A stretch of DNA of 64,000 nt, taken from assembly GCA_044892525.1 (NCBI GenBank), contig CM097888.1, positions 2,914,001 to 2,978,000 of the forward strand, in the 5' to 3' direction. This DNA comes from Schmidtea polychroa. Taxonomy: Eukaryota. The notes beneath the pieces were generated by a model that worked only from the letters and a program-made list of their open reading frames with translations, ran no database searches and had not been told where the DNA came from. This document shows, in pieces, positions 1-64,000 of the stretch. How positions within the stretch are numbered: position 1 is the first letter of the stretch; every line of letters starts with the position of its first letter. The position numbers and the translations under genes were made by a program.

Positions 1-129
1 GTTGTAAGGAGTTTTGACGAGTTGAAAAAAACTGCCCCTTTCTGTCGGTAAAATTGAATGGATACAGTAGTAAACAATGAACAAAATTAAATTCCCGGCA
101 TTCAATTTATCTGTATAATATGTAAAAGA

Positions 130-223
130 CAAACAAAACCGATTATCGTTTTGTGAAATAAAGAAACCGATAATCGTTTTCAAAATCGAAAATCGGATTT
201 CCGATTTTCGTTTAACAACCCTA
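130..223. mobile_element. Probable terminus of an hAT-type non-autonomous element (reverse complement starts TAGGGTTGTT, with clustered AAACCGA/AAATCG subterminal repeats)
   Basis: Ends ...TTTAACAACCCTA at 223, with repeated aaaccgat/aaaatcg motifs at 136-210. The partner end was not seen. Confidence 0.35.
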
Positions 224-551
224 GTTTCTACCTTGGCATTGATAATGAGAAATCTCCAAACTATGAACAAATAAAATATTAATTGAAAATATTTTTACAT
301 TATTTGCAACAAAAATGTTAGCTTTTTATTTTTGAATGGGAAAATGTTTGTTTAATTTTGTTTTTTTTGTTTTTTTGTTTATTCAATATTTGCATATTGC
401 ATATTGTTTTTCATTTTATAAATATATTTATTCTTTAATTATTTTTGGTGGGACGGGTGACAATTTTGATATTTACCCAAGGCCCCAACTAGATTTGATC
501 TGGACAGGATTAATTTCATTGGCAATTCTTGTGCAAGGTAATAGTGAGAAT

Positions 552-1285
552 CTGGGACGTAATCAGGATTTCAGCAGGGGGGGGAGGGCGCGGTAAAATT
601 ATTAATTTTTGCATTTCTTCGAGAAATATTAAAAGTTGACACGGATAAATAGAAAAAAATATTTTAAGTTAATTAACAAATTTATTATTAATTATAAACA
701 ATGTATATTACATAGAATATATTACGATATAATATTGATTCATCTTTGTCCCTTCATTAATTCAGAAAGTATTTCATCCATATTTATCTTAATGCCTTCA
801 TGAATATATAACAAAGCCAAACCGTGTAACCATTTTTCATCCAAGGCATTTATTAAATATGAACTCAGGTATTTAAGTGATGAATGAGAGCGCCCTGCTC
901 TACCAGTTGATACCGATAAAACAGCAAATATTGTGAGCTGAATGTAAACATATATATATGAAATTGGATCATATATTGCTGATGTAGCTACAGCAGCATT
1001 CGGTTTGATTTTGATTTCTTCAAATGTTTTGTACCACAGCTTCAACTCATTCAATAGTTTTTGGTTACAATAAATATCTTTTTGATAGGAACCAATGAGG
1101 TTATTAACATTTTGTAGTTCTTCGTCCATTTTCTTTCGTTTTCTTATTCTCATACAATTCTTATAACAAAAACAAAATAAAAGTTTAATTAAAATATTTC
1201 ATCCCTAATTTATATTTGGTTATTTATAATTTATTTGTGGGGGGGGGGCAAATGGCCTCTATGCCCTTCCTTGGCTACTTACCTG
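552..1285 (-). mobile_element. Internally deleted hAT transposon carrying a C-terminal dimerization-domain relic
   Basis: Degenerate TIRs (CTGGGACGTAATCAGG / rc CAGGTAAGTAGCCAAGG) and 8-bp TSD gtgagaat/ttgagaat. ORF 740-1153(-) reads IFAVLSVSTGRAGRSHSSLKYLSSYL...LHGLALLYIH, matching the hAT dimerization motif (T-x-ERSFS-x-LK...RL-x-GLALL-x-IH). Confidence 0.75.
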
Positions 1286-1799
1286 TTGAGAATGCACAAG
1301 AATAAAAACAAAAGGAAAGTGTGATTGTTAAGCACATAATAATTTTCAGCACCCTGTGATTTATGGGAGCAAGGGGTCGCGTATAAACTGCTACTCAAGC
1401 GAAATAAAATTACCAATTTTACCATTTATTCATTCCATAAATTAAAATTTAATAAAATAAATATAAAATAAATTATAATTTTAATTAGAAATAACTCGGC
1501 ACCTTTCTCATTCTATTTATTTCCAGAGTTTAATATAAAAATTTAATGTTTAAAAGTTTTGAAGACCATTTCGAACTCGAAAAGTGTGGCTAGATCTGTA
1601 TTGCCTAAGTGGTGCGTTAGGTAAGTCCCGGGACTCGGCAAGAATAACAGTCAAATCCAGTTCAAATTTTTTTTACTGTTATATACTCCAACAATAGCTC
1701 GTTTCTCAATATTTAAGCCATTTCCCTTCACGCATCTCTTCCAGTGACGAAGAAGTTCCACAAATGCATTTCCAAAGAAATTGGGAGTAAGAGAGGTCA

Positions 1800-2620
1800 A
1801 TACATTCTCGACTTTCTCGAATTTCTTTTGGAGTTGAAAATTTCCGGATTGAAAATGGTTTGTATGGAGGATGCGTTTCTAGCCGTAAGTCCCACTCTTC
1901 TGTTATGGTCGTGAAGAGGCTGGAAGTAATAATTAGAGCGTTGTTATGCAACAACCAAAGAGGCACACCTGGAGACCTTCTGCGACGCTTCCGCACATCA
2001 AACATGAATTTAATGTCATATTGGGAGTTCCTAGTGGCTTTGCGATTAGGAAATTCACTTTTAATGATGCCGCGAATGTTCCTGAAGATGTTCAGTATGG
2101 CAGTTCGTTCATGAGATGTCTCGCTGCGGAGTTTGCATGGGGCTGATTCACTTGGCATACGCCACCCCACAGAGCCTCTCTTGTTCTCTCATCCTTGGTC
2201 ACAATATTTTGAAGGAAAACATCGCTTTATTTGTCGTAGAGTTACAGTTTGGATTTGGAAATCCCTCAAGCCTGGCGTTGAGCAGGAACAAATCTAGGAA
2301 CAAAGCGCGATCAGAGTTTCCTGATGCCGAATTTTTTAGAGACGTTTTGCAAATTCAGTAATGGTTATTTTGAGTTCGGAGAGAACATTTTTTGGAAACA
2401 ATTGTCAGTTCTCATAGGAAATCTCAGCCGGTATTCCTTCCCTTTCCTCGTTAAAAACTGACTGCCGGCCTCTTCTAAATTCTCCAATGCAGTTGTAAAT
2501 CATTGAACGGACTGGGCAATGGTCCTGTTAGACCTTTTATAGCTGTTGAATGATATAATTATTCCCAATTCCTTTCAAAACAAAATATTTGACAACACTG
2601 GGATATTCTACGCTTGACGA
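1800..2620 (-). pseudogene. Degenerate non-LTR (L1/Tx1-like) retrotransposon ORF2 C-terminal relic
   Basis: Frameshifted minus-strand translation gives FPKNVLSELKITITEF...PGLRDFQIQTVTL (cf. P-x-x-V-L...GGLG-x-RD) and NSCLMCGSVAEGLQVCLFGC (cf. the C-terminal CxxC...HxxxxC knuckle). Many stops. Confidence 0.45.
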
Positions 2621-3090
2621 CATAACCATTACGAAACTGACAAGACTGCCTTGCTCTTTCACGTAATAAACATCATAAACACGACCATGGTAAATATGTA
2701 GCCACTAAGGTGACCGCTATTTATAGAAACATCCTATTCCAGAGACTTATCTAACGCACCACGTGTTGCCATTTAGTGTCAATGAATAAAAATGTGTGAT
2801 TTTATTACTAATTATTATGTGGTTTTGTTTAAATTATGTAGAGGTTACAAATGTAAAACTTTCATTAATAAAAATATAATATTTCCAGATGTTACTCAAG
2901 TAGAAAGATTGAAATGCTGTGTAAACTCTCCCTTCAAAAGGTAGAATGTAACCAATAGGCGTTTCAGTCCCAACATCTATAAAGAGTGGGAAACCCGTGA
3001 AATATGCAAAGGTAATGAATTCAAATGTATAAAGTGTCAACATTTTCCATACAAATTATCAGAGACATTGAATAAATGAAGGCCTTAATG

Positions 3091-3603
3091 CAGGGGTGGC
3101 CAACCTTTTTGGTAAAAGGGCCATTACAATATTTTTGAATAATGCGGCGGGCCGCAGGTTTGAAAGGCGTAAATTTTTAACTAATGCTTCTGTGCTAATT
3201 CCAACTAAGGAACAGGAGAAGCGCAGTAATAGCCCGTAGTGGGGTCTGAGACAACCGCTAGTGTATATGAAATAAACAAAGTTTGCACGATTATTAATTA
3301 TCTGGAAGCAATATGATATATGCACCGTAAATTGACGATCAACAAAAGTAACACAGTTATTAAATTATGCAATTTACCTTTTTAATTTATTGGTTAGGTT
3401 TCGTTTTTTTGATAAAAATTTTTATAGTTTGTATTGTAATTATTAACTATATATTCTTTGTGTTGCATTTATTACATTTTTTGTATTATATCGTATTTTA
3501 AAAAGTTTTTATAATATATTTTCAAAATATTAAAGCATGCGGGCCGCCAATTGATGACCCGTGAGCCGCAAACGGCCCGCGGGCCGCCGGTTGGCCACTC
3601 CTG
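3091..3603. mobile_element. hAT (Charlie/Buster-type) MITE
   Basis: 15-bp TIR CAGGGGTGGCCAACC / rc CAGGAGTGGCCAACC; perfect 8-bp TSD ccttaatg (3083-3090, 3604-3611). Confidence 0.9.
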
Positions 3604-3865
3604 CCTTAATGTAATCCTTGACTAAATAAATCCCTGGAATTTAATTCTAAAATCATTTTCAACTCCGTCTTTATATTCTTGGGACTTTAACGGACTAAAA
3701 TTGAAACTCTTGAAATCACTTTTCCTAAGGATGATTTTGCTTCATAGAGAAACAATTCCAAATATTTATACAAAGGTTCAACACTATAATTGCAATGATG
3801 TTGCCGTTAAGTCGACAGTTACAAGCGGAACAAAACAATTATTTGATATGAAGGATGTTGTATGA

Positions 3866-4210
3866 CAGCGGTTCTCATCCAGTGTTCCGCGAAAAAATGA
3901 CATTTTATCTTTAAATTTGCATTTAAGATACATATCATCAAAAACCTCAATTAATTTATTTATAAGCTGATTCAATAAGAAAGCCGTTACACAGATATAT
4001 AAACATACAAATATAAAAGTGTTTTTATTGCTTGTTATTGTTGCGCGTGGTATTTTCTTTGCTTATAAGAGGCATTGTTTACGTTTACGAAAGATTTATA
4101 GTAATTTGTGATTGGTCACTCATTGTGGCAGTTATTTTTTTGTCAGTGTTCCGCGTAAAAATAATCATGTGAATGATGTTCCGCGCTTTTATATCAATTG
4201 AGAACCACTG
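3866..4210. mobile_element. hAT (Charlie/Buster-type) MITE
   Basis: TIR CAGCGGTTCTCA / rc CAGTGGTTCTCA; perfect 8-bp TSD ttgtatga (3858-3865, 4211-4218). Confidence 0.9.
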
Positions 4211-4589
4211 TTGTATGAGAAAAGAGAAAGGGTCTTGAAGAACGGGTTGAAAACTTATTTATAAAAGTAACAAAAGTTTGTTAAAGACTTCAGCATGATC
4301 ATAAGTATTCCTGTTACAAGAGTAACAAAATCATAATTTCATTTTCAATATGGCGGCAGGAAACAGAGGAATATAATAGAATAACAATTCTATATTAATT
4401 TTATATAATGTTTCACCAAAAAATGAAAAACCAATTGAATCTTACCTTGGGATGTGAAAGAAACTTCAAAACTTTAAAATAAATACGAAAGATGCAACCG
4501 TGTTCTCTACGAACCGTGGTACCAGGCAACACGACACCCTCTCTTCGACACTTCCTATGGTCACGCAGAACATCACTCTTGTTGTTGTA

Positions 4590-5220
4590 GAAGATATCAA
4601 AGCCAGTCCTCTAAAAATAAATATTCAACTGGACGACTAAACTGATGTTGATATGGTAGTGAATTATTAGTATTTTCGCGATACTTTAAAGAAAATGAAA
4701 TGCTAGAAGGTTTTCTATTTTGTGAAAGGCTTGGTTCATCGACAAAAGACATTAATGTTTTAAAGCACAATAATACATGAGTATTATAGGCTCAATTTGT
4801 ATTAATGGTACCCCTGCGATTAATCACTGCATGTTGCATCGTCATGCACTTGCATCGTCATGCACTGGCATCGTCATGCACTTGCATCGTCATGCACTGG
4901 CATCGTCATGCACTTGCATCGTCATGCACTGGCATCGTCTTGCACTTGCATCGTCATGCACTCGCATCGTCATGCACTTGCATCGGGCCTTGGGTGAAGA
5001 AGTCAGTGCTATTCGCAATTTGCTTCTTCATCATTCAGAAATACGGTGAATCTCCAAAGGCGTCATATTGACCAAGATTTATGAATTGCACAAAGAAATT
5101 GTACAGTTTCTTAAAAATCAAAATAGTGAATTAGTGGAAGCTTTTGGAAATAGAGATATATTAATTCTGCTAGCCTCCTTAACAGATGAATTTAGCCACA
5201 TGAATGAAGTAATAACATAA
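4590..5220 (+). pseudogene. Buster/ZBED5-like hAT transposase relic
   Basis: Fragments LLVFSRYFKENEMLEGFLFCERL, CINGTPAINHCMLHRHAL, LLLHHSEIR*ISKG and IYELHKEIVQFL match the DDE/CxxH/EVRWLSRG motifs of Buster transposases. Stops and frameshifts present. Confidence 0.75.
4835..4985 (+). repeat. 16-bp minisatellite (T/G)GCATCGTCATGCACT, 9 full copies plus a partial copy
   Basis: Units start at 4835, 4851, 4867, 4883, 4899, 4915, 4931, 4947 and 4963. Confidence 0.95.
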
Positions 5221-6151
5221 TAACAGCTAGTGGAGACGTCGAGTTGAAAATGGGAATTTTGCAATTTGTTTTTATTTATAGCGTGCAATTGTATAATTGC
5301 TTGCTGAACAGCCGAATGTAGGGAGCCACCCGCTCAAGCAAATTGCAGCATTTTTATATAAGACCAAAATATTAGTATATAATTTGACAAAGCTTTCAAA
5401 TGAAGATTCCATAAGCACCTCATTGAAAATACCATATTAAAAGGTGCGCCTTGGTCTCAAATTTACATTGGACATCATATAAAATAGCCAAAATAAATAA
5501 CTAAAACTTTAATTAAAATATTATAATTTGTATTAATTAAATTTTTAAATAATTCAAATCAGATTTGGTTTTCTCATGTACCCCCCCCCCCCTCCCCCTC
5601 CCCCTCCACTCCCCTCGGACCTTCACTTTGCTTGATCACACCCTCCCATAATGTTATTATTTAATAAAAAATAAATTCCAATTGAACATCCAAAAACCCT
5701 TTGAGCTTATCCATAAATCAAGATAAGCCTATCTAATTGGGCCACCCACCAACCGAATGATCTATCAAATATTGATAAATAAAACATAAAAATTGCATTT
5801 TGACCATGACTCAATAGCGTGAATGAGAAATAATCCGCAAATATCGCTTGGAGAAATATTAGAAAGCATTGCGTTGCGTGAGCGATGCGCAATCTGAAAC
5901 AATTTATCGATTGTGGAGCAACAAAACCACAAGAAATAAGAGAACCGCTCAATTTCACTTTGATCTGGCCACCTGCATTGCAGACAAATTTCTAGCACAA
6001 TTTTATCCAATCACGACTTGCTCAATCGCTGCTCTATGAATCAGAGCGTAATCAATGCTCATTGTGCACAGCAATGCTTGATATTGGTGACGTAACATTG
6101 GAGGTAATAACATGATAACAGTGTAACAACGTAAACAACACACCTGAAATC

Positions 6152-6445
6152 ACAATAATAATAATAATAATTATAATAATAACAACAACAACAACAATAA
6201 TAATAATCATAAAGAATGCTTGCGTTAACGCATCACAGTGCTGATGCCATGCTATAAATCAGTTGCTAACCACTCCCGGATCAGTGTCAGATTTCTTGCG
6301 ATAGATCAAATAACGATTGGCATAGATCAGTAGACCACGGCTTTCGTTGACTAGATTTCAAGTGGTTTCACAACATTTACAGTAATGTGTACAATACACA
6401 CACACACGCAAGCATGCACACATGCACATACATACACACACATAC
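6152..6445. repeat. (AAT/AAC)n and (CA)n-type microsatellites
   Basis: aataat/aacaac run at ~6152-6210 and cacaca/catgcaca run at ~6395-6445. Confidence 0.8.
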
Positions 6446-6819
6446 TCAATGCCAATCAGACAATAGGCTTGCTAACCTGAGGCGTCTCAATATTAGAGAA
6501 ATCGATTGCTCACTGTGATTGGCTGAATGAGTTTGTGTGCGATTGTGCTTGCCATGCAACCAATTTCATATAAATTTAGCGTTATTCTTTCTCGAAATTA
6601 AATTGTTTTCTACCGTCGGCTTTGAGATCTCAATGGAAATGATTTCGGTTTTCTGGATACGATAAATCCGTAATTATTCTTTTATTATTAGTAATTTGCT
6701 GTTCTCATTGACTTTTAGGGAGGAATTTCCAGGGATCGCGAGCGATGGGATGAAGGAGACTGTAAATATGTAAATGTTTGTTTATGGCTAATCCATCCAA
6801 TTTCCACATATCATGTTGT

Positions 6820-6973
6820 NNNNNNNNNNNNNNNNNNNNNNNNNNNNNNNNNNNNNNNNNNNNNNNNNNNNNNNNNNNNNNNNNNNNNNNNNNNNNNNNN
6901 NNNNNNNNNNNNNNNNNNNNNNNNNNNNNNNNNNNNNNNNNNNNNNNNNNNNNNNNNNNNNNNNNNNNNNNNN
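6820..6973. other. Assembly gap (N run)
   Basis: N characters. Confidence 1.
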
Positions 6974-8859
6974 GAATTTATCCGTATTGAAACCACATCT
7001 TTGCATCATCGGCTGTGAACCCTGTAAATACCTTCATTTATTATTATTATCATCATCGAATATAATGTATTATCAGTTTTATTCCATGTTGTAACGAAAA
7101 TATAATTTATTATTGTTATTTTATAATATTGAGTTTTATAATCAATTGTTTTATTCTGGATTTCCAATGCTTTATTTTAGACCAATCAAAATCGATTTTT
7201 CATTTTCAGAAGATTTGCAGAAATATTGATTGGAATCGATTATTAATTTTTCATTTTTGATTTATTGATTTTTCATGGTGAGAAAATGTGAAAATCATTT
7301 GAAAATTTGTGTGGTTTTGGCATTGATGGAATGATGTCATTTGCATTGCGAGCTCGCATTAATGTTATATAAGATATTAAATCGATAGATAAAAAATAGA
7401 TAAATGTGCAAAGTGCAAGTTGGAAAAAATCGATTTGTATCATGTGCATCATTTGGAATGTGCTGGAGCACCTTTGGAGAGATTAGAATGATCAGTAGAG
7501 GGGCCGGTTATTCAATCAATTGGTCATAAAAAGTAACTCGGCACCAAGTTATGTCGTGCGTCATTGCGTTGAAACAGTAAATAGGGGGTAATGCGACACT
7601 GGCACTCAATATTCATGAATATATTAATATGGTGATTCATGGCATCATAATTGTCTATGGGCTGCCATAATTGATTTCTATAAATATATAAATTTGCAAT
7701 GATGAAGTGGCGGTTTCTCATTACAGAATCGACAGCATGTTTCGTGGACAAATTACGAATTCACATCTCATCAGAGAGCCAAAATAATTTCAACTTGTTA
7801 ATTTATTATTTGTTTTTATGATAAACATTTTGTTTTTTCAATAAAGGCATGCGAGGACAGGTTACCTTTACCTTTCCTCGCGTTATGTGGAATAAAATTT
7901 ATTGTTTCATGGGTCCATTGAAAGCTCCTGCTGAATTATACGGTGGGGAAACGTAACCTGGTGGCGTCAAAAAGGTTTAACTTTTAATTGCACGATTTTG
8001 AATCCATCATAATAATTTGGTTTCTGTAATTCTTGCTCCAAATGATGATTATTTTATTGGGATGTCACTAATGCCTTTCACATCTTATACATAGGAACCT
8101 GTGACTATAGCCTATTTGTCCTGGGCCTAGGACAGTTGAGGCGTAGGAGACATTGTGTAAGTTCAAAAATATATTATGTTTTTATTCACTAGGAAACGTC
8201 TGTGGAACATTCACTGTGTTATTATAAGTTATTTGGTACAGGCTGCGTAACAATAAATATCTGTTTTGCACTTTGACCTTCAATGTCACAATTGCAATTT
8301 GGGGCTATGGACATGAATTGTACCAAAAGGTTTGTTACATTGCGACCAGTCATGTAAGTTAAAAGATTATCAACGCTATCAGGCCTAATAAAAATTTAAA
8401 AATAAGTTTTGGTTAAAAATTGTCTCGATGAGAATAATTCTGATTCCATTTTTATATGGATAAAATCCTTTAAGGTATAAATTATTCAGTTATTTACTGC
8501 CCCCCCCCCCTGTCAATAGCGACTCACTAAAGTATGTGAAATGTACAGTTGTCAAGTAATTTCTTTCCTTTACAACTGCGCAGCATCCCGACCAAAATTC
8601 CTAACAAATTTATTGAGTTTCCAGTTTGTAGTCTTCGTTTAGTTCAATGCTTAGAATAATGTCTCAACCATTTCCAGTCAGTAATACCGTTTTAAAACAT
8701 AACAACTTTCTGTGCTACCTTTTTTCTTCGACAATTAATATTTATTTCATCCACAGTATGTTACTAGAGGAGTAGGCAGAGAGAACTAAATTCCACATTA
8801 CTCGATATTGATGAAAGTAGTTATGATACTTTCCTGAGAAAATGTGACTAAATTCAGAT

Positions 8860-9428
8860 CAGGCCCGGCCTTAGGGCTAGACGAACAAGGCAACCGCCTT
8901 GAGCCCCGCGCTTTGACTAAAAATTATACTTCTAACTATTTCTGTCACTGTTGGTTCCTAAATGCGATCAACAATGATTCAAGATCGATTCAGTAACTTA
9001 GCTATTTTGTCAATTGAGAATGATTTTGCTAAGGATCTTGACAATAATGAACTTATTACAGATTTTGCAGCAGTCAAAGGTCGCAAAATTTGCTTGTAAG
9101 TTGTAAAAACCAGGTGGAAATAGAAGATACAACCAAACCAACGCTATAGTGTATATAGTTTATAATGTAGAGTGTATATATGAACAGTCATTAGCATACC
9201 AAAACAAAACATTTTAATTATTAATTTTTTTTAGTTTTATGACCTTCAGTTAAATGAATAAAACTGTAATTATTGATGTGTCAACGATATTATAGAGTAA
9301 AAGTTTATGTAATTTAATATTTTATTTCCGATTATTTTAATATATGTAGAAATGCAAATTTTTGCATGGGTCTCGCTCCTTGTCTGCTGCCTTACGAATG
9401 GGCCCCGCATGCTCTAGGGGCGGCCCTG
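8860..9428 (+). mobile_element. Non-autonomous hAT element with the 3' end of a transposase
   Basis: TIR CAGGCCCGGCCTTAG / rc CAGGGCCGCCCCTAG; perfect 8-bp TSD attcagat. 8965-9099 encodes RSTMIQDRFSNLAILSIENDFAKDLDNNELITDFAAVKGRKICL* (hAT dimerization C-terminus). Confidence 0.88.
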
Positions 9429-9630
9429 ATTCAGATAGAAATAGTACTTACATCCATCAAGCCCACGGTATTCTTGCACCCAACAGTCTGAAATTCACTG
9501 TTGAACTTCCTTATCAAGTGTTTCTCACCACTGATCTCTCAGAGGGTGAATCCCATGCGATTTTTCAGCATTGGTTGACCTCCAGACCACTTCCACTGTA
9601 TACTGTACGTTTCCCACATAATAAAAAAGT

Positions 9631-9688
9631 GGTTGAGTTCCGATCGAGTTTTCATTATGTGGTGGTACATTTGAACTCGCAAATCATT
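9631..9688 (-). pseudogene. Displaced copy of part of WASHC4 exon 14
   Basis: 55/58 nt identical to 18558-18615 ([19 protein letters not shown]). Confidence 0.85.
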
Positions 9689-9742
9689 GCGATATCATCG
9701 ATGTGATAAATTTGAGCAGCCAACGCAATTTGGATTCCAAAA

Positions 9743-9920
9743 GTGGTTCTGTTTACATTCCAGCGCTTATATATTCCCCACAAATTTTACCGGGTGCCTA
9801 AATTCTCTGACAAAAAGTCCTATGAATCATTATTTGGATTCCTTTATGGCGCTAGAAACCCATTTTCCATATCAAATGAAGATTTATTGAAAAGTTGTAT
9901 GGATCTTCATGTGAATCAAA
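9743..9920 (+). pseudogene. ZMYM1/TTF-type hAT transposase fragment
   Basis: KSYESLFGFLY...SNEDLLKSCMDL resembles the conserved YESxFGFL...DxLxxxCxxL segment of this hAT group. Confidence 0.5.
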
Positions 9921-12014
9921 TCAGTCATTACAAAGTATTTGCAGGGATAATATTCACAAAATAATATTGAATTTGTATATTTTAACCACGGATCTATAAA
10001 GTAAAAGTGAAAGAAATCAATCGAACTGATTGTACCGAAATATCTCAATAGAAGGAAGCATTGAGAGATCACAAAATCGTAATTTTCACTTGTAGAATTC
10101 TCTAAGAAGCCTTGAAACTTTTAAATTGATTGATGAAATGTGTCATAGTAACTAATAAATTGTAAACTTGCTGACAAATAAATTGTAATATATTGCTAAG
10201 ATTTCGATATTGTTATTACAAAATCACGCGTGGAATGAGATCAATAATTGTTAATATCCGAATGCACAGACAACACAACAAGCGGTAGGACTCAATGTAA
10301 TGTTAAATAGCTCTGTATACACATGTCAAATTCACGAGGTCTCTGGCCTAAAGTAAACACGGGAAAATCAGCTTAAATAAATATTACTTCTTATCTATCA
10401 CCCCTGCCAGTGATGTAGGAGTTTTAAAAATTGCTCGAAGAACTCTTTTACCACGTGTTGTAAATCATCGGAGCCAGTAAAATGATTTCTCTTTCAAATT
10501 AACAGTTAGATGGTGTTGCAAGGTATTTTTGAGACAACAGATCACTTATTTATACACAAAACCTTCATTAAAATAAATTTTCAAATAATTTCCTATGACT
10601 CTTGTCGCAAAAGCATGCTCATTTTGCTATAGTAAACTTTAAGCTTGTAGACTTTCGATAGGCATTGTTTTTACAATTTTTGCTTTAAAGAAGTTCGGTT
10701 CTTTTAATGACTCCACTCTAAAAATATATCGCAAGACTAAAGGAAACAAACAAATTTATTTATTATATAATATATAAATACGAAATCTCTTTGGATAAGT
10801 AAGAGATATCACACGATATTTTTCTTTAACTTTTAGCAATGGTGTCATTTAAGTCATTTTTTGGGTACTCGATGAACATTACATACGTAGCATTAACAGG
10901 TAATACACTGATATCTTGTGATTGTGGGCAGACATGATACATTCCTCTCTTATTACTATTTTCTACGTAAGGACAATTAAACCTTTCACAGAGGTTTTCA
11001 AATTTGGGAGTTTTGATCTCTGATATATGGGATGCATTCACATTTCCTTTCCAAGGTCTTCTTGAAATCATAGTGTTTCATTATTTGAACACAGGTAGTA
11101 TGCAATAATGAAACACCCATATAAATTTTGGCTGATTGCAGTAGGTTCTAACCAATTTTATATAGCTTTCTACATCTGATTTGATGGCGTTAAAGCACTC
11201 AATTATTTCACATTTACCATATCTTTATAAAGGTCGCGGACGATTCAGCAAGTTTGATATTCTTTTTTTATGCATATTTTCATTGAATTGTGAAACAATT
11301 GATCTTACTGGGATTAATGAATCTAACTTGTTCTCACGAAAAGTTTCAGCTTTTATAGTTTTAAGACACCATAGCTCATGTATGATCGAAATACTGGATG
11401 ACCATCAGGTTCAGATAGAGGTTTTCTGCGTGCATATGAGAAACTTTGTAAGCACCAGCTATCAGATAGAGCCCTACGCGAAGCACTCCATCTTTACATA
11501 TGCTGAAGATACAGTTATATAACTTCTACCGAAAGAGAAATGGTTCGAGATATTAAAGAAAGATTTATTAAGTTATAACAATTAAATATAAAAGATTCAG
11601 ATGTTCAGATGCTTTGAACCAACCATTATTCTTGCGAATGGAAACTCATGATATACATCCAGATTTGGATTGAATTTTTACATGGTACCAATGAAAGTCG
11701 AATAAGCTCGAAACATCTGTCTTTAGAAATCACATTATTATCTGTGTTATTTTATTAGGTTAAGAAAATATCCTGAACCGGTTAACAATTATTTCTGACT
11801 TTATGCGTATCTAATTAAGACGACAGGCTCAAAGCAATAAGTTTATTGAAAATACAGCAATGAAAAAACGCTGAGTGTTTCAATTAGAAATAATTTAAAT
11901 TTCATCTTTTTGATAAACAGTTTGATCTAGGAGCTCGAGACTCTTGAATTGAATCATAAACTGTTTACAAATCATCTCTCGTACAATTCAATAGACTTTG
12001 TCGATACTTTAAAT

Positions 12015-12130
12015 AATGGACTAGAAACTTTGATTCTCAGTAGAAATTACAAAATCTGGAAGTAAAACAAAGAAATTACGGCATTGCAAATTTTCTTTGA
12101 TCAGAATACCATGACGTAAAGGTCTACGTA
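12015..12130 (-). pseudogene. Displaced degenerate copy of WASHC4 exon 20 with flanking intron sequence
   Basis: 12047-12112 aligns with 16131-16197 (CTGGAAGTAAAACAAAGAAATTA...TTTCTTTGATC). It retains the GTAATT donor and a copy of the next acceptor (ggactagaaac vs ggtctagaaac). Confidence 0.75.
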
Positions 12131-13112
12131 GAGCTTATTTCCTTTAATCAAGGTCATCAACAAAATTAACAACTGAACTATTATATTCGTATTTATCCTT
12201 TCATTTGCTAACTAATCATATCTGATTCCACCAAGAAATATTGATATTTCTATTTTTTACATTTTTAATAAATTTCATTTAAACTCGTGAATTTAATTTA
12301 TATATTGCCTTATTATATTCGTAACTAGCTCGAAGAAGTTCCTATTCAGACTCCGTTCCATTATTAGTACTATCTATTGGTTATCATTTTGATAGTGTAG
12401 ATTTGGGCGAATTGTATTAACAATAAACCTTACTATGTTTGGGCTTTGTCACTTCTGGATTTCTACGAATATGATTTGTCGCTTCTTGTTACAGCTGATT
12501 AAATTTTTTCTGTTAGAGTTTAGCCAAAATACATATTAGTATTTTGTACAAGTTTGGTAATTGTTATTCCGGTAACCTGTTAAAACACTTACGTTAGCAA
12601 AAATTTCCAAAGTGAAATTTCAATTCCTGTGAAACAAGATTTACGCCCATCACAATTTGGGGTTAGGATTAAATTTTTTTAAATGTATTCATTTAAACAA
12701 AAATTAAATAATTGATAGGCCCAAAAATCTAAAAAAGAAAGGTGGAGTTCAAACTTTAGATTTATATAATATTGCATACTGATGTAATCCAATGATATAA
12801 TACTATACAGTTTATTGGGCAAAGGGGATATATTTGTCATGTACAATAGCACTTGACGAGTGTTGTGTAATTATTATGTAATAATATTTTCTTGTGATAT
12901 TTTAATTGGAGGTTCGTTAATATTTCGTCGAATGAAATTAAGGGAAATTATTATAAAATCATAAATGGATTTAAGGTCCAGAAAGATATGCAGAAATTAA
13001 TTAGGAATAATAGGTCAATTTCTAGTAATCAATTAAGGCGGCAAGACACAAATCCGATATAAGAAATTAGAGAGGTGATTGGCACCGTAAAATCAATATA
13101 TGTATCTATTGC

Positions 13113-15081
13113 TTAATTTGAAACCACAACGGTAGTTTGTTGTTCCAGCTGATTGAGTTTATCCTGTTTCACTTTTGCCAGTCTCTCCTCTTCTGCAGTT
13201 AGATCAGCGCGGAAAAATATCCGTGCGCTCGTAATTCCATATTCCAGCAATTGGAATTCAGTTTTTCTTTGCTCTAATCTGCGCAAGCTTAACGTTTGCG
13301 TTTGGCGCAGATTTTCATCGCTTTTTGTTGTAGCCAAGCTTTTCTGTAATTCGTTCTGTAGAAATGTTTCCGTAAATAATGAGAAAGAAATTGTCAGTCA
13401 CACGAACTTGTTTAGCATAGTAATAATCATAGACCGACTGGAACCATCCCAGCGAATCGAATTCTTTATATAAATCAAGAACTTTCAAGATAAATGCGAC
13501 TCCTACAATAGTAACAATCAAAGCGCTACTTAGAAAGCAAATATATAAAAAACCTGAAAGAATAGTGAAGGATGTCATAAAGGAATATCATAGTTAATGA
13601 ATATAAAAGGCATAAATATACTTACTCCAATCATTACAACAAAGTTGTTGATCTATAATTATAATAGATAGAGTAATAAGTTATGAGGACTTCAGAGCAA
13701 TTTCAATTTTACTCATCACTAAGTAATTCCTAAAGTAAGCCATTTTTAGTTATTTTTTCATTAATTTATTAAAATTGAGACCATTTTTAGGTAAAATTGC
13801 TCCGAAGTCGACAGGAAATTATGCAAAACTTCATAAATCTTCTTGCGTTTTAATTAAAATTAACATTTAATTGATACATCTGTTGAGATTTTAATAAGAT
13901 AAATATAAGTCGATATTTCTGCCTCCACGTGGTCTGTAAAAACAATTAGACGAACAATACTCAACGCATATTTGTATTCAAATTTGTGTAATCTACAATT
14001 TACAAAACTCCGAATATCGCAATAAAATACCTATTCTGACTAATCAAAAAGTCTTGCTTAACGTGATTCTTTTATTTCCCATTCTTTTATTTAATTTAAT
14101 CCTTTTTAGTCCTAATGTCGATTTCTCCTTCCATACATGAGACAAAATACTGATTGTGTTTGAATTTGAGCTTTCTTATATAGTTGAAATAATCCCATTA
14201 ATTAATGCTATTTCAACTAAATCGTCTCCATTTGATAAGCTTTGCCCTGTGGTTATTTTTTCAATTTTTGCTTCTTAGAAAGAAATGGTTGTTTATCCCA
14301 CCGTTTGTCTCTCTTGCGATAATCTTTTCCCCGTTTGCCCATTACTTACGTTGTCATGATAATGGTTATCCAGAATCTACTTTGCTTATATTTCTTTCCA
14401 TTTACTCAACTCGGGGATTCCTTATTTAACCCTTTCAATACTGTATGGACATATTGTCCCAGAGAATTTAAAGTCTATTTTAATACTATACGGTCATAGG
14501 CTCGTAAACAAGTCCAAACCTGTCTGCTTTTTTCTTTTCTATAAAATTTTGTCAGCCTAGAATCTAGCCTCTAGATCTTGCTAACAAAAAGTAGACACAT
14601 GTGCCATAAATATTACATGAATTATTAAAATAAAAAAATCGTATTGAAAGGGATAATTAATTAACGATTTTCTGTTTTAATACGTTTTCTTTTATTTAAA
14701 ATTTAAATCATTTCTAAACATATTCTGATGAAACCGTTCTCGCAACTATCTTTTCCATCATCTCCTTTACACCTGAAACGTTTTCCAATTTTTAATTCCA
14801 TGATTTCTTGATTTTGAATTTGGAATATTTCTTTTGTTTTAATTGGAAATTTAAGAACTCCAACACAAATGAAAATGCCAATGAAAAAACCATAATTCCA
14901 AATTTTGAAAATTAATGGTAGCAATGCTCTTAAATTTCTGTTGCTAATTGTAAAAATGACAAGAACCCATTTTGTGGACCAACACTTCACAAAATACACA
15001 CCTACGGAGGCACGCTAATGGGCCAGTTAGACCAGCAATGTTAAAGATAGGCTAGCTTAAGTGTAAACCCAAATAATATTA

Positions 15082-15136
<55 letters not shown>

Positions 15137-17584
15137 GTAAAAGAAAAAAAAATTATAATTTAAGCCTTTTGCTGCAAATAATAAATTTAATGAAAAAATT
15201 TTCGACTATANNNNNNNNNNNNNNNNNNNNNNNNNNNNNNNNNNNNNNNNNNNNNNNNNNNNNNNNNNNNNNNNNNNNNNNNNNNNNNNNNNNNNNNNNN
15301 NNNNNNNNNNNNNNNNNNNNNNNNNNNNNNNNNNNNNNNNNNNNNNNNNNNNNNNNNNNNNNNNNNNNNNNNNNNNNNNNNNNNNNNNNNNNNNNNNNNN
15401 NNNNNNNNNNNNNNNNNNNNNNNNNNNNNNNNNNNNNNNNNNNNNNNNNNNNNNNNNNNNNNNNNNNNNNNNNNNNNNNNNNNNNNNNNNNNNNNNNNNN
15501 NNNNNNNNNNNNNNNNNNNNNNNNNNNNNNNNNNNNNNNNNNNNNNNNNNNNATGATATAATGAGCCGTGACTTGCTATAAAACCAATTCATTTTACATT
15601 TATAATTTAAATACTTTATCATTATCAATATTCATCAACATTCAGCTCACACAATATTTCAACTTCTTCCTCAATTTTATAATTAATCAATAACATTAAA
15701 ATAATTCATAAATAAAAATATTGATCTATAATCTGAAATGAATATAATTGATAATTGATAATATGAATCGATAAAAAATTAGATAGAAATTATAAAAAAC
15801 GAATATCTTGAGTCTTAAATGCGATGAAACTCAAAACAATAAGAAAATGAAAAGAGTAGATTTCAAAGAAAAGAGTAGAAATTTGAAAGGTTTCCTTAAA
15901 ATGTATGAAAATAAGATAAAGCTTATATTCGGAGAGAAATTAAGATTAGAAAGGAAGAGGATAAAAACAACCAAAAATACCTATAGCAAATCCATCATCA
16001 GAAAATATGAAAACATCTCGGTTCTTCCTGTTGAATTTATCCCGACACTCCATTATATGATCGACAAAACTCAAGGTCTAGAAACAGAGTAATTGAATGG
16101 AATTATTTCCACTTTTTTTTCATGAAACAATTACCAAAGCTGGAAGTAAAACAAAGAAATTATGGCAGTGCACATTTTTCTTTGATCGGAATTCCATTGC
16201 AAATACGTCAACGAACATCTAGAAATGAAAAATACATATTGATGGAGAGCATATATTGCTATTGGATAAGAATAAACTAATTAATTCATTATTCAATCAG
16301 AATTCGGCTGAAAACAAAACTATTCGTTACAAAAATATATATAGCAATATTCCACATGCAAAATTAACACTAAACAAAAAAATAAATGAAAAATTCAAAT
16401 ATAATAATTTTCAATTGACATTATATTTATTAAATAATTGACTAGGAATCAATAAATATATCGATGTTTTTATTGATATTCATGAATTTTCAGCAAAGCC
16501 TTTTTAAGTGATTATTTGAAGTAATAATTGTTTATTGATATATTGATATAATGATATATTGATATAATGATATAATGATATATTGATATAATGATATATT
16601 GATATAATGATATAATGATATATTGATATAATGATATAATGATATAATGATATATTGATATAATGATATAATGATATAATGATATATTGATATAATGATA
16701 TAATGATATAATGATATATTGATATATTGATATAATGATATATTGATATAATGATATATTGATATAATGATATAATGATATATTGATATAATGATATAAT
16801 GATATAATGATATATTGATATAATGATATAATGAAATATTGACTTTAAATATATATTGTCTAGGTAATATTTGTTGTGTTAATTATTAATAGGATTATTG
16901 TTACGGACATTTAATTAATAAAATATTTTGGAGAAGAGATAAAAATAAAAAAGAAATTAATTGTTATTTTTTGTCATAAAGGATTTTATTTATTGCATTT
17001 GAATAATAATAATAATAAAATCAACAACAACCTTGAAATAGTCTTTGTCTTTCACAAAGAATCGAGACAGGTTTTTGATTACATCATCGACAATTCTAAA
17101 TTTATGTTAATGAGATTTGACAATAAATAACTCTGTCAAACTTGGCGCTGTGTTGGGTTTCCGATGAGAGTCCCGTGTCCCTGACTAATTCTTCAAAATT
17201 TATATCCATAACATCATCATCGGGGAAAAAATTGGCAGAAGCACTACCGCAATGAAGGGCACCAGAGCGAACCGATCTAACAAATGCCATAGCATTACCT
17301 GTGACAATACAATTTGTAATATATCATTTATTAGATCAAATCTCCACCCATTCTAGTGATGTGATTCCTGAACCTATCCAAGGGGTTGCTGCCATCTGGG
17401 TACACAAACATTTTCCTTATAGCTGTACGCAATTGTTCAGCATTATAATATGAGAACTATAAGCAGCAATCATATAATTATAAATATAAATATGAGAAGC
17501 ATTACTGATTTGTCAGTAGTAGCACTTCTTTCTTTGAATTCATGAAGTTCCTAATCAATAATGACGATGATAATAATATTAATA

Positions 17585-17628
<44 letters not shown>

Positions 17629-20600
17629 TAATAATAATAATAATAATAATAATAAATTAAAAAATATTAATATTAATATTTAAAAATAATAATAAGTAAT
17701 ATGAATGATAAAAAATAATAATAATTATAAAATTATTATTACTACTATTAATTAAAATAAAATAATAAAATAATAAATATTAATAATAAAAATAATAAAT
17801 AATAATAATAAAATTAATTTTAATAATAATTAATATAAAATAATAAATAAAAATAATAATAAATATGAATAATAAATAATATGAATAATAATAAAATTAA
17901 TAATAATAATACTTTTATGAGTTTTCCCTTAATTCTTTCATCATAAAGAAACTCGGAGAATTGGAAGAATTTATCCTTCAAGAAAATATAAGCATTATTA
18001 ATGGTTGTATTGATGATCCCCCACCCATGGGTTCTGACAGAATTTGCGACGTGCCTGATGTTGACAGTGTTGAGGAATTTATTATCCGACTGCTTTTCGA
18101 TAAAAACCTGAGTATTGAGGTTGTAAACGTAGAGCGAAGAGAAATTTGCCATTCCTCTCATGATATTGAGAACATCTTTGCCTTGTTCTAGACTTTGGCT
18201 GGGTAAATGCATTTCCGGAGTAGTGAGGCAAATGTTATATTGATTCTGGGCCAATCTACGCATTTCTGCATAATTCCTCCAATCGCTCAGGTATATGGCA
18301 GTTAGATTGTAAAATACGGTTTCCAAATGATGCTCGACATAATCTAGAGATTGTCGTTACGAATACAATGGGATACTTGAAAGAAAAACCTTTAATTCTT
18401 ATATGTCGGTCAAAGAATCTGATTGGCTTAGAATTGATAAAATGTACGAGATTCACTGAAAGAGACGTAGAAGATTTCAATGAAGCGCTGTTACCAACAG
18501 ATGAACTGGAATTGCCAACAGCTGATGAAGACACAATATCCCCACTTCCGGTGAACGGGTTGAGTTCCGATCGGGTTTTCATTATGTGGCTGTACATTTG
18601 AACTCGCAAATCATTTTCTATACATTTACTGATCGGTATTAATAGCTTATTTTCGACAATTTCCAGGATTTGTTTTTCATAGTTCTCTAAGGCGAGGTTT
18701 TTATTTTCCAAGTGAGAGGTTGATAAAAGTCCCTTTACACTGTCCCGTATCGCAGTCAGAATAAACTGAAATGTATAGTGATTATTGAATAGTGATGAAC
18801 CTTCACACGACCCTCGATTTTAGATAGGCAAAGAATCTTTGTGGACATTTTGACAAAAGGAAGTTTTATCAACATTAAATATATTTTTACAGAAAATTAA
18901 TAAAAATAAAAAATGATAAAATAATATATTGCGTTTATTTCAATATTAAATGTTTTGTTGAGGATACCTAAATAATAAATAATATTATAAATAATTAGAA
19001 TAACTTGGGGGAAAATCGATAGGGTGATTGGGATAACACTCTGAAACTTGGAGTGGAAAACAGAAAGGAAAAATTGAGAAATGAGGAAGGTATAACAAAG
19101 CAAAAGAAATTCAACAATAAAGCGGAGAAGGGCCAAGAAAGCAAAAAGAAATTCCAAAATTTGAAAACAAAACACGAAAACAAAATCGGCATCTCCGAAC
19201 TTTCAGAGATATCGTGGAAAATAGAAAAAAGTATGGAAAATGCCAGAAACAGAAATGAAAAAAATGACAAGCTATCCCGAGCGCGGAACTATCAGTGATA
19301 ACACAAGATAAATTATCACAAGTGTCGGACAAGTGCAGACTATAAAACAAAAGTCTTCTTAATGGAAAGGAAAAATTGGTGGTCGAGGAAAAAAAAGGAT
19401 ATCTCGAGAAAATAACTCAGAATTAAACAGTAGAAAAAATTAGAGAAATTAGAAATTGAAAAGAAGAGAAAATATTGAAACTAAACGGTGTGACAAAACT
19501 GAGTTCAATAAGAAAGGTTTAAAGTATATTGAATAAATTCAGTCAAAGCAAAGAAGAATTCAAATCAATTTATCAAACTATTGAATCAGATCAGCGGCTG
19601 GTGATTGTTAAGTAATTTGGAATTATAAGAGTAGAGCTATTCTTCACGTAATGTTGCAATAAACTCTGTGTAATTACCTATTTGAGTATTGAATCGATCG
19701 TGTTGTTATAATTCGTGTAATCAATTGTGATAATCAATAAAGGTTTATATTTTCTGAGAATTGTTATTTTGTGGATCAGATAAAACACGCTTTAGAGTCA
19801 GAAATTTGTTTGGTAACTTTTAACCAACCCAATAACCAATCAGTTTTAATCACGACAATTCAATTTCTTTGAAGACATCAAAAACTGATACTTTTGATAT
19901 AGAAAGATCTTTTCATGGATAAATTTTTATAATATTTCATTATTGCCGCTAAATATTTCAATGAAAAAATGCCTACAATTTGGTCACAATTTATACTCGT
20001 TTCACCGAAGAATGTTAATATACTGGTTTATATATTTAATATTTAATTATATTTAATATACTGATGAGTATCTTCTTTCAGTGTGGTCAAATGCAGTCTT
20101 TACGTTTCCAGCTTATGGAAAACAATATTGAAATTTTTTTTAAATTTTATTTCAATCAATTTTAATATATTATTGAAATAAAATTGAATTCTGTTTTTGG
20201 CATTTCTAATTAGCTAATTGAATTTCTATTGAAAATATTTATAAAAATGAAATGAAATGCTGATAATATGGTGATTATCCTGCAAAGGTATTTCTATTTA
20301 TTTGTTGGGTAAGATTTGTTATTGGATTTATTTGTCCTTTTGATAATATATTACAATATCCTTCAACATCACATACTACAATCTTCATATGGACAGGAAT
20401 CTCTTTCATATTCTGATATATGGTTCAGGTTTTTGGATATTTTTATTTTTGCTAGGTTTATATGATTATCTCCAATTTCACTCATATCCATTATATCAGT
20501 GAGTATTCATAGAAAATGCACACAATCAACTCCGCAAACGTATTATACGTATCATAATCTTGAGTAAGATAAAAATAAACAAAAGATTACAATACAATGT

Positions 20601-23008
20601 TTCGACCAGTCAGAGGGGGGAATGACTTCTACCTCTGACTGGCGGTATATGCATGGGTTATTGTTAAGCTGCTTGTCAAATTGATGTGCGCACACAGACG
20701 CGAGGAATTGGTACGTTTAATTTTATTTTTAAATGTAAAAAATTGATTTGTGACTTTTTTAGATTAGATTTTTCTTGTTGGTTAAAAGAGGGTTTTTTTG
20801 AAATGGTAGTTTTTCTAGAAAAGATAAAGTTCCTTTGTTAAAATGGCTTCAGATGTTAAATGTGATCCTTCAGTTGAAGAATATCTTAATTACATTAAAT
20901 TACAACACATATTTTAATATGCAATATTTGGACTTAACAAACAGAAAGATAGAATTATTCAATTAGAAACTGGGGAATTAGGTACTCCTTATGGATATGC
21001 TAAAGAAGGTTGTTATGCATTATATGACTATCAGGGTACTTTGTCGTCTATTTCATGGATACTCGAAACAATGAAAATCAATAGTCGTATGATTCTGGCT
21101 GCTTCAAAATCAAAGATTGCAACCAACATCTATCCAAACAGTCTTATTTCTGCATCAAGTGATAAATCTATGATGATTTGGGATGACTTTGAAAGTGATG
21201 TTATGTCAAATGATGGTCAATTTGCATTGCTTGGATCATGGGACGGAACTTTAATGCTATGGAATTTATCTGAAGGAAGATATTTATGCACGCTAGAAAT
21301 GTGTGAGATTATTAACAAATTTATCTTCTCGCCAAAAATATATTGGCTATGTGCTGCAACTGGATCGTCTATCCAGTTTTTTGGGAATTGGAAAATAAAG
21401 TTTCGGTTGGAGATTTGGATTATAAACAATCATTCAACGATCCTGTTATTGGAATACAGTTTTATGTAAATGATTTGATTGAAATTAAAGTTCCAATGCA
21501 CTTTCTTTCTTCTGTTCACTCGAAACATACAAAATATAGATCTTACTCATGAAGAAATGTTAACACGGTCTAGAGATGGAAGGAATGATGATTATAAAGA
21601 GAATGAGAAAAAGGACAAATTTATTAGAATGTACAGTAAAGTTTCAAATAAGTTTAAAAATAGCTTTAGCTTCATATGAAGAAATTTGAAGAATAAAGCA
21701 AAAAGATGGAAAGCAGTCACTATTGACAAGCTCAATCTGAGAGCAGGAGTAATGATAAAATAATTTAGTATTTTACTAAATAATCATTGAACCTTAATTT
21801 AGTTTAATTTTCATGTGAGTCTGTTGGAGTCAAGGTAAGGAGGGATTTCTGGGAAATGTAGCTGGAGTCAGGAAATGCTTATATTTAAATATAAACTTGA
21901 TATAAAAACTTTTTTCAATTTTCACCACTGATTTACTTTCAATTGAAATTGATATTATTAATTAAAATTTAATTTTATAATTTACTTTAATTGATTTACA
22001 TTAAAAATTTAAAATAAACAATTTTTAAAGAAAATAATCGAAAATAAATTACAAAATTAGACACAATAAAAATTAGTGAAATTTGTTTTAATAATGCATT
22101 ATAAATTTATCGATTTAGAATATATTGAATCGAGTAGAATGTTAAACTTACCTGCAAATGGCCAACGTTATCAGCATTGTTGAACAAATTTTCCAAATAG
22201 CAAGGAAACACGGAGTCTTTGGCCCAGTAAAAAAAAGTACAATCACAAGCATATCGGACGCTAAATATTAATGAAAATAGATTTCATTGGCCACATAAAA
22301 TTCACTTATCATGGAAATCTGCAAGAAGATCATATTGTCTAAGTTTGTATCGTAAAGCACTACACTCATCTTCCTTGAGAATATCCTAGGAAGGACAATT
22401 TAACAATAAACAGATTCATGAAGCAAGAAAGTGCAACTCGAGCATTGTAAATTTATTTTTAGTGACAATTTTCGTGATAGATTAAGCATACATAAGCATA
22501 CATAAGGGGTTTAACTGAATATATAAATGTATAAATACAATTCGAGCAAATTATCAGAAAATNNNNNNNNNNNNNNNNNNNNNNNNNNNNNNNNNNNNNN
22601 NNNNNNNNNNNNNNNNNNNNNNNNNNNNNNNNNNNNNNNNNNNNNNNNNNNNNNNNNNNNNNNNNNNNNNNNNNNNNNNNNNNNNNNNNNNNNNNNNNNN
22701 NNNNNNNNNNNNNNNNNNNNNNNNNNNNNNNNNNNNNNNNNNNNNNNNNNNNNNNNNNNNNNNNNNNNNNNNNNNNNNNNNNNNNNNNNNNNNNNNNNNN
22801 NNNNNNNNNNNNNNNNNNNNNNNNNNNNNNNNNNNNNNNNNNNNNNNNNNNNNNNNNNNNNNNNNNNNNNNNNNNNNNNNNNNNNNNNNNNNNNNNNNNN
22901 NNNNNNNNNNNNNNNNNNNNNNNNNNNNNNNNNNNNNNNNNNNNNNNNNNNNNNNNNNNNNNNNNNNNNNNNNNNNNNNNNNNNNNNNNNNNATTATGAA
23001 AATGAACA

Positions 23009-23055
<47 letters not shown>

Positions 23056-26000
23056 CAATAATAATATTAATAATCATAATTAAATAATAAAGAAAATAAA
23101 TAATAATGATAAATAATAATAATAAATAATAATATTAATAATAAATAATATTAAATAATAATAAAAATAATATTAATAATCATAATTAATAATTATGAAA
23201 ATAAACAATAATAATAATAATGATAATAATAATAAAAATTAATAATAAATAATATTAAATAATAATAAATAATCTCTATATATAAAAAAGCTAATGGTCC
23301 CCTCCATCCGAATTTTACTTTTTTTTAATATTTTTAAAATTTTTTATTTATTTTTATTTTTTTTATTTAATTTTTATTATTTTTATTGTTTTTATTCTTT
23401 TGTACTTATCGTTCTATATTACTTTGAAATTACTATTATCTTTTATCATTGTTATGTAAACATATTAATAAACTGAATCTTACTCCTGTCCAAGAATACC
23501 CTGGATATTTACTTTATCATTAACCCCACGTTCTAACGGGGTTGGTGAAGCGAAGCGAACAGGGGCAGAGCCCCTAGTAATATTAATAATCATGAAAATA
23601 TTAAATATTAAATAATAATGAAAATAAATAATAATAATAAATAATATTAAATAATAATAATAAACGTTTGGAATTCAAAAGAAATTTACCTCTGGCCGGA
23701 CAATGGATATTGCCAATTTAATAACAGTTCGCCTCTGATGCGAAGCTACCCCATTAAGCATTGCATCAATAACCGAAAGAGATGACATTATATCAAGCTG
23801 TCGACGGGACAGGTTTTTGTCGATTTGATTCTTAATAATGACCTAATTAGGAGAATCTCGTTGAAAATGCAAATGAATAAGCGTAGTTCGATACTTTCAT
23901 ATTCTCAATAATGAGCAAGATTTTCTCAGCCAATGAATGGATAATCACTTCGAGCAAATCGGAAATGAAAATTGCTTGTTTTCTCACAACAGATTCGATA
24001 ACTTTTGTGAATTCAAGTCCACGACAGATCAAACCGCTAGTGGTACGAGTGATTGACTGTTTGAGGTCGGAATGGAGTTGGAGGACAGTTTGGCACATAA
24101 TCCTGCTCCTGTAAATAAATCAGATTTATTGGACGGAACGACATGATGCCGGGATCAGTCAAATCTTTTCAATACTTTCCAACTAATTCTAGGCTAGGAA
24201 TTTATGAGGGAAATCAAATTTTCGGTTCATAATCGATTATCAGAATTTGCATCCAGTGTTAATTGCATATAAATTGCGTGTTACTATTTATAGATATGGC
24301 TTGTAATGAGTTACATTCTCAACTCAGTGAATCCGGTATATAACAAATTGCTCACCTTAGCTTATTATTAATTTTCTATATGATCCTAAGTTAGAAATGT
24401 CATCAAATGACGCAGAGGTATTGCATGGTCAATTTGAACTGGTATTTGTGGATTAGAAATATCTTCATTGCTTCTTTCAATTGGCAATTAAAATACATTT
24501 ATGCAGTTTCAATTTGAATCAATAATTTTGTCAATATAATTTCTTTATTGAATTATGCTTTCTTAACTACTAATGTCTATTTTGTTACTATTTTCTCTAT
24601 TATTTCTTTCCTATCTGTGAATTCAAATTTTGTTTTTATAGTTTGCTTTCATTTATACATTATTATAGGTAATTGTTATGAAAAATCAATAATATGAGGT
24701 TAGACAGAATATTACAGAATAAATTACTTGTTAGCCAAAAAGAGACCCTCAATGAGGATCGCTGCAAGACGAGTAGGACTCTTGTGGATTTCGGATTGAT
24801 TACGGAGAGTCCCGTCCATATTGATACACCAGGGAATTAAACGTTGGTATAGCCCGGCCAGTTCTTTTGCAAAATTTGCTCCGGTTCTTTCCTGTAGATA
24901 AGTTTTAGGCCTGGCTTTTCCCTGTTCAGTTTGTTTTGGATCAATAAATTTTGACAAGTATGGAATGCAATTTTTCAGGAATTGAAGAGGATACCAAACT
25001 CTATTTCCGGGCAAGGAAACAGCTGGCAACTACAAACCACCATTATTATAGGCCAATAACACTTAGGGCTTTACTTTATTGAGAAAGCTAAGTATATCCT
25101 TAAGGAGTTTTCTGTCAGCGTTACCAAATATTGTCACGTATAATCCATATAATCCACACCAGCCGACAAATTCTTCCCGTTCATTTGTTTCCAAATATGT
25201 TGCGGTGTCGATTTTCGAACTCAGCCAAAGAAATCTGTTTTTGATGGCTTTGTTGAAAATTACAGCTAGAGAACTGTTTTTAACATTTGTTACTTGCCCA
25301 GCTTCGTCATCGAAATTTTGAATGCAGCAATTCTAGAAACCAATTAAACGTTTTTGTTTCTTCAAAAATTATGGACATAGAAGTTTACATGAAGAGTAAC
25401 AAAGCTTTTCAACTATTATGGTAAATTATTCTGAAATTAATATCACATTCTATCCCAATGTTATCTGAAAATCTATTTTCTCTCAAATGATGCATAATTT
25501 GTCCAATTTATTAAGTATTATAGGTTAAATATTAACAAAATTGATTTATTTCAATTTAATTTATTGATTTGAATTTTTGAATAATAAATTTTAATTTACA
25601 AATTGATAATTTTATTCCAATTATTTCTTTGAAAACTATTACACTATGTTAAATATTAAATTTATTGATTATATTCAGTTAGTCATAGGAAAACAAACCC
25701 ATTTAAAAGGAAATTCGTTTGTAAAATTTGTATTTGAATTAATAAATCTTTTAGTTAATGTTATCTTTATTTATTTATATAAGTGACCACAATTGAAACC
25801 TCAACTGTACACAAGTACACCATTGATTGACTTGGAATCTTCTGATGGATTTCTTCTGTTCTTTGACCGATTGCAATTGGATAAAATCCGTTTAATTTAG
25901 AAACAATTTCATTAATTAATTAGAAATATTAACATTAATTACACTTATCCTAATTGAGACTGTAGAACTTTACACCTAAACATAACATTTCTAGCAGATA

Positions 26001-28938
26001 GAACTTCGAAGTTTTTTATGGGTAACATTTAAGCATTGTTTAGCGATCTTTGATTTCAAAACTTTCACAAGTTTTTTCAATTATGTAATCAAATAATGTT
26101 ATCTTCTTTCTTGACTTCTTCCTAACATTACCTTTAAATTTTGCCAATATATTCCCCATAGCCTCTATTGAAATACATTTCCATCCCAAATCTTGTAAAT
26201 CTCTTCCAACCAAAGTTACTGATTAAAAAACTTCGTAATAAGCCAAAACATTCCAACATTAAAATATTAAATTTCAATTTCAAAATGTTATATCGATTAT
26301 AATAAATCATTAATAATTAATAATTAATAATAAATCATTGGAAATAATAATATAACATTGTGGATATTATAATAATAAAAGCAAGCGGATTTATGGGAAA
26401 AGCAGAAATAAATATTTCAATTGATTCTTACAATGAAAATGTGGCCTTGCATAAGCTTTCCTTCGAGATTCATAAGGAGGCTTTCAAGCGGAGGAATCTT
26501 GTCCTTTGCCAGCCCATATGTTTCAGGATCATGCTTAGCAGAGGTCAGAATCCTATTATGCTCGTTTAAATCCACTTTCTACTCACAATAATACTTTTTA
26601 TATGCCTCCCAGTCGTCCATGAAATTGCCAGCTGCGGTGAACAATTCATCAAATGTGATGAGATGACACAGTAAGTGAGCAATGGATGTATACAACTCCT
26701 AGAGAATCGCGCACAATAATCATTTATTTATCAGTAGCAACTGTGTTAACCTCGAAATGGATGTTCACAACATCACTCAAATAGGATTCGTCGCTAAAAT
26801 TGAGAATGGATTAATAGACAAATAAACATTGGTAATAAGGTGATTAAATATTCGGGTAGTGAAAGAGCACCTGGGTAACCCTAGGATATCAGGAATCCCG
26901 CTCCCAAGTAGAGCAAAAGCTAAGCGGGCATAATCAATATTGACATTAAAAGAGAAACGAGGATAAAATTAAGATTATGAAACTCGTAGTGTGAAAATAT
27001 TTAACCACCTTAATATTGACAATTCCATTAAATGAGGTAAACTTACTTGGCTTTCGAATATAGTCCGGCCATTTGCTGAATGGCATGCTTGACCACGTCG
27101 TAGATACGGTTAACGAAGCACATGATACCCTGTGTATAAATGGAGTGTATATATGGATTATGGTGATGATTATTGAGTATTGGTTATTACTATTGATTAT
27201 CATTAGTGATAATTATTGATTATTATTATTGATTATTAAATAAAAATTATTAATAACAATAAATAATAAATNNNNNNNNNNNNNNNNNNNNNNNNNNNNN
27301 NNNNNNNNNNNNNNNNNNNNNNNNNNNNNNNNNNNNNNNNNNNNNNNNNNNNNNNNNNNNNNNNNNNNNNNNNNNNNNNNNNNNNNNNNNNNNNNNNNNN
27401 NNNNNNNNNNNNNNNNNNNNNNNNNNNNNNNNNNNNNNNNNNNNNNNNNNNNNNNNNNNNNNNNNNNNNNNNNNNNNNNNNNNNNNNNNNNNNNNNNNNN
27501 NNNNNNNNNNNNNNNNNNNNNNNNNNNNNNNNNNNNNNNNNNNNNNNNNNNNNNNNNNNNNNNNNNNNNNNNNNNNNNNNNNNNNNNNNNNNNNNNNNNN
27601 NNNNNNNNNNNNNNNNNNNNNNNNNNNNNNNNNNNNNNNNNNNNNNNNNNNNNNNNNNNNNNNNNNNNNNNNNNNNNNNNNNNNNNNNNNNNNNNNNNNN
27701 NNNNNNNNNNNNNNNNNNNNNNNNNNNNNNNNNNNNNNNNNNNNNNNNNNNNNNNNNNNNNNNNNNNNNNNNNNNNNNNNNNNNNNNNNNNNNNNNNNNN
27801 NNNNNNNNNNNNNNNNNNNNNNNNNNNNNNNNNNNNNNNNNNNNNNNNNNNNNNNNNNNNNNNNNNNNNNNNNNNNNNNNNNNNNNNNNNNNNNNNNNNN
27901 NNNNNNNNNNNNNNNNNNNNNNNNNNNNNNNNNNNNNNNNNNNNNNNNNNNNNNNNNNNNNNNNNNNNNNNNNNNNNNNNNNNNNNNNNNNNNNNNNNNN
28001 NNNNNNNNNNNNNNNNNNNNNNNNNNNNNNNNNNNNNNNNNNNNNNNNNNNNNNNNNNNNNNNNNNNNNNNNNNNNNNNNNNNNNNNNNNNNNNNNNNNN
28101 NNNNNNNNNNNNNNNNNNNNNNNNNNNNNNNNNNNNTCATATTAACCATCAAATTGTAAACAAACCCTTGGCAAGGGCTTACCGAAATATCTTGTACATT
28201 TTACATTGCCTTAATCTTAGTAATATTAATATGAAATTTAAATTATATTTTATTATTAAATAATAGCATAATAAAAATAATAATAAAAATAATATAAAAT
28301 TTTAGAAAATATTAGAGAAAATGTATAAAAATTGTTGCAAAATAAACAATTAATATTTCCTAATTAATATCATTGATAAATTGATAAAAATGAAAGCTAG
28401 GTGTTGGATATATATTCACCTGTAAAGTTGGTAAAAAGCGTCCCATTTCTACGGGAATTTTCAGCTTCTCATCAGTGTTGTGATCTGTAAATATAAGATC
28501 CTGTCAAAGCTATCAAATTCTCATTACGGCATCTTACTAAATCCTTCTCCGTAAAATGACAGCGCTGGAATAAATTTATTTCGGGCTTCGTTAGATAAAT
28601 TATTCATTTCTGTGCAAATTGTCGCCAAAGTTACAACAATTTTATTAAGAATTTTATTATCCGAATTTACTAAAGCTAGATATGTGGTTGATTCATAATG
28701 TCTACATGTCAATTCAAAAGGATCAAAGAAACAATCAATATTTGTAGTTCCGTAACCTTCCATAACATCGACTTGTAGATCTAAATGCTGAGAAAGTTCA
28801 GTTAAAAACTGCTCATATCTTTTTATAACATTTTCTTCAGCACTTTCTGAAAAAAATATTTATAACCAAATGGTTATTTACAAATTAATTACTGTAAGAT
28901 CCATCATGGAATCTATCAAACTTCCAGTCAGACTCCAT
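13113..28938 (-). CDS. WASHC4: WASH complex subunit 4 (SWIP/KIAA1033), 23 coding exons, ~1195 aa
   Basis: Hand-spliced GT-AG exons, all phase-consistent: 28893-28938, 28538-28846, 28420-28484, 27047-27129, 26751-26793, 26595-26698, 26432-26552, 25075-25332, 24728-25029, 23895-24108, 23690-23842, 22306-22385, 22152-22260, 18390-18765, 17913-18343, 17506-17550, 17348-17456, 17142-17298, 17032-17095, 16135-16218, 15981-16077, 13408-13502, 13113-13355 (3588 nt). Collinear with human WASHC4 as recalled: [67 protein letters not shown]. Confidence 0.96.
15077..15136. repeat. (AAT)n microsatellite adjacent to a gap
   Basis: Pure aat run. Confidence 0.9.
15211..15552. other. Assembly gap (N run)
   Basis: N characters. 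Confidence 1.
16535..16842. repeat. 8-bp tandem satellite (GATATAAT/GATATATT variants) in a WASHC4 intron
   Basis: About 300 bp of interspersed gatataat and gatatatt units. Confidence 0.95.
17570..17910. repeat. AAT-rich low-complexity intron
   Basis: Degenerate (AAT)n filling WASHC4 intron 15. Confidence 0.85.
20843..21469 (+). pseudogene. RACK1: Chimeric, internally deleted RACK1-derived reading frame nested antisense in WASHC4 intron 13
   Basis: One frame from ATG 20843 with a single internal TAA (20915). [48 protein letters not shown] and [35 protein letters not shown] match RACK1 WD1, WD2 and WD5/6; the intervening blades are missing. Confidence 0.8.
22563..22992. other. Assembly gap (N run)
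   Basis: N characters. Confidence 1.
23008..23270. repeat. (AAT)n microsatellite and degenerate AAT tract
   Basis: Visible aat repeats next to the gap. Confidence 0.85.
23517..23577 (+). mobile_element. Putative minimal Helitron-like element
   Basis: A^TC start, AACCCC..GGGGTT inverted repeat, GC-rich hairpin GGGGC-AGA-GCCCC, terminal CTAG^T. It forms a GC-rich island in an AT-rich intron. Confidence 0.45.
27272..28136. other. Assembly gap (N run)
   Basis: N characters. Confidence 1.
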
Positions 28939-31229
28939 AAAATTCCGAAATAAAATAAAATTTAAAAATCCAAGTTATATTTTATCAAATGTCATATATT
29001 TAAACAATTAAGGTTAATTCAAATTTAACATTTAGTAAAATTTATTAAACAAAAAATTACTTTATAATATAGTTTTCAGAGTTGTGTAAAATTATGAGAA
29101 ATTAAATGAAATTTGGTAAAAATTTTTTTTTATAAACAATATAGTTTAAATTTATTAGTAATATTTAGGAAAAGTATAAAGCGAATTGTATAAAGCGAAT
29201 GGATCCTTTTTAAATCTTTTTTATCTAGCTGCTAACACTACATCATTAATGAAGCAGATTTTGGGTTATTAAATAATTTCGGTACAAAAAAATTATAATG
29301 ATAGTTTATAATTAAAATGACTAGATCCAACACAAATAAGTTTTATCTACAATACATAAATTTCAAAGATTCGCTAGTTCAACTCTCAGGAATTATTTAT
29401 TCAGTTTGATTCTGTTTTCATTACATTAACAATAATAGTTTGAACTAGAGGTTAATATTTCCAATGAAAATCTTTACAGGAACATTTTATCAATTTAGAA
29501 TTATTATACATGCGTACTATGTTTGCTACTTGTTCATTACCTTTACTTTATAGGTATTGGTCCTTTGAATTTTATTTGCACTAATTTGTGTAAATTCAAA
29601 GGAAAAGGAGACAATTTTAGTTTATGAACTTTTACTTTTCTAAAATATCTTATCTATTTTTGAAAGCACATTCTTTCTTCAATTGTTTTTACTAGGTTTC
29701 CTAATATTACTTTTAACTGCGATAAGAGTAACACAAGTTTTAAGCAAATTAAGTTCAAAAGGACATGTTTCACTGAAATCTTTATTTACTTAAGTTTTTC
29801 TTTACTCAATATAACACGTCCTTTTCATCGTTTTTGCTTGCATTTATTCTTTTTTAATTAAATTCTTTTACAATTATAGGTATGTTTATTGAAGATTAAC
29901 CGCAGTTAAAGTTGGGTGGCATAAACTGTGTATTGATAAATTCAAATTCAAAAAACTCAAAAGAATAGCAGGTAAATATCAAAAATTTAAATTAATAGTA
30001 AAGTAAATTAAAAAAAATTAAAATCAAAAATATATTTTTTGAGGGAGATATAAATGCGTATCAAATATAAAATCAAAGATGAAATAAATGAAGATGAAAA
30101 ATTAAAAATTATTAATTTATTAACTAATTAGTAATTAATTCACTTGAAAAAGGCAGTGCCGAAAATTCGTGAGTATCAAAAAACATCGATATATTACTGA
30201 TTTATAGTGTTCAAGCTCTCTTTTTAATAAATTTAATTAGTAACTATTTAATATTTTTCTAAACGATATAAAATCAAGATGATAATTAAACGATGATAAT
30301 AGTTTTGGATTAATAGCTTCCTGGGTTACCTTGGGTATATATAAATTTAGTCACTTTTCACAACAAAAGGAGACCAAATTTCTCTTTTAATCTTAAAAAG
30401 CCAATGAGGACTCAGTATGGTTTCAATAACTCATTTTGATTATTTGAATCGCATGTGAGCAAATTGCATTTAATTTCCGCCGTCGCTTTAATCACACTTT
30501 TTTATTTTTATCGGTTTACATCATCTGAGTGTAACTTCAGTTTAGGTGGCATAAATTTTGAAAGAGATTGACTAATATTATTGTGATCGCTTCCTGCCAT
30601 TTGAAATTGGCAATTATAATTTCCAGCTCTTTTGAATAGATACGGCGATTTACGATTGTAAAATTTAGTGTTCTATTTTTGGTCATACTTTTGTCTTTGG
30701 TCTTGAAAAAGAAGCATATTTTCATCTTCGATTTCACCAGAGAAAAATTGTTCAGAGAAAAATTCAAGTTCTCTAATGTTGTCGAAATTCTCGATGTAAT
30801 TGTTCCACTTCAGTTTTTCGATTAAATTGATAGCCGTGTAACAGAAACAACAAAATTAAAATATTTCAATGGCTTGACCAAAATGGTTTAAATATAGGGT
30901 CCAGCAAAAAAAACTTCGTTTTTACTAGACAGAAAATATCTGAAGATCAAGATTTTAACCTTCTTAGGTAGATCTTTCTAGGTTAAATTTTCTAAGACAG
31001 ATCCTTAGCAAGATTAGAAAGTTTAAGATTTAAATTAAAACAAATATCTTAGATTTGGCTAATTGATTTAGCATAAAAGATTTAAGTTTTAATAAATCAA
31101 TTAGACTTGGTTACCTGATATAGCCTGAAAGGCGAAAGCAAAGCAATGTGACATATATCTCTTTGTTGCTACTTTAATTAAATAACTACCAAATTCTACT
31201 ACTTTCCTGTCGAAAGTTGAAGTGCAGAG

Positions 31230-32060
31230 AACGTCGTTAGCCTTTGGAGAGTACAGCAGATTTCTACAAAGTTTGCAAAAGAACAGCGAATACTTTTTGA
31301 GCAAAAAGTAGGTTCAGAAAGACCAAGAACAAGCACTGCAGAAAAGAATATCATAATTGTGCGTGAAATGATTGAATAAATTTTCCATTTAAGCTGTCCA
31401 GCCATTTCAAGAGTCACATACATTTAAGAAACGAGTGTTCTCCGCATATTGAAACAAGAACCTGGATAGAAGTCACTTTGCAGCAGATGGGTTCTCACAT
31501 TTTGACTGATAATAACAAGAGAATCCAACTCACTTGTAGTCAAGGAATGTTGAATGTTTATTCGCAAGAAGGGCTAAGGATAAGATCACTGTAATCGATG
31601 AAATATGAATTTATTACCTTCAAATGAATGCAACCCTGTTTGGGTGGATGGTATGGGTGATCGACGAACTATTGCTAGAGGAAAATATCTGATCGCAAAG
31701 TTCTGATTATCGTTGCCAGCAACTATGCTAAATCACTCTCGTATATCGACGATGAATCTATCAATTCTGAGAGATACCTATAACTTCTGCAGAATATGAT
31801 TTCAAACTTTCAAAAATACTACCTGCTTGGGAAACGGTCATTTCACGTAGCCAAATTGATTCGGCTTTGGCTTGAAGAACACCGTGTGTCTCTATTAAAG
31901 CAATCGACCTACTCACTCGACACAAACCTAATGGATCGCTTTATCTTCAAGAATTACGAGTGCTTTTGACGTAGAAAAAACTTCATTTATTTTGGAGAGG
32001 TGAGCAATAATTTTCCCAGATATTTGGAGACAACTTTGGAGGTGAAGGTCAAAAGCGAGT
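31230..32060 (+). pseudogene. Mariner (Tc1/mariner) transposase relic
   Basis: Frameshifted translation: SERPRTSTAEKNIIIVREMIE (HTH, cf. SGRP), SVLRILKQE, HILTDNNK, ITVIDEI*IYY (cf. VTGDETWIYY), INSERY. Confidence 0.75.
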
Positions 32061-32675
32061 TTCAAAATTTTACATGTCATCTCCAGAGTATCATTGAAGC
32101 TTATGGAGACTAGTTCGAGGCTCTGATATAGTTTACACTTTCAGTATACTTGAACATGCGTTTTTCACAAATAAATCTTTGAATTGAATTTTTTTAAGAT
32201 TTTGATAAGATTTCATCAACGTAGGAAAACGAAAATTTTTTTGCCGGCTCCCAATGAATATACTGTCTATTGTAAGTCAAGGAAAGGTCAAAACATTCAT
32301 AATTCTACAACAACAAAGAATACATTTTGTACATGATTAATGATAAAAGGGCATTGAATAAACTTTGAATAAATTACTGAAATTCACCTTGTTTTAAATT
32401 TTTATGAATTTCTTAATTATTTTTTAAAATTATTTTTAAAATTTACTGATAAATAAAAACCCTTGAATTAGTTCTATAGCATTTGCCAACTCAGAATTCA
32501 TTTATCTTTAAACTAAATTTCAAACTTGAAAATTTTAAAATCGTAATCCCTTTATACAAATTGAATAATAACTTTTTAATAATTTTAAATTACTCAATTT
32601 TTAAATATTAAATTTCACTTTTTTAAAATAAAATTGTTTCTTTATTACTATTTTTTGGAGACAATTTCAACGGAA

Positions 32676-33454
32676 ATGAAAACAAAAAGTTGGGATAAAT
32701 TTTTTAACCTTATTTTATTAATTTTGTTTTAATTGATCATAGCGTCAAAATTCAAAATTTCTCGACTTTTGAAAACAATTAAGAAAAATTTGAAATTGAA
32801 AACTGTTAAAAAGAAAATTGAAAGCGAATTTTGTCCAGAATTTGAAAAAGTTATTTTGCGAACCGACCAAGAGTATTCAGATTCATGCTCAGACTTGACC
32901 TCTGAATCTGAATACTCTGAATCCGAATCAGACTCAGAAATCTCAGAACATGAAGAGGAAGAAAATGAAGACTTAATCTTAGAAGACTTAAATCATTTCA
33001 TAAGTATTTCTTAAGGGTTAATTGATGACTTTTATGTTGTTCTCAGATTCTGACATCAATCAAGTTGACATGGACACCATACTCAACAATCAGCTCCCCC
33101 AGGAAGACTTATTCAATTTCACAAGTAATTATGATAAGGTGTAAAATAATCTTAATATTCTTCTTAGATCCTAATATCCCTGGCCAGAATATGTTTAATA
33201 TTGCACAGATTTCTTTTCCAAACAATTCTGGTTCATTTTATTCAGGTCAGCATCATTGTTCCTATGATAACAAGCAATGGGAAATGAATTATCTCACCTC
33301 TGACCCGTTTGATTTCACTGCACCAAAAGGTTGAATTTGTCCATAAAAAAATATTTAAATTCTTTTAGATCCCAATTTCGACCGCAATACTCAGTCGCTA
33401 GTTTCAGAAGTCTATAGCAATAACTATGGCAATGATATTGCTATGCAGAGTTAA
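32676..33454 (+). CDS. Predicted 5-exon orphan gene, 199 aa, Lys-rich N-terminus with an acidic Ser/Glu/Asp tract
   Basis: Exons 32676-32688, 32743-33003, 33047-33124, 33168-33329, 33369-33454. Four GT-AG introns of 54, 43, 43 and 39 nt, all phase 1, give an open frame to TAA. Confidence 0.7.
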
Positions 33455-34836
33455 TAAATCAGAATTATATAAAAATAACCTAACGGTTGCACTCAAGTTT
33501 TCATTTTGAATCTCAATGTATTGCTTTTATTTATTCAATAAATATTTTTTATTTAATTTTCATTTGTCAATATTTTCAAGGTCATTTTTATATTTTTTAT
33601 GTATATCAATAAATTTTGAATTGATAGCGTTATTTTAATTGGTTATTTCATGTAATTATTATACTTAATCAATTGATTATTCTCAATAACAAATGGATAC
33701 TTTGGCGCACTTGGGCAGTAAATGAAAATAACAGAAAAATCTGTATATGTGCATTTTGTATAGTACACCAAACACCACTGAGAACCGTTTCCTATAATAT
33801 AACAAAAAAAATCAATAATATTACATTATAGAAACATACACACTTACTTTGATTTCACGTTGATGTTCTCATTTATAGCTCAGTGAGATACATCTTATAA
33901 TATAGAAATCTGAAAGGTGGAAGGAAAATTAAAAACTGCACACAAACGCAACACATACTAAAAACACATACAAACTTGATTCGTAGAAATGAAACGATGA
34001 GATACGTTTGTATAATAATTTTATTTTAGACAATTTTTAGAAAAAAAAATCGTTGAAAATTTTTAAAATTATATGGTCAATCCTGATGTCCAATGAGTCG
34101 CGTCTGTGGCCACGTAGGCGAGAGGCGATGTTTTTGTGAATTGTCAAATTTGACATTTTTATTTTATTTTTCTGCAAGTTTTAGAGATTTTGTTTAGTTG
34201 AGATTTTTTATGCAAGTTTTTAAAAATGAAAAATTTAATTCAACATATGAATATGCAATCGATGGCGTGGGTCATGCTGGTACTTATTTCGGAATGGTTA
34301 CAAAGGACAATAAAACAATCGTCTCTGAAAAGGTTTAAAAGTTAATGAAGATGTTTCATGTGGATTGGCTGGAATTATGTCATATGCTAATATATGTATA
34401 TACATATGTTAAATCAGGTGATATGACCAACGTCATCTGCTCACTTTGTAAGCTTCAATTCCAGCTGATCAATTAGCTACAAAGATGTATGATTTAATAC
34501 TATGTACGGTGATCGTTGAATTAGAAACATTTGATAAAGGTAAAGCCTGAAAATTTGAGACATAAAAAATAGCATAAAATTCATACTAGTCCATTAAAAA
34601 AGGTCACCAAAACGTTACGTACCGTAAAATTTGTGTTTAATATAATAGGGGACCCCTTTTATTTATATCACTGAACTCATAAATGTTAAACTCTAAAATA
34701 AGTCAACAACCCTTTATTTGGCCACAAATCTCGACCTTTACAAAGTTATCCTCTTACAAACAATAATTTAGATAAACATAAAGCAAAAAAATGGTAAATT
34801 AAAATTATATTATAAAACATTTCGGTGGCAATTTGG

Positions 34837-35404
34837 TCAATTCTGCTCACTGAGCCATTTGGATACTTTGTGGAATATTTTCTTTTGGTAATCGCTTTCA
34901 TTCAGATCCGTTATATGATTTTCAATTTCTGGAAATAAAAAGGGCTCTTCGAAAGGCATTTTCGTAACCTGTGGCTCATCGAAAATTTGTTCATCAATGT
35001 TGTAAAATAAAAGGTTTTCCTCGTGTCCCAGCGATTTATCGAGACCGGAACTCTGTCCAATTTGATGATTCAATGAATGATTGAAATTATTTCCTTTCTC
35101 AAATTTAAAATTTTCCAGCTTTCCTTTCGACAAATCGGCATGGAAAACCTTTACATGGTATTCATAAGTTGGGGTCTCTGAAGCACCTATTGGTTCATAT
35201 ATATGAGGGTACAGATCGAAATCTATCGGCTTGTTTAGGACACATTTTAAATGTTTATTTTTGAATTTTAACTTTTTATCTATTCAAAAACAATCAAATC
35301 CATCAATTAAATTCATAAAAAACAATCTTACTGCTTTGTTTATTCGCATTAAATGTAATAATTTCCTTATGGAGTTTTTTCAAATTGTTTTTTATAAATT
35401 CCAT
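34837..35404 (-). CDS. Predicted 2-exon orphan gene, 171 aa, basic N-terminus and acidic Phe-rich C-terminus
   Basis: Exons 35332-35404 and 34837-35279 separated by a 52-nt GTAAG...TAG intron. The spliced frame MEFIKNNLKK...KWLSEQN* is open. Confidence 0.6.
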
Positions 35405-35986
35405 TTTGACTAAATAGAGGTAACAATTGAAGGTTTTTTATATACTTTATAATGGGTATTATTTAATTTGATATACATATTATTATATGGGTGAGTTACT
35501 ATGGCTTTATTGTCCTTCCCTTGCGTGGTTACGTAACAAGAGATTAATTTATATGCTTATTATTAAACAAGTTTTATATTATTTTTAAAGATTATTTTAT
35601 TCAAAAAATATGCCCGTTGTTAGCAACTAAGATAAAATGAGACAATAAATAAGGTCAACTGCAATATCAGTAAATAAAGTTTTCAACAAAAACAATTTGC
35701 AAAATATGAAAATAAGAAAATATAGGACAATAAAGGTTGGATGAGGAAAAACATATAAACATGCCATATCAACAGCACGGGAACCGATAATAAAAAACAC
35801 ACATAGAACAATGACCAAGATAAATAAGCCTGAAATGCCCCTCATATCTTAAAAGATACAACGGTTAACATTTATATTTCTATGTAAATATTCAAAATTT
35901 ACTGCACAAACCAACTTTATTCTATTTTGAAATGTCATATATGATGTAATCGTGGATTTAGTATTCGAAGAAATTAAGGTTTAAAC

Positions 35987-36364
35987 CAGAGATGAGCAAC
36001 TCGCGGCCCGCCGCTTTTTTTGTTTATATTAAAAAAATAGTGATTATTTTTACACAGATAAAATTTAATTGTAATTTTTATAATTGTTTCATAATAAATA
36101 CTTTAAAGCTTGTTTTTTTACTATATTACATTTTCAAAGAGTTTACTTTGTTTTTACCATTTAGTTTTATGTAAATATAAGCATATTTATAATATATATT
36201 TATAATAAGCAGAGGCATAAATAAGAATTTAAAAAACGAAAATCTATCAAATGGCGTTCATTTTTTCTAAAATATATAAATGACTTAGATTCTGATAAGT
36301 GGCTCGCGGAGTTATGAAGCCTTTCCAAAGTGGCCCGCAAGATTATTTGGGTTGACCAACTCTG
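35987..36364. mobile_element. hAT (Charlie/Buster-type) MITE
   Basis: TIR CAGAGATGAGCAAC / rc CAGAGTTGGTCAAC; TSD gtttaaac/gtttaaag with central TA. Confidence 0.8.
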
Positions 36365-36899
36365 GTTTAAAGTCTACATTCTAATTTTTAAATTGGGTAT
36401 TCTTGGGTAGTCTTGGGTATTTAAGGGTAAGGGGAGGCGTTGAGTCAAACAAAAATATAACATTTATTAATGGGGAAATGTAAGTATACAACGCCGAAGC
36501 AAGATTGTGAATTCTTCTGTTATGGAAATAGAATCTTTAAGAATAACTGTTGAATCGTCGGTTCATAAACGGAAACCTGATGACGCTGGAGAAAAGATAA
36601 AGACATACCCTGCTTGAGAAAAACTTATATATGAAATCAATATTTTTACAAAGCTTTTGAAATATATGTAAATATATATTCTTTCTGTGATGGGCTCAGT
36701 GGTGCTACTGAAACATTGTTAGTCTCCAAAGATAATTTCCAAGGGTTTCAAATATGAATGACTTAAGAACATTTTGTTCTTGAAATGGGGGTTAAACGAT
36801 TGAACGTGAATATACAGTCATAATAATTTGTGAAAAACTTAACATTTTTCCCCATAGTTTCACAGCATTAATAAATGAAAAAACTTTTCAAAAAAATTA

Positions 36900-38492
36900 T
36901 TGCTTCATGATATTCTTTGCTTTCTTAATTTCCTAAATAGAAGTATCATGACCATTTACATTTATTGGGTAGTCAATAAGCTGCTCTTCTTCTTTCGTGG
37001 AAAATTCAAGACATTCGTTTGTTCCAAATGGATTCAAAATCCACTGATAAAGGTTGACGTTTAAGGAGGGGAAATAATTGTCGAGTGCTTTCCATGGTTT
37101 GGAGAGCAAGCTCGGAAATGTCATCCTTATTAGCGAATTTATCAACGGTGGGAAGAAAATCAAAGCTTTTTTCCTTAATTTTTCTGATGTACAAGTGAAG
37201 TTTTTCTTTGAATGAAAGAAGCTTTGATGTTGTCGTCATAATATTTTCAGCTGATTCCTGAAGACTCTTATTAAGAACATTGAGTCTGGTTGAAAAGATC
37301 TTTAAGAAAGAAATGATACCTTCAACCACCAGTCACTGTCTCGAAAATCAAAATCGAGTGTGATATCCTCAACTTCAAGAAATGAAATTATTTCAGTTTT
37401 GAGATGTACAACACGCTCAAGAACTTTTCATTTGGACAGCCATCAAACTTCTGTGTGGTAGAGCAGAGTTTTGAAATCAGAATCCATCGCATTGCCAAGA
37501 AGGCCGAAAATTCTGGAATTCAAAGGCTTTGACTATATAATGTTGACGATCGAGACGACTTGATTCATTACAATAAGAAGCTGCAAAGGAATAGACTTTG
37601 AAACTAAAGTTTCTCGGTGAATCATACAGTGTGTGATGGTGACTGATGGGCTAACAAGACGAACCAAGGCCGCGAGTCCTTTCAATTTTCATTGCATACT
37701 CGGAGTGTCGTCTGTACAAACTCCGACGCATTTCTGTTATTGAAGTTGATATTATTTTACATTGTGATCGATCAAGTTGAAAATATCTCTGCCTGTGGTC
37801 GATTCAACTGCTGGCAAAACAAATATTGTATCATTACTTCTGTACTGTGAACGAATCTGATTAATGTAATGAGCTGTGTTTTTCCGCTAATGTCGGTTGT
37901 TTCGTCAGCTTGCAGCGACCAACATTTGGAAAATTCCTCCTCCGAGCTCTGAAAATTCTCGATGATTTGAGATTCAATATCGTTTGATAGGTCTTGAATC
38001 CTTCTTGAAATTCTGTTTTGCTGACAATGGCACATTCTTCAATTTCTTAGCAGCTTCACATCCAGGATTGAGCTAACAATAATCGAAACTGCAGAAACAA
38101 TAACACTTTTAGCTTTTGTGTGTGATTTTTTTTCGCGAGTAAATAAGCTACTTGGAAGCTTGCAATCTGAGCCTTTCAGGAATCTTGCAGAAATTTTTCA
38201 TCTTAAATGCTTGTTTTTCGCTTTGTGTTCGCAGAGTTTCAAAATATAGTTTTGATTTATAAGAGAACCTGGGATGCTTAGTTTCCTTGTAACTAATCAA
38301 TTTATTGGGAACCATTGACGCATTTGACTATGTCTCATTACACACCAGACAAAGGGGAAACTTCTGTCCATTTTTCTCAATCGCAGTGAATCCAAATTCG
38401 ATGAAGTCTTTAGCATATTTTCTTTTCTTTCCGATTTTTTTGGTCACAGAATTTGGTGCTTTAACTGATTTATTCAATAAAATTTTATCCAT
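36900..38492 (-). pseudogene. Near full-length but disrupted Buster/ZBED5/FAM200-like hAT transposase
   Basis: KRKYAKDFIEFGFT...PLCLVC (BED finger), NRISRRIQDLSNDIE, SLQADETTDIS, QYLFCQ, ITHCMIHRE, WLSK, FSTRLNVLNKSLQ. Several stops and frameshifts. Confidence 0.85.
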
Positions 38493-39202
38493 CCTAATAT
38501 AAAATAAACTCGATTATATTATTGTTTACAATTTATCGAAAAAAACTTACTTAAAACTCTGTGTAATCAATATCCCCAGATTGAGCAACATCTCGCCTTG
38601 CACATTTAATTTTTGGTATTTCAGTAAATTCCTTTTTTTCGCCAGTCTCGAACAAGCATCTCTTTGACGTTATTTTCTCTGGCAGCTTTTGAGTTGCCAT
38701 TAATCTCATCGAATTCCACCACTCGTAATTTAAATCCAGCTTCATAAGAATTCGGACCTCGTTTCATTTTTGCACTGCTCTGCACTAGCTTGTTCAGTTT
38801 TTGATAAAATCAATCTGATTGGAAATAATATGTTGTCAAGTTTATTATTTGTCCGTTAATGATGCTTGAAAATATTTTTGAATAAATTACAATTTTATTA
38901 AGAATTTTAATTTATTTAATTGATTATTTAATAAAATAATTATTGAATAATTAAAAAATTAACATTACAAATTATAACCAATTTAATAATTTCGTTAAAA
39001 ATTAATTTGTACTTTTTTGACCCGCGTATAAGTCAAAGTGGCAATTTTGAATTGAAAAATTATCTTTACATATTTTGTCATGCCCTTTACCTTAATTCCC
39101 AAACTCCCAAAGCTCCTTATATTTTCAGTTAAATTAAAAATTCCAACAAATCATAACACAATAATATCTATTAATGTCATTGTTAGATATAATTCTCATC
39201 AA

Positions 39203-39354
39203 TTCCCATGGTGAAATATCCAGCATCAACCTATGAATGAGGTGTCACGCAAATTTGGTCGCATTCCTGATGACATTTCCCATAGTGAATTGTCCAGCAT
39301 CAACCTATGAATGGGGGGTCACGCAAACTGGGTCGCATTCTTGATGACATTTCC
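39203..39354. repeat. Two tandem copies of a ~74-bp unit
   Basis: TTCCCAT(G/A)GTGAA..TCCAGCATCAACCTATGAATG..GTCACGCAAA..GGTCGCATTC.TGATGACATTTCC starts at 39203 and 39277. Confidence 0.85.
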
Positions 39355-39589
39355 AGCAAATTGCTTTGTTTTCCTCTAGAGCTTATAAAATCTTTTTTGT
39401 TATCATTTCGTTTGGAAGTAACAATAAAAGTGAAGGGAAAAGAATCCAACCTAAAATGTGTCAAGAGAAATAATTGTTTTAATGAAAATTTATCCTTGAA
39501 CTACATTAAAATTTTAATTTTAATTATTATTTTCAAAAGTATTCAAATAAAATAATTTATCACTCTTAAGGAACATTTATATAGAAGTC

Positions 39590-39705
39590 ATGATATATAG
39601 GTCCCCTAAAGATTGACCTGCATTAATGGGTGCCCAGTCTCCCGTCATTGATTCATCACCGTGACATGATATATGAGTCCCCTAAAGATTGACCTGCATT
39701 AAATG
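39590..39705. repeat. ~38-bp direct repeat
   Basis: CATGATATAT..GTCCCCTAAAGATTGACCTGCATTAA occurs twice. Confidence 0.8.
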
Positions 39706-40739
39706 ATATTCTGTCACTCTTTTTTAATATTTGGAATAAAATAATTTAGTGTGAAATTATAACTAAAAGGTTAAAGGACAATTATAATTTTACTTAATAT
39801 TAACTCTGTTACTACTGGCTTAGCAAGTTTTCCAAGGGGGTCATTTTTACAGGTCTTCGATGATAGGCCTATTGAAGCCCTAATTGACTCCTCGGATTTC
39901 AAACAAATAAGTCAAGATCATGTACAAAATGACAAAAACTTAAATTTTTGAAAACAATATATTGTAAAAACTGTCCATGTGAAACATTTGGGCTGTTAAG
40001 AAAGTAGGTAGTTAGTAGCGTACGGCAGCAATGAAACATTTGGGCTGTCTAATCAAAATAGCAATTATTAGCAAACAATTTTACGTCCGCATTCAGATTT
40101 CAGAGAGTCCCTTGATACGCCTTGACCTTGTGGATTGCGTAATACATTGTTTGCCCATTGAATATTCAATTTAATTAAAATATATTTGAATTCCATTTTT
40201 ATTATTTGGCACAAATTAGAAATTTAAAATTAAAATTATTCAATGGAAATAAAATTGGTATGCATCAATAAAGGCGCAGAAATAAATGCGCAGATAAATC
40301 TATATTGCATCGTGAATTTAAGCATTTATAACTAGATTCTAAAAAGGCATATTGTGATTATAAAAAGTGATATGGACTAGCTGGAGATTTTCCTTTTCTA
40401 TCTACACCGTTTTTGACGCGCATTTAATAATATTTACATATTAATTTGTATTCATATTGACTGAATAGGACAATTAACATATTAAGCCAAATTTTTATTT
40501 TGAATTTTAAACTTTTCAAATTTAGTCGAAATGTCAATTCGTTGCGATGATGACAAAATGATTAATATTGGTGAATGAATTCATTAATTATATCCCATAA
40601 CCAATGTTCGGGTAGAACTAAGCCTATTGGGTTTTCATCAGTTAAATTCACATTGAATGAACCGTAACAACCACTATAAGATGCAATTCCATCATCCAGC
40701 GAAATTGAATTTGAAGTATTCCCATATAAATGTCTATAA

Positions 40740-41056
40740 CAGTGCTTCTCATCATGTTATGCTCTGTCACCAACAATAGAGTTTAAAAGTCAAATTGCCC
40801 CAGATTCTGAATTAATTAACAAATTATTTTACAAGCCCTTACTTAAAAATTTCAATTTTGCTCATAGATCTTGGTTATACTATATCTTCAGTGTTAGGAA
40901 ATTGTTTCTGTCATAATATACACATAAAATACGACGTATATACTTGAGAACAATTATGATTAATCAAATTTTAAAAATCCATTAATTTCGAAATTGTCCC
41001 AACGAAAAGTTAAATCGCCCCAACAGGTGCCCTAGGGACCCAGATGAGAAGCACTG
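40740..41056. mobile_element. hAT-type MITE
   Basis: Perfect 14-bp TIR CAGTGCTTCTCATC / GATGAGAAGCACTG. Confidence 0.8.
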
Positions 41057-41057
41057 G

Positions 41058-41185
41058 CAGTAGGTAGTTAGTGGCCCACTGCAACAATTATGTAATCAAA
41101 AGTTGCAACAACGGTTCCAACAATTTTACCCCCCCCCCGGGTGGGGGGATAATTGTTCCAGGGAGCCACTAACTACCTACTACTG
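41058..41185. mobile_element. Short MITE abutting the previous one
   Basis: TIR AGTAGGTAGTTAGTGGC / GCCACTAACTACCTACT. A third copy of this end lies at 40003-40019. Confidence 0.65.
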
Positions 41186-42129
41186 GCCTATCATATATTT
41201 CTTGGTATAGAATCAAAAATGTTTGGAAATTCATATTTGTAATATCCTTCGTTGACCGAATTATTTCGTGCTTTGATTGCTAATGCGAATTCTTTAATAA
41301 AACCTTTAATTGGCTCAGTTAAATATTTGTAATCACTGGCCTTCATTTCAATCTTTCATAATCTTTAAAGATAGAGTTATTTCAGGGAAATTTGATGCTT
41401 TTTAGATGATTTTAGTGAAATATTTGTAATGATATGAATTAAGGGTAGAAATATAGTCATTTAAGATATTTTAAGGAATCTTGTTAGTTTGAGGTGAATA
41501 TATGATCTTTAACAAATATTTATCATTAAAATGCCAATCTTTAAATATTGATATATTTCAGGGAAAATGATTCTTTTTAGATGATTTTATAGGAGAATTC
41601 ACTTGGATATACCAATTATTGTCATTTAAATGAATTTACTGGTTTATTAGATGTTATTATTAGTTATCTAGTCTCTTTTGGAATTTAATGATAATTATTT
41701 TTATTGTAGATTGATGACTTTGATAATTGTAATGAATTTATACTAATTTTTTGAATATATTGAGCAATCAGTCAATCGATTTGAGTACTTGTATTACTTT
41801 TAAAAAAATAGTTAAAATTAATTTTATTTCAATTAATTTATTCAATCTAAATCAATTATCTACTAGATCTTATTTCAAAATCTTTATTAATTTATTACCT
41901 TAGTTGATTCATATTAAATTGATTGATCAATATTTTTATATTTACTGGATGATTAATGATTAGAATTCTTTCTTGTCCATTAATTACATTTTTATGACAT
42001 TTATTTTGAAAATTTAAAATTTTTACAATTATTTAATCAATTTTTACCAAGTTATTGATGCCTTGAGTTCAATTAATTTTTCATCCAATTTGTCAAGTGA
42101 TGAGTATTTTCTTTTAAATATATATTTGT

Positions 42130-42830
42130 TAGTACATAGTTGTAGGTTGTAAGTAGTTGGTTGACTTTTTAGATTTTCATAAGAAAATAGTGTATGTAAT
42201 GAAGAATATTTTGTATTTAATTGCTATTATTTTTATGTGTGGTTAATTGATTGTTGGTACTTGGTATCTTGTTGTTGGTATCTTGTATTTGGTAGTTGGT
42301 ACAGTGTTGTTTACTGATTGTTGTTATATAGTTGTAGGTTGATATTTGTTAATTTCTCGATGGGTTTTGATAGTGGTTGTTAGTACATGGTAGTCAGTTG
42401 TAAGTGTTTAGTATTTTGTTGTTTGAAACCTAGTGGTTAGTACATGGTAGCTAATTATTGAGTAGGTGGGGTTTGAGTGTGACTAATATTGCAAGTGAAG
42501 AGGATTTTCTTTTAAAGATCTATTTGTTAGTACTTGATTGTTTTTACTTGGTTGTTAATACATGTTCGTAAGTTACTGGTTGATGATACTATATTGTTGG
42601 TATCTTGTACTTGGTAGTTGGTACAGTGTTGCTTACTGATTGTTGTTATATAGTTGTAGGTTGATAATGCTTAGTACCTGGTTGATGTTGGTTGTAAGTA
42701 CTTGGTATCTAGTTGTTAGCTGATTGATAGTACTAAGTAGCAAGTTAATGGGTAGGTGGTGGTTGAGTGTTACCAATACCCTTACGACTAATACCCTTAC
42801 GACCAGTACTCTTACGACCAGTATCCTTAG
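42130..42830. repeat. Degenerate ~300-bp tandem duplication plus four copies of a 15-bp repeat
   Basis: 73-bp near-identical repeat at 42272-42344 and 42594-42666; C(C/T)A(A/G)TA(C/T)(C/T)CTTACGA units at 42773-42830. Confidence 0.8.
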
Positions 42831-43537
42831 GGGGTCAAAACATCCTGTCGGATAAACTCAGAGTATATATAATAAAACTGATCAACAATAAGTATTTATT
42901 GAATGCGATTTTGTCATTGCAATAATAAGTCAGTAGTAATCAATTAAAAGAAGAATGTTTTGTAAATTAGAATTCTAAAGTCTTTCATTTTAAATTAAAT
43001 TATTGTTGGGGTCACACCTCGGCTGACCATTCTACCATGTTGGCGGGTCTAAGGGTTGATTGTCCATCTCGAATAAAAGGTGCCACCGATTTGTCAACCT
43101 GGAGTGAAACCCCACATAACTTTCTTCCAACATAGTGCCCGTGAATCACTTCACGTTGGTACTGCACTATGCAGGCGAGACGCCAGCAAGCAGGTGAGCT
43201 TCTGCCTTAAAACTACTCCTTGCTGAGGCCTCGACTTCCCATTCACGACTGCCGATAGAAGGGCTTACGTCCATTTCCTTACACAACCACCTATCAGGAT
43301 TCGCTGAATGCAAATTGGGAAATTCTCACTAGATCTTGCGGGTCCTCTTCTCAACCCACTTAATTAAAGTCTAATTATTCAGGAACGAAAACGTGTAAGA
43401 CAACAAGATTTATTAATTTCAACGTTATGACACAAGGATTCAGCTGTACACTTTACTAATGTTTGTCGAAAGAAGAGAAAACATCATAATCAACATAGAT
43501 CGGATCCTTGTTCCTCATCCTGACCGCCACTGGGGTT

Positions 43538-44326
43538 TTATTGTTTCTCCCATTCAGTGTCGGCGAATAATTCGTCGAGGTTGAAAAACTCGGAAGCGTT
43601 CTCTTCCCACCTTACGCCAGCGGCTGATATGATTCGCGCTGAGGGTCCCGTTGTTAGGTCGATGGACACGTGAGAGTTGCCACCGTTAGTTGAGTCCTCT
43701 ATTGATGGGATGTTTGGCTTTGCAGTAGCGCGCTCGCGCTGTCTCTTCTTGCGCTCTGCACGAGAGAGTTGTTTGCGCTTGGGTTTGCTTGAAGATGCCA
43801 CTTGCAGAAGGGTGACTGATACAGATGGACTAGCAGTGGGGGGCTTACTGGTACCCGTGATGACAACATCTGGACGCTTGGGGGACCATTCGGTTTCGAC
43901 GCAGTCTCGGCACGGTCTCTTGAACGGTGGAGATGGATTCGAGGAAAGGTTGTGATGAGGCGGAAAGATGTCATCGGCCTCTCGGATGGGAATCTGCACG
44001 ATTTTTCGGGTTGTAGCCGCCTGCACGTAAACCTTATGCAGTGCCTCGGATTGTTCTCTGATTAGACTTCTTTGGGCACGGCTCTCAGATATTAGCGCGT
44101 CCCGGCAATGCTCGCTACGATCGAGCTTCTTTTGGATCTCTTTCATCCGAGCGGGACTAAACCATGTCCCTTCCAGCTCGTCTATCTTCCTCTTGTAACG
44201 TCCAATCTGAGTTTGTAGGTCCTTTATCACCGTATTTTTATCCGCGCACGAGAAGCATGGCCGTAATGCCGATTTAGTGGTTGGTAGCATGCTTGCTATA
44301 AATAATACTAATGAAATGGAGAACAT
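43538..44326 (-). CDS. Unknown protein: CxxC, coiled coil, second CxxC, basic NLS-like tract, acidic/aromatic C-terminus; probable start ATG 44290
   Basis: 262-codon ORF containing PCFSC, PCRDC, KPKRKQLSRAERKKRQR and EFFNLDELFADTEW. The stop overlaps AATAAA, and acceptor TTATTTATAG lies 5 nt before ATG 44290. Confidence 0.65.
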   Translation of the reverse strand: MFSISLVLFIASMLPTTKSALRPCFSCADKNTVIKDLQTQIGRYKRKIDELEGTWFSPARMKEIQKKLDRSEHCRDALISESRAQRSLIREQSEALHKVYVQAATTRKIVQIPIREADDIFPPHHNLSSNPSPPFKRPCRDCVETEWSPKRPDVVITGTSKPPTASPSVSVTLLQVASSSKPKRKQLSRAERKKRQRERATAKPNIPSIEDSTNGGNSHVSIDLTTGPSARIISAAGVRWEENASEFFNLDELFADTEWEKQ

Positions 44327-46374
44327 ACGATTTTAGAATAAATTAGATACGACCCGCGTCCATTCGTGGATACTTGACCGTCGAAAAGAAGGAAAACTTA
44401 TTCTACAATCCGGTTTTACTACGGATCTTAGTTGTTAAAACAGTTTATTTAACCAAATGCCCTCGGTTTGACGCATGTTATGAACTTTGACTATCTATTG
44501 ATCTAACTGTATGCATGAGGGACGTAATAATTGATAGGGTGTAAATATAATATTGGTGAAACAATATAATAATGCTTTAGTAGAGGGACATTATAGTATG
44601 CGACCAAACCTTGCTATATGTTATCTATTTTAATTTATTAAAAACAAATTACTATCGCTCTCAACATATTTTTGATTCGAAATTTGTTATTGGAAGTGCA
44701 CTTTTAATTCGGTAGTGAATGTGATTATCTATGTTGTCTACCATTGGTCTGAAAATATGTGATGAGTTTACATCAGCCATTACTTTAACACCCTCATGGA
44801 AAATCCCATCGGTCATAACATATCCAAATTTACGGATACTGCTGTCGACTGGTTGATTACGTTATCGACCTATTGTGAATGTCACGTGTCGCGACTACTA
44901 TGTATGCTAGTCTGATATTCTGTGCTCTCACCGCATGGATTCGTGTATGGCTACTATCTTATCTCACTCACTTGGTGTATGCCATTTTCACGGTGATTTT
45001 ATCGATCCTGCTGTCGTATGATTTTCTCTGCACAGTGATTTATTTGAGTTATGATTTATGCTACCGCCAGTTCTCATCGCGGAATTTTACCCTTATCAAC
45101 TTGTGTGAATGATCACCATCGTTTGGAAATTTATTGGATCTTTTCAGTGATCGTCGAGGGAATAATTCTACCAAATACTGGAGCATATTACTACTCTCGT
45201 CATTCTACTCGGATTTTCCTATTCAGATGTAATGCCGTCTCGATGAAACCTGTCCTTTTCTCTCAGGTTCAATAATTTGGATATATACAGTGATGACCTG
45301 GCTCTTATTGTAGAAATAAATGTTATTAATTAAATTTGGTGATATTTTACCTGTTTATAATTTTTGAAATAACTAAGTCTATAAAAACTTTCTGATTATA
45401 ATACTAGAGAGGTTTTCGTAGAATCTCGTATTTTATAGTTTCGAGTTAGTTAAAGTTTTTAGAATACTTTCGTAACCTGACATACAATCTGGACAGGTTA
45501 GATGACATTGGGTCTATGATAATGGAATTTCATACGAATTTAGTTCTACTGAGTCCGGCAAATAGACGTTGTCGCAATTAATTTGATAAAACCATGTTTC
45601 CAGATGAAGCGTACTATGAGATGTTGTTATTTTTGACGAAGTTCACTAAATCGTGGTCTGGATCTCTTTTTTCAATAGGGGTAAGACTTACGAAAACGAC
45701 TTGACGAAAGAAGAATGCGACGCCCTCAATCACTGTGCAAATCCTTGAAAATCCCTTCATTCGTATGACTATCTTTGTGAAATCATTGTCTACCGGTTAT
45801 TTTTTATCCATACCCCATTGTGATAATTTAGTCGCATCTTCAGCGATAGGACCCGTGAAGAAGCCTTCACATTTCGGCCCAATCTAGCTGCGCGATTGAA
45901 ATACTCCATGTCCACCGGCTGAGCTCCCGAAGGCACCTCATACCATGACATGGAGTATCTCAACTCCACGTTACTCGTTAAATGAAAATTCATAAAATCT
46001 TTAATTCAAATAAAATACGGACATCTGGATAAAAATATTTTATTGATTCTGAAATACTTAAATAATACAAATTCCATCAATACGTTAAAGTTATTAAAAT
46101 GGAGAATCAAATGAAGAGAGTTAACTAAAATGTTTAATCGTTAATATTTAACATTATTATTAGCTTTGCAAATACTTAAATAAATCTATAAACAAATGAA
46201 ATACCCCTTACTATTGTTAGGCTGAGTCAAAATTCAATGTTGTTCGTTCCAAATAGTTCTAATGGTGGTCCGTTGGATGTCGATTATTGTGATGAATGGT
46301 ATTTCGGTCTCTGAACTGGTTTTGAATAGTCGTGGAGTTTTCTGAATGACGGTTGCTTGGCTAGTAGTGTCGAT

Positions 46375-46453
46375 CCTATGAAATGCTCGGGGTTAACAGT
46401 AAAAACAGTAAACATTCTTTCTTACCTATGAAATGCTCGGGGTTAACAGTAAA
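46375..46453. repeat. 29-bp direct repeat in the putative 3' UTR/LTR
   Basis: CCTATGAAATGCTCGGGGTTAACAGTAAA at 46375-46403 and 46425-46453. Confidence 0.9.
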
Positions 46454-47071
46454 TTTAATGTTTTTGGTAGTTGTATATATATCAAATTCTTATTTGTGCG
46501 GACCAATCAGAGTTGAGTACCGCTTATTTCTATTAATTTAATATAATTTTCTTGTTTTTAGGTTGTTTTTTCCTTATTTTCTTTATTTTTAATATGTTTT
46601 TCTATTTATTTCCTTAATTTCCTTATTATTTCTTGAATTCCTCTTTATTTATTTGTCAACTTGTTCTATTTTAATCTTTTCTTAATTTTATTTTTTTTGT
46701 TTTAATTCTTATGTCTTAATTATTATTTTCCTTATATCTTATTCTATTTTATTTCTGATTTTATTTATTTTATTTTTATTTTTCTTAATGTTCTACTTCC
46801 CTACTTTCTTATTTTTCAACGATTAAATTTTCGACTCAGCCCAACAAATCACTCGGGGACCCATCAAAATTGCGTCCCGCAATTGCATAATTAACTTAAT
46901 TCATTCATTCAAAAAAAATATAACACGAACACGGAAAATTATACAACAATGATAAAAATTTTATTGTAAGATCAAGGTCAAAGCAAGACCAAGCAAGTAT
47001 CACTTAAGGTGATAGTTGGTACATACAATAAAAGTTTCCACATATAATAACACAAATGTTTGAATTAGAGT

Positions 47072-47740
47072 TTATGAATTGTTAACCATTGATGCTTCTG
47101 CTGGCGGCTGTTGGTTGGTTTGGGTATTGATGTTGAGATAGGTCTGACTATTAGATTTCGGCTGGATTGGTTGATTACTCGGGGTTCGAGGTCGGAATGG
47201 GGTTGGGTTAAGATTTGTCAGGGGCACTTCTTGAGGATTTTGGTTCGAGGTTACTCTTATTGATGTCGAGATTCTACATCTATTTCGAACTTCGTAAATT
47301 TTCATGAATATTGGTAGACATAGGAGGAGGGTTTCTGCGATCACCACATATATGAGATAATGGGCGTTATTGATTTCGGGAGGTATTTTTGGCTTTTCTA
47401 CCAGATTTCCAAAATTCTCTTGTTGCATTTGTTGTTCCAACTGGTCGAATTGTTGAATTTGTTCGAGGATTTGTTTGTTTATCATTTTACAAATGGGATT
47501 CTTTTTACACATTGTTTGGATGTTGTTGATGTGTGATCGGGTTGATTGAATGGTTTGGATGATATGGGTTTTTACGGTCATCGGGTATGTGCATTGACTG
47601 GATTCTTGTTTAGGTTCTTGATTTTGATTTCGGTAATCTCGTACGATTTTCGGTTGGGCGTCTATTTGTTTGCTCTCCATCAGAATCATCAATACCATCA
47701 TTGTTATCATCATCTCGCCTCGCATGATACTATTATACAT
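47072..47740 (-). CDS. Accessory type-I membrane protein (signal peptide, Gln-rich helical ectodomain with 3 Cys, TM, Pro/Gln/Asn-rich tail)
   Basis: MMITMMVLMILM signal-like segment; YLIYVVIAETLLLCLPIFM TM; probable ATG 47725. Confidence 0.75.
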   Translation of the reverse strand: MYNSIMRGEMMITMMVLMILMESKQIDAQPKIVRDYRNQNQEPKQESSQCTYPMTVKTHIIQTIQSTRSHINNIQTMCKKNPICKMINKQILEQIQQFDQLEQQMQQENFGNLVEKPKIPPEINNAHYLIYVVIAETLLLCLPIFMKIYEVRNRCRISTSIRVTSNQNPQEVPLTNLNPTPFRPRTPSNQPIQPKSNSQTYLNINTQTNQQPPAEASMVNNS

Positions 47741-47780
47741 TCATTATGTTTATTTACAATTGGTTTTAATGACCCTTAAT

Positions 47781-48533
47781 TTAATGGTTCTGATTTGGAT
47801 TATTTTCGCCGATTCTCATCAAGGTGGACTCTGCTTTAATTACCCTGTGTCTTAACTCGGGCAGCATTTCCAATTGTCGGTCTTTTTCGCGGGCTTCTCT
47901 CTTTAGATGTCTAATTTCTTTTTCCAAGCGTCTAATTTCTTCCCTTTTCTTTTCAAGGTTTCTTTTTAGCTCGATTTGTAGGAGATCTTGTTCGTTTTCT
48001 TGCAGGTAATTTTGTTGTTGATGTTTTCTTTCTATTTCTCTATATTTGCGGACCCACTTCCTCATTTCTTTACTTTCCCGTTGGTTTTCTTCTAGTTGTC
48101 GTTTTAATTTATTTATAGCTGTTTGGCGCTCCTCCGCCTCAGTTTTCCAGTAGTCTTGGATTACCTCCTTTGCTTTGAAGCTTGCCCTCTCTTTCCATAG
48201 TTCTTCCGCTATCTTTTCCCAGTTTTTCCCTCGCTTCCTTTGTTCGTGTAGCCATTCATTTTCCTCTTCCGTTTCTCTTTTTATTTCCCCCAACGCTTCG
48301 CACTCTTTCTTTAACACCTTTATCATTTTCCGGTCCTCTAGGTATTTGTTTATTAATCTCCCGTTTTCGTATTTCTCTTCCCGTAACTCGGCCTTTAGCG
48401 TTTGTGTTTCTGTTGTTTCTGCCTCAATCTCTCCCTCTTCTACGTCGCTCATAATTTCTATCATTTCCTCGATTTTCATATCTATAATATGTACAGTTAA
48501 TGGTGCGCTATAGTGCGACTTATACGTATACAT
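47781..48533 (-). CDS. Accessory coiled-coil protein
   Basis: 250-codon E/K/R-rich heptad ORF; probable ATG 48479. Confidence 0.75.
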   Translation of the reverse strand: MYTYKSHYSAPLTVHIIDMKIEEMIEIMSDVEEGEIEAETTETQTLKAELREEKYENGRLINKYLEDRKMIKVLKKECEALGEIKRETEEENEWLHEQRKRGKNWEKIAEELWKERASFKAKEVIQDYWKTEAEERQTAINKLKRQLEENQRESKEMRKWVRKYREIERKHQQQNYLQENEQDLLQIELKRNLEKKREEIRRLEKEIRHLKREAREKDRQLEMLPELRHRVIKAESTLMRIGENNPNQNH

Positions 48534-48588
48534 TGATATAAAATTTAATAGTTTGGGTTACAGTCCCTTGAATACTTTTACAATACTT

Positions 48589-48591
<3 letters not shown>

Positions 48592-48628
<37 letters not shown>
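48592..48628 (-). repeat. A37 tract on the element's sense strand
   Basis: 37 consecutive T on the plus strand between two accessory ORFs. Confidence 0.95.
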
Positions 48629-48629
<1 letters not shown>

Positions 48630-48677
48630 TTTGGGATATACGTCCCGGTTTTTAGTTTTTCATCTTTTCATCCACCC

Positions 48678-49787
48678 TTATACGAAGGTTTCCTCCTGGC
48701 CTACATAACCTTCATCACTATCGACCGCGGGATGTAACTGTATCGCAATAGGGTCGTATGGTAGGTAATATTGGGGGATTTGAGCTCTCAATTCATTAAT
48801 TTCGTCTCTTAGAGCTCGAGTGATGTTCAATTCCTCGTCGAGCAGATAGGTGAGATACCTTGTCTCTTCGTCTTTCGCCTCTATCTGTTTGTCTAGGGCC
48901 TTGATTTTCTCGTCGCCCTTCCATTTTTCAATTTCTATTTCTAAGTTTTTAATATTTTCGGTGTACATTTTCCTTTCGTTTTCTAATTTTCTGTTTTTTC
49001 CCGCTAGGACCATGTTTCTTTGTTCCAGCGATCCTTGTAATCCATTAAGGTCTCTTTTCATCTCTTCTACCTGATTTACTAATTCCACAACCCGTCCCGC
49101 TTGTTGGGTTATCATCTCTTCCATTGCGGCATTCTCGTGCTCTCTTATGTCGCACTTCATTGCCAAATGTCGCTCAAACTCCATAGCCTTTGTTTGCCAG
49201 GTTTGGCTTCGGGCGGCGACCTTTCTCAACCTTTTCAATTCTTCCTTTATTATTAAATTCTCCTCCCATTTACCTTGTTCGCTTTCATATCCGAGTCTCA
49301 TGGGCAATTCTTTCATCTCTTTTTTCATTTCTCTGTTTTGTCTTTTCCATTTTCTCGCTTCTGCCACTAAGTGCATCATTTTCCTGTCTTCTATTTGTTT
49401 TTCCGCTTCGCGCTTGGTGTTCTCATCGGTAAGTCTTTTTCTCGCTTCCTGCACTAGCTGCTTTAAGTAGTGGCTGTGTGCTTCTTGGCGGGTATTTTCT
49501 AGTGACGCCCATTTTGATGCTCTTTTGCATGCTTCTGCTTCCGCTCTTAAGTTGTGTATTAACCATTGGTATTGACTATTCTCATCTTCTCTAGTTTCTT
49601 CGATGTGATTTCGGGTGAGATTAGTTAGTTGGAACATTACTTTGTTCCATTTTTTATTATGTTCTCGGGGAATTTGTGTCTTGTTGACATTGGTTGGGGC
49701 TATCGCAGTTTCGGTTATTTTCTCTTGTGTCATCTCTAAATCATAGACATCGATTAATCTTTTTATTATGAAAAGGAATTTATTCAT
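48678..49787 (-). CDS. Accessory long coiled-coil protein
   Basis: 369-codon heptad-rich ORF; probable ATG 49733. Confidence 0.8.
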   Translation of the reverse strand: MNKFLFIIKRLIDVYDLEMTQEKITETAIAPTNVNKTQIPREHNKKWNKVMFQLTNLTRNHIEETREDENSQYQWLIHNLRAEAEACKRASKWASLENTRQEAHSHYLKQLVQEARKRLTDENTKREAEKQIEDRKMMHLVAEARKWKRQNREMKKEMKELPMRLGYESEQGKWEENLIIKEELKRLRKVAARSQTWQTKAMEFERHLAMKCDIREHENAAMEEMITQQAGRVVELVNQVEEMKRDLNGLQGSLEQRNMVLAGKNRKLENERKMYTENIKNLEIEIEKWKGDEKIKALDKQIEAKDEETRYLTYLLDEELNITRALRDEINELRAQIPQYYLPYDPIAIQLHPAVDSDEGYVGQEETFV

Positions 49788-49925
49788 TATTTACTGTTTC
49801 TTGGGAAATTTTCGCATCATTTTTGGGTTTTCGTATTTAGGGTTTTCATACTATTATTATATAATATTTTATTGGTTATATACACCGATATATACAGATT
49901 ATTATATACAACATTATTCGATTGG

Positions 49926-51314
49926 TTACTCCGTTCTACCCTTCTCCTCTTTCCTCACGGTCATCTTGATATATATGGTATCATTTCTCGCCATATCTTC
50001 TACTCTTTGTTGTGAGATGAACGTAGGTGCTCCTGTTGCTGATCCTTCTTCGTTGAGGGGCCTCTGGTAAGCTATTTGATTCCCCGTTGTTTTGAAGCTT
50101 TGCTCATGTATACTTTGGTTGTTCATCAGAGTAATATCGATTTTTGCCTGGAACGGCCATTCTAATATTTCGTCGTATTCTCCTTTACATAACAGAAAGA
50201 AAATCGAAAAGTGCGTATCCAATCCGGTTCCGTCCCCGTTGGGATATACCTTCATTTTCATTTTGTACCCATTTTTCCAAGAATGGAATGTAGGACTTGT
50301 TATTCTTGTCTCTTCTCCGGTTTTTGCTTTTCGTATTCTTTCTTTTACTCCCGTTATTTTCCATATGTAGGGTGCTGTTGGGGTTATCTCATTTAGATTT
50401 ATTTCCCGTATTTTCTGATGTAGCTCCTTGGCCTGATTATTACTGATTTCTGTTCGGTTTATTTGCATCTTTATGTTTGCTCGGGCTTCTTCGAACGCTT
50501 CCCTTTCTTCTAGTAGTTCTTTGACTAACACTTTCAACGATGTTATCTCTATCTCCATTTGTTTTACTTTCTCTTCGCTTTCTTGTAGCGCAGTCGACCA
50601 CATTTCTGCGTGAGTTGAAGCATTTTCTACTAAATGATGTGGTAACTCACCTCGGTGTAGTAGTTTCTGACAACCCCATCTACCTAGTACACATGTCATT
50701 CTTTTCTTTGCGCATTCCCTTAGATGCTGTGCCACCTTCATTATTTCCCCTTGGTTACATCCGTTTGGGCATTCCCCACTGAACTCTGCACATACTCTCT
50801 CCTCTTGGACATTGTGATGTTTGAGGGTGAGATTTATCCACGTATCTATTTCTCCACAGTGTTCACATCTTTCCAATCTCTCTTCACACTGCCTTTGATG
50901 CTCTTTTTCTTCGCTTGCTCGAATGGTTTTATGGCACCTTTCACACTGGCCAATTCTGTACATACATTCTCCCATATGTTGTACTACCTTCCATATTACT
51001 CCTTTCCATTCGCATGGGGCATTTTTGCATCCCAGGTTGGTGTTTAACATGTCTTTCACTGCGGCTTTATCCTCGTTAGTGTCTTCTAAACTCGATATTA
51101 GTGTCTCTTTACACACCGGGCACCTCTGTGGTCTATTCTTTATTGCTTCACTGATACATTCTTTACATACTCTGCATCCACATTGCGTTTGGTGAGGTTC
51201 CTTTAACAACTTTTCACATATTCCGCACATAACATGTTTGTGTATTCTGATCGTTGTAGATTTTCGGACTTGCTCGACAATCTCTCTGAACTCTTCTCTT
51301 TGTCGTTTATCCAT
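49926..51314 (-). CDS. Full-length intronless TRAF-family protein (RING, TRAF zinc fingers, coiled coil, MATH)
   Basis: RING CGICEKLLKEPHQTQCGCRVCKEC...CPVC; fingers CKNAPCEW..HMGEC, CERC..HQRQC, CEHC, CPNGC..HLREC, C..GC..H; MATH PYIWKI...SPTF...GYKMKMKVYPNGDG...HFSIFF...GEYDEILEWPF. Confidence 0.95.
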   Translation of the reverse strand: MDKRQREEFREIVEQVRKSTTIRIHKHVMCGICEKLLKEPHQTQCGCRVCKECISEAIKNRPQRCPVCKETLISSLEDTNEDKAAVKDMLNTNLGCKNAPCEWKGVIWKVVQHMGECMYRIGQCERCHKTIRASEEKEHQRQCEERLERCEHCGEIDTWINLTLKHHNVQEERVCAEFSGECPNGCNQGEIMKVAQHLRECAKKRMTCVLGRWGCQKLLHRGELPHHLVENASTHAEMWSTALQESEEKVKQMEIEITSLKVLVKELLEEREAFEEARANIKMQINRTEISNNQAKELHQKIREINLNEITPTAPYIWKITGVKERIRKAKTGEETRITSPTFHSWKNGYKMKMKVYPNGDGTGLDTHFSIFFLLCKGEYDEILEWPFQAKIDITLMNNQSIHEQSFKTTGNQIAYQRPLNEEGSATGAPTFISQQRVEDMARNDTIYIKMTVRKEEKGRTE

Positions 51315-51399
51315 TCTATAATTATATGTACAAATAGTTCTTATCGATACAGGTTCGATATTTTATTTACAATTATTTACATTTTAAGCTAGGTTTGGT

Positions 51400-51783
51400 T
51401 TAGGGTTCGGAAGAGTCGGCTTCGTGCCCGCTCTCCTCTCTATTCATTAGCCATTCCGACCAGTCTTCTATTTCTGTCTGTTCTGCTTCCTCCCTCATTC
51501 GGTCTATTTCAATTTCCTGTCGACGGCTATATTGGGTTATCCTCTCTATCTCTCTTTGCATTTGTTCGATTTTTAACCTCTGGTCTTCAATTATCTTCAA
51601 ATAACTAAATCCTCTGTTCATACTCTCGATCAGGTTTCTGTGCATCGTCAGTCCTTGTTCTTGCAAATTGGACACTAATTGTGCTAATACGGCACATTGT
51701 TGCTTCCATAATTCTTCAGTTACTGTATTGTGGTTCATTTCGTTATTTCCTTGATCCATTCCTAATTTATATACACTTTTCAA
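51400..51783 (-). CDS. Small accessory coiled-coil protein with acidic C-terminus
   Basis: 127-codon ORF; probable ATG 51759. Confidence 0.65.
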   Translation of the reverse strand: MKSVYKLGMDQGNNEMNHNTVTEELWKQQCAVLAQLVSNLQEQGLTMHRNLIESMNRGFSYLKIIEDQRLKIEQMQREIERITQYSRRQEIEIDRMREEAEQTEIEDWSEWLMNREESGHEADSSEP

Positions 51784-51919
51784 CTCTTATGTAAATTTAA
51801 TTTTATTTTATGATTCCCGTTATTGTATAATATTGATACCGCGCTTATATAGAGATATAGTACTGTTATATACATAAGATATACTTACTTTTTACAATTA
51901 TATACAGTCATATTCCTTT

Positions 51920-54900
51920 CTATATACGTGAGTTTGGAGGGCGCTGAACGTTCCAGGCCTCCACCCACTGTCCTTGTTTGATATCACTTGGTCGTTTCAC
52001 TCGATGTTGGAAGTTTCTGATTCGGGTCATTTCTAGTTCTCCGCGATGTCGTTTATCTTTAATTATTTTTATTGTTCCCCCCGTTATGATTAGGAATGCC
52101 CCTGTTATTATTATCCCACTGATCCACATCATCTGCTTCACGCTTATACTCTCTGGTTTTTCCTTGTTGGTTAATGTTGATATCGCTTCTGTACTTTTCT
52201 CGTTTCCTCTTTTGCCATTTCCTTTCATCATTTCCCGTATTCTTGCTATTTCCTCGTTCATACCCTCCTTTGCCATCTTTTGTATTTTTTCCATCTCTTC
52301 CTCCGAAACATAGTTGTCCTGAGCTTCCTCACCAGTTTTCTTGTGCTTTCCTCCTTCGTTCTTTTCGTCGTGGTTTTTTCTTTTCTTTCCTCTTTTCCCC
52401 GGGTATCGTCGGCATTCTCTTTTTGATTCAATCCTCCAGATACAAACCGTGTATTCTTTCGGCGGCTGCTGCTGCGTCACATATTGATGGCATCTCTCAC
52501 CTGGTCCTAATCTTGAAATACAGACTTTGTGCTCTTTTCTAGGTTGGATCTGCGTTATTACTACTTCACCACCTTTTCCTAGGTGTACCTCTTTTCCTTT
52601 GACGTTCGTTATTCTCTTCCCGTCTCGATTTCGGTATGCTTCTTGTATTCTTACTTCTGTTATTGGTTCTGTGTCCTCATTTATCAGTACTAGTTTCTGA
52701 TACGCTCTAGACATGCATCTTCCTAGTATGCACCTTTCCTTTAAGTCCCATTCTTCCTTTAAATCCCACTGCTGCTCTTGTGCTTGCTTTCTCTTTTCTT
52801 GTTTTAGTTCATCCTCTTTGCTATCTTGATTCTCCGCTTCTTTGGTTTCTTTTATCGTTCTCGTCCCTCCCTGAGCTGTTACTAACTCTATCATGGTAAG
52901 CATAATTATCATTAATATCATATTTGTCTCTATTTCTTTGTTAGTGAAAGGTAGGCATACCCTCTGTTTTCCATTATTCGATTTTTCCTCCTCTTTGGTC
53001 TTGGTTCTCGGGCTGTTTCCCTCTCTTTTCGTATCCGAATCCTTGTTTTCTGGTTTACCCTCCTCCGGTTCTCTTTTCTCTTTATCCTCCTTTCGGTCTT
53101 TTCCGTTATTGTCATCGTGTTTATCTCCCTCGCTGTCATTTAAAATGTCGTCCTCGACATTTATATCGTTCAATAATCTGCGATATGCTGTTAGCACTCT
53201 GTTTCTTGCTAATTTTGCTTCGAATTCAAACTCTTTTCTACCCGTTGCAGCATGTCTCTTTCTATTCCATTCTTTAACTAACTCTCTCAATTGCATACGA
53301 CGATGTTTCCCAATTCGTTGTTGCTCGTTCTGATTTTGCGTGAATTTTAGGTCTTCTCTATTTAATACTATTAAAATAATTTTAGGCGTCCCCCCCTTAG
53401 TTAGGGTATTCTTTACCATCGCATTTTCTCCGTTTTCGTAGAATTCGTTTACATTTATCGCATATTTATTATTTGGTGGTACTCTCCAGGTTAATAATAA
53501 TTTCATTGCTTCTAGATTTTTCCGTACTGTATTCCATTGAAACTGAGATGTGTTTTTGCACATATTTTCAACTTCTTCTTCTGTCGCATTTTTGCAAATA
53601 AATCTGATCATTTCTAAGTTTGGCTGTATGGTTGCCCAGTCCAAGGTGGAATTTCCTTCATTGGACCTTTCGTCTAGTTTCGATCCTGATTGATGTAGGA
53701 TGTGGAGTGTTTTTGGGTGTATTTTCGTTATAGCTGCATACATCATGGCGGTTTCACCTTGTTCATTTTTCGTGTTGGTTTCCTCGCCCATCTCCCCAAG
53801 GATTCTCATGATCGTTATTGTTCTATTCTCTTTTGCAGCTAGTATTGCTTGTTGTAGGGGTGTTCGGGAATCCTTCGTTACCATCGTAAATGCTCGAGGC
53901 AAGAAGGTTTTGATTTTCCCGATATCTAAACCCGTGGTTTGATCTCTTGCGTATGTGTGTACGGCTTTTATTATTTTGGACAATATTATTTCGTCTGGCA
54001 GCTCTAGCATTTCCTCAAAGAACACTTCTTTTGCTTTGCGTATTATTGCCTCTTGATCTATACTCATTGATTTGGTTTCGATGACGTTGTTTGTGACCGT
54101 TCGGTTCGTTGTTGACTTTGATTCCCTGGATTTCTCATACCTTATTTTCGTTTTCTTTCCGTTTGGATTATTGATTCGTTCCTCTGCTGTAAGTATTTGG
54201 ATAATATCCATGTAATTCTCGCGGATGTTATTCATCGTGTCCATCATATATAACACACTTACTGTTTCCCAATATTTATGTCGTACTTGGTTAGTAAATT
54301 GGAATAGTGATTTTTCGAATGTGTCGATTCGCTTTTTTTTTAACTGTTCGTCTTTGTGATTTGTGAATTTTATCCCTCGTTCTAGTAATTGATTCGGGAT
54401 TTCGAATAAATGATGTCCTTTCATAGCTTCTCTCATCAGCGTGTTCTCTCCTCTCGTGAACGCTTCGTTTACGTTGATCATATAATCGTTTCGAATTGGA
54501 TTTCTCCATGTAATTAATATTCCGGTAATTGTCGTCAGTTTTTCTTTGATCGCTGTTAGCAATCCATCATACATGTTTCCGACTTCCCGATTGTCCTCAT
54601 ATGATAGTAGTTCCATCAATGACGTGAACGCCTCGGTGCTTCTCCCTCTGATAGCATGATGTAGAGCGTTTTTCCGCTCGTGGTCTTGTGTAGTTATTTT
54701 CGATCCGGTATCGAGTAATGCAGTTATAATGTCTTTTGTTTTGCCTCTGTTTGCGGCTATCATTAATGGTGTGTAACCTTGGTTGTTTGTTTGTTCTGTT
54801 GATCGCTTGCAGTCGTGAAATGCTTCTATTGTTTCTAGTATTTGCTCGTTGTTACCTACTTTCATGAGTTTGTGTAATGGTGTGTCTCCGTAATGATCTG

Positions 54901-57900
54901 TTATTGTAAATAATATTGGCCATTGGCTTTTGACTACTCGCAATAATGGGTGTGTCCTTTCTCTATTTGCATAGTTCTCGATCATCGTCAATAATCCTCC
55001 TAATATTTCGAAATCTAATCGATCTTTCGCCCATCCAGGTATTTTAATTTTTACCTCTTTTACAATCTTTTCCGCTTCTGATGGTTGGATACCTAATCGT
55101 CCAGTGATCGGTTCTGCGAGTTGTTGCATCATGTTCATTCGGTAGGTTTGCGAACGTGTGGTTAATGTACGGCCTTCTGGTTGACTAGTGGCTGTTTTTG
55201 GAATTGATTTGCATCGTGCCACGTTTACGTATATTGGTCTGGTAAAGGGGTTATTTACCAATTTCACTCTTACATTAGTTTCGCCTACGAATAAGATCTC
55301 ATATGGTCCTTTTCCGTTGCGTTGTAACTTTTTTGTGGTTCCTGGAATTAATTCCGGGGTTTCTATCATTACCCAATCACCTGTTTGGAACGTATGTTGC
55401 TTCACGTTTTTCTTTCGATCGTGTAAATCTTTATAACTTTCCTGGTAGAACTTGATATTTAATCCCGCAGTTTCCCAAATTTCTTGCATTCTTTCCTTGA
55501 ATTTCGTAACATAATCATCGATCTCCATATACTGCGATATCGGTGGTTGGTATTCCAGGTCCATTGGCATATTACATTCTCTTCCGTACATTAATTTGAA
55601 TGGGCTCATTTTCGTTGATGCGTGAATCGACATTCTGTACGCCATAAGACATAGGTTTATATATTCGTCCCAATCTCGTTGGTGACGGTCAACGTAGTTT
55701 GATAACATTTGTATAAGTGTTCCATTAAATCTTTCCGTCATCCCATTGGTTTGAGGGTGGTATGGAGATGTTCTTAGTTTTGCTATTTTGAAGTAATTTG
55801 TTACTTCGCTCATTATCTCACTCATAAAATTTGTTCCCTGATCGGTTAAGATTTGTTTTGGTGTTCCATATCGGCAACATATCTCTTCTACCAAAATTTT
55901 TGCGATTGTTTTAGCTTTTTGGTCTGGCATCGCGAATGCTTCTGGGAATTTCGTAAGAAAGTCTGTGATCACCAGAATGTAAACGTTTCCTTTATCTGAC
56001 TCTGGTAGTGGACCAACTACGTCCATGGATATCATTGTCATTGGTTCTATTGGTACTGGCATTGGCGTTAAAGGTGCTTTCCATTTCGATCCCGTATTCT
56101 TCCTGGTTGCACAAGTTAGACAATTTTTTACCCATTCGGTTACATCTTCCGTTAACGTAGGCCAAAAATATTTCTGTTTCATTCTTGCTAACGTCTTTTT
56201 CGATGACATATGTCCTCCCAATCTCCCATCGTGATATTGCGTTAGTAACTCTTTTCGTCGGTTTTCCGGTATACACATTAATCGTTTTTCCCCATCCATT
56301 ATCAGCAACCAATCTTTCTCTATAATATATCGGTGTCGGTGTTTATCCATATGTTCTTTTAATTTTTGGTCTTTCGCATATACATCTGTCTGTCCGGTTT
56401 TTATATAATCGATAATTTGTTTTAATTCCGCGTCCTCTTGTTGGTCCTTTCGCAATTGACAGAAATCCAAATCTTCCGCTACTATTAAGCATATGCGTTG
56501 CATTTCTGAATCCACCAAATCTGGGAAAATAAATCTTGACATACAATCGGCGTTGGCATTTGCTCTTCCCGCTTTAAATTTTATAAATGGGGAGTATTCT
56601 TGCAATTGCATGGCCCATCTCATCAGTCTACTGGACGCTTCTTTATGTTGCCCTAACCACACTAATGGTTGATGGTCTGTGGTTATGCATATCTCATGTC
56701 CCCATAGTAAATATCGGAAGTGTTTGATAGCTTGTATTATAGCCAATGCTTCTCGTTCTGTTACCGAATAGTTCTTTTCGTGCTTTTTGAATGTTCGACT
56801 GTAATACCCGATTACTCTCTCTTTTCCCTCATCGTCCAATTGTCCCAGAATCGCGCCTGCCGCGTACCCGCTTGCATCCGTTGCCAATAGAAATGGCTTC
56901 TTAAAATCTGGGTGTACGAGGATAGGTGCTTCGATTAGTTTGTCTCTCAGCGTTTCAAACGCCTCTTGTTGTTCCTTCCCCCATAAGAACGAAATGTCCT
57001 TCTTTACTAATTCCTGGATTGGTTTTGCAATTCCTGCATAATTTTTGATAAATTTGCGATAGTATCCGCATAATCCTAGAAATTCCTGAACTTGGGTGAC
57101 AGTTTTCGGTGCTGGACATGTTTTTATTTTCTCAATGTTTCTTGGATCTGGCTCCTTTCCTTTAGCTGACACTATGTGTCCTAAAAACGTGACTTTTTCC
57201 TTTGCCCAATCGCATTTTGATGGTTTGAGTTTGAGTTTCCACTGTCTTAATCTAATAAATACGTTTCGGATATCTTCTAGATGTTGTTCAAATGTCGCTG
57301 AATAGATTAGTAAATCATCAATATATACCATACATTGTTTGATTCCATGGGTGACAAAGTTCATACACCGTTGAAATGATGCTGGTGCGTTAGTCAGTCC
57401 AAATGGCATTTTCCTGAATTGATATAGATCTCGTCCCAACGTGAAAGCGGTTTTCTCTTTGTCCTCATCTTTGACTTTAATCTGCCAGTATCCACTTTTT
57501 AGATCTAAAGAAGTAAAATATGCTGCCCCTTGCAACATCAATAACATCTCATTGATGTCCGGCAATGGATAGGTATCTCTCTTGGTCACTGCGTTTAACT
57601 TCCGATAATCGATACAGAATCGTTGGGTGCCATCTTTCTTTTTCACCATGACCACTGGGAATTGCCAGGGTGAGCAACTTGGTTCGATTACTTTTGCGTC
57701 TAGCATCTTTTGTACTTCTGTTTCGGCTATTTCTTTCTGCATTTCTGCTAGCTTGTATGGTCTCAATGCAATTGGGGTTTCGTCTATGAGTGGTATTGCA
57801 TGTAAGGTAACATCACATGTACCCAAGTCTAAATCTGAGATGGCGAATATATCTTTATATTCTACCAACAATCGGTGCAATTTTTTCTTTTCGTCATTCG

Positions 57901-60900
57901 TCAACAACATACTATCTATTGTCCATAATTCATCATCTTTGATCATCTCGTTGGTCACTTTCGGTAATTCTATGTCCATCATTGGGGTCAATCTTCCCAA
58001 TTTTTCGTTCTCATAAATGATTTTGTCTTCCTCTTCGAAATTCGTGATGTTGAGCGGTATCACTCCTTCTTGGTTTATTGTGATTATTTCTCTTGCGAGT
58101 GGTAATTCTCGTCGCTTTTCAAATGACTTGCTTGGTTCAAAGATAACTTCTCCTTCCATACCCGTATCCACTTTTATCTGACAAATCATCTGTGATTTTG
58201 CTGGTACTATTATTTTTTCTGGACATCTGATGACTGAATTCATTTTGCATATTCTACCGGTTTTGTCTTTTAAACACATGGTTGTTAAGTCAATTACGAC
58301 TTCTTTTAACAATTCTGGCATCAAATCCGTTCCGATTATGCATGGTACGCTAAGTTTTGGTATTACTGCCAAATACGTTTCAATTTCGTTGTCCTGGTAT
58401 CTCAATGTAGTCCACCATCTTCCGACCACGTCCACTGTTTCTTTACTACATGCTATGATGTGAATTGTTGTTGATTCGATATCCTTCCAGTGTTTACTGG
58501 GGATTTGATTAATCGCTATCGCTGATACATTAGCTCCGGTGTCTATCATAGCATTGGTTTCTTTACCATTGATTTGAATCATAACTGTTACTGCTGGACC
58601 TCCAGGTAAACTCATCGCTGCTATTGTTCTTACGTCATCTGCTTGATCTACACTTTTGGTACGTCGTGTTGGCATATAATGCATACCGGGTTGACTCGGT
58701 AATTGCGGATACATATTTTGTGTCATGGTCAAAGCTGTTTGTGGTCCCACGATATCCGGTGGTATATAGCTTCCATTGGCGATCCAGGTGTTTGTCTTTT
58801 CCTTTTCCCAATATGGTGCCGTTTCCATTGGTTTTTCGTTTGGGTTTCTGTTTGGATAAAGACATTTATCGTTCCCGTTATCATCGTCGTCACTATCGCT
58901 GTTAGATGATTGGCTTCTAAATCGGTCCAAGAATTTTGGCTTATTCTTTTTCAATTGTCGTCTTGTTGCTTCATCGTACATTACTTTCCGGAATCGTCTG
59001 CCTACTTCCTCGTCGGTTCCTTTAATCTTTGTTAATATTTTAATCAATCGCTTTATCCGATGAATGTCTTTTGAGTGGCCATGTAATACCATGGTCTTAG
59101 CTAAAAATGGTAAGAAGCCTACTATCATTTTCCAATTAACTTTCTTTTCCCGCTTGTATATATCGAAACAAGCTAACATTTGTGTTAGTATTACTCTGAC
59201 TATCTGAATTATGAGTATGATCCCTAATATCCCGGCCATCATTTGTCCAAAAACTAAGAATCTTCCCCACATTGCTTTCATCATGTTTGACGTAGCTTGT
59301 TGAAAATGGTCTGGCGATAATAGCAGCTCGTAATTCGGGCCTGATTGATAGTTTGTGCCCCCAGTTATTGTTACCATATTAGACAAAATGGATTCTCGTC
59401 TGGCTGGGAAGAGTACGTTGAGTCGTGCTGTTTCTAGATCTTCTGGGGAATACATACCACCGTTTGACACGTCTATAGGTTTGAAATCCAGCTCTGTGGC
59501 GAGTTCTATTAATCCAAATTTTTTGGGCTCCTCGGATATGGTTTTTCCCGGTAACATCATCCATTTCCCATCGGGCCTTTCATATAAAGGTCCGTATGCA
59601 TTAGAACAGTTAAAGAGATTTGGGTAGAAACCCACTGGATTCATAATTCTAGTGACTGGTTGGACGAATCGATTTTGTCCTTTATAACGGATTTCTAATT
59701 CATTTGCACATCTCTTTTCGGGTAGTATGGATTTTTCTGGCATTCGTGCATACGTCTTGGTACACTGGTATGTGTACATCACTTCTCCTACCATTCTACC
59801 AAAGTGTCCATCTGGTAATGGGAGTGATGGCATCGTGTTATCTGGGTGCGTTATCGCAATAGCTAGCTTTGTTTTCAATATTTCTTTATTCAATGAACAA
59901 TCGTTTTGTATTAGATCGTAATATACTTTTTGCAAGGTCGTTTGTCCGCGATGAAATAGAAAATCCATTTTATTATTTGCATATAAGTATAGTTTTACGT
60001 CCTCCGTTGCTATCTTTCCCACTGCTCTATCGATTATTTGTCTCGACATATAGATACCTGCGTAATTGGTTTTATATACTATACTGTCACATTTGGTGGT
60101 TTCTTTCTCTTTGATAAATCTCATACCTAGATCTGGATCGTCTGTGATTAATGCTGTTGGTGTCTTCTGCGTTGAAAGTCTCTTTTCTCTGGGAGATGGT
60201 GGCATTGGTTTTCCATTTCGCATTCTCACTCTGTCGTTTCCATCCTCGTCGTTCTCGTTCTCATATATTTCTCCTTTTACTTCATTGAACAAAGCACTTT
60301 TTAACAGTTGGAGTCGGCATTTTTGGGTATTAGCTTCATAGATTATAGTTGATACTCCTGTCCTGCATACGTTTTCTGTAGCTCTACACGTTGGGTTGGT
60401 CTTCATTTGGTAATTATTTGCGTCAAATTGCGCTTCGTATTCTTTTAATTCGACCGTGTAAGACTCGATCACTACAACTCCCGATATTACCTCGCCTCGG
60501 ATCGTATACGTACCTCCGTTACATGACCCATCTGATGATTTTACTTTTCCGGATACGTAAACACTTTCGGTTTTAATCATTCCAGTTTGTCCGTGAATTG
60601 TCACTCCGTTATGCATTTTTAGCGCTCCGGTTCTAAATAGCTCTTTACAATCCTCTCGTTGTATTGATACGATTTCTTTATCCAGACCGGGTAGTATAAG
60701 AGTCGAATACGAATATTGTCCACAGTAATATGCGAGTACCTTTTTTGATACTACGCATTCCCTTGCTTGCGTTCTGATGAAATCTGATTCTTGATATACA
60801 TGGTAAGTAACTTTTGTTCTCACGATGTCCAATTTGTTGGGTGAGGCTTGTCTGCATTCTTCTATGTCTCTCAATGAGTATTTATCTCTCATTATCATGT

Positions 60901-63900
60901 TATCACAATCGTAGATGGTGAAACCTGTTGCTCCACTTGTGCACAACATCCATATCATCATAGTCATCATTAACGAATTTATTGATGCTTTTCTGCTTGC
61001 GGGATCTTTCATCGGTAGTTCCCATTCTAGTTCATTTAACAGTTTTTTCAATCTAACTTGCATCGACCTTTCTTGCTCATTTTTCCGTGGCGCTTGTATC
61101 AGTCTTTTCCATCCTCCTGCACGAATAATGTGTGGTTCAATAGTATTCTCTATGATTGAAACGGTCATTTCTACATGATTTGCAAACTGTTTATTTGGTA
61201 TTTTCCTCGCAGCTAGTCCCATCAAATTATACATCAAATAAGTGATTACCACTAGGTGATGCTCGTCATCATTTGCATTTGTCGTGAGCTGCTCAATCAC
61301 TCTCTTTGTTTCGTCCCAATCCGTTTTGGTGGTTTTCGTTTTCTCTTTGATTAACTTTGGGATTATCCCCGAAATGGTGTGCCATAATTGTCTAGCTTCC
61401 GTACTGGCTACTTTCCGTTGCCACAGACGTCTAAGTTGTGGGTTTGTTATTATTAACATATCTTTTAACAATTCTCGTATCCATTTTTCTCCTCTTTCGA
61501 TCGTTGGTTGGGCTTCCTTTAGATCCCATACTATTTTATCCAATTTTTCTAATCGAACTTGCCCTTGTTCTTGCTTTAATTGTTCTTTGGTTTTGAACTC
61601 AGACTTTTCTCCTTGTTTCTTGGGTCTTCCTTTTGCCCGTTTTTCCATCATCGTTCCTGCTTCTCTGGTATTTTCGTAATTCGGATTTCTTTCGTTATCC
61701 GTTCTGGGTAATGAGCTATCGTTATTTCTTAGCCACTCATTCCATTCGTCTATTATTTTGTCGGTTTGACTTTCTGGTGTTACTTTCGTTGGTTCTCTTT
61801 GCTTCTGGAATTGTTCATCCGTTTCGGTTTCCGTAGTATTGTCGATGATTTCTTCGATGTTCAGTTTCGTTGGTTGTTGATAACTCGTTGATGGCTGGTT
61901 ATTAGTCCACATTTCGGCTCCTGTCGGCCATCTCACTAATAGCGGTGATCTTTCTCCTGGTTCATCGTCACTATCTTCCAGGATTATCTCTTCAACTTCT
62001 TCAGTTTCATTAGATTTACTTGGTGCTTTGTTCGGACTTGGAGTACTCAAACTGCCTTTTGTTGGTTTAATAATTTTACTTTTCCTTTTTAACGGTTTTC
62101 CCAACGTTTCTGCCATTGTTAATACATTTGTCTCTTCCAATCTCATGGGGGTTATCCCGACGTCTGCATTATCGTCTAGTGATTTTCCGAACAGTTGCAG
62201 ATGGAATGGAGTTTCATATGCTAATTTCTTTTTTAATTCTCTAATTTTTGTTGTTGGATGCACCTCTAGTTCCTCGATGCTCTTGTCTGGATACTTGATT
62301 CGGATGTGATACCTCTCCTGGGTGTCTTGTGCCCATTCCTGATTTCTCCATTTTCGAATAATTTGTTCTAGCTGTTCTGGATACCATTCATTATATTGCC
62401 GGTATTCCTCTATTGCCTTTGCCATTCCTCTCAGATTGTGGATGTCCTCTGATGTCTTTAAGATGATGTTAGCCAACGCTACTACTTGGCGTCTTTGATT
62501 TTTCGCTCCCATTGCTAAGATATCGCCTAATTGTTTATATCTTTCTTTCTCTTCTCGTTCTCTTGCTTCCGTCGCTTCCTCGCCGTCCATATCAGCATAT
62601 TCACGTTCCTTTTTCCTCATTGCATGAATATGTCTCGCTTCATTTTCGCTTTCTGATGTGACATCCGTCTCGCCTTCGTCATCTGATGTCTGTTCCCTTG
62701 CTTCCTCTTCATATTTTGGAGGTTCCTCTTCTTCTTCCTCCGATTCACTTTCTGTCTCACCAATGTCTGTTTCCACGAAGGTTCCTTTCCGGATTTCCCA
62801 TTCCTTACTTTCTGCATTCCACACTCTTTCCCATGGGGTTCGTCTGCAGGATCTGGTGCTTAATTTCGTGATTTTTCCTTGTAGTTCTTTTTCTTTTAAC
62901 CATTGTTGGTGGATTTTAATTATTTCCGTAGATTTTTGATATAACGTTTTCATCCGGTCTCGTATTTCTTTTTGATAGGTTACATCTCTTGTTCGAAATT
63001 CATCCATTGGTACTATCCTGATTATCTGGTGATTGTCCCACATACCCATTTCGCTTAACGAGGTGTCGTCCTCCGCTCGTAATATTATCTTATCGTACAT
63101 CATGACTACATCATCCACCATACCATCACTACTTTCGCTACGTACCTTTTCCGTTATCTCTTGGTTTATTTTTGATACCAAGTCATCTACTGTACTCTGA
63201 TTGCTCATTTTTATTCGTCGTTTTTCTTCGTTCGGTAACCATATGGTTATTTCCAACCTCTGTGGCTGGGTTTCTTTTAACCTTCCATATTTGTGGATCA
63301 AATTTATGGTTCTCCAATCACTCATTCGGAGCATTTCTGTATCTCGCAACCGGCTCATTAGTTCGTACATGGCTGGGGCTCGTCTGGTGATGAGTAAATC
63401 CCAGTTGTCTTCTACTTGTTCTTGAATTTGTTTGATCAGCTTATCCAGGTTTCGTCTCAGAGTACATTGTTTTATTTGTTCTAATTTCAATTTGATATTA
63501 AAATCATATTCTGCCTTGGCATCTTTAGCCCAATCGTAAAGGTTGGCTGGTTGTTTTTCTTTATGCAACTTCAGTATTTGCGTTTCCCCTGGCCATATTA
63601 GTGCATCTACTAAGTGCATATCTGGTTTGATCGGTTCTCCTTGGTATTGATACAGATATTCTTTCTTTCTCGAACTTCCCAAATGCTCTCGTATCCAATC
63701 GAAAAGTTCGTCGGTGACTGTATTTTTTATCCACATTCTTTCAAGTCCTCTACTCGTTCCGATTTTTATTACATACCGCGTGGTATCGGCCTGCTTCATT
63801 TTTTCCATATAATTTTTTATAATTGATTTTTCCTCGTTTGGTATTAAATCTTTCTCGTTTCTTTCCAATTTCATCACTTTTTGCACGAATCGCCTGAATG

Positions 63901-64000
63901 GTATTACGTCAATGAACTCTTGGTTCCTCACTACTACTGGGAGTATTTCCGCTACTTGTTTTATCGCTTCCTCCTTCCCTTTTCTCAACTTTATTTCGAT
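51920..64000 (-). CDS. Giant retroelement polyprotein (>4,020 aa, 5'-truncated): UBLx3, Bcl-2-like, signal, Env (chuvirus/gB-type), TM, PR, RT, RH, IN, ANK, membrane protein
   Basis: One uninterrupted frame. The listed 'start' at 63988 is TTG and the frame stays open to 64000. Confidence 0.95.
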   Translation of the reverse strand: MEIKLRKGKEEAIKQVAEILPVVVRNQEFIDVIPFRRFVQKVMKLERNEKDLIPNEEKSIIKNYMEKMKQADTTRYVIKIGTSRGLERMWIKNTVTDELFDWIREHLGSSRKKEYLYQYQGEPIKPDMHLVDALIWPGETQILKLHKEKQPANLYDWAKDAKAEYDFNIKLKLEQIKQCTLRRNLDKLIKQIQEQVEDNWDLLITRRAPAMYELMSRLRDTEMLRMSDWRTINLIHKYGRLKETQPQRLEITIWLPNEEKRRIKMSNQSTVDDLVSKINQEITEKVRSESSDGMVDDVVMMYDKIILRAEDDTSLSEMGMWDNHQIIRIVPMDEFRTRDVTYQKEIRDRMKTLYQKSTEIIKIHQQWLKEKELQGKITKLSTRSCRRTPWERVWNAESKEWEIRKGTFVETDIGETESESEEEEEEPPKYEEEAREQTSDDEGETDVTSESENEARHIHAMRKKEREYADMDGEEATEAREREEKERYKQLGDILAMGAKNQRRQVVALANIILKTSEDIHNLRGMAKAIEEYRQYNEWYPEQLEQIIRKWRNQEWAQDTQERYHIRIKYPDKSIEELEVHPTTKIRELKKKLAYETPFHLQLFGKSLDDNADVGITPMRLEETNVLTMAETLGKPLKRKSKIIKPTKGSLSTPSPNKAPSKSNETEEVEEIILEDSDDEPGERSPLLVRWPTGAEMWTNNQPSTSYQQPTKLNIEEIIDNTTETETDEQFQKQREPTKVTPESQTDKIIDEWNEWLRNNDSSLPRTDNERNPNYENTREAGTMMEKRAKGRPKKQGEKSEFKTKEQLKQEQGQVRLEKLDKIVWDLKEAQPTIERGEKWIRELLKDMLIITNPQLRRLWQRKVASTEARQLWHTISGIIPKLIKEKTKTTKTDWDETKRVIEQLTTNANDDEHHLVVITYLMYNLMGLAARKIPNKQFANHVEMTVSIIENTIEPHIIRAGGWKRLIQAPRKNEQERSMQVRLKKLLNELEWELPMKDPASRKASINSLMMTMMIWMLCTSGATGFTIYDCDNMIMRDKYSLRDIEECRQASPNKLDIVRTKVTYHVYQESDFIRTQARECVVSKKVLAYYCGQYSYSTLILPGLDKEIVSIQREDCKELFRTGALKMHNGVTIHGQTGMIKTESVYVSGKVKSSDGSCNGGTYTIRGEVISGVVVIESYTVELKEYEAQFDANNYQMKTNPTCRATENVCRTGVSTIIYEANTQKCRLQLLKSALFNEVKGEIYENENDEDGNDRVRMRNGKPMPPSPREKRLSTQKTPTALITDDPDLGMRFIKEKETTKCDSIVYKTNYAGIYMSRQIIDRAVGKIATEDVKLYLYANNKMDFLFHRGQTTLQKVYYDLIQNDCSLNKEILKTKLAIAITHPDNTMPSLPLPDGHFGRMVGEVMYTYQCTKTYARMPEKSILPEKRCANELEIRYKGQNRFVQPVTRIMNPVGFYPNLFNCSNAYGPLYERPDGKWMMLPGKTISEEPKKFGLIELATELDFKPIDVSNGGMYSPEDLETARLNVLFPARRESILSNMVTITGGTNYQSGPNYELLLSPDHFQQATSNMMKAMWGRFLVFGQMMAGILGIILIIQIVRVILTQMLACFDIYKREKKVNWKMIVGFLPFLAKTMVLHGHSKDIHRIKRLIKILTKIKGTDEEVGRRFRKVMYDEATRRQLKKNKPKFLDRFRSQSSNSDSDDDDNGNDKCLYPNRNPNEKPMETAPYWEKEKTNTWIANGSYIPPDIVGPQTALTMTQNMYPQLPSQPGMHYMPTRRTKSVDQADDVRTIAAMSLPGGPAVTVMIQINGKETNAMIDTGANVSAIAINQIPSKHWKDIESTTIHIIACSKETVDVVGRWWTTLRYQDNEIETYLAVIPKLSVPCIIGTDLMPELLKEVVIDLTTMCLKDKTGRICKMNSVIRCPEKIIVPAKSQMICQIKVDTGMEGEVIFEPSKSFEKRRELPLAREIITINQEGVIPLNITNFEEEDKIIYENEKLGRLTPMMDIELPKVTNEMIKDDELWTIDSMLLTNDEKKKLHRLLVEYKDIFAISDLDLGTCDVTLHAIPLIDETPIALRPYKLAEMQKEIAETEVQKMLDAKVIEPSCSPWQFPVVMVKKKDGTQRFCIDYRKLNAVTKRDTYPLPDINEMLLMLQGAAYFTSLDLKSGYWQIKVKDEDKEKTAFTLGRDLYQFRKMPFGLTNAPASFQRCMNFVTHGIKQCMVYIDDLLIYSATFEQHLEDIRNVFIRLRQWKLKLKPSKCDWAKEKVTFLGHIVSAKGKEPDPRNIEKIKTCPAPKTVTQVQEFLGLCGYYRKFIKNYAGIAKPIQELVKKDISFLWGKEQQEAFETLRDKLIEAPILVHPDFKKPFLLATDASGYAAGAILGQLDDEGKERVIGYYSRTFKKHEKNYSVTEREALAIIQAIKHFRYLLWGHEICITTDHQPLVWLGQHKEASSRLMRWAMQLQEYSPFIKFKAGRANANADCMSRFIFPDLVDSEMQRICLIVAEDLDFCQLRKDQQEDAELKQIIDYIKTGQTDVYAKDQKLKEHMDKHRHRYIIEKDWLLIMDGEKRLMCIPENRRKELLTQYHDGRLGGHMSSKKTLARMKQKYFWPTLTEDVTEWVKNCLTCATRKNTGSKWKAPLTPMPVPIEPMTMISMDVVGPLPESDKGNVYILVITDFLTKFPEAFAMPDQKAKTIAKILVEEICCRYGTPKQILTDQGTNFMSEIMSEVTNYFKIAKLRTSPYHPQTNGMTERFNGTLIQMLSNYVDRHQRDWDEYINLCLMAYRMSIHASTKMSPFKLMYGRECNMPMDLEYQPPISQYMEIDDYVTKFKERMQEIWETAGLNIKFYQESYKDLHDRKKNVKQHTFQTGDWVMIETPELIPGTTKKLQRNGKGPYEILFVGETNVRVKLVNNPFTRPIYVNVARCKSIPKTATSQPEGRTLTTRSQTYRMNMMQQLAEPITGRLGIQPSEAEKIVKEVKIKIPGWAKDRLDFEILGGLLTMIENYANRERTHPLLRVVKSQWPILFTITDHYGDTPLHKLMKVGNNEQILETIEAFHDCKRSTEQTNNQGYTPLMIAANRGKTKDIITALLDTGSKITTQDHERKNALHHAIRGRSTEAFTSLMELLSYEDNREVGNMYDGLLTAIKEKLTTITGILITWRNPIRNDYMINVNEAFTRGENTLMREAMKGHHLFEIPNQLLERGIKFTNHKDEQLKKKRIDTFEKSLFQFTNQVRHKYWETVSVLYMMDTMNNIRENYMDIIQILTAEERINNPNGKKTKIRYEKSRESKSTTNRTVTNNVIETKSMSIDQEAIIRKAKEVFFEEMLELPDEIILSKIIKAVHTYARDQTTGLDIGKIKTFLPRAFTMVTKDSRTPLQQAILAAKENRTITIMRILGEMGEETNTKNEQGETAMMYAAITKIHPKTLHILHQSGSKLDERSNEGNSTLDWATIQPNLEMIRFICKNATEEEVENMCKNTSQFQWNTVRKNLEAMKLLLTWRVPPNNKYAINVNEFYENGENAMVKNTLTKGGTPKIILIVLNREDLKFTQNQNEQQRIGKHRRMQLRELVKEWNRKRHAATGRKEFEFEAKLARNRVLTAYRRLLNDINVEDDILNDSEGDKHDDNNGKDRKEDKEKREPEEGKPENKDSDTKREGNSPRTKTKEEEKSNNGKQRVCLPFTNKEIETNMILMIIMLTMIELVTAQGGTRTIKETKEAENQDSKEDELKQEKRKQAQEQQWDLKEEWDLKERCILGRCMSRAYQKLVLINEDTEPITEVRIQEAYRNRDGKRITNVKGKEVHLGKGGEVVITQIQPRKEHKVCISRLGPGERCHQYVTQQQPPKEYTVCIWRIESKRECRRYPGKRGKKRKNHDEKNEGGKHKKTGEEAQDNYVSEEEMEKIQKMAKEGMNEEIARIREMMKGNGKRGNEKSTEAISTLTNKEKPESISVKQMMWISGIIITGAFLIITGGTIKIIKDKRHRGELEMTRIRNFQHRVKRPSDIKQGQWVEAWNVQRPPNSRI
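52065..52925 (-). other. C-terminal membrane module of the polyprotein (internal signal-like segment, Cys-containing ectodomain, TM)
   Basis: NMILMIIMLTMIELVTAQG (~52870-52925); six Cys in CILGRC...KVC...RCH...VCIW...REC; MMWISGIIITGAFLIITGGTI TM (~52070-52132). Confidence 0.6.
53370..54905 (-). other. Two ankyrin-repeat modules after the integrase
   Basis: YGDTPLH, QGYTPLMIAA, RKNALHHA; then SRTPLQQA, QGETAMMYAA, EGNSTLDWA. Confidence 0.85.
55210..56290 (-). other. Integrase domain
   Basis: HDGRLGGH...CLTC zinc finger; D (56021-56023, SMDVVG), D (55841-55843, TDQG), E (55733-55735, TERF), giving DD35E; GPYEI motif. Confidence 0.97.
56535..57900 (-). other. Reverse transcriptase and RNase H domains
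   Basis: KKDGTQRFCIDYRKLN, YPLP, LDLKSGYWQI, MPFGLTNAP, YIDD (57314-57325), FLGH; RH TDAS (D 56876-56878), EREALA, TDH, NADCMSR. Confidence 0.98.
58315..58590 (-). other. Retropepsin aspartic protease
   Basis: AMIDTGANVS (DTG 58535-58543) and CIIGTDLM. Confidence 0.95.
59165..60975 (-). other. Envelope glycoprotein, chuvirus G / herpes gB-type class III fusogen-like
   Basis: Signal SLMMTMMIWMLCTSGATG followed by FTIYDC. The ~550-aa ectodomain has 14 Cys in the pattern seen in chuviral-type G (YDC, EC, C..YCG, C, GSCxG, C, C...). Furin site REKR at 60179-60190; TM FLVFGQMMAGILGIILIIQIV. Confidence 0.75.
61085..61560 (-). other. Bcl-2-like helical domain
   Basis: IENTIEPHIIRAGGWKRLI resembles BH2 (cf. 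Bcl-xL LEPWIQENGGWDTF). A hydrophobic alpha5-like segment HLVVITYLMYNL sits at BH1 spacing; NWGR is not conserved. Confidence 0.55.
62110..63790 (-). other. Three ubiquitin-like (beta-grasp) domains
   Basis: About 63560-63790 (YVIKI...YQYQGEPIKPDMHL), 63005-63260 (LEITIWLPNEEKRRIKMSNQSTVDDL...TSLSEMGM) and 62110-62315 (YHIRIKYPDKSIEELEVHPTTKIRELKKKL...LFGKSLDD) follow the UBL hydrophobic pattern. Confidence 0.65.

Follow-up and report, generated by a model that had tools for sequence, protein, structure and literature searches.

The window (64,000 nt of Schmidtea polychroa contig CM097888.1; all positions are counted within this stretch) holds on its minus strand part of a young Burro-like gypsy retroelement, the likeness lying in size, domain order, and cargo (Table 1). 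The element is 29,768 nt (29.8 kb) long, just below the 30 kb quoted for Burro-like elements, and its 5′ LTR (72771–68929) is outside the window. The polyprotein ORF (4617 aa) starts at 65773, likewise outside the window, and gives Pfam matches to PF03732 and PF00098, then to PF24664, PF00077, PF00078, PF17917, and PF00665 in that order; a single ORF encodes a CCHC Gag, an in-frame env, and then PR-RT-RH-IN. Ankyrin cargo is encoded within the polyprotein (PF12796) and MATH/TRAF cargo in a separate ORF (PF21355), and the Pfam profile search of the element ORFs gave no match to BIR or BCL2-like domains. A RING ORF and the gag-pol ORF have pyrimidine-rich acceptors, both outside the window. The predicted acceptor junctions beyond the window are at 70220 (5′ LTR counterpart of 44295), 68588, and 66334, and the 5′ LTR counterpart of donor 2 is at 72136. 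An Rfam search of 42000–53000 returned no matches. The copies used for comparison are mosaic relatives rather than independent lineages, and copy counts should be read accordingly; six of the 21 aligned copies (L054, L061, L065, L067, L070, and L072) have insertions or rearrangements and were therefore left out of the 15-copy counts for spacers, AGs, and poly(A) signals. Twenty loci behind PF24664 matches were rejected as family members (no DNA matches, and a protein match for one of the 20).

Table 1. Features of the element in the window.
Feature	Position	Strand	Remarks
3′ part of Gag-Env-PR-RT-RH-IN-ankyrin polyprotein ORF	51920..64000	(-)	profile matches
Spacer 1	51760..51919	(-)	three TGTATATA; conserved GTAAGT (51888); TATA-like TATATAAG (51853); AATAAA (51807); weak acceptor
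ORF A, 119 aa	51400..51759	(-)	no Pfam match
Spacer 2	51315..51399	(-)	three TGTAHATA; AATAAA 51367; candidate acceptor before 51315
TRAF-like ORF (RING ... MATH), 462 aa	49926..51314	(-)	Pfam profile matches
Spacer 3	49734..49925	(-)	three TGTATATA; AATAAA 49873 and 49784; TTAAT at -22; TTTAG before 49735
ORF C, 351 aa	48678..49733	(-)	no convincing family
Spacer 4	48480..48677	(-)	unstable A-run; TTAAC at -19; TGTACATA; candidate acceptor before 48481
ORF D, 232 aa, charged helical protein	47781..48479	(-)	no convincing family
Spacer 5	47726..47780	(-)	TGTAAATA overlaps AATAAA; candidate acceptor before 47729; conserved in-frame ATG 47740
ORF E, 217 aa	47072..47725	(-)	single hydrophobic segment near residue 124
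Strong poly(A)-like site	46900..46965	(-)	AATAAA 46965 + GT/T-rich tract; 13/15 copies; T fraction 0.52
3′ LTR, 3843 nt	43004..46846	(-)	99.95% identical to 5′ LTR; 4-nt target-site duplication
LTR promoter	46472..46507	(-)	sequence motifs: ATTGG box (46507), TATA box (46481)
Leader exon 1, 25 nt	46426..46450	(-)	start inferred from TATA spacing; then donor 1 GTAAG at 46425
Intron 1, 50 nt	46376..46425	(-)	tail copies exon 1; exactly absent from copy L062
Leader exon 2, 164 nt	46212..46375	(-)	no ATG; then donor 2 GTAAGG at 46211
ORF F acceptor	44291..44320	(-)	pyrimidine-rich; exon start 44295
ORF F, 250 aa, within LTR	43538..44290	(-)	then AATAAA 43414 + GT-rich tract

The initial annotation described an array of six accessory ORFs, five of them with a downstream in-frame ATG chosen as the start. 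The array has five ORFs only, as ORF F (44290) falls within the 3′ LTR and has a second copy in the 5′ LTR. A downstream ATG was in fact picked for four ORFs (C, D, E, and F), the starts at 51759 (ORF A) and 51314 (TRAF) being the first in-frame ATGs. Diverged copies favor the downstream ATG for C, D, and F; for ORF E, about 18 of 21 copies retain the upstream in-frame ATG at 47740, and translation may begin there, upstream of the AG. A search for homologs of ORF C found none. From stop codon to chosen ATG the spacers measure 160, 85, 192, 198, and 55 nt, where ~40–145 nt had first been given. The repeated AATTGTAAATAAA is present at both 51374 and 47761, and the TRAF stop is followed, as described, by three TGTATATA (49910, 49896, and 49884) and AATAAA (49873). 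The A37 run of spacer 4 was rejected as a poly(A) relic; its length ranges from ~6 to 37 among 28 close copies.

All six AG/ATG contexts reported earlier are where they were placed, and a YAG lies 0–5 nt 5′ of the ATG in each of the five spacers. This placement is not chance: the shuffle mean is 0.53, none of 5000 shuffles reaches five, and the background is 12.5–17% of ATGs. As to the asserted resemblance to host WASHC4 acceptors, by a matrix of 10 such acceptors, themselves inferred by homology, the sites fall in the top 0.1–9.7% of 2360 element AGs (host leave-one-out ranks by the same matrix, 0–32%). Ranked by score against the other AGs of its spacer, the named site comes first for TRAF, D, and E, second for C, and third for A. 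Pyrimidine tracts like those at F, RING, and gag are missing from the array acceptors, among which A (0.29) and E (0.35) have the lowest pyrimidine content.

Acceptor conservation across copies, which had been put forward as a check, is found for TRAF (17/17 copies), C (19/19), D (21/21), E (18/20), and F (19/19), where a YAG adjoins the ATG (window included) and TAG/CAG swaps are seen among copies; it does not extend to ORF A, whose TAG (51761) is a subfamily variant present in three of 17 copies, the other 14 having AAG one base closer. With the RING (13/13) and gag-upstream (12/12) sites, which have YAG and pyrimidine tracts, a conserved YAG precedes seven of the eight ORFs of the element, the exception being ORF A. 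The tract and YAG of ORF F are retained though the flanks are no longer alignable among copies. Genome-wide, the acceptor G is present at 158 of 158 exact D starts and the AG at 147 of 149 TRAF starts, the remaining two having TAG one base further upstream. The AG-to-ATG offset varies among copies (1, 2, 3, or 4 nt), and one of 91 array sites has an offset divisible by three; such free drift is expected downstream of an AUG-free leader. The spacers are conserved over their whole length (identity 0.73–0.94, compared with 0.64–0.85 for third codon positions), and all of 14 copies also retain several further spacer AGs, so that AG conservation alone does not mark out the sites in spacers 1 and 4.

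The claim that every ORF has its own 3′-end signal is weak: AATAAA is conserved in four of the five spacers (the window's spacer 4 has none), but it is not enriched (six vs. 4.9 expected, p = 0.36), and the T fraction downstream of it is 0.13–0.31, compared with 0.52 after E. An AATAAA or listed variant lies 25–52 nt 5′ of four acceptors and is kept in 14–15 of 15 copies. Only after RING, E, and F is the signal followed by a T-rich tract, and these are the three strong poly(A)-like sites; the one before the 3′ LTR is a candidate common 3′ end of the array. The TGTA motifs of the spacers are exact sense-strand matches, outside coding sequence, to the Pumilio response element consensus UGUANAUA (PMC11182014). 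The window has 11 such matches in spacers (0.57 expected; maximum of four in 5000 shuffles) and none in coding DNA, and each is kept in 11–14 of 14 copies; TGTANATA occurs 9–12 times per copy in ~670 nt of spacer and is absent from ~5.7 kb of coding DNA in all 15 copies. We speculate that the TGTAHATA motifs are candidate Pumilio-type repression elements in 3′ UTRs, which would suggest a tie to stem-cell translational control. Their reading as a CFIm poly(A) signal was rejected, UGUA poly(A) elements being reportedly absent from planarians (PMC5068929).

A likely partner for the acceptors is located in the LTR, in the form of promoter-like boxes, two ATG-free exon-like segments, and two donors. 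The TATA box, exon 1, and GTAA donor occur together in 17 of 21 copies; 15 of these have donor 2 as well, and so does L062. Eleven dissimilar versions of exon 2 contain no ATG (9.1 expected; 0/2000 shuffles), compared with one to six in each equal length 3′ of donor 2. Intron 1, 45–54 nt long among copies, is matched in length by short host introns (42–52 nt). This candidate AUG-free leader, which ends in a conserved donor, lies upstream of all ORFs. The spacers carry one to seven ATGs upstream of the AG (seven in spacer 3), which splicing would remove.

On balance, these features favor one ATG-free LTR leader that would be cis-spliced onto alternative acceptors, a reading we prefer, with moderate confidence, to spliced-leader (SL) addition and to internal promoters. 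Transcription would start some 30 nt 3′ of the TATA box in the LTR, exon 1 would be joined to exon 2, and donor 2 to one of up to eight acceptors 2–25 kb downstream, such that the first AUG of each spliced mRNA would be the start of the respective ORF. The five array mRNAs would mostly share a 3′ end at about 46945, 5′ of the 3′ LTR, and could optionally end earlier, at the weak AATAAA of the spacers; the TGTAHATA motifs would, speculatively, thereby be located in 3′ UTRs. The proposal of subgenomic spliced mRNAs is well supported, if indirectly; of its two routes, cis-splicing gains a conserved LTR partner, and SL trans-splicing gains nothing specific. Cis donors are stated to out-compete the SL (PMC4558846). 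A difficulty for cis-splicing is the 20–25 kb to be spanned, in which donor 2 must pass over three acceptors and two poly(A)-like sites, all of them strong. Spliced retrocopies (the end of exon 1 or exon 2, then ATG within 5–6 nt) gave no matches, and few are expected because spliced RNAs would lack the primer site; a search for non-native bases before TRAF and D starts found just two ordinary diverged copies. No leader or SL junction was among the 15 of 18 joints and 23 of 477 loose ends listed for X5, X6, X7, and X1 contigs against the window, nor among the 15 of 25 joints and 18 of 580 loose ends listed for X5, X6, and X2 contigs against copy L068, an outcome that bears neither way, as the contigs are of doubtful RNA status and include diverged relatives. 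One X6 contig begins at about the C acceptor, some X6 contigs cross spacers, and X5 poly(A) ends fall at 48081, L068 2757, and L068 4886, all in A-rich sequence; none of these features is interpretable.

Were the array instead resolved as an operon, a read-through RNA would be cut after the spacer AATAAA and the host SL added at the AG, leaving the LTR leader to serve F, RING, and gag-pol only. Planarians, including Schmidtea, have SL trans-splicing (PMC10899757), and flatworm operon genes are given as lying within 300 bp of each other, with cis-splicing rare at such sites (PMC12582326); the array spacers of 55–198 nt, the AATAAA or variant before four acceptors, and the difference in style between array and 5′ acceptors are in keeping with this. 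We nevertheless consider it unlikely, given the conserved cis donor upstream, the lack of T-rich tracts downstream of the spacer AATAAA, and a window spacer 4 without that signal. Furthermore, flatworm SLs end in AUG (PMC12582326), which, with an AG-to-ATG offset that is rarely a multiple of three, would nearly always be out of frame (in frame at that single array site). It is also doubtful that the LTR leader serves the 5′ genes while an SL-capped five-gene operon makes up the 3′ part, with Pumilio elements tuning each cistron; if so, a retroelement would be exploiting host SL trans-splicing for a polycistronic cassette, and the literature searched yielded no retroelement that borrows SL trans-splicing in this way.

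Internal promoters occur in foamy viruses, and spacer TATA boxes might start short RNAs here, with or without a short splice from donor 51888. The TATATAAG of spacer 1 resembles the LTR TATA box and is kept in 16/16 intact diverged rows, the GTAAGT donor of the same spacer is kept in 15/16, TGTATATA motifs overlap TATA-like words, and the ORF A acceptor is weak. Such promoters are improbable all the same: in none of the spacers was an ATTGG box or LTR-type initiator spacing noted, two of them (2 and 5) have a length of just 85 and 55 nt, a start within spacer 3 would leave several upstream ATGs, and donor 51888 is upstream of the TATA-like word and so cannot serve a transcript begun there. Very unlikely, in our estimation, is translation of the array from RNAs that are unspliced or few in number, with the ORFs reached through leaky scanning, reinitiation, or internal entry; the AG would then belong to a conserved start-context or RNA-binding motif. 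The conservation of spacers in their entirety, the TGTA-rich motifs adjoining several AGs, and the conserved upstream ATG of E would suit it. Against it, TAG/CAG swaps and pyrimidine tracts typify acceptors, an exon purged of ATGs and followed by a conserved donor calls for acceptors to join, and scanning past a 13.9-kb ORF is hard and would scarcely reach the five ORFs behind it.

Cis-splicing of a single leader has its closest counterparts in the adenovirus major late unit and in complex retroviruses of the HIV-1 type, which use one promoter, a multi-exon AUG-free leader, a few poly(A) blocks, and many alternative acceptors, every one of them placed directly 5′ of a start codon. The element would share with these one promoter, an AUG-free two-exon leader, acceptors before starts, and a few poly(A) blocks, a scheme here deduced from DNA only; it differs in being an invertebrate gypsy element whose LTR contains the whole leader together with one ORF. 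If true, an AUG-free leader of two exons serving up to eight acceptors would give an invertebrate gypsy element a transcriptional complexity of adenovirus or lentivirus level, and would explain the gain of cargo such as the TRAF gene, as a new ORF would require just an AG before its ATG.

Burro and GYPSM1, the giant gypsy-like LTR elements of planarians, likewise are about 30 kb long with accessory ORFs, encode Gag, Env, and Pol as one polyprotein in which env sits in frame after gag and before protease, and carry ankyrin repeats and TRAF/MATH cargo (PMC6431247). TRAF is a separate downstream ORF here, whereas it is inside ORF1 in Burro1 and upstream in a Dugesia element (PMC6431247). In animals subjected to smedwi-2 RNAi, Burro undergoes strong de-repression (PMC8532177). 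The expression route of accessory genes in the largest LTR retrotransposons is left open in the review text, whose accounts of Burro and GYPSM1 describe no leader, acceptors, or spacer motifs for accessory-ORF expression (PMC6431247). Cer1 of Caenorhabditis elegans, also a gypsy element of an invertebrate, makes its accessory protein CERV from a spliced mRNA, and its acceptors before the predicted ATG are conserved across species, but it has one accessory product from coding exons, compared with up to seven separate ORFs here; SL1 and trans-splicing are not mentioned in the main text of that paper (PMC10309623). Flatworm SL-resolved operons resemble the array in having same-strand genes <300 bp apart and a YAG upstream of the ORF; they consist of host genes, mostly in pairs, and transposons are not mentioned in the main text (PMC12582326). 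Unlike those operons, the element described here has a conserved cis donor upstream.

The acceptor array under study lies at the 3' end of a minus-strand LTR element of 29,768 nt, which extends past the window edge and was measured with adjoining genome stretches. The LTRs (3843 nt each) share 99.95% identity with one another, and a 4-nt target-site duplication flanks the element. Among 20 diverged copies, identity to the window jumps from one ORF to its neighbour (in L071: A, 0.97; C, 0.95; D, 0.78; E, 0.65), which suggests module exchange by recombination; variability is greatest in ORF E and the LTR leader. Of 1511 candidates from a search with ORF D, 150 were scored, with identities of 75-100%. 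A second abundant element class carries a PF24664 glycoprotein (20 loci), and its DNA is unrelated to the present family.

Features of the element, with window coordinates unless marked as window-extended (adjoining DNA included)
Feature	Coordinates	Strand	Length	Remark
RING protein			161 aa	element-encoded
Gag-Env-PR-RT-RH-IN-ankyrin polyprotein			4617 aa	element-encoded
ORFs A, TRAF, C, D, E		minus		five ORFs in array
ORF F			250 aa	in both LTRs
ORF F arginine/lysine-rich stretch	43740-43790	minus
Leader exon 1			23-26 nt across copies	ends in YAG, then GTAA donor
Leader intron 1			45-54 nt across copies
Exon 1 plus intron 1, with near-exact exon 1 copy at the intron tail	46376-46450	minus		15/15 copies
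Leader exon 2			135-191 nt across copies	ends at GTAAG (donor 2)
Exon 2 3' end	46214-46236	minus		imperfect inverted repeat of LTR start
LTR start	46825-46846		22 nt
A-run	48592-48630		37 nt	about 6-33 nt in close copies
GTAAG...AG segment	51889-51863	minus	26-27 nt	conserved
GTAAG...AG segment	66057-66031 (window-extended)		26-27 nt	conserved
Gag acceptor to gag ATG	66334-65774 (window-extended)		~560 nt	ATG-free; one frame open into gag, ~115 codons
5' untranslated tandem units	67041-67520 (window-extended)		~74 nt per unit	GTAAG word in each

The initial annotation placed an AG just before the ATG of each of six ORFs (A, TRAF, C, D, E, and F), and all six contexts were recovered. A YAG lies 0-5 nt from the ATG in 5/5 array spacers; shuffling gives 0.53 on average, and five were reached in 0/5000 shuffles. 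On the claimed resemblance to acceptors of the host gene WASHC4, a small matrix of 10 WASHC4 acceptors, themselves inferred by homology, ranks the six sites among the best 0.1-9.7% of the 2360 AGs scored. The caveat that a downstream in-frame ATG had been chosen in five ORFs is valid for four (C, D, E, and F). The upstream in-frame ATG of C is missing in all diverged copies outside the window's subfamily, that of D in 9/21 copies, and that of F in most diverged copies; that of E is retained in about 18/21.

Acceptor conservation, proposed as a check on the splicing reading, is complete in the 28 closest copies (94-100%), in which AG is retained at every aligned site (spacer 3 was recovered for all but one). 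Across the window and 20 diverged copies, counting those with the ORF start, YAG is present at TRAF (17/17), C (19/19), D (21/21), E (18/20), and F (19/19, its pyrimidine tract and YAG persisting where flanks are no longer alignable); A has TAG in 3/17 and AAG in 14/17. Beyond the window, a tract and YAG lie two bases 5' of the RING ATG (13/13 copies), and a strong acceptor precedes gag (12/12); these counts derive from 18 fetched stretches, excluding those without the ORF. Genome-wide, AG is retained at 158/158 exact D starts and at 149/149 TRAF starts, two as TAG one base further upstream. These counts should be read with caution: most copies are young and mosaic, the spacers are conserved throughout with other AGs equally well retained, and the named AG scores best in its own spacer for just three of five ORFs.

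Approximately 400 nt into the LTR, an ATTGG box and a TATA box precede a putative leader of two exons. Its first part was found in 17/21 copies, 15 of which also have donor 2. Exon 2 contains no ATG in eleven versions less than 75% alike (shuffles give 9.1, and zero in 0/2000 shuffles); exon 1 opens with an ATG in three copies. In copy L062, intron 1 is exactly absent, with exon 2 and donor 2 retained, the DNA trace expected from spliced RNA, although recombination between the two exon-1 copies would give an identical deletion. Those two copies stay alike within each element despite strong exon 1 differences between subfamilies. One assembled contig (X1) breaks exactly at donor 1. The inverted repeat at the exon 2 3' end has a TCAGCC-like core, kept in most copies, that is found again at the end of the LTR and in the region of the primer site. 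At 26-27 nt, the GTAAG...AG segments fall short of the observed host introns (at least 42 nt), and are perhaps U1 sites guarding against early poly(A) use.

The case for each ORF having its own 3'-end signal is weak: AATAAA is conserved in four spacers (25-52 nt upstream of the acceptor), but is not enriched, and has little T downstream (fraction 0.17-0.31). Of 72 AATAAA in the element, those after RING (0.64) and E (0.54) have the most T downstream; the one after F has 0.40. These T-rich sites would thus define three poly(A) blocks, the array sharing a site before the 3' LTR. The proposal of TGTA as a 3'-end signal was set aside, since planarian poly(A) signals reportedly lack upstream UGUA (PMC5068929). 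Instead, 11/17 spacer TGTA words are TGTAHATA, the Pumilio consensus (PMC11182014), with 9-12 per copy in spacers and none in flanking coding DNA (15/15 copies), and are candidate Pumilio elements.

We favor, with some reserve, a reading in which the LTR leader would be joined by cis-splicing to alternative acceptors, and array mRNAs would end at the common poly(A) site. An operon resolved by trans-splicing of the host spliced leader (SL) appears unlikely. An AUG supplied by the SL would fall in frame at 1/91 array sites, a weak argument because flatworms tolerate out-of-frame SL AUGs. Planarians could have such operons (PMC10899757, PMC12582326), but this element has a cis donor, and such donors are stated to out-compete the SL (PMC4558846). 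Transcription of the array from an internal promoter, for which spacer 1 offers a conserved TATA-like word and a donor, is likewise doubtful; spacer TGTA words also overlap TATA-like sequence. Translation of the array without any splicing seems more improbable still.

A literature search, mostly at the level of titles and listings, found no account of Burro transcript structure and no retroelement using the SL for an operon; in the available portion of PMC13524379, on flatworm gag-env-pol elements, the words "splic" and "accessory" are absent. Burro elements and their cargo are already known, and the present element matches Burro/GYPSM1 in kind, as portrayed in part of PMC6431247, a likeness that points to a planarian-type host. 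Cer1 is already known to yield a spliced accessory mRNA (according to sections of PMC10309623). The array represents a real, conserved layout for expression, apparently undescribed so far, in an element whose kind is known.

Follow-up and report, generated by a model that had tools for sequence, protein, structure and literature searches.

A Burro-type Ty3/gypsy retrotransposon in Schmidtea polychroa with a selected cargo of Bcl-2-like, ubiquitin-like, ankyrin and TRAF domains

Results

The element and its genes

The window, that is, the whole stretch of 64,000 nucleotides analysed, holds part of a single Ty3/gypsy LTR element on the minus strand, which totals 29,768 bp with LTRs of 3,843 bp each and extends past the window end to window-equivalent 72771 on G000:C4. 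A sequence-only reading of this DNA had proposed a host-modulation kit in the manner of large DNA viruses, and all the domains it named do co-occur here, on that one strand and within the LTR limits. The features in the window are as follows.

43004..46846, minus strand: 3' LTR, 3,843 bp
43538..44332, minus strand: 264-codon ORF within the LTR, no family match
47072..47740, minus strand: 222-aa ORF, no family, fast-evolving, with a predicted signal peptide, a short ectodomain and a P/Q/N-rich tail
47303-47359, minus strand: single TM helix of the 222-aa ORF
47781..48557, minus strand: 258-codon accessory ORF, coiled-coil-like
48592..48632, minus strand: spacer A-run of 41 nt, with a short counterpart in subfamily B and a long one in the matching spacer of the BIR-bearing sister family described below
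48678..49790, minus strand: 370-codon accessory ORF, coiled-coil-like, with a conserved C-terminus
49926..51362, minus strand: full-length TRAF without introns (RING, zinc fingers, coiled coil, MATH)
51400..51786, minus strand: 128-codon accessory ORF, no family match, conserved in sister families
51920..64000, minus strand: giant ORF1, 4,732 codons stop to stop, start outside the window
52085..52933, minus strand: C-terminal membrane protein of ORF1
52085-52141, minus strand: its TM helix
about 52361-52756, minus strand: its beta-sandwich ectodomain
52877-52933, minus strand: its predicted internal signal peptide
53231..55123, minus strand: two ankyrin-repeat blocks (Pfam Ank_2 E 3e-17)
55301..58585, minus strand: Pol, with protease, reverse transcriptase, RNase H and integrase in Ty3/gypsy order
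59186..60979, minus strand: Env, with a predicted internal signal peptide, a Monjiviricetes/gB-like fusion ectodomain and a TM helix
61016..61588, minus strand: divergent Bcl-2-like domain directly before the Env signal peptide, BH2-like end retained, BH1 degenerate
62081..62317, minus strand: ubiquitin-like domain 3, the best supported (Pfam ubiquitin E 0.0035), without a C-terminal diglycine
62996..63268, minus strand: ubiquitin-like domain 2, weak match to beta-grasp families only
63545..63769, minus strand: possible ubiquitin-like domain 1, no match by itself

ORF1 thus carries Gag, the ubiquitin-like domains, the Bcl-2-like domain, Env, PR-RT-RH-IN, the two ankyrin blocks and the membrane protein. 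Its start, with Gag and three CCHC knuckles, lies outside the window, as does a RING-only ORF upstream, and both are beyond the limits of 47072..63790 set by the sequence-only reading; five ORFs, one of them the TRAF, follow downstream. The PR-RT-RH-IN order, the LTRs and a fusion glycoprotein with predicted signal peptide and TM helix are traits of Ty3/gypsy errantiviruses with a gB-type Env. Pfam matched no dUTPase in two 200-aa pieces around the stretch between PR and RT (the published Burro call used HHpred). The element is very young, high-copy and recently inserted; its 5' and 3' LTRs are identical letter for letter, its target-site duplication is 4 bp, and the 4,732-codon frame is kept in about 59 of 150 scored matches by manual count. 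The 264-codon LTR ORF shares about 38% identity with its counterpart in a second subfamily, subfamily B.

Domains of the cargo

As a single sequence, the Bcl-2-like domain stays below the Pfam cut-off (E 0.034) and has 0 PDB matches by phmmer, whereas with a profile built from eight retroelement-only rows each of the 60 PDB rows shown was Bcl-2/Bcl-xL, with a best E of 2e-4. Seven of the eight profile rows match PF00452 at E<=0.1, and hhalign of the domain to six other Bcl-2-family loci in the genome gave 94.8%. The predicted structure is poor (pLDDT 52): the listed Foldseek rows are all Bcl-2-family chains except one, none at E<=0.001, and in the VIA comparison the viral Bcl-2s BHRF1, KsBcl-2, CNP058 and A179L appear at Z 5.6-7.2, the top row being a non-Bcl-2 protein. 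Profile and model together support a Bcl-2 fold and homology, with weak structural agreement. The domain has lost the BH1 motif, which is replaced and carries a three-residue insertion, and the BH2 Trp preceding GGW is His. In anti-apoptotic Bcl-2 proteins an intact BH1, of the NWGR type, serves BH3 binding. A search of the UBL-Bcl-2 region against 1.84 billion representatives gave 0 homologues and the Bcl-2-like domain had no usable match in the atlas, neither being proof of novelty.

The ubiquitin-like assignment stands best for domain 3, and an eight-row profile matches ISG15/ubiquitin; by itself domain 2 matches beta-grasp families weakly and domain 1 nothing. The two ankyrin blocks, which share 25% identity (E 5e-15), descend from an old internal duplication. 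They match generic ankyrins, and the suggested likeness to IkB is not supported, no IkB occurring among the best 60 of 161 and the best 60 of 240 PDB rows; nor did Pfam match a PRANC or F-box in the element. The TRAF ORF (MATH E 2e-27) is 27% identical to a TRAF2 across 92% of its length. Its RING has Cys where His is usual, and the serine triad of TRAF2/3 is replaced in both subfamilies.

As for the proposed membrane decoys, two proteins with predicted signal peptide and TM helix are indeed present, but neither matched an immune receptor, and a decoy role is not supported. The C-terminal ectodomain of ORF1 gave profile hints of FN3 in Tie2, NCAM2 and ELFN2 (E 0.035-2.4); its model, a seven-strand sandwich (pLDDT 52) with transthyretin-like nearest neighbours, gave no confirmation of FN3 and reads as a generic beta-sandwich. 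Foldseek rows to cytolysin domain 4 (rmsd 6-8 A) were likewise set aside as meaning "beta-sandwich" only. Candidate TRAF-binding motifs in the tail of the 222-aa ORF were discarded as well, since by eye they differ between subfamilies.

Selection on the cargo

The accessory domains do not evolve neutrally; neutral evolution was among the outcomes by which the sequence-only reading would have been refuted. Computed against the subfamily-B copy B1 (the subfamilies are 79% identical in DNA), dN/dS is 0.02-0.06 for the ubiquitin-like domains, 0.03-0.04 for the ankyrins, 0.10 for the TRAF (CI 0.05-0.16) and 0.10 for the C-terminal ectodomain; Env, at 0.05, is under purifying selection too. The Bcl-2-like domain is 94% identical in protein to that of B1 with synonymous sites saturated. 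Some linkers also show 0.03, so the low value is not specific to the cargo. The 222-aa ORF is the exception, with dN/dS 0.44-0.58 at about 25% identity, which is near-neutral or misaligned. All eight ORFs are open in 3/3 subfamily-B copies examined; of the four related copies fetched, one has breaks in two accessory ORFs. Between subfamilies, purifying selection on the cargo is strong (dN/dS about 0.02-0.15), the 222-aa ORF excepted.

Signals in the spacers

Of 16 spacers, 14 have an acceptor-like WWWAG no more than 6 nt from the start, against 3.5 expected by shuffling and a rate of 7-11% among all ATGs; TGTAWA occurs no more than 60 nt from the stop, again in 14 of the 16, against 1.8 expected. 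The patterns were picked after viewing the sequences, the 16 spacers come from three related lineages and the second ATG was used in three of them. These acceptor-like and poly(A)-like signals around the accessory ORFs suggest operon-like processing. Contigs of three runs, whose RNA status was guessed, covered 30/30, 16 and 2 bins; with no silent-stretch control this is not expression evidence. No spliced joint occurs among the joints shown for the guessed-RNA run, and no database record carrying the element is listed as RNA. A start for ORF1 supplied by a spliced leader (SL) was considered and dropped, since copies do not conserve the frame ahead of its first Met; in the literature searched, no paper joins "Burro" and "spliced leader".

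Sister families

The genome also contains a sister family with a BIR domain (G000:C2:40.10-40.14 Mb and 79.96-80.00 Mb), which matches the published Burro1 layout and is collinear with the element in its RING ORF, ORF1, 128-like ORF, TRAF, two coiled-coil ORFs and membrane ORF; the integrases are 81% and the Envs 55% identical, and the two families group at 100/100 support. Of the two, it alone has a MATH inside ORF1 and a 392-aa BIR-RING IAP ORF between the TRAF and a coiled-coil ORF, and this IAP matches the element only via its RING. Within the element Pfam found no BIR in any ORF scanned and no MATH in ORF1. Smaller sister families share the ubiquitin-like, Bcl-2-like and C-terminal membrane modules, with no ankyrin or TRAF match.

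Discussion

The idea that Bcl-2-like, ankyrin, TRAF and ubiquitin-like cargo meddles with cell death is not new, because such cargo and its link with apoptosis are already in print for Burro elements (Arkhipova & Yushenova 2019). A later study, known here as cited by others, reportedly tested the anti-apoptotic IAP of Burro1 (Lee 2026); this IAP is reported to block caspase-mediated death, and Burro1 is reported, at second hand, to shield stem cells from apoptosis. Against a survival role, BURRO1 RNAi gave no rescue of the smedwi-2 phenotype, and de-repressed BURRO1 was seen mainly in differentiated gut cells. Manipulation of death and immunity by the element is favoured by the non-neutral cargo, the gB-like Env and the reported stem-cell protection by Burro1, but the only cargo reported as tested, the BIR-RING IAP, is absent here. 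An NF-kB target finds no backing: in S. mediterranea a 2026 study saw divergent RHD genes only and nothing that is clearly an NF-kB homologue. An RHD (PF00554) search of the own genome was blank with its control silent too, hence uninformative. What we add is the selection on the cargo, the absence of the BIR-IAP and of the in-frame MATH against the Burro1-like sister, and the spacer signals.

We consider it probable that the selected cargo of this Burro-type, Env-bearing Ty3/gypsy element aids survival of the producing cell via death and ubiquitin signalling, and likely not via IkB/NF-kB. The two predicted internal signal peptides of ORF1 would take it through the ER, with Env and the beta-sandwich of the C-terminal protein on the lumenal side and Pol with the ankyrin blocks on the cytosolic side; after cleavage the Env signal peptide would hold the Bcl-2-like domain at the membrane, where it may serve as a protein-binding scaffold rather than a classical BH3 trap. 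Separate mRNAs would express the downstream ORFs, made by alternative cis-splicing or by spliced-leader trans-splicing at an acceptor immediately ahead of each start codon, with a poly(A)-type signal downstream of each stop. The TRAF and the upstream RING would feed into the host's TRAF/TBK1/caspase pathways, as E3 ligases or as adaptors; host planarian TRAFs are required for cell survival and some are TBK1-induced. A bolder version, which we regard as unlikely, is an infectious errantivirus passing from cell to cell. Its host-modulation genes would form a eukaryotic operon of swappable cassettes, which the host would cut into single mRNAs with its spliced-leader machinery, in which flatworm stem cells are enriched; the family would thrive without the IAP of Burro1, using instead its own TRAF ligase and a Bcl-2 fold that is non-canonical.

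It is possible, if doubtful, that the cargo instead serves the element's own cycle, in Gag trafficking, ubiquitin-dependent budding, Env folding and particle attachment. The fusion of ubiquitin-like, Bcl-2-like and membrane modules to Gag/Env/Pol, their presence in the smaller families and the missing diglycine fit such a role, but the TRAF, the RING-only ORF and the sister's BIR-RING IAP are separate genes of a host-signalling type, and the effect reported for the Burro1 IAP points the same way. Quite improbable is a poxvirus-like kit for immune evasion, with a Bcl-2-like domain trapping BH3, ankyrins mimicking IkB, membrane decoys and an infectious particle: BH1 is replaced, the top ankyrin rows hold no IkB, S. 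mediterranea has no clear NF-kB, the ectodomain models as a generic sandwich, and no particles or spread are in evidence. In its favour are the gB-like Env kept by purifying selection, the supported Bcl-2 fold with viral proteins among its VIA rows, and an atlas lead from the 222-aa ORF to herpesvirus membrane glycoproteins (0.76-0.78, below the lead threshold). Hardly credible, being largely refuted by the selection test, is neutral hitchhiking of host DNA or chance resemblance; sub-threshold single-sequence Bcl-2 and UBL scores and the two broken accessory ORFs would suit it, but not dN/dS far below 1, frames open across saturated synonymous divergence and collinear cargo in a family with so different an Env.

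The selection test for each cargo domain may be useful, and the spacer signals offer a concrete, testable way in which five or six downstream genes could be expressed by an LTR element with a single promoter. Two abundant sister families, one with and one without the IAP gene, form a natural contrast for asking whether the mutualism reported between host and transposon depends on the IAP.

Comparison with known systems

Poxvirus and herpesvirus vBcl-2 proteins, vankyrins and viral TRAF binders are host modulators of large DNA viruses. The element has the same kinds of domain, and viral Bcl-2s are among its structural neighbours, but it is a retroelement, its cargo is fused in a polyprotein, and it encodes a TRAF, not a TRAF binder. 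Closer are the platyhelminth GAG-ENV-POL errantiviruses with HSV/gB-type Env (Chary & Hayashi 2026, PMC13524379), which, as far as the accessible part of that source goes, share with it the Gag-Env-Pol order, the gB-type Env and many near-identical copies; its Env is closest to that of Smed_errantivirus_5 there, about half identical by eye (not computed), and the main text never mentions ankyrin, Bcl or TRAF. Closest are Burro1/GYPSM1 and Burro-2 to -4, giant gypsy-like planarian LTR retrotransposons (Jurka 2007; Grohme 2018; via PMC6431247). Both Burro and the element are about 30 kb with long LTRs and accessory ORFs, and have a giant ORF1 (4,873 aa in Burro, 4,732 codons here) with Gag, three CCHC knuckles, ubiquitin-like and BCL2-like domains, an Env set in frame between Gag and Pol, PR-RT-RH-IN and ankyrin repeats, besides TRAF/MATH and coiled-coil (Smc-like) cargo. 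This match in ORF1 and accessory layout, together with a sister family bearing Burro1 traits, supports the assignment: judged by its layout, the element is of Burro type, set beside the numbered Burro families by published description only. Burro1 has MATH in ORF1 and a BIR gene, whereas the element is without both and carries its TRAF as a full-length downstream ORF.

Structure and abundance of the element

The interval 47072..63790, in which the sequence-only reading had placed a kit of host-modulating domains, is the 3' half of a single minus-strand element of 29,768 bp, carrying a pair of LTRs of 3,843 bp each that are identical in every letter, with a 4-bp duplication on either side; all N stretches of the window lie outside it. 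Its ORF1 has 4,026 codons inside the window, where it runs off the edge, and 4,732 codons once the adjoining stretch (L001) is added, where its opening part encodes a retrotransposon Gag as well as three CCHC knuckles. Further along, Pfam assigns a fusion glycoprotein of Monjiviricetes type (E 5e-70), then the protease, RT, RNase H and integrase, and last the ankyrin repeats. The other ORFs are as follows.

Downstream of ORF1, minus strand, in order: 128, 478 (TRAF), 370, 258 and 222 codons
Within the LTR: 264 codons

For the TRAF gene, the best 40 of 367 genome candidates are 99-100% identical. Among 938 candidates for the Bcl-2-like domain, 150 matches were scored, and some 59 of these (counted by hand) have the same 4,732-codon frame. 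The family is thus abundant and young.

Ahead of Gag, the 5' leader contains a tandem array with units of about 74 nt (L001:5037-5530). The tRNA-Pro-like 16-mer of the primer-binding site (L001 ~6890-6915) has 1,074 occurrences genome-wide, against 0 for its reversed form; since several of these places are about 20 kb away from BIR matches, it is likely common to the giant families. Short repeats at 36973-37565 and 40001-40658 of the window have counterparts in the flank beyond the opposite end of the element (L002).

Domains of the cargo

The TRAF claimed by the sequence-only reading is borne out: the ORF is full length, an alignment to a TRAF2 covers 92% of the query at 27% identity, and its best PDB matches are TRAF2/3 MATH and TRAF5/6 RING-zinc-finger structures. 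The two ankyrin blocks of ORF1 are an old duplication and resemble generic ankyrins, with no IkB in the best 60 of 161 or the best 60 of 240 PDB matches, which lends no support to the IkB-like ankyrins proposed; the supposed inhibition of NF-kB likewise finds no support, as the accessible part of a study in S. mediterranea describes divergent RHD genes only and no clear NF-kB homologue (PMC13563047). Upstream, beyond the window (L001:6101-6607), lies an ORF whose sole domain is a RING of the IAP/RNF34 type (Pfam E 4e-11), with no BIR; it is also found in subfamily B and the BIR-bearing sister family. A conserved ETFV forms the end of the 370-codon ORF (48678-48700); not kept in the IAP-bearing sister, it is consistent with a class I PDZ-binding motif of the sort that some viral oncoproteins carry.

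The Bcl-2-like domain is weakly supported by the window sequence alone and its BH1 is replaced in this family; however, homologous domains fill the same pre-Env position in sister families, and a profile from 8 retroelement rows, with host Bcl-2 excluded, matches Bcl-2/Bcl-xL in all of the best 60 of 154 matches (top E 2e-4) and, with a probability of 94.8%, also aligns with Bcl-2-family sequences at six further loci in the genome. AlphaFold gave a poor model, with a pLDDT of 52; for this model, Foldseek lists a Bcl-2-family chain in every row except one, never at E<=0.001, and VIA gives BHRF1 (Z 7.2, rmsd 3.7, 116 residues), tied by an unrelated Ndc10 domain. Bcl-2-family matches beyond this family are numerous (150 scored of 909 candidates), many inside long retroelement frames, and their places include 89.9-90.8 Mb of contig C4. 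As for the claimed UBL, the third of three candidates is supported by itself (E 0.0035) and the joint profile matches ISG15 and ubiquitin, and taken singly the second has only weak matches, to beta-grasp families, and the first none; a terminal diglycine is absent from all three.

Hydropathy predicts two membrane proteins, the C-terminal one of ORF1, whose model is a beta-sandwich of seven strands that cannot be firmly assigned to a family, and the 222-aa ORF, for which a search for family or sequence matches returned none; no feature marks either as the decoy that had been suggested. Hydrophobic stretches like internal signal peptides precede Env and the last ORF1 domain, and therefore a layout can be predicted in which the first would tether a cytosolic Gag-UBL-Bcl-2 segment, Env would be luminal, the Pol-ankyrin segment cytosolic, and the C-terminal beta-sandwich luminal with a short tail after it. 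In the smaller sister families (L017, L020, L024, L025; ORFs of ~3,050-3,330 codons), the integrase is followed by a signal peptide and beta-rich FN3-like repeats, and in unbroken copies by a TM helix; in one of them the next ORF resembles by eye a DEDD-type exonuclease.

Selection on the cargo

The eight ORFs are all open in three fetched copies of subfamily B, at 79% DNA identity; two accessory ORFs are broken in a fourth copy, which is closer.

Pairwise NG86 dN/dS against two subfamily-B copies (the two comparisons are not independent)
ORF1: 0.05
RT, IN: 0.01
Env: 0.05
UBLs: 0.01-0.06
Ankyrin blocks: 0.03-0.04
C-terminal ectodomain: 0.10
TRAF: 0.09-0.10
Coiled-coil ORFs: 0.05 and 0.15
222-aa ORF (alignment doubtful): 0.44-0.58

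The Bcl-2-like domain is 94% identical in protein between subfamilies, with saturated synonymous sites. Except for the 222-aa ORF, cargo values are far under 1, which removes neutral evolution of the accessory domains, the outcome held to be fatal to the earlier claim. The low ratios show use by a replicating element, and do not single out which use, because synonymous sites are near saturation and certain linkers are equally constrained. The cargo-bearing element is real and well conserved.

Signals between the downstream genes

An AT-rich, acceptor-like AG site stands directly ahead of the start of every accessory ORF, and a TGTA/AATAAA-type signal past the previous stop, in spacers of 55-217 nt.

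Spacers with acceptor-like and poly(A)-like signals (minus strand)
51786-51920
51314-51400
49733-49926
48479-48678
47725-47781

With patterns picked post hoc and three related lineages, WWWAG lies within 6 nt of the start in 14 of 16 spacers (shuffling predicts 3.5; the rate for all ATGs is 7-11%), the remaining two having GTAG, and TGTAWA within 60 nt past the preceding stop in 14 of 16 (1.8 expected). A splice-donor-like GTAAGT, common to subfamilies A and B, is seen about 30 nt past the ORF1 stop (~51880-51890, minus strand). The downstream genes would require mRNAs of their own; given the similarity of their spacers to those of flatworm operons, which in M. lignano peak at about 100 bp in the portion of PMC8629364 available, these may come from alternative cis-splicing or spliced-leader trans-splicing.

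Likely role and relation to known elements

Most likely, the cargo would keep the producing cell alive and buffer TRAF/ubiquitin signalling. In the available text of the respective sources, TRAF induction is TBK1-dependent (PMC13563047), survival requires host TRAFs (PMC7586133) and a TRAF expansion is reported (PMC6109357).

The element is a member of a published kind, whose cargo interpretation has been in print since 2019: planarian Burro elements have the same polyprotein, with MATH/TRAF, BIR, ankyrin, BCL2-like, Ubi2/SUMO-like and in-frame Env, and were proposed to be proviruses interfering with apoptosis and ubiquitination (Arkhipova & Yushenova 2019, PMC6431247, in part). Among six S. 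mediterranea Gag-Env-Pol errantiviruses in the accessible list of Chary & Hayashi 2026 (PMC13524379), number 5 is nearest by eye to the window's Env. BURRO1 is described as gut-enriched once de-repressed, and its RNAi as not rescuing the piwi phenotype, in the part of PMC8532177 available. Likenesses of these kinds point to a planarian host.

A BIR search of the genome revealed another abundant family (309 candidates, of which 150 were scored). Its two fetched copies share the gene order of the window's element, and integrase and Env trees unite both families at 100/100 (nine rows, midpoint-rooted, with a long-branch warning). It has in addition a MATH domain within ORF1 and a BIR-RING ORF following TRAF, as in the published Burro1 layout; a search for BIR in the window's family found no trace. 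Because the gene order is shared and these two extras are absent, the window's element is Burro-type and not Burro1 proper. It is thus without the sole cargo reported as tested, the Burro1 BIR-RING protein, which is reported to guard stem cells against caspase-mediated death (Lee et al. 2026, as cited in the available part of PMC13465017). The proposed operon-like processing and this contrast between an IAP-less family and its IAP-bearing sister are the aspects that merit further attention.

Follow-up and report, generated by a model that had tools for sequence, protein, structure and literature searches.

A genuine full-length TRAF is confirmed on the minus strand at 49926-51314 of a 64,000-nucleotide stretch of Schmidtea polychroa DNA (hereafter the window; C4:2914001-2978000 of the 781-Mb genome), where it is carried by a Burro-type gag-env-pol Gypsy element. 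The gene is multi-copy and under purifying selection. Selection shows that the TRAF matters to the element but does not name its pathway. The reading that we prefer, with a confidence slightly better than even, is that this selected multi-copy Burro TRAF was captured once, is likely spliced, and bends host death or immune signalling so that the expressing cell survives.

The TRAF gene and the element that carries it

A stop-free minus-strand frame runs from 51362 to 49926, with an ATG at 51314 and a TAA at 49928-49926, and encodes 462 aa (Table 1). The RING was matched by Pfam PF00097 (E = 1e-4) and has all eight zinc ligands (C30, C33, C45, C47, C50, C53, C65 and C68), and the MATH domain was matched by PF21355 (E = 2e-27) and PF22486 (E = 3e-27) over residues 316-453. 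The zf-TRAF model had no match in the TRAF in the Pfam search, and the fingers rest on alignment: five C/H clusters at residues 96-227 line up with the fingers of other TRAFs, and 16 of the 20 finger ligands are at least 90% invariant in the alignment (n = 91 TRAF sequences). The AlphaFold model (mean pLDDT 93.5, pTM 0.52) contains the RING, the fingers, a 74-residue helix at 232-305 and the MATH sandwich, and its best Foldseek matches are the TRAF domains of TRAF1/2/3 (E about 1e-17). The earlier claim, made from the DNA without database searches, of a complete single-exon TRAF with RING, zinc fingers, coiled coil and MATH was thus borne out.

The closest solved structures are the C-terminal parts of TRAF3, TRAF2 and TRAF1 and the RING-finger parts of TRAF6/5/2. 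The element TRAF has the RING-finger-coil-MATH order of vertebrate TRAF2/3/5, with solved-structure matches to coiled coil plus MATH at E about 1e-27; the vertebrate proteins have a C3HC4 RING and a serine-rich receptor-binding loop, whereas the element TRAF has neither. In its MATH peptide pocket the GYKM.K.YPNGDG strand is retained, NQIA replaces the serine-rich loop of TRAF2/3, and the peptide-binding loop reads TTGNQIAY, compared with PDxxSxxY in hosts. Because this loop is unlike those of both TRAF2/3 and host TRAFs, the partners of the element TRAF may not be receptors.

Table 1 Features of the TRAF gene, the element that carries it and the sister-element IAP. Positions are those of the window unless a neighbouring or other stretch (L021, L044) is named.
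Feature	Position	Strand	Remarks
Target-site duplication TTAT, 4 bp	43000..43003	.	Second copy after 5' LTR in L021
3' LTR, 3,843 bp	43004..46846	-	100% identical to 5' LTR at L021 4929-8771
LTR-internal 264-aa frame	43538..44332	-	Basic, arginine-rich stretch
Accessory ORF, 222-aa frame	47072..47740	-	No Pfam match
Accessory ORF, 258-aa frame	47781..48557	-	No Pfam family above cut-off
Poly(A) tract, 37 nt, sense strand	48592..48628	-	Between two accessory ORFs
Accessory ORF, 370-aa frame	48678..49790	-	No Pfam family above cut-off; dN/dS about 0.07
TRAF coding sequence, full-length	49926..51314	-	462 aa, single frame, intact
MATH / TRAF-C, residues 316-455	49950..50369	-	Pfam, solved-structure matches, Foldseek
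Coiled coil (TRAF-N), residues 232-305	50400..50621	-	AlphaFold model
Five TRAF-type zinc fingers, residues 96-227	50634..51029	-	Alignment and ligand conservation
RING, residues 30-68	51111..51227	-	C4C4 type; Cys47 at canonical His position
AT-rich tract ending YAG one base before TRAF ATG	51315..51340	-	Splice-acceptor-like
Doubled TGTAAATAA motif with AATAAA 53 nt before ATG	51355..51385	-	Poly(A)-signal-like or forkhead-site-like
Accessory ORF, ~119 aa	51400..51759	-	Directly upstream of TRAF; dN/dS about 0.10
Polyprotein, 3' part, 4,026 aa	51920..64000	-	Frame runs on into L021, where Gag lies
168-aa frame with C-terminal IAP-type RING	L021 4104-4607	-	PF13920, E = 4e-11; between primer site and gag
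Sister-element IAP	L044 7543-8718	+	One clear BIR, degenerate second BIR by eye, RING

The gene has the polyprotein stop (51920) on one side and the 3' LTR on the other; a location within the LTR was ruled out, the gene lying 3 kb inside the element. The 5' LTR and Gag are contained in L021, the neighbouring stretch beyond the window end, and from its coordinates the element has a total length of 29,768 bp. Its LTRs have TG..CA termini, and because they are identical the window copy is very young, its insertion being very recent. An 18-nt primer site complementary to the host tRNA-Pro(TGG) starts seven bases past the 5' LTR. No polypurine tract was found directly before the 3' LTR in the inspected positions 46847-46870, where the sequence presumably resembles the complement of a tRNA 3' end. 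With an LTR pair, a target-site duplication, a primer site and a polyprotein flanking the TRAF, its proposed residence inside a retroelement is upheld. The tRNA-Pro(TGG) genes, which supply the primer tRNA of the element, form a long tandem array with a 475-bp period on C1 from 130.90 Mb (L110), and the tRNA-Pro(TGG) motif occurs 1,658 times genome-wide. The 264-aa frame in the LTR is 100% identical in the LTR at L035, and the flank outside the element at about 36600-38500 (minus strand) holds decayed transposase-like DNA, 94% identical to L022 6911-7510.

In sense order the element consists of an LTR, the 168-aa IAP-type RING frame, the polyprotein, the 119-aa ORF, the TRAF, three more ORFs and an LTR. 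The polyprotein, which also includes a 706-aa frame reaching the L021 edge, carries Gag with zinc knuckles, a fusion glycoprotein (PF24664, 5e-70), RVP, RVT_1, RNase H and rve in this order, together with ankyrin repeats, so that env lies in frame between gag and PR-RT-RH-IN in one polyprotein of more than 4,000 aa. A Pfam search returned no match for a MATH domain in the polyprotein of the window element. Near 61082-61681 (minus strand) there is a Bcl-2-like stretch, weakly supported and below significance: it had no PDB sequence match, and Mcl-1/Bcl-xL recur among its Foldseek rows, but at E of at least 0.9 on a model of pLDDT 51. At the C-terminus of the polyprotein (51920-53000, minus strand), two hydrophobic stretches surround a cysteine-containing region, as in a second membrane protein. 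The poly(A) tract between two of the accessory ORFs may stem from the tail of a captured mRNA; its length seemingly varies between copies, the alignments breaking there.

A PF21355 search was used to survey other TRAF/MATH loci of the genome; among the best 150 of 1,551 first-look candidates, 31 stretches were fetched and checked, and these fell into four kinds. The first comprises seven full-length TRAFs of the host (at L023-L026, at L028 and two in L030), each a single frame of 454-487 aa that lies in AT-rich DNA away from any Burro polyprotein, and the second is a host cluster, mostly on chromosome 2 (C2), with RING and MATH in separate exons. The third kind is a 487-aa element TRAF that is 29% identical to the window TRAF, lies downstream of a pol that is ~60-67% identical, and directly precedes a BIR+RING IAP in what we call the sister element; the fourth is a MATH in frame inside a 4,791-aa polyprotein. 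Motif copies numbered 238 for the 487-aa TRAF and 126 for the in-polyprotein MATH. On contig C1, a 487-aa TRAF motif follows 11-14 kb downstream of 39 of the 52 MATH motifs that lie within polyproteins. One Burro1-like element type therefore carries both forms, and the idea that these are separate families was ruled out, most belonging to one element. The sequence-only reading had also taken the lack of introns as a sign of cargo, host genes being intron-dense. This argument does not stand, since seven full-length host TRAFs are likewise single-frame and lack of introns therefore cannot tell cargo from a host gene.

The sister element has a homologue of the 119-aa ORF at the corresponding place. 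By comparison, the RING gene lies upstream of gag here and downstream of the TRAF in the sister, so this cargo has moved or been re-captured. The 168-aa RING frame is devoid of a BIR, and its RING is about 32% like the RING end of the sister-element IAP, whose closest named matches are mollusc IAPs. A complex prediction for the sister TRAF coiled coil with the BIR, run without alignments, scored 0.00 and is given no weight in either direction.

The TRAF ATG is preceded by a YAG in 68 of 68 copies, with the variants TTATAG, TTGTAG and TTACAG. Among the accessory ORFs of the two elements, a YAG lies 0-4 nt before the first ATG in six of nine (three ORFs of the sister element and, in the window element, the upstream RING, 119-aa and TRAF ORFs); in the other three it stands before the second ATG. 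These figures compare with 45 of 320 background ATGs (14%) and 10-15% in shuffles. Such conserved YAGs before accessory ATGs suggest that the accessory ORFs are expressed from spliced subgenomic mRNAs. The doubled TGTAAATAA motif also precedes the TRAF of the sister element, and A(A/T)TAAA occurs 25-75 nt upstream in seven of eight spacers, where chance alone would place it with a frequency of 19-68% in each. Integrated copies of a spliced TRAF start were looked for as well, and the five matches each have element DNA upstream and an intact YAG. Contigs of runs that are only guessed to be RNA cover the TRAF region and the flanking DNA, with no clean splice joint in them, which tells in neither direction. 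Spliced-leader trans-splicing has been reported in Schmidtea (part of PMC12582326). On our preferred reading the TRAF mRNA would be made via the acceptor at the start codon, being either cis-spliced from an LTR leader or spliced-leader trans-spliced.

What the element TRAF may do for its carrier

To our knowledge, captured full-length TRAFs are otherwise recorded only from large DNA viruses. The element kind itself is known: Burro1/GYPSM1 and Burro-2 to -4 are giant Gypsy-like LTR retrotransposons of Schmidtea mediterranea, Dugesia tigrina has a Burro-like element, and Burro cargo of MATH_TRAF_C, BIR, ankyrin and BCL2-like motifs has been proposed to meddle with apoptosis and ubiquitination (part of PMC6431247). 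The window element, which was compared with the named Burro-1 to -4 by description only, resembles them in its length of ~30 kb and its LTRs of several kb, in a single very large polyprotein that has env between gag and pol and includes PR-RT-RH-IN and ankyrin repeats, and in having cargo either in frame or in accessory ORFs. Of the described cargo, ankyrin and TRAF are present in the window element, BIR is found in the sister element only, and the Bcl-2-like stretch is weak. In the parts of that source on which we draw, the described elements have MATH_TRAF_C alone, which lies within the polyprotein in Burro1 and in an accessory ORF upstream in D. tigrina. The window element differs in having a complete gene with RING, five fingers, coiled coil and MATH downstream of the polyprotein, and the sister element has both an in-polyprotein MATH and a stand-alone full TRAF. 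The Burro TRAF described here is therefore fuller than the MATH/TRAF-C cargo of these descriptions. In the literature covered, to which Grohme 2018, Jurka 2007 and the PMC6431247 figure do not belong, no full-length TRAF was found described for elements of this type, and the word TRAF is absent from the main text of PMC11410931 and PMC13524379.

That a whole TRAF is selected in two 29%-identical lineages beside IAP, ankyrin and reported BCL2-like cargo argues for modulation of host death or immune signalling. On this preferred reading, a planarian host TRAF would have been captured once, long ago, by a Burro-type element. Its product would trimerise through the coiled coil, as TRAFs generally do, and so serve as an adaptor; it would act either as a signalling adaptor or E3, or as a competitor of host TRAFs. 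The IAP-type RING, Bcl-2-like and ankyrin cargo would act alongside it on survival or immune signalling, and the outcome would be survival of the cell that expresses the element. Planarian TRAF knock-down leads to more cell death and to lysis (parts of PMC7586133 and PMC8807557).

ISKNV ORF111L of a megalocytivirus resembles the element TRAF as a virus-carried gene with RING and TRAF domain that is nearest to TRAFs of the host lineage and concerned with death signalling. It differs in its length of 296 aa, in belonging to a large DNA virus, and in that TRADD binding and caspase-8 apoptosis have been shown for it, whereas the element TRAF has 462 aa and five fingers and travels in an element with an RNA intermediate. 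Since this fish iridovirus TRAF binds TRADD and triggers apoptosis, promoting rather than blocking it (part of PMC3352826), the effect of the element TRAF could be in either direction.

A serious rival, although one that we hold to be less likely than not, is that the TRAF serves the replication of the element itself, as a ubiquitin ligase or scaffold for particle assembly or for removal of a restriction or silencing factor. The second MATH is fused in the sister's Gag-Env-Pol polyprotein and could be packaged, the binding loop has moved away in sequence from that of TRAFs that bind receptors, two RING genes are present in the element, Burro polyproteins contain ubiquitin-like domains (part of PMC6431247), and purifying selection fits this role equally well. 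Against it, both 29%-identical lineages have retained the signalling-TRAF layout of RING, finger, coil and MATH, and the TRAF travels with IAP, ankyrin and Bcl-2-like cargo, all of which are linked to death or immunity. A broader proposal, that Burro elements are complex retrovirus-like agents whose spliced, operon-like cassette holds regulators of death and immunity taken from hosts (TRAF, IAP, Bcl-2-like and ankyrin) and forms one signalling module, is unlikely and is put forward as speculation. With the present gene, the TRAF cargo of Burro elements changes from a domain label to a whole gene with measurable selection, and the published idea that these elements meddle with apoptosis and ubiquitination becomes directly testable in a model animal.

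Origin and relation to the host TRAFs

A protein search with the TRAF gave 2,627 matches; the 10 best full-length ones were looked up, six were named, and four of these six, including the top match, are planarian TRAFs. The planarian host TRAFs compared (Dendrocoelum lacteum TRAF-2/-4/-5, Dugesia japonica TRAF2-like A and Smed-TRAF-2A/B) share with the element TRAF the length class, the domain order, the C4C4-type RING and a single coding frame. They are ~24-32% identical to the element TRAF, the closest aligned one being at about 32%, and differ from it by its A-rich, element-type silent sites and altered loop; more than 150 dispersed copies of the element TRAF stand beside a handful of host loci. 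The C-for-H change in the RING was present in 20 of 20 ingroup rows (planarian and element) and in none of the five outgroup rows.

Planarian and element TRAFs form one branch with a support of 98/91 in the full-length tree and 99/99 in the MATH tree, and quick trees with each element type added singly kept the planarian placement, while a grouping of the elements with the non-planarian TRAFs of the outgroup was not rejected (p-AU 0.06). The careful MATH tree had 30 rows, near-duplicates being left out together with the long-branch rows P0092, P0045, P0032, P0024, L027, L029, L031 and the second frame of L028; for P0092, a long-branch TRAF, the best matches in the S. polychroa genome are host TRAFs. 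The three element MATH types group at 94/89, unstarred, and element types A and B group at 87/83 in the full-length tree, with a long-branch warning. Host paralogue clades include Dendrocoelum genes, and the element branch falls outside them, which, given the long branches, suggests a very old capture. Because the unusual RING is common to planarian host TRAFs, the capture was probably ancient and from the triclad TRAF lineage. We infer a single capture, followed by a duplication within elements that gave rise to the stand-alone TRAF and the in-polyprotein MATH.

The sequence-only reading had proposed that retrotransposition drives part of the host TRAF expansion. On this account the element would be a source of host TRAFs, domesticated copies having built part of the expansion, including its intronless members, which we regard as improbable. 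The seven host full-length TRAFs are single-frame like retrocopies and have the C4C4 RING, a sister position of the C2 host cluster to all element MATHs was not rejected (p-AU 0.35), and the host sample is 23 MATH rows from the 1,551 first-look candidates. In the quick tree, however, none of the 23 sampled host MATH rows was nested inside the element clade. The C2 cluster forms one clade of its own (100/99, MATH tree), has split RING and MATH exons and host-type silent sites, and its grouping with the window-element TRAF was rejected (p-AU 0.042). Element neighbours are still present beside the TRAF in each of the 68 family copies examined, and two older copies show decay. With 156 dispersed copies in element context and a young insertion rather than a single fixed locus, the family does not have the pattern of a domesticated gene. 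The element appears to swell TRAF counts, and a role as the seed of the host expansion is not supported.

As judged from the table of matches, element copies account for ~94 of the best 150 genomic MATH matches (of 1,551 candidates), and at least 520 MATH-bearing motif matches are element-borne (156 + 238 + 126). Element context should therefore guide a re-sorting of the numbers given for the TRAF expansion in planarians and of the traf mRNAs listed as piRNA targets. The planarian TRAF/MATH expansion has been reported in PMC6109357 and PMC7586133, in the consulted parts of which no element explanation is given, and SMEDWI-3 piRNAs degrade many traf, ankyrin and E3 mRNAs (part of PMC6824462). 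These piRNA-targeted traf mRNAs may be linked to Burro cargo. If Burro elements are indeed retrovirus-like agents with one signalling module, as in the broader and unlikely proposal above, a long-standing conflict between them and their host would go some way to account for both the expansion of TRAFs in planarians and the degradation by piRNAs of mRNAs for traf, ankyrin and E3 ligases; some of these mRNAs may come from elements or be driven by them.

Copies of the element TRAF and selection on them

A conserved 20-mer of this TRAF has 156 exact matches in the genome (control, 0), which sets the family size at 156 copies or more. All 40 scored DNA matches are 99-100% identical. Among the MATH matches, the 150 best scored are all at least 82% identical, and for 131 of them the surrounding frame is free of stops over at least 470 aa. 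A sample of 68 copies was examined, 19 from the DNA search and 49 from the MATH match list, mostly open-frame rows. The 119-aa ORF is upstream of the TRAF in 68 of 68 copies and the next downstream ORF is present in 67 of 68; a polyprotein lies upstream in 48 of 49 long loci, the remaining one (L060) being a 5'-truncated fragment. The TRAF is thus repeated cargo of the element, with 156 motif copies, and neither single-copy nor a neighbouring host gene. Its frame is single and open in 67 of the 68 copies, a sample biased to open-frame rows, for which 131 of 150 is the fairer figure. Eleven copies had seemed broken by indels or a stop, and 10 of these proved to be alignment artefacts. Two older relatives, at 59-71% identity, have stops plus a frameshift or deletion and are decaying.

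Pairwise dN/dS (Nei-Gojobori) had a median of 0.146 and a range of 0.08-0.26 for the 38 copies with dS above 0.05, all compared with the window copy as one shared reference, so that the values are not independent. These low ratios hold out to dS about 0.8. By region, dN/dS was 0.11 for the RING and fingers, 0.13 for MATH, 0.15 for the ankyrin region and about 0 for an integrase piece. None of the eight RING ligands is lost in more than one of the 68 copies. These data establish purifying selection on the TRAF, and from this selection the protein is probably functional. Four-fold sites agree between the TRAF (A 0.51, T 0.11) and the polyprotein (A 0.52, T 0.12), whereas all nine host TRAF frames measured differ (A 0.32-0.44, T 0.26-0.41), in support of the A-rich strand bias that the TRAF had been said to share with the polyprotein. 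The claim of long residence in the element is likewise supported by these element-like silent sites, the 29%-identical sister TRAF in the same slot and the purifying selection.

One alternative is that the TRAF is kept mainly for host benefit, for example as extra doses of a survival or immune adaptor in stem cells, with the element tolerated. Host TRAFs are essential for cell survival (part of PMC7586133), and many copies are intact. We nevertheless hold this to be very improbable. The pN/pS of the TRAF is 0.13 for variants common to at least two distinct copies and 0.41 for private ones, which are thus ~3 times more often amino-acid-changing, as in the ankyrin region (0.13 shared, 0.44 private). 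Constraint on shared and relaxation of private variants indicate that selection acts mostly during element replication and relaxes after insertion. Burro1, moreover, is PIWI-silenced, and Burro1 RNAi brought no improvement of the smedwi-2 knock-down phenotype (part of PMC8532177). That the TRAF is a passive passenger, either a host gene transduced only recently or a relic evolving neutrally, is effectively refuted by the selection data, and the distance to the nearest aligned host TRAF and the fully element-like silent sites also tell against it, although the intactness of the window copy is itself uninformative at so young an age.

Several copies have structures of their own. Internally deleted copies retaining the TRAF were seen at L009 (4212-4389), L066, L056 and L096, and in L009 the 5' LTR end and primer site abut the last 0.7 kb of the polyprotein. 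Same-strand TRAF pairs about 26 kb apart occur at C2:177700228/177726440, C4:46257198/46283379 and C4:69865757/69892041, the spacing expected for tandem elements with a shared LTR. In L054-L062, neighbouring genes of one copy differ in their divergence from the window copy (e.g., MATH versus the whole TRAF), which suggests recombination between subfamilies.

Follow-up and report, generated by a model that had tools for sequence, protein, structure and literature searches.

A young Burro-like Ty3/gypsy element of Schmidtea polychroa with a fusion-type envelope ahead of the protease in one polyprotein frame

The 64,000-nucleotide stretch of Schmidtea polychroa DNA analyzed here (the window) contains a retroelement that is almost certainly of the Burro type of Ty3/gypsy, with Gag, a PF24664 envelope (Env), protease (PR), reverse transcriptase (RT), RNase H (RH) and integrase (IN) in a single frame. 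The overall explanation that we favor, and hold to be rather probable, is a one-frame element of this type whose polyprotein would pass the membrane four times and be processed by two cleavage activities.

Architecture of the element

The features are listed below, those of the polyprotein in the order of translation.

51920..64000, minus: polyprotein frame, 4,026 stop-free codons in the window, open at the window end
62201..63277, minus: weak ubiquitin-fold matches at aa 242-288 and 566-600 (E 0.008 and 0.021)
61091..61498, minus: BCL-2-like domain with a GGW motif at its end (Pfam Bcl-2, E 0.039)
60923..60994, minus: first signal-like segment (signal 1), aa ~1003-1026 (hydropathy, conserved pattern)
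59273..60922, minus: Env ectodomain, PF24664 (gB/chuvirus-type), 14 cysteines (E 1.1e-71)
59186..59272, minus: Env transmembrane (TM) region, conserved (Kyte-Doolittle 19-mer 2.53)
59081..59134, minus: H2, second hydrophobic segment after the Env TM, conserved, net basic on both sides
58601..59080, minus: linker, 18-23% identical to its counterparts in two related families; predicted to be the cytosolic tail of Env
58310..58600, minus: aspartic protease, DTG at aa 1820 (RVP, E 3.6e-10)
57161..57883, minus: reverse transcriptase, YIDD (RVT_1, E 3.8e-36)
56591..56983, minus: RNase H (RT_RNaseH, E 1.5e-39)
55196..56272, minus: integrase with HHCC, D-D35-E and an SH3-like end (Pfam and residue check)
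53591..54883, minus: ankyrin repeats (Ank_2, E 1.5e-20)
52871..52933, minus: second signal-like segment (signal 2), aa 3690-3710 (hydropathy)
52133..52870, minus: predicted ectodomain 2, aa 3711-3956, matching no family
52061..52132, minus: second TM segment, aa 3957-3980, followed by basic residues (hydropathy)
49926..51362, minus: TRAF-like ORF with RING, zinc fingers, coiled coil and MATH (MATH E 2.3e-27, RING E 9e-5)
47781..49790, minus: two ORFs of 258 and 370 aa, coiled-coil-like (weak coiled-coil-type matches only)
47072..47740, minus: 222-aa ORF, predicted to encode a small type I membrane protein (signal-like segment, TM-like segment)
46847..47075, minus: expected polypurine tract region, no purine run of at least 8, TGATT abutting the LTR
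43004..46846, minus: 3' LTR of 3,843 bp, identical to the 5' LTR, with its ends and a 4-bp target duplication
43538..44332, minus: 264-codon ORF within the LTR, hydrophobic N-terminus, no family
L011:5104-5586, outside the window: leader RING ORF (C3HC4_3, E 3.4e-11)
L011:5904-5921, outside the window: primer-binding site (PBS), 18/18 to host tRNA-Pro(TGG) plus CCA
L011:5929-9771, outside the window: 5' LTR, pairing with the 3' LTR at 100%

The element is 29,768 bp long and is bounded by terminal repeats of 3,843 bp that are 100% identical over 3,843 bp. Each LTR has TG...CA ends (TGTTGGG...CCCAACA), and a 4-bp target-site duplication (TSD) lies on both sides. The TG...CA LTRs with a short TSD, the PR-RT-RH-IN order with YxDD and D-D35-E motifs and the tRNA-type PBS are all present, and by these features the element is a Ty3/gypsy retroelement (Metaviridae).

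Upstream of the window the polyprotein frame extends for 706 more codons (L011:1001-2773), giving a whole frame of 4,732 codons and a protein of 4,617 aa counted from the first Met. The N-terminus beyond the window is Gag (Retrotrans_gag, E 2.4e-10) with three CCHC knuckles (zf-CCHC, E 4.8e-10). Further along the frame, Pfam returned Monjiviricetes_fusion (PF24664), RVP, RVT_1, RT_RNaseH, Integrase_H2C2 and rve in this order, with ankyrin repeats after IN. The first-pass annotation had described one stop-free frame with the order Env, PR, RT, RH and IN, which the 4,026 codons and the Pfam order bear out, and all the catalytic residues that it called intact are in place: D1820 in PR, D2165/D2228/D2229 in RT, D2375/E2417/D2442 in RNase H, and HHCC plus D2660/D2720/E2756 in IN. 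Its motifs were right and its numbering slightly off, with DTG at aa 1820 instead of 1816 and YIDD at 2226 instead of 2222; likewise, the signal and the TM exist within other limits (aa ~1003-1026 for the signal, aa 1587-1605 for the most hydrophobic 19-mer of the Env TM). It had overlooked the ankyrin repeats after IN and the second signal/TM pair. The first Met, Gag, PBS and 5' LTR, which it had expected upstream, were all found beyond the window. In the spacer of >100 aa between PR and RT, where Burro-like elements carry a dUTPase-like part, no Pfam dUTPase match was found.

The ubiquitin-fold match ahead of Env is stronger in family 2, a related family of the same genome (E 1.4e-4). Pfam Bcl-2 matches two related families with E values of 0.0015 and 1.8e-5, respectively, and all three families stay below the curated cut-off. 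The 60 PDB matches listed for the BCL-2-like part are nearly all to chains named as BCL-2-family members, at E values of 0.012-0.078, and its single-sequence model (pLDDT 47), too poor to inform, gave no Foldseek match at E<=0.001. The GGW motif ahead of the signal is retained in 15 of 20 hand-picked loci; among the 11 database relatives with a readable upstream part, only 4 have a GGW-type motif before Env.

The PBS is separated from the 5' LTR by a gap of 7 nt. Host tRNA-Pro(TGG) genes stand in tandem with a 475-bp period (G000:C1:130901009-130952345), and a genome search with the tRNA-Pro(TGG) pattern gave 2,164 matches, compared to 0 with the control; these tandem genes are the likely source of the primer. 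At the other end, no purine run of at least 8 occurs in the 229 nt upstream of the 3' LTR, yet the LTR junction is invariant, being identical in 7/7 other copies located. This combination implies that the plus-strand primer may be non-canonical. The sequence TGATT is found both before the 3' LTR (window 46847-46870) and after the 5' LTR (L011:5904-5928).

The TRAF-like ORF carried by the element is full-length. The 222-aa ORF at 47072..47740 matched no Pfam family at E<0.05. Both this ORF and that at 43538-44332 have signal-like starts and may add to the secreted or membrane products of the element. The sense strand is A-rich across the internal region 47000-64000, with 38-43% A in the polyprotein frame.

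Genomic copies and published relatives

The family is very young, with dozens of intact frames. Fifty-five of the 95 env copies scored, taken best first from 2,547 candidates in ranked lists that favor intact copies, lie within the full 4,732-codon frame. Seven of ten copies sampled down this list have both LTRs at the expected offsets, with 0-2 mismatches and 4-bp TSDs; in the remaining three, no LTR was found at these offsets. The Env motif pattern has 1,409 matches in the genome versus 11 for the reversed control. Identical LTRs, intact copies and domain order support the first-pass reading that the element is young, Burro-like and of the Ty3/gypsy type, with its fusion-type Env in frame before the protease, and by these marks it is complete, recently inserted and many-copy. 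The LTRs of other copies (L050-L063) measure 3,837-4,165 bp and are about 95-99% identical to those of the studied copy, a variation that contrasts with the junction region at 99-100% identity.

Family 2 shares about 30% identity with the studied family over Env-PR and 48% over RT-IN. Its Env and protease lie in one frame at 25 of 30 loci, with a frame of 3,334 codons that starts with Gag. Among 20 loci hand-picked for diversity out of the first 100 listed, the path from Env to the protease motif is open in 7, open without a motif found in 2, and broken in 11 by a stop between the Env start and the protease.

The first-pass annotation had put forward the env-before-protease layout as not known to have been described, a claim overturned by the sections of the literature compared here. 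Planarian Burro elements with an in-frame env between gag and pol were reported in 2019 (PMC6431247), and GAG-ENV-POL elements with a gB-type Env and predicted signal and TM are described from flatworms, nematodes and bryozoans, six of them from Schmidtea (PMC13524379). A metavirus reported by Sacco 2022, as cited in PMC13524379, resembles the studied element in having an RNA-virus-type glycoprotein ahead of pol. In the published excerpts, Burro/GYPSM1 elements share with the present one a length of about 30 kb, multi-kb LTRs, one ORF of 4.6-5.1 thousand aa, a Gag with three CCHC knuckles, an env in frame between the BCL2-like part and PR, and ubiquitin-like, BCL2-like (both weak here), ankyrin and MATH/TRAF parts. 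By this domain content the element is a member of the Burro-like GAG-ENV-POL group. It is not Burro1 itself, from which it is set apart by the published description: Burro1 has 4,873 aa compared to 4,617 aa, and Burro1/GYPSM1 carry MATH/TRAF inside ORF1, whereas here it is a separate downstream ORF, as well as a BIR motif, of which there is none in the scanned ORFs of the studied element.

The elements Smed_errantivirus_1-6 of PMC13524379, as far as its main text and table describe them, also have the gag-env-pol order, a gB-type ectodomain between signal and TM, and many near-identical copies. By eye, the studied Env comes nearest to that of Smed_errantivirus_5, at about half identity, and is the same as none of the six; the Env of family 2 is nearly identical to that of Smed_errantivirus_2 over the segment compared by eye. 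The table of that paper gives no tRNA for the six, compared to tRNA-Pro for the studied element, and its main text has 0 matches for 'polyprotein', 'in-frame' and 'ankyrin'. The first-pass premise of a separate env ORF does not hold throughout Belpaoviridae: by the published section consulted, Atlas virus of this family encodes one Gag-Pol-Env polyprotein of 2,828 residues (PMC9094657). It thus resembles the studied element in joining Gag, Pol and Env in one chain, but its Env is class II and comes last, leaving the Gag-Pol fusion intact.

Conservation and predicted fold of the envelope

All of the cysteines (14/14) are common to three families. Env is 37-38% identical between families versus 22% for the protease, and synonymous sites are saturated, which argues that Env is under purifying selection. 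The pattern of signal, YDC, TM and H2 is kept across lineages at 34-90% Env identity. A furin-type REKR site is present in the studied family only and is absent from two other families.

A full HMMER search with Env revealed 977 relatives; word-indexed protein searches, a search of viral contigs and PDB sequence searches with Env gave no match, blanks that carry no weight in view of the 977. Scanning of 12 long relatives found four single chains that combine Env with RT and IN, and five more with Env followed by protease. The stand-alone relatives of 600-800 aa resemble viral glycoproteins, with a signal in 77/100 and a TM in 65/100. Two aspartic-protease motifs follow Env in P0001, P0003, P0004 and P0015. 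Another Env-Pol polyprotein of the same group, P0007, is filed as a hypothetical protein of Flavobacteriaceae and probably stems from animal DNA that was binned with a metagenome.

Published analyses of related elements by HHpred and AlphaFold speak for the explanation favored here. Our AlphaFold model of the studied Env, built from 12 sequences, has a mean pLDDT of 55.8 and a pTM of 0.41, being confident only in its strand-rich first half; in this partly confident model, long strands are followed by a long helix. The homologue P0022 (E 2e-37) falls together with PF24664 and with clusters of herpes gB and rhabdovirus G, reaching a TM score of 0.52 to a gB cluster. Through this homologue, and thus indirectly, Env is a likely class III fusogen, a class with a five-domain gB/G fold.

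Membrane segments and topology of the polyprotein

In the studied copy, signal 1 is only moderately hydrophobic: its Kyte-Doolittle 19-mer scores 1.27, where the two related families compared reach 1.99 and 2.43. Small residues at -3/-1 are the rule for signal-peptidase sites, and by eye they precede the Env start in five of six lineages. From its placement, signal 1 could also be a tail anchor of the BCL-2-like domain. H2 scores 1.31, like signal 1, and hydropathy alone cannot separate the two in the studied copy. At 1.3-1.4, H2 falls well short of the Env TM (2.4-2.6); it has a proline in its middle, is flanked by basic residues, and is likely to be surface-lying or re-entrant.

Signal 2, which has neutral flanking charges on both sides, lies at the same position in family 2 and in P0001, P0007 and P0014. 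The family 2 polyprotein also ends in a second signal/TM pair, as do three of the four database chains extending into IN; the remaining one stops inside IN. The C-terminal ectodomains of the studied family, family 2 and the relatives do not align to one another; the position of the module is therefore kept while its sequence changes. Judged from its location, this second signal-plus-membrane module would tether Pol at both ends.

We propose that the polyprotein is threaded four times through the ER membrane, a topology that the hydrophobic segments make fairly probable. Processing by the host signal peptidase and the protease of the element is likely and fits the conserved hydrophobic pattern. 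The cytosolic Gag-ubiquitin-like-BCL-2-like part would retain signal 1 as its membrane anchor, Env would enter the lumen and halt at its own TM, the PR-RT-RH-IN-ankyrin part would form a cytosolic loop from the Env TM to signal 2, and a fast-changing second glycoprotein would make up the C-terminus. Gag and Pol would be produced at 1:1 and both be kept on the membrane of the Env trimer until the protease releases them, so that membrane co-tethering would replace Gag-Pol fusion as the route of Pol to the capsid. That Pol packaging depends on this tether is possible, with some doubt, and the first-pass suggestion that Pol could be delivered to budding sites through Env stands as a hypothesis.

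Flavivirus and alphavirus polyproteins have internal signals and are cut by signal peptidase and a viral protease. The studied polyprotein would work in a similar way, but these are unrelated positive-strand RNA viruses and the likeness confers no membership. By analogy, and as a tentative extension that we consider rather unlikely, Burro-type elements might be enveloped and express a flavivirus-like polyprotein composed of an anchored Gag-BCL-2, a class III fusogen, a double-tethered Pol loop and a hypervariable receptor-binding glycoprotein, with packaging by tethering. If this were true, receptor binding, a function missing from gB-type fusogens, would fall to the second glycoprotein.

A competing explanation accepts the single frame and has Pol enter capsids without Env, either from a spliced gag-pol RNA or after early release by the protease followed by RNA or Gag binding. 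Such routes are established means by which LTR elements adjust the ratio of Gag to Pol, and foamy viruses package Pol through RNA or Gag binding. The poorly conserved Env-PR linker resembles a cleavable spacer, and a donor-like GTRAG lies at 62760 with acceptor-like sites at 59100 and 58365, but no site has the strict acceptor pattern. Moreover, Env and PR stay fused in frame throughout the lineages compared and in database relatives, a constraint that splicing by itself would not impose. The contigs of four runs contain no interpretable splice joint and are uninformative either way on expression and splicing. For BURRO1, RNA levels are reported to increase upon smedwi-2 RNAi (PMC8532177). We regard Env-independent entry of Pol as unlikely, and the tethered polyprotein as the preferred reading.

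An intracellular role of Env, in budding into internal membranes or nuclear entry with no cell-to-cell spread, is improbable. It would agree with the non-conserved furin-type site and with the statement in PMC13524379, in the sections covered, that it is not known how gB-type elements enter cells; against it stand the complete cysteine set, the strong conservation of the whole ectodomain, and the signal and TM in most stand-alone relatives (77 and 65 of 100). Most likely, Env acts as a class III fusogen in spread between cells. Less probable than the intracellular role is a reading of H2 as a genuine second crossing of the membrane, which would leave the downstream part luminal and Pol made otherwise. 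Its conservation, and a hydropathy equal to that of signal 1 in the studied copy, speak for such a crossing; against it are a score far below that of the Env TM (1.3-1.4 versus 2.4-2.6), the proline at its center, the flanking basic residues, and the fact that RT and IN would not function in the lumen. A misassembled junction or one-off nested insertion between env and pol is excluded by the copy data, and no point in its support was found. Among 604 candidate copies, the TM-linker-PR stretch is spanned whole at 99-100% in 40/40 scored matches, which lie on four large contigs and all cross the junction, and the same in-frame junction recurs in the 25/30 family 2 loci and in distant database proteins.

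The layout itself is already published; the second membrane module, the signal-1 anchor, the tRNA-Pro primer and the absent purine tract keep some interest, none of these four appearing in the Burro section of PMC6431247 or the sections of PMC13524379 compared. A literature search found no prior account of Burro topology, although Grohme 2018, Jurka 2007 and Sacco 2022 may contain one, and Sacco 2022 may also treat polyprotein processing. The tethered polyprotein offers a testable answer to the question of how Pol can be packaged with Env standing between it and Gag. For gB-type entry without the herpesvirus gD/gH/gL, as raised in the sections of PMC13524379 compared, the second membrane module is a candidate factor.

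A short R-Y-x-L-R motif occurs at the start of the family 2 frame and after the integrase (L070, L071, P0001 and P0007); it may be akin to the chromatin-binding motif of foamy-virus Gag.

Follow-up and report, generated by a model that had tools for sequence, protein, structure and literature searches.

The window, a stretch of 64,000 nucleotides from Schmidtea polychroa (contig CM097888.1, positions 2,914,001 to 2,978,000 of the forward strand), holds part of a 29.8-kb gypsy LTR element whose features lie on the minus strand (Table 1). The two LTRs, of 3,843 bp each, are 99.95% identical and the element is flanked by a 4-bp target duplication, TTAT. When the genome was searched with this region, 150 of 918 candidates were scored and all were 94-100% identical. 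The element is a gypsy, young and of high copy number, in which env lies between gag and pol. Its single gag-env-pol frame has 4,732 codons in total and runs past the window edge, with Gag followed by a predicted Bcl-2 fold, a hydrophobic segment, a fusion ectodomain, a transmembrane segment, Pol and a second pair of signal and transmembrane segments; about 1,420 residues of the polyprotein lie N-terminal to the Bcl-2 domain. An 18-base stretch that begins seven bases past the 5' LTR (L021:5901-5928, minus strand) looks like a putative tRNA-Pro primer-binding site. Besides the TRAF-like ORF, further accessory ORFs of 119-370 amino acids without a clear Pfam family are present on the minus strand (47072-49790, 51400-51759 and 43538-44332), the last of which, as a part of the LTR, is also present in the partner LTR.

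Matched by published description and layout, the element is a Burro-type gypsy. The Burro elements of planarians carry a BCL2-like motif, with Env homology between BCL2 and the protease (PMC6431247, which refers to Grohme et al. 2018 and Jurka 2007 on Burro). Like the giant gypsy-like LTR retrotransposons Burro and GYPSM1, the window element is of about 30 kb, with long LTRs and one ORF of 4,600-5,100 amino acids, and it has in common with them a Gag with CCHC knuckles, a ubiquitin-like region, the BCL2-like motif, ankyrin repeats and MATH/TRAF cargo (PMC6431247). Its length, its 3,843-bp LTRs and its high copy number are those of the Burro type, as is the single giant ORF arranged as gag, BCL2-like, env, pol and ankyrin. 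In the window element, however, TRAF is encoded by an ORF of its own downstream of the polyprotein, whereas it is inside ORF1 in Burro1 and upstream in the Dugesia element, and in Pfam there was no BIR or dUTPase match in the window element, unlike the Burro elements (PMC6431247). GAG-ENV-POL errantiviruses of the gB type are described from Platyhelminthes, Nematoda and Bryozoa in the accessible text of PMC13524379; in these too Env lies between gag and pol, and the gB-type ectodomain is flanked by a signal peptide and a transmembrane segment, or by two transmembrane segments. The available main text of that paper makes no mention of BCL, Smed, planarian or FN3.

Table 1. Features of the element in the window (all coordinates are positions in the 64,000-nucleotide stretch).
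Feature	Position	Strand	Remarks
Single polyprotein frame	51920..64000	-	a further 706 codons outside the window hold Gag and CCHC knuckles (L021, Pfam)
Ubiquitin-like match (weak), upstream of the Bcl-2 domain	62201..62305	-	E 0.03-0.1, under cut-off
Bcl-2-fold domain, predicted helical bundle, aa 789-935 (from ATG 63874)	61070..61510	-	
Central hydrophobic helix (alpha5, BH1 region)	61208..61267	-	DDEH/DEHH at the NWGR position
GGW of the BH2 motif	61109..61117	-	
Predicted linker helix between BH2 and signal segment	61031..61081	-	not alignable across families
Internal signal-peptide-like segment of Env, aa 967-984	60923..60976	-	cleavage predicted after ATG, before FTIYDC (small-residue pattern)
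Env ectodomain, gB/chuvirus-type fusion glycoprotein (PF24664, E 5e-70), 14 Cys	59252..60922	-	Pfam
Env transmembrane segment	59186..59242	-	
Aspartic protease	58310..58585	-	Pfam
Reverse transcriptase and RNase H	56594..57646	-	Pfam
Integrase	55754..56272	-	Pfam
Ankyrin-repeat region	53600..54850	-	Pfam
Second signal-peptide-like segment	52871..52921	-	
Second predicted ectodomain and transmembrane segment	52061..52870	-	without Pfam family of note
Accessory ORF, TRAF-like: RING, zinc-finger-like region, coiled coil, MATH	49926..51314	-	Pfam; ORF separate from polyprotein
3' LTR, 3,843 bp	43004..46846	-	partner 5' LTR at L021:5929-9771

Sequence and predicted fold of the domain ahead of Env

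In the minus-strand sequence IEPHIIRAGGWKRLI the GGW tripeptide is at 61117-61109 and DEHH at 61267-61256. The initial annotation had placed the GGW correctly but numbered it as residues 958-960; it occupies residues 920-922 if the count starts at the ATG at 63874 and 962-964 if it starts at the window edge. A hydrophobic helix had been described 52 residues ahead of the tryptophan, and the aspartate of DEHH is indeed found at that distance, with the helix coming next. The BH2 consensus WIxxxGGW appears as HIIRAGGW, the first tryptophan being replaced by histidine. The canonical NWGR signature of BH1 is lost, as had been claimed, though its replacement may be read as DDEH or as DEHH, since two alignments disagree by one residue.

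Taken alone, the window sequence matches the Pfam Bcl-2 model at an E-value of 0.04-0.08, under the curated cut-off, and single-sequence searches with the domain against PDB sequences, in two word-index protein searches and against the Atlas returned no match. In an alignment of ten rows from four element families, at 21-27% identity, all ten match Pfam Bcl-2 at E<=0.1 (best 3.3e-7), and GGW, on whose conservation in homologues the earlier proposal had been made to depend, is invariant throughout. A sister-family copy, L045, clears the Pfam cut-off at 33.3 bits. A profile built from 21 element-derived rows, with no cellular Bcl-2 included, matched 103 PDB sequences at E<=0.01; the 60 of these that are listed are all Bcl-2 or Bcl-xL, and the best match, to Bcl-xL, has an E-value of 1.4e-8, which shows homology to Bcl-2 proteins over BH1-BH2. 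A ribosomal L17 match (E 0.03) was dismissed as it was present in one of the ten aligned rows only.

For structure prediction with AlphaFold an alignment was used from which P0004, P0005, P0006, P0022, P0048 and all cellular-type Bcl-2 rows had been left out; an alternative alignment, with long proteins ragged at the N-terminus, was not used for folding. The model has a pLDDT of 66 overall and 73-86 on the core helices, with a pTM of 0.60, and shows the trait of the Bcl-2 superfamily, a helical bundle round a central hydrophobic alpha5. A model from the single sequence had a pLDDT of 48 and was too poor to use. The Foldseek comparison that had been suggested as a check gave Bcl-2 proteins as the top rows in both libraries, with weak E-values (0.017 and 0.039). 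In a structural search against 48,161 chains the first 31 of the 50 listed rows were Bcl-2-fold chains, the best with a Z of 12.8 and an rmsd of 2.7 over 133 residues as against a Z of 7.1 for the best unrelated chain, values that are read with the caveat that with this tool a Z below about 13 may be reached by helical bundles in general. The model lies nearer to the BH3-binding cellular, herpes and ASFV proteins (Z 11-12.8) than to the pox proteins N1L, A52 and A46 (Z 6.8-7.7). From the model and the profile matches it is very probable that the domain is a divergent Bcl-2 fold, in agreement with the initial annotation.

The predicted linker helix that follows (61031-61081) is 92-100% identical across eight diverged copies of the window's family. 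Its leucines occur at a BH3-like spacing, yet a large residue is found where glycine is expected. Relatives without Bcl-2 also show helical-looking stretches ahead of the signal segment.

Relatives, the BH1 region and selection

Searching the genome with Bcl-2 and fusion-protein models gave families B, C and D, three sisters of the window's family with identities of 21-27%, all of which show GGW, linker, hydrophobic segment and the Env start motif YDC in that order. With a profile of rows from the four families 55 representatives were obtained among 1.8 billion proteins. Ten have a Bcl-2 profile match together with the segment and YDC, and in seven, which lack a Bcl-2 match, segment and YDC follow at least 130 open residues; four are element-like with the Bcl-2 part only and four look like cellular Bcl-2. 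The other 30, being fragments or having an upstream part too short to judge, were omitted from the counts. The public entry P0023, a protein of a gag-env-pol element, carries the label of a hypothetical protein from a bacterial metagenome bin; it is likely to stem from animal DNA in that bin.

Bcl-2 is the last domain ahead of the segment in all 14 lineages where both are visible. These lineages probably share one insertion, so that the adjacency would not represent 14 independent events. In a tree of Env, three Bcl-2-less rows form a well-supported group that is sister to a Bcl-2-bearing row, and the starred branches force at least two changes in Bcl-2 presence. Rows with and without Bcl-2 are interleaved on this tree, which is mostly unresolved (4/12 branches starred) and in which the clustering is no better than in shuffles (130/500); the changes may be gains or losses of Bcl-2.

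Sixteen lineages show the BH1 region, and among these the tryptophan of NWGR is kept in none and the glycine in one. A basic residue stands at the position of the arginine in 13 of the 16, but is absent from the window's family. The glycine and arginine matter for BH3 binding, and divergent viral proteins such as ORFV125 bind without the full motif, according to the accessible part of PMC9027176.

In all eight diverged copies of the window's family the domain is 92-97% identical, with DEHH and GGW unchanged, while synonymous sites are far apart or saturated. Over BH1-BH2 the dN/dS is 0.02-0.05 in the four of these eight copies where dS could be estimated; it is 0.09-0.17 between two subfamilies of a sister family and about 0.4 for a closer pair in family C. 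The Bcl-2 domain is under purifying selection. Since the spacer upstream is equally constrained in the window's family (dN/dS 0.01-0.14), this selection marks a maintained protein and not a particular Bcl-2 activity.

Other Bcl-2-like sequences were also seen. Two dispersed multi-copy families of small stand-alone genes (L039-L044 and L046-L053) have a WxxV/I-type BH1 and a C-terminal hydrophobic tail, and one of them contains a short in-frame insert with a stop, which is intron-like. Another mobile element may be the carrier of these families. Within about 0.9 Mb of contig C4 lie seven near-identical copies of an exon that is Bcl-xL-like and has NWGR (L024-L030).

The hydrophobic segment and predicted membrane topology

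The Bcl-2 domain had been described as fused directly ahead of the Env signal, within 61085-61560. While it is the last domain before the segment, the segment itself (60976-60923) is outside that interval and starts 44 residues downstream of the GGW, a distance that varies from 20 to 56 residues among the relatives and is about 20 in family C. By its pattern the segment has the anatomy of a signal peptide, with a basic n-region, a short apolar core (11-17 residues across lineages), a polar end and small residues at -3/-1. A small residue is found four places ahead of YDC in 12 of the 14 lineages with Bcl-2 and in all seven without, and the Pfam viral fusion glycoprotein model begins matching within the segment (model positions 5-6 in P0005 and P0015).

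The idea that this segment forms the C-terminal anchor of the Bcl-2 protein holds to the extent that it is signal-like and that cleavage would leave it on the upstream side. The same segment, however, stands in all seven Env relatives without Bcl-2, and for that reason it is taken as Env's own signal, anchoring whatever precedes it. As it is unchanged where Bcl-2 is missing, its double use belongs to the gag-env-pol layout as such and applies to the Gag precursor as a whole. The proposed mimicry of a cellular tail anchor is less certain. The segment would be C-terminal after cleavage, but its 19-residue mean hydrophobicity of 1.27 is the lowest of the four families, compared with 1.83-2.44 for three cellular-type tails, and the domain is itself preceded by the long N-terminal part of the polyprotein. 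In the window's family two basic residues are present before the core and none after it, so that the arrangement of Bcl-xL-type mitochondrial tail anchors, with at least two basic residues on each side of the transmembrane segment, is not seen. For its targeting to mitochondria, Bcl-xL needs basic residues flanking the transmembrane segment (PMC2172731, as far as the text is available), and their absence behind the Env segment argues for the ER rather than mitochondria. Compared with the Bcl-2 proteins at Z 11-12.8, the window domain shares the fold, the GGW of BH2 and a hydrophobic segment downstream, but it has lost NWGR, is 8-15% identical and lies inside a polyprotein, and its segment is signal-peptide-like, 44 residues off and without basic residues behind.

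Three hydrophobic segments come after the first: the Env transmembrane segment, a second signal-like segment past the integrase and a final transmembrane segment. Those relatives whose sequences are of sufficient length (families B and C, P0015 and P0023) have the same three. From this pattern we infer a topology in which Gag-Bcl-2 would be cytosolic, Env lumenal, Pol cytosolic and the second ectodomain lumenal, and with this topology the segment has to remain with the upstream product when the signal is cleaved. On this basis it is likely that one segment serves two proteins, at the moment of synthesis. N-glycosylation sequons were not enriched in the ectodomain (one seen, 4.3 expected), and neither support nor contradict the topology. 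A comparable double use occurs in flavivirus anchor C and hepacivirus core/E1, where one hydrophobic segment is both the capsid-side C-terminal anchor and the signal for the next glycoprotein; these, however, are unrelated RNA viruses with no Bcl-2 domain, and the anchor is later removed by viral protease or signal peptide peptidase (PMC7601889, in its accessible part).

The second signal-like segment with its ectodomain and transmembrane segment (52061-52921, minus strand; L061:9167-9890; L072:1-750; P0015 and P0023) occurs with or without Bcl-2, and the ectodomain gave no match in Pfam or the Atlas. These ectodomains have an LxPxTxY-like stretch in common, of a kind known in FN3 domains. A derivative in a sister family (L063:3343-3350, L067:6865-6872) carries a 6.2-kb internal deletion at an 8-bp microhomology; signal segment, Env and Pol are lost, and Bcl-2 is joined in frame to the last transmembrane segment and about 750 further residues; the junction was seen in 3 of 26 matches.

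Possible roles of the domain

The reading that we prefer, with roughly even confidence, is of an ER-tethered Gag-Bcl-2 precursor on which the Bcl-2 domain would act as a pro-survival modulator, its groove being non-canonical because NWGR is lost. Env's internal signal peptide would likely hold this precursor on the cytosolic face of the ER. The segment would insert co-translationally, signal peptidase would cut behind it and it would stay on the upstream product, like anchor C in flaviviruses. With less assurance, the tether may serve both Env translocation and the positioning of Gag, with Bcl-2 riding along, and signal peptide peptidase or the protease of the element might later remove the segment. 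The putative role of the domain would be to protect expressing cells from death or ER stress, and the TRAF-like and ankyrin cargo of the same element is counted in favour of such a host modulator. The complex predicted for the domain and a BH3-like stretch from a Bcl-2-family gene of the host (L024), whose product may not be pro-apoptotic, had a score of 0.01, which is counted neither for nor against binding. It is doubtful whether the env signal peptide could be a permanent tail anchor for a captured Bcl-2, with each Env made planting a death suppressor with an NWGR-independent groove on the host ER; the polyprotein would then be a flavivirus-like precursor with four membrane segments, giving two surface proteins and two cytosolic products.

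We also think it unlikely that the domain is freed as a protein of its own that needs the Env segment as a lasting tail anchor and acts like cellular Bcl-2 against Bax/Bak. Its place as the final domain before the segment in 14/14 lineages would fit, as would the approximately 20 residues from GGW to the core in family C, which resemble cellular-type tails, the internal deletion that in three places puts Bcl-2 in frame with the second transmembrane segment, and the action of Bcl-2 on several membranes (PMC2172731, available text). Such an anchor is harder to reconcile with a segment that is unchanged in the seven relatives without Bcl-2, with a GGW-segment distance that is so variable, and with the low hydrophobicity and missing basic residues past the core in the window's family. 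On the Env tree, moreover, the Bcl-2-less group is sister to a Bcl-2-bearing row, with at least two changes. Release would require an upstream cut by a protease located on the other cleavage product, and the anchors of Flaviviridae get cut off, as described in the part of PMC7601889 that is accessible.

Poxvirus Bcl-2-fold proteins A46, A52 and N1 block innate or stress signalling through protein contacts, and the domain might act in this way, having ceased to bind BH3. The loss of NWGR, most complete in the window's family, would suit this role, as would the TRAF-like ORF, the ankyrin repeats and the weak ubiquitin-like matches of the same element. Against it, the model is nearer to BH3-binding proteins than to A46, A52 and N1L, a basic residue is kept at the arginine position in most lineages and BH2 is well preserved, and we consider it rather improbable. 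Less probable still, and to our mind a slight chance, is a structural role, with the domain as a matrix-like spacer by which Gag is coupled to the membrane or to Env in assembly and which has no part in cell death. The domain does lie between the nucleocapsid and the membrane anchor under a constraint akin to that of flanking structural regions, but the seven relatives that have the same Env and signal segment without it indicate that assembly can manage without, and the conserved BH2 suits a Bcl-2-type fold over a new role. A chance resemblance, in which a helical spacer happens to contain a GGW tripeptide, would explain the weak or empty single-sequence searches and the poor single-sequence model but is contradicted by the conservation of GGW, by the profile and fold results and by L045, which passes the Pfam cut-off, and is extremely improbable.

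It is mainly from large DNA viruses that viral Bcl-2 proteins are known (PMC11209288, accessible part). The Bcl-2 domain and its placement before Env are already published for Burro, and the finding therefore confirms more than it discovers. The Burro section of PMC6431247 calls the effect of the BCL2-like motif on host apoptosis worthy of experimental confirmation, and is silent on signal peptides, membrane topology, a second membrane protein and any test of the motif. A literature search of openly accessible main texts found no functional test of the BCL2 motif or of an anchor role. The additions made here are support from structure, evidence of selection, the finding that NWGR is lost across lineages, and a membrane topology that can be put to the test. 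That a high-copy retroelement keeps a Bcl-2 domain under selection suggests manipulation of host-cell survival by the element, an idea raised in PMC6431247.
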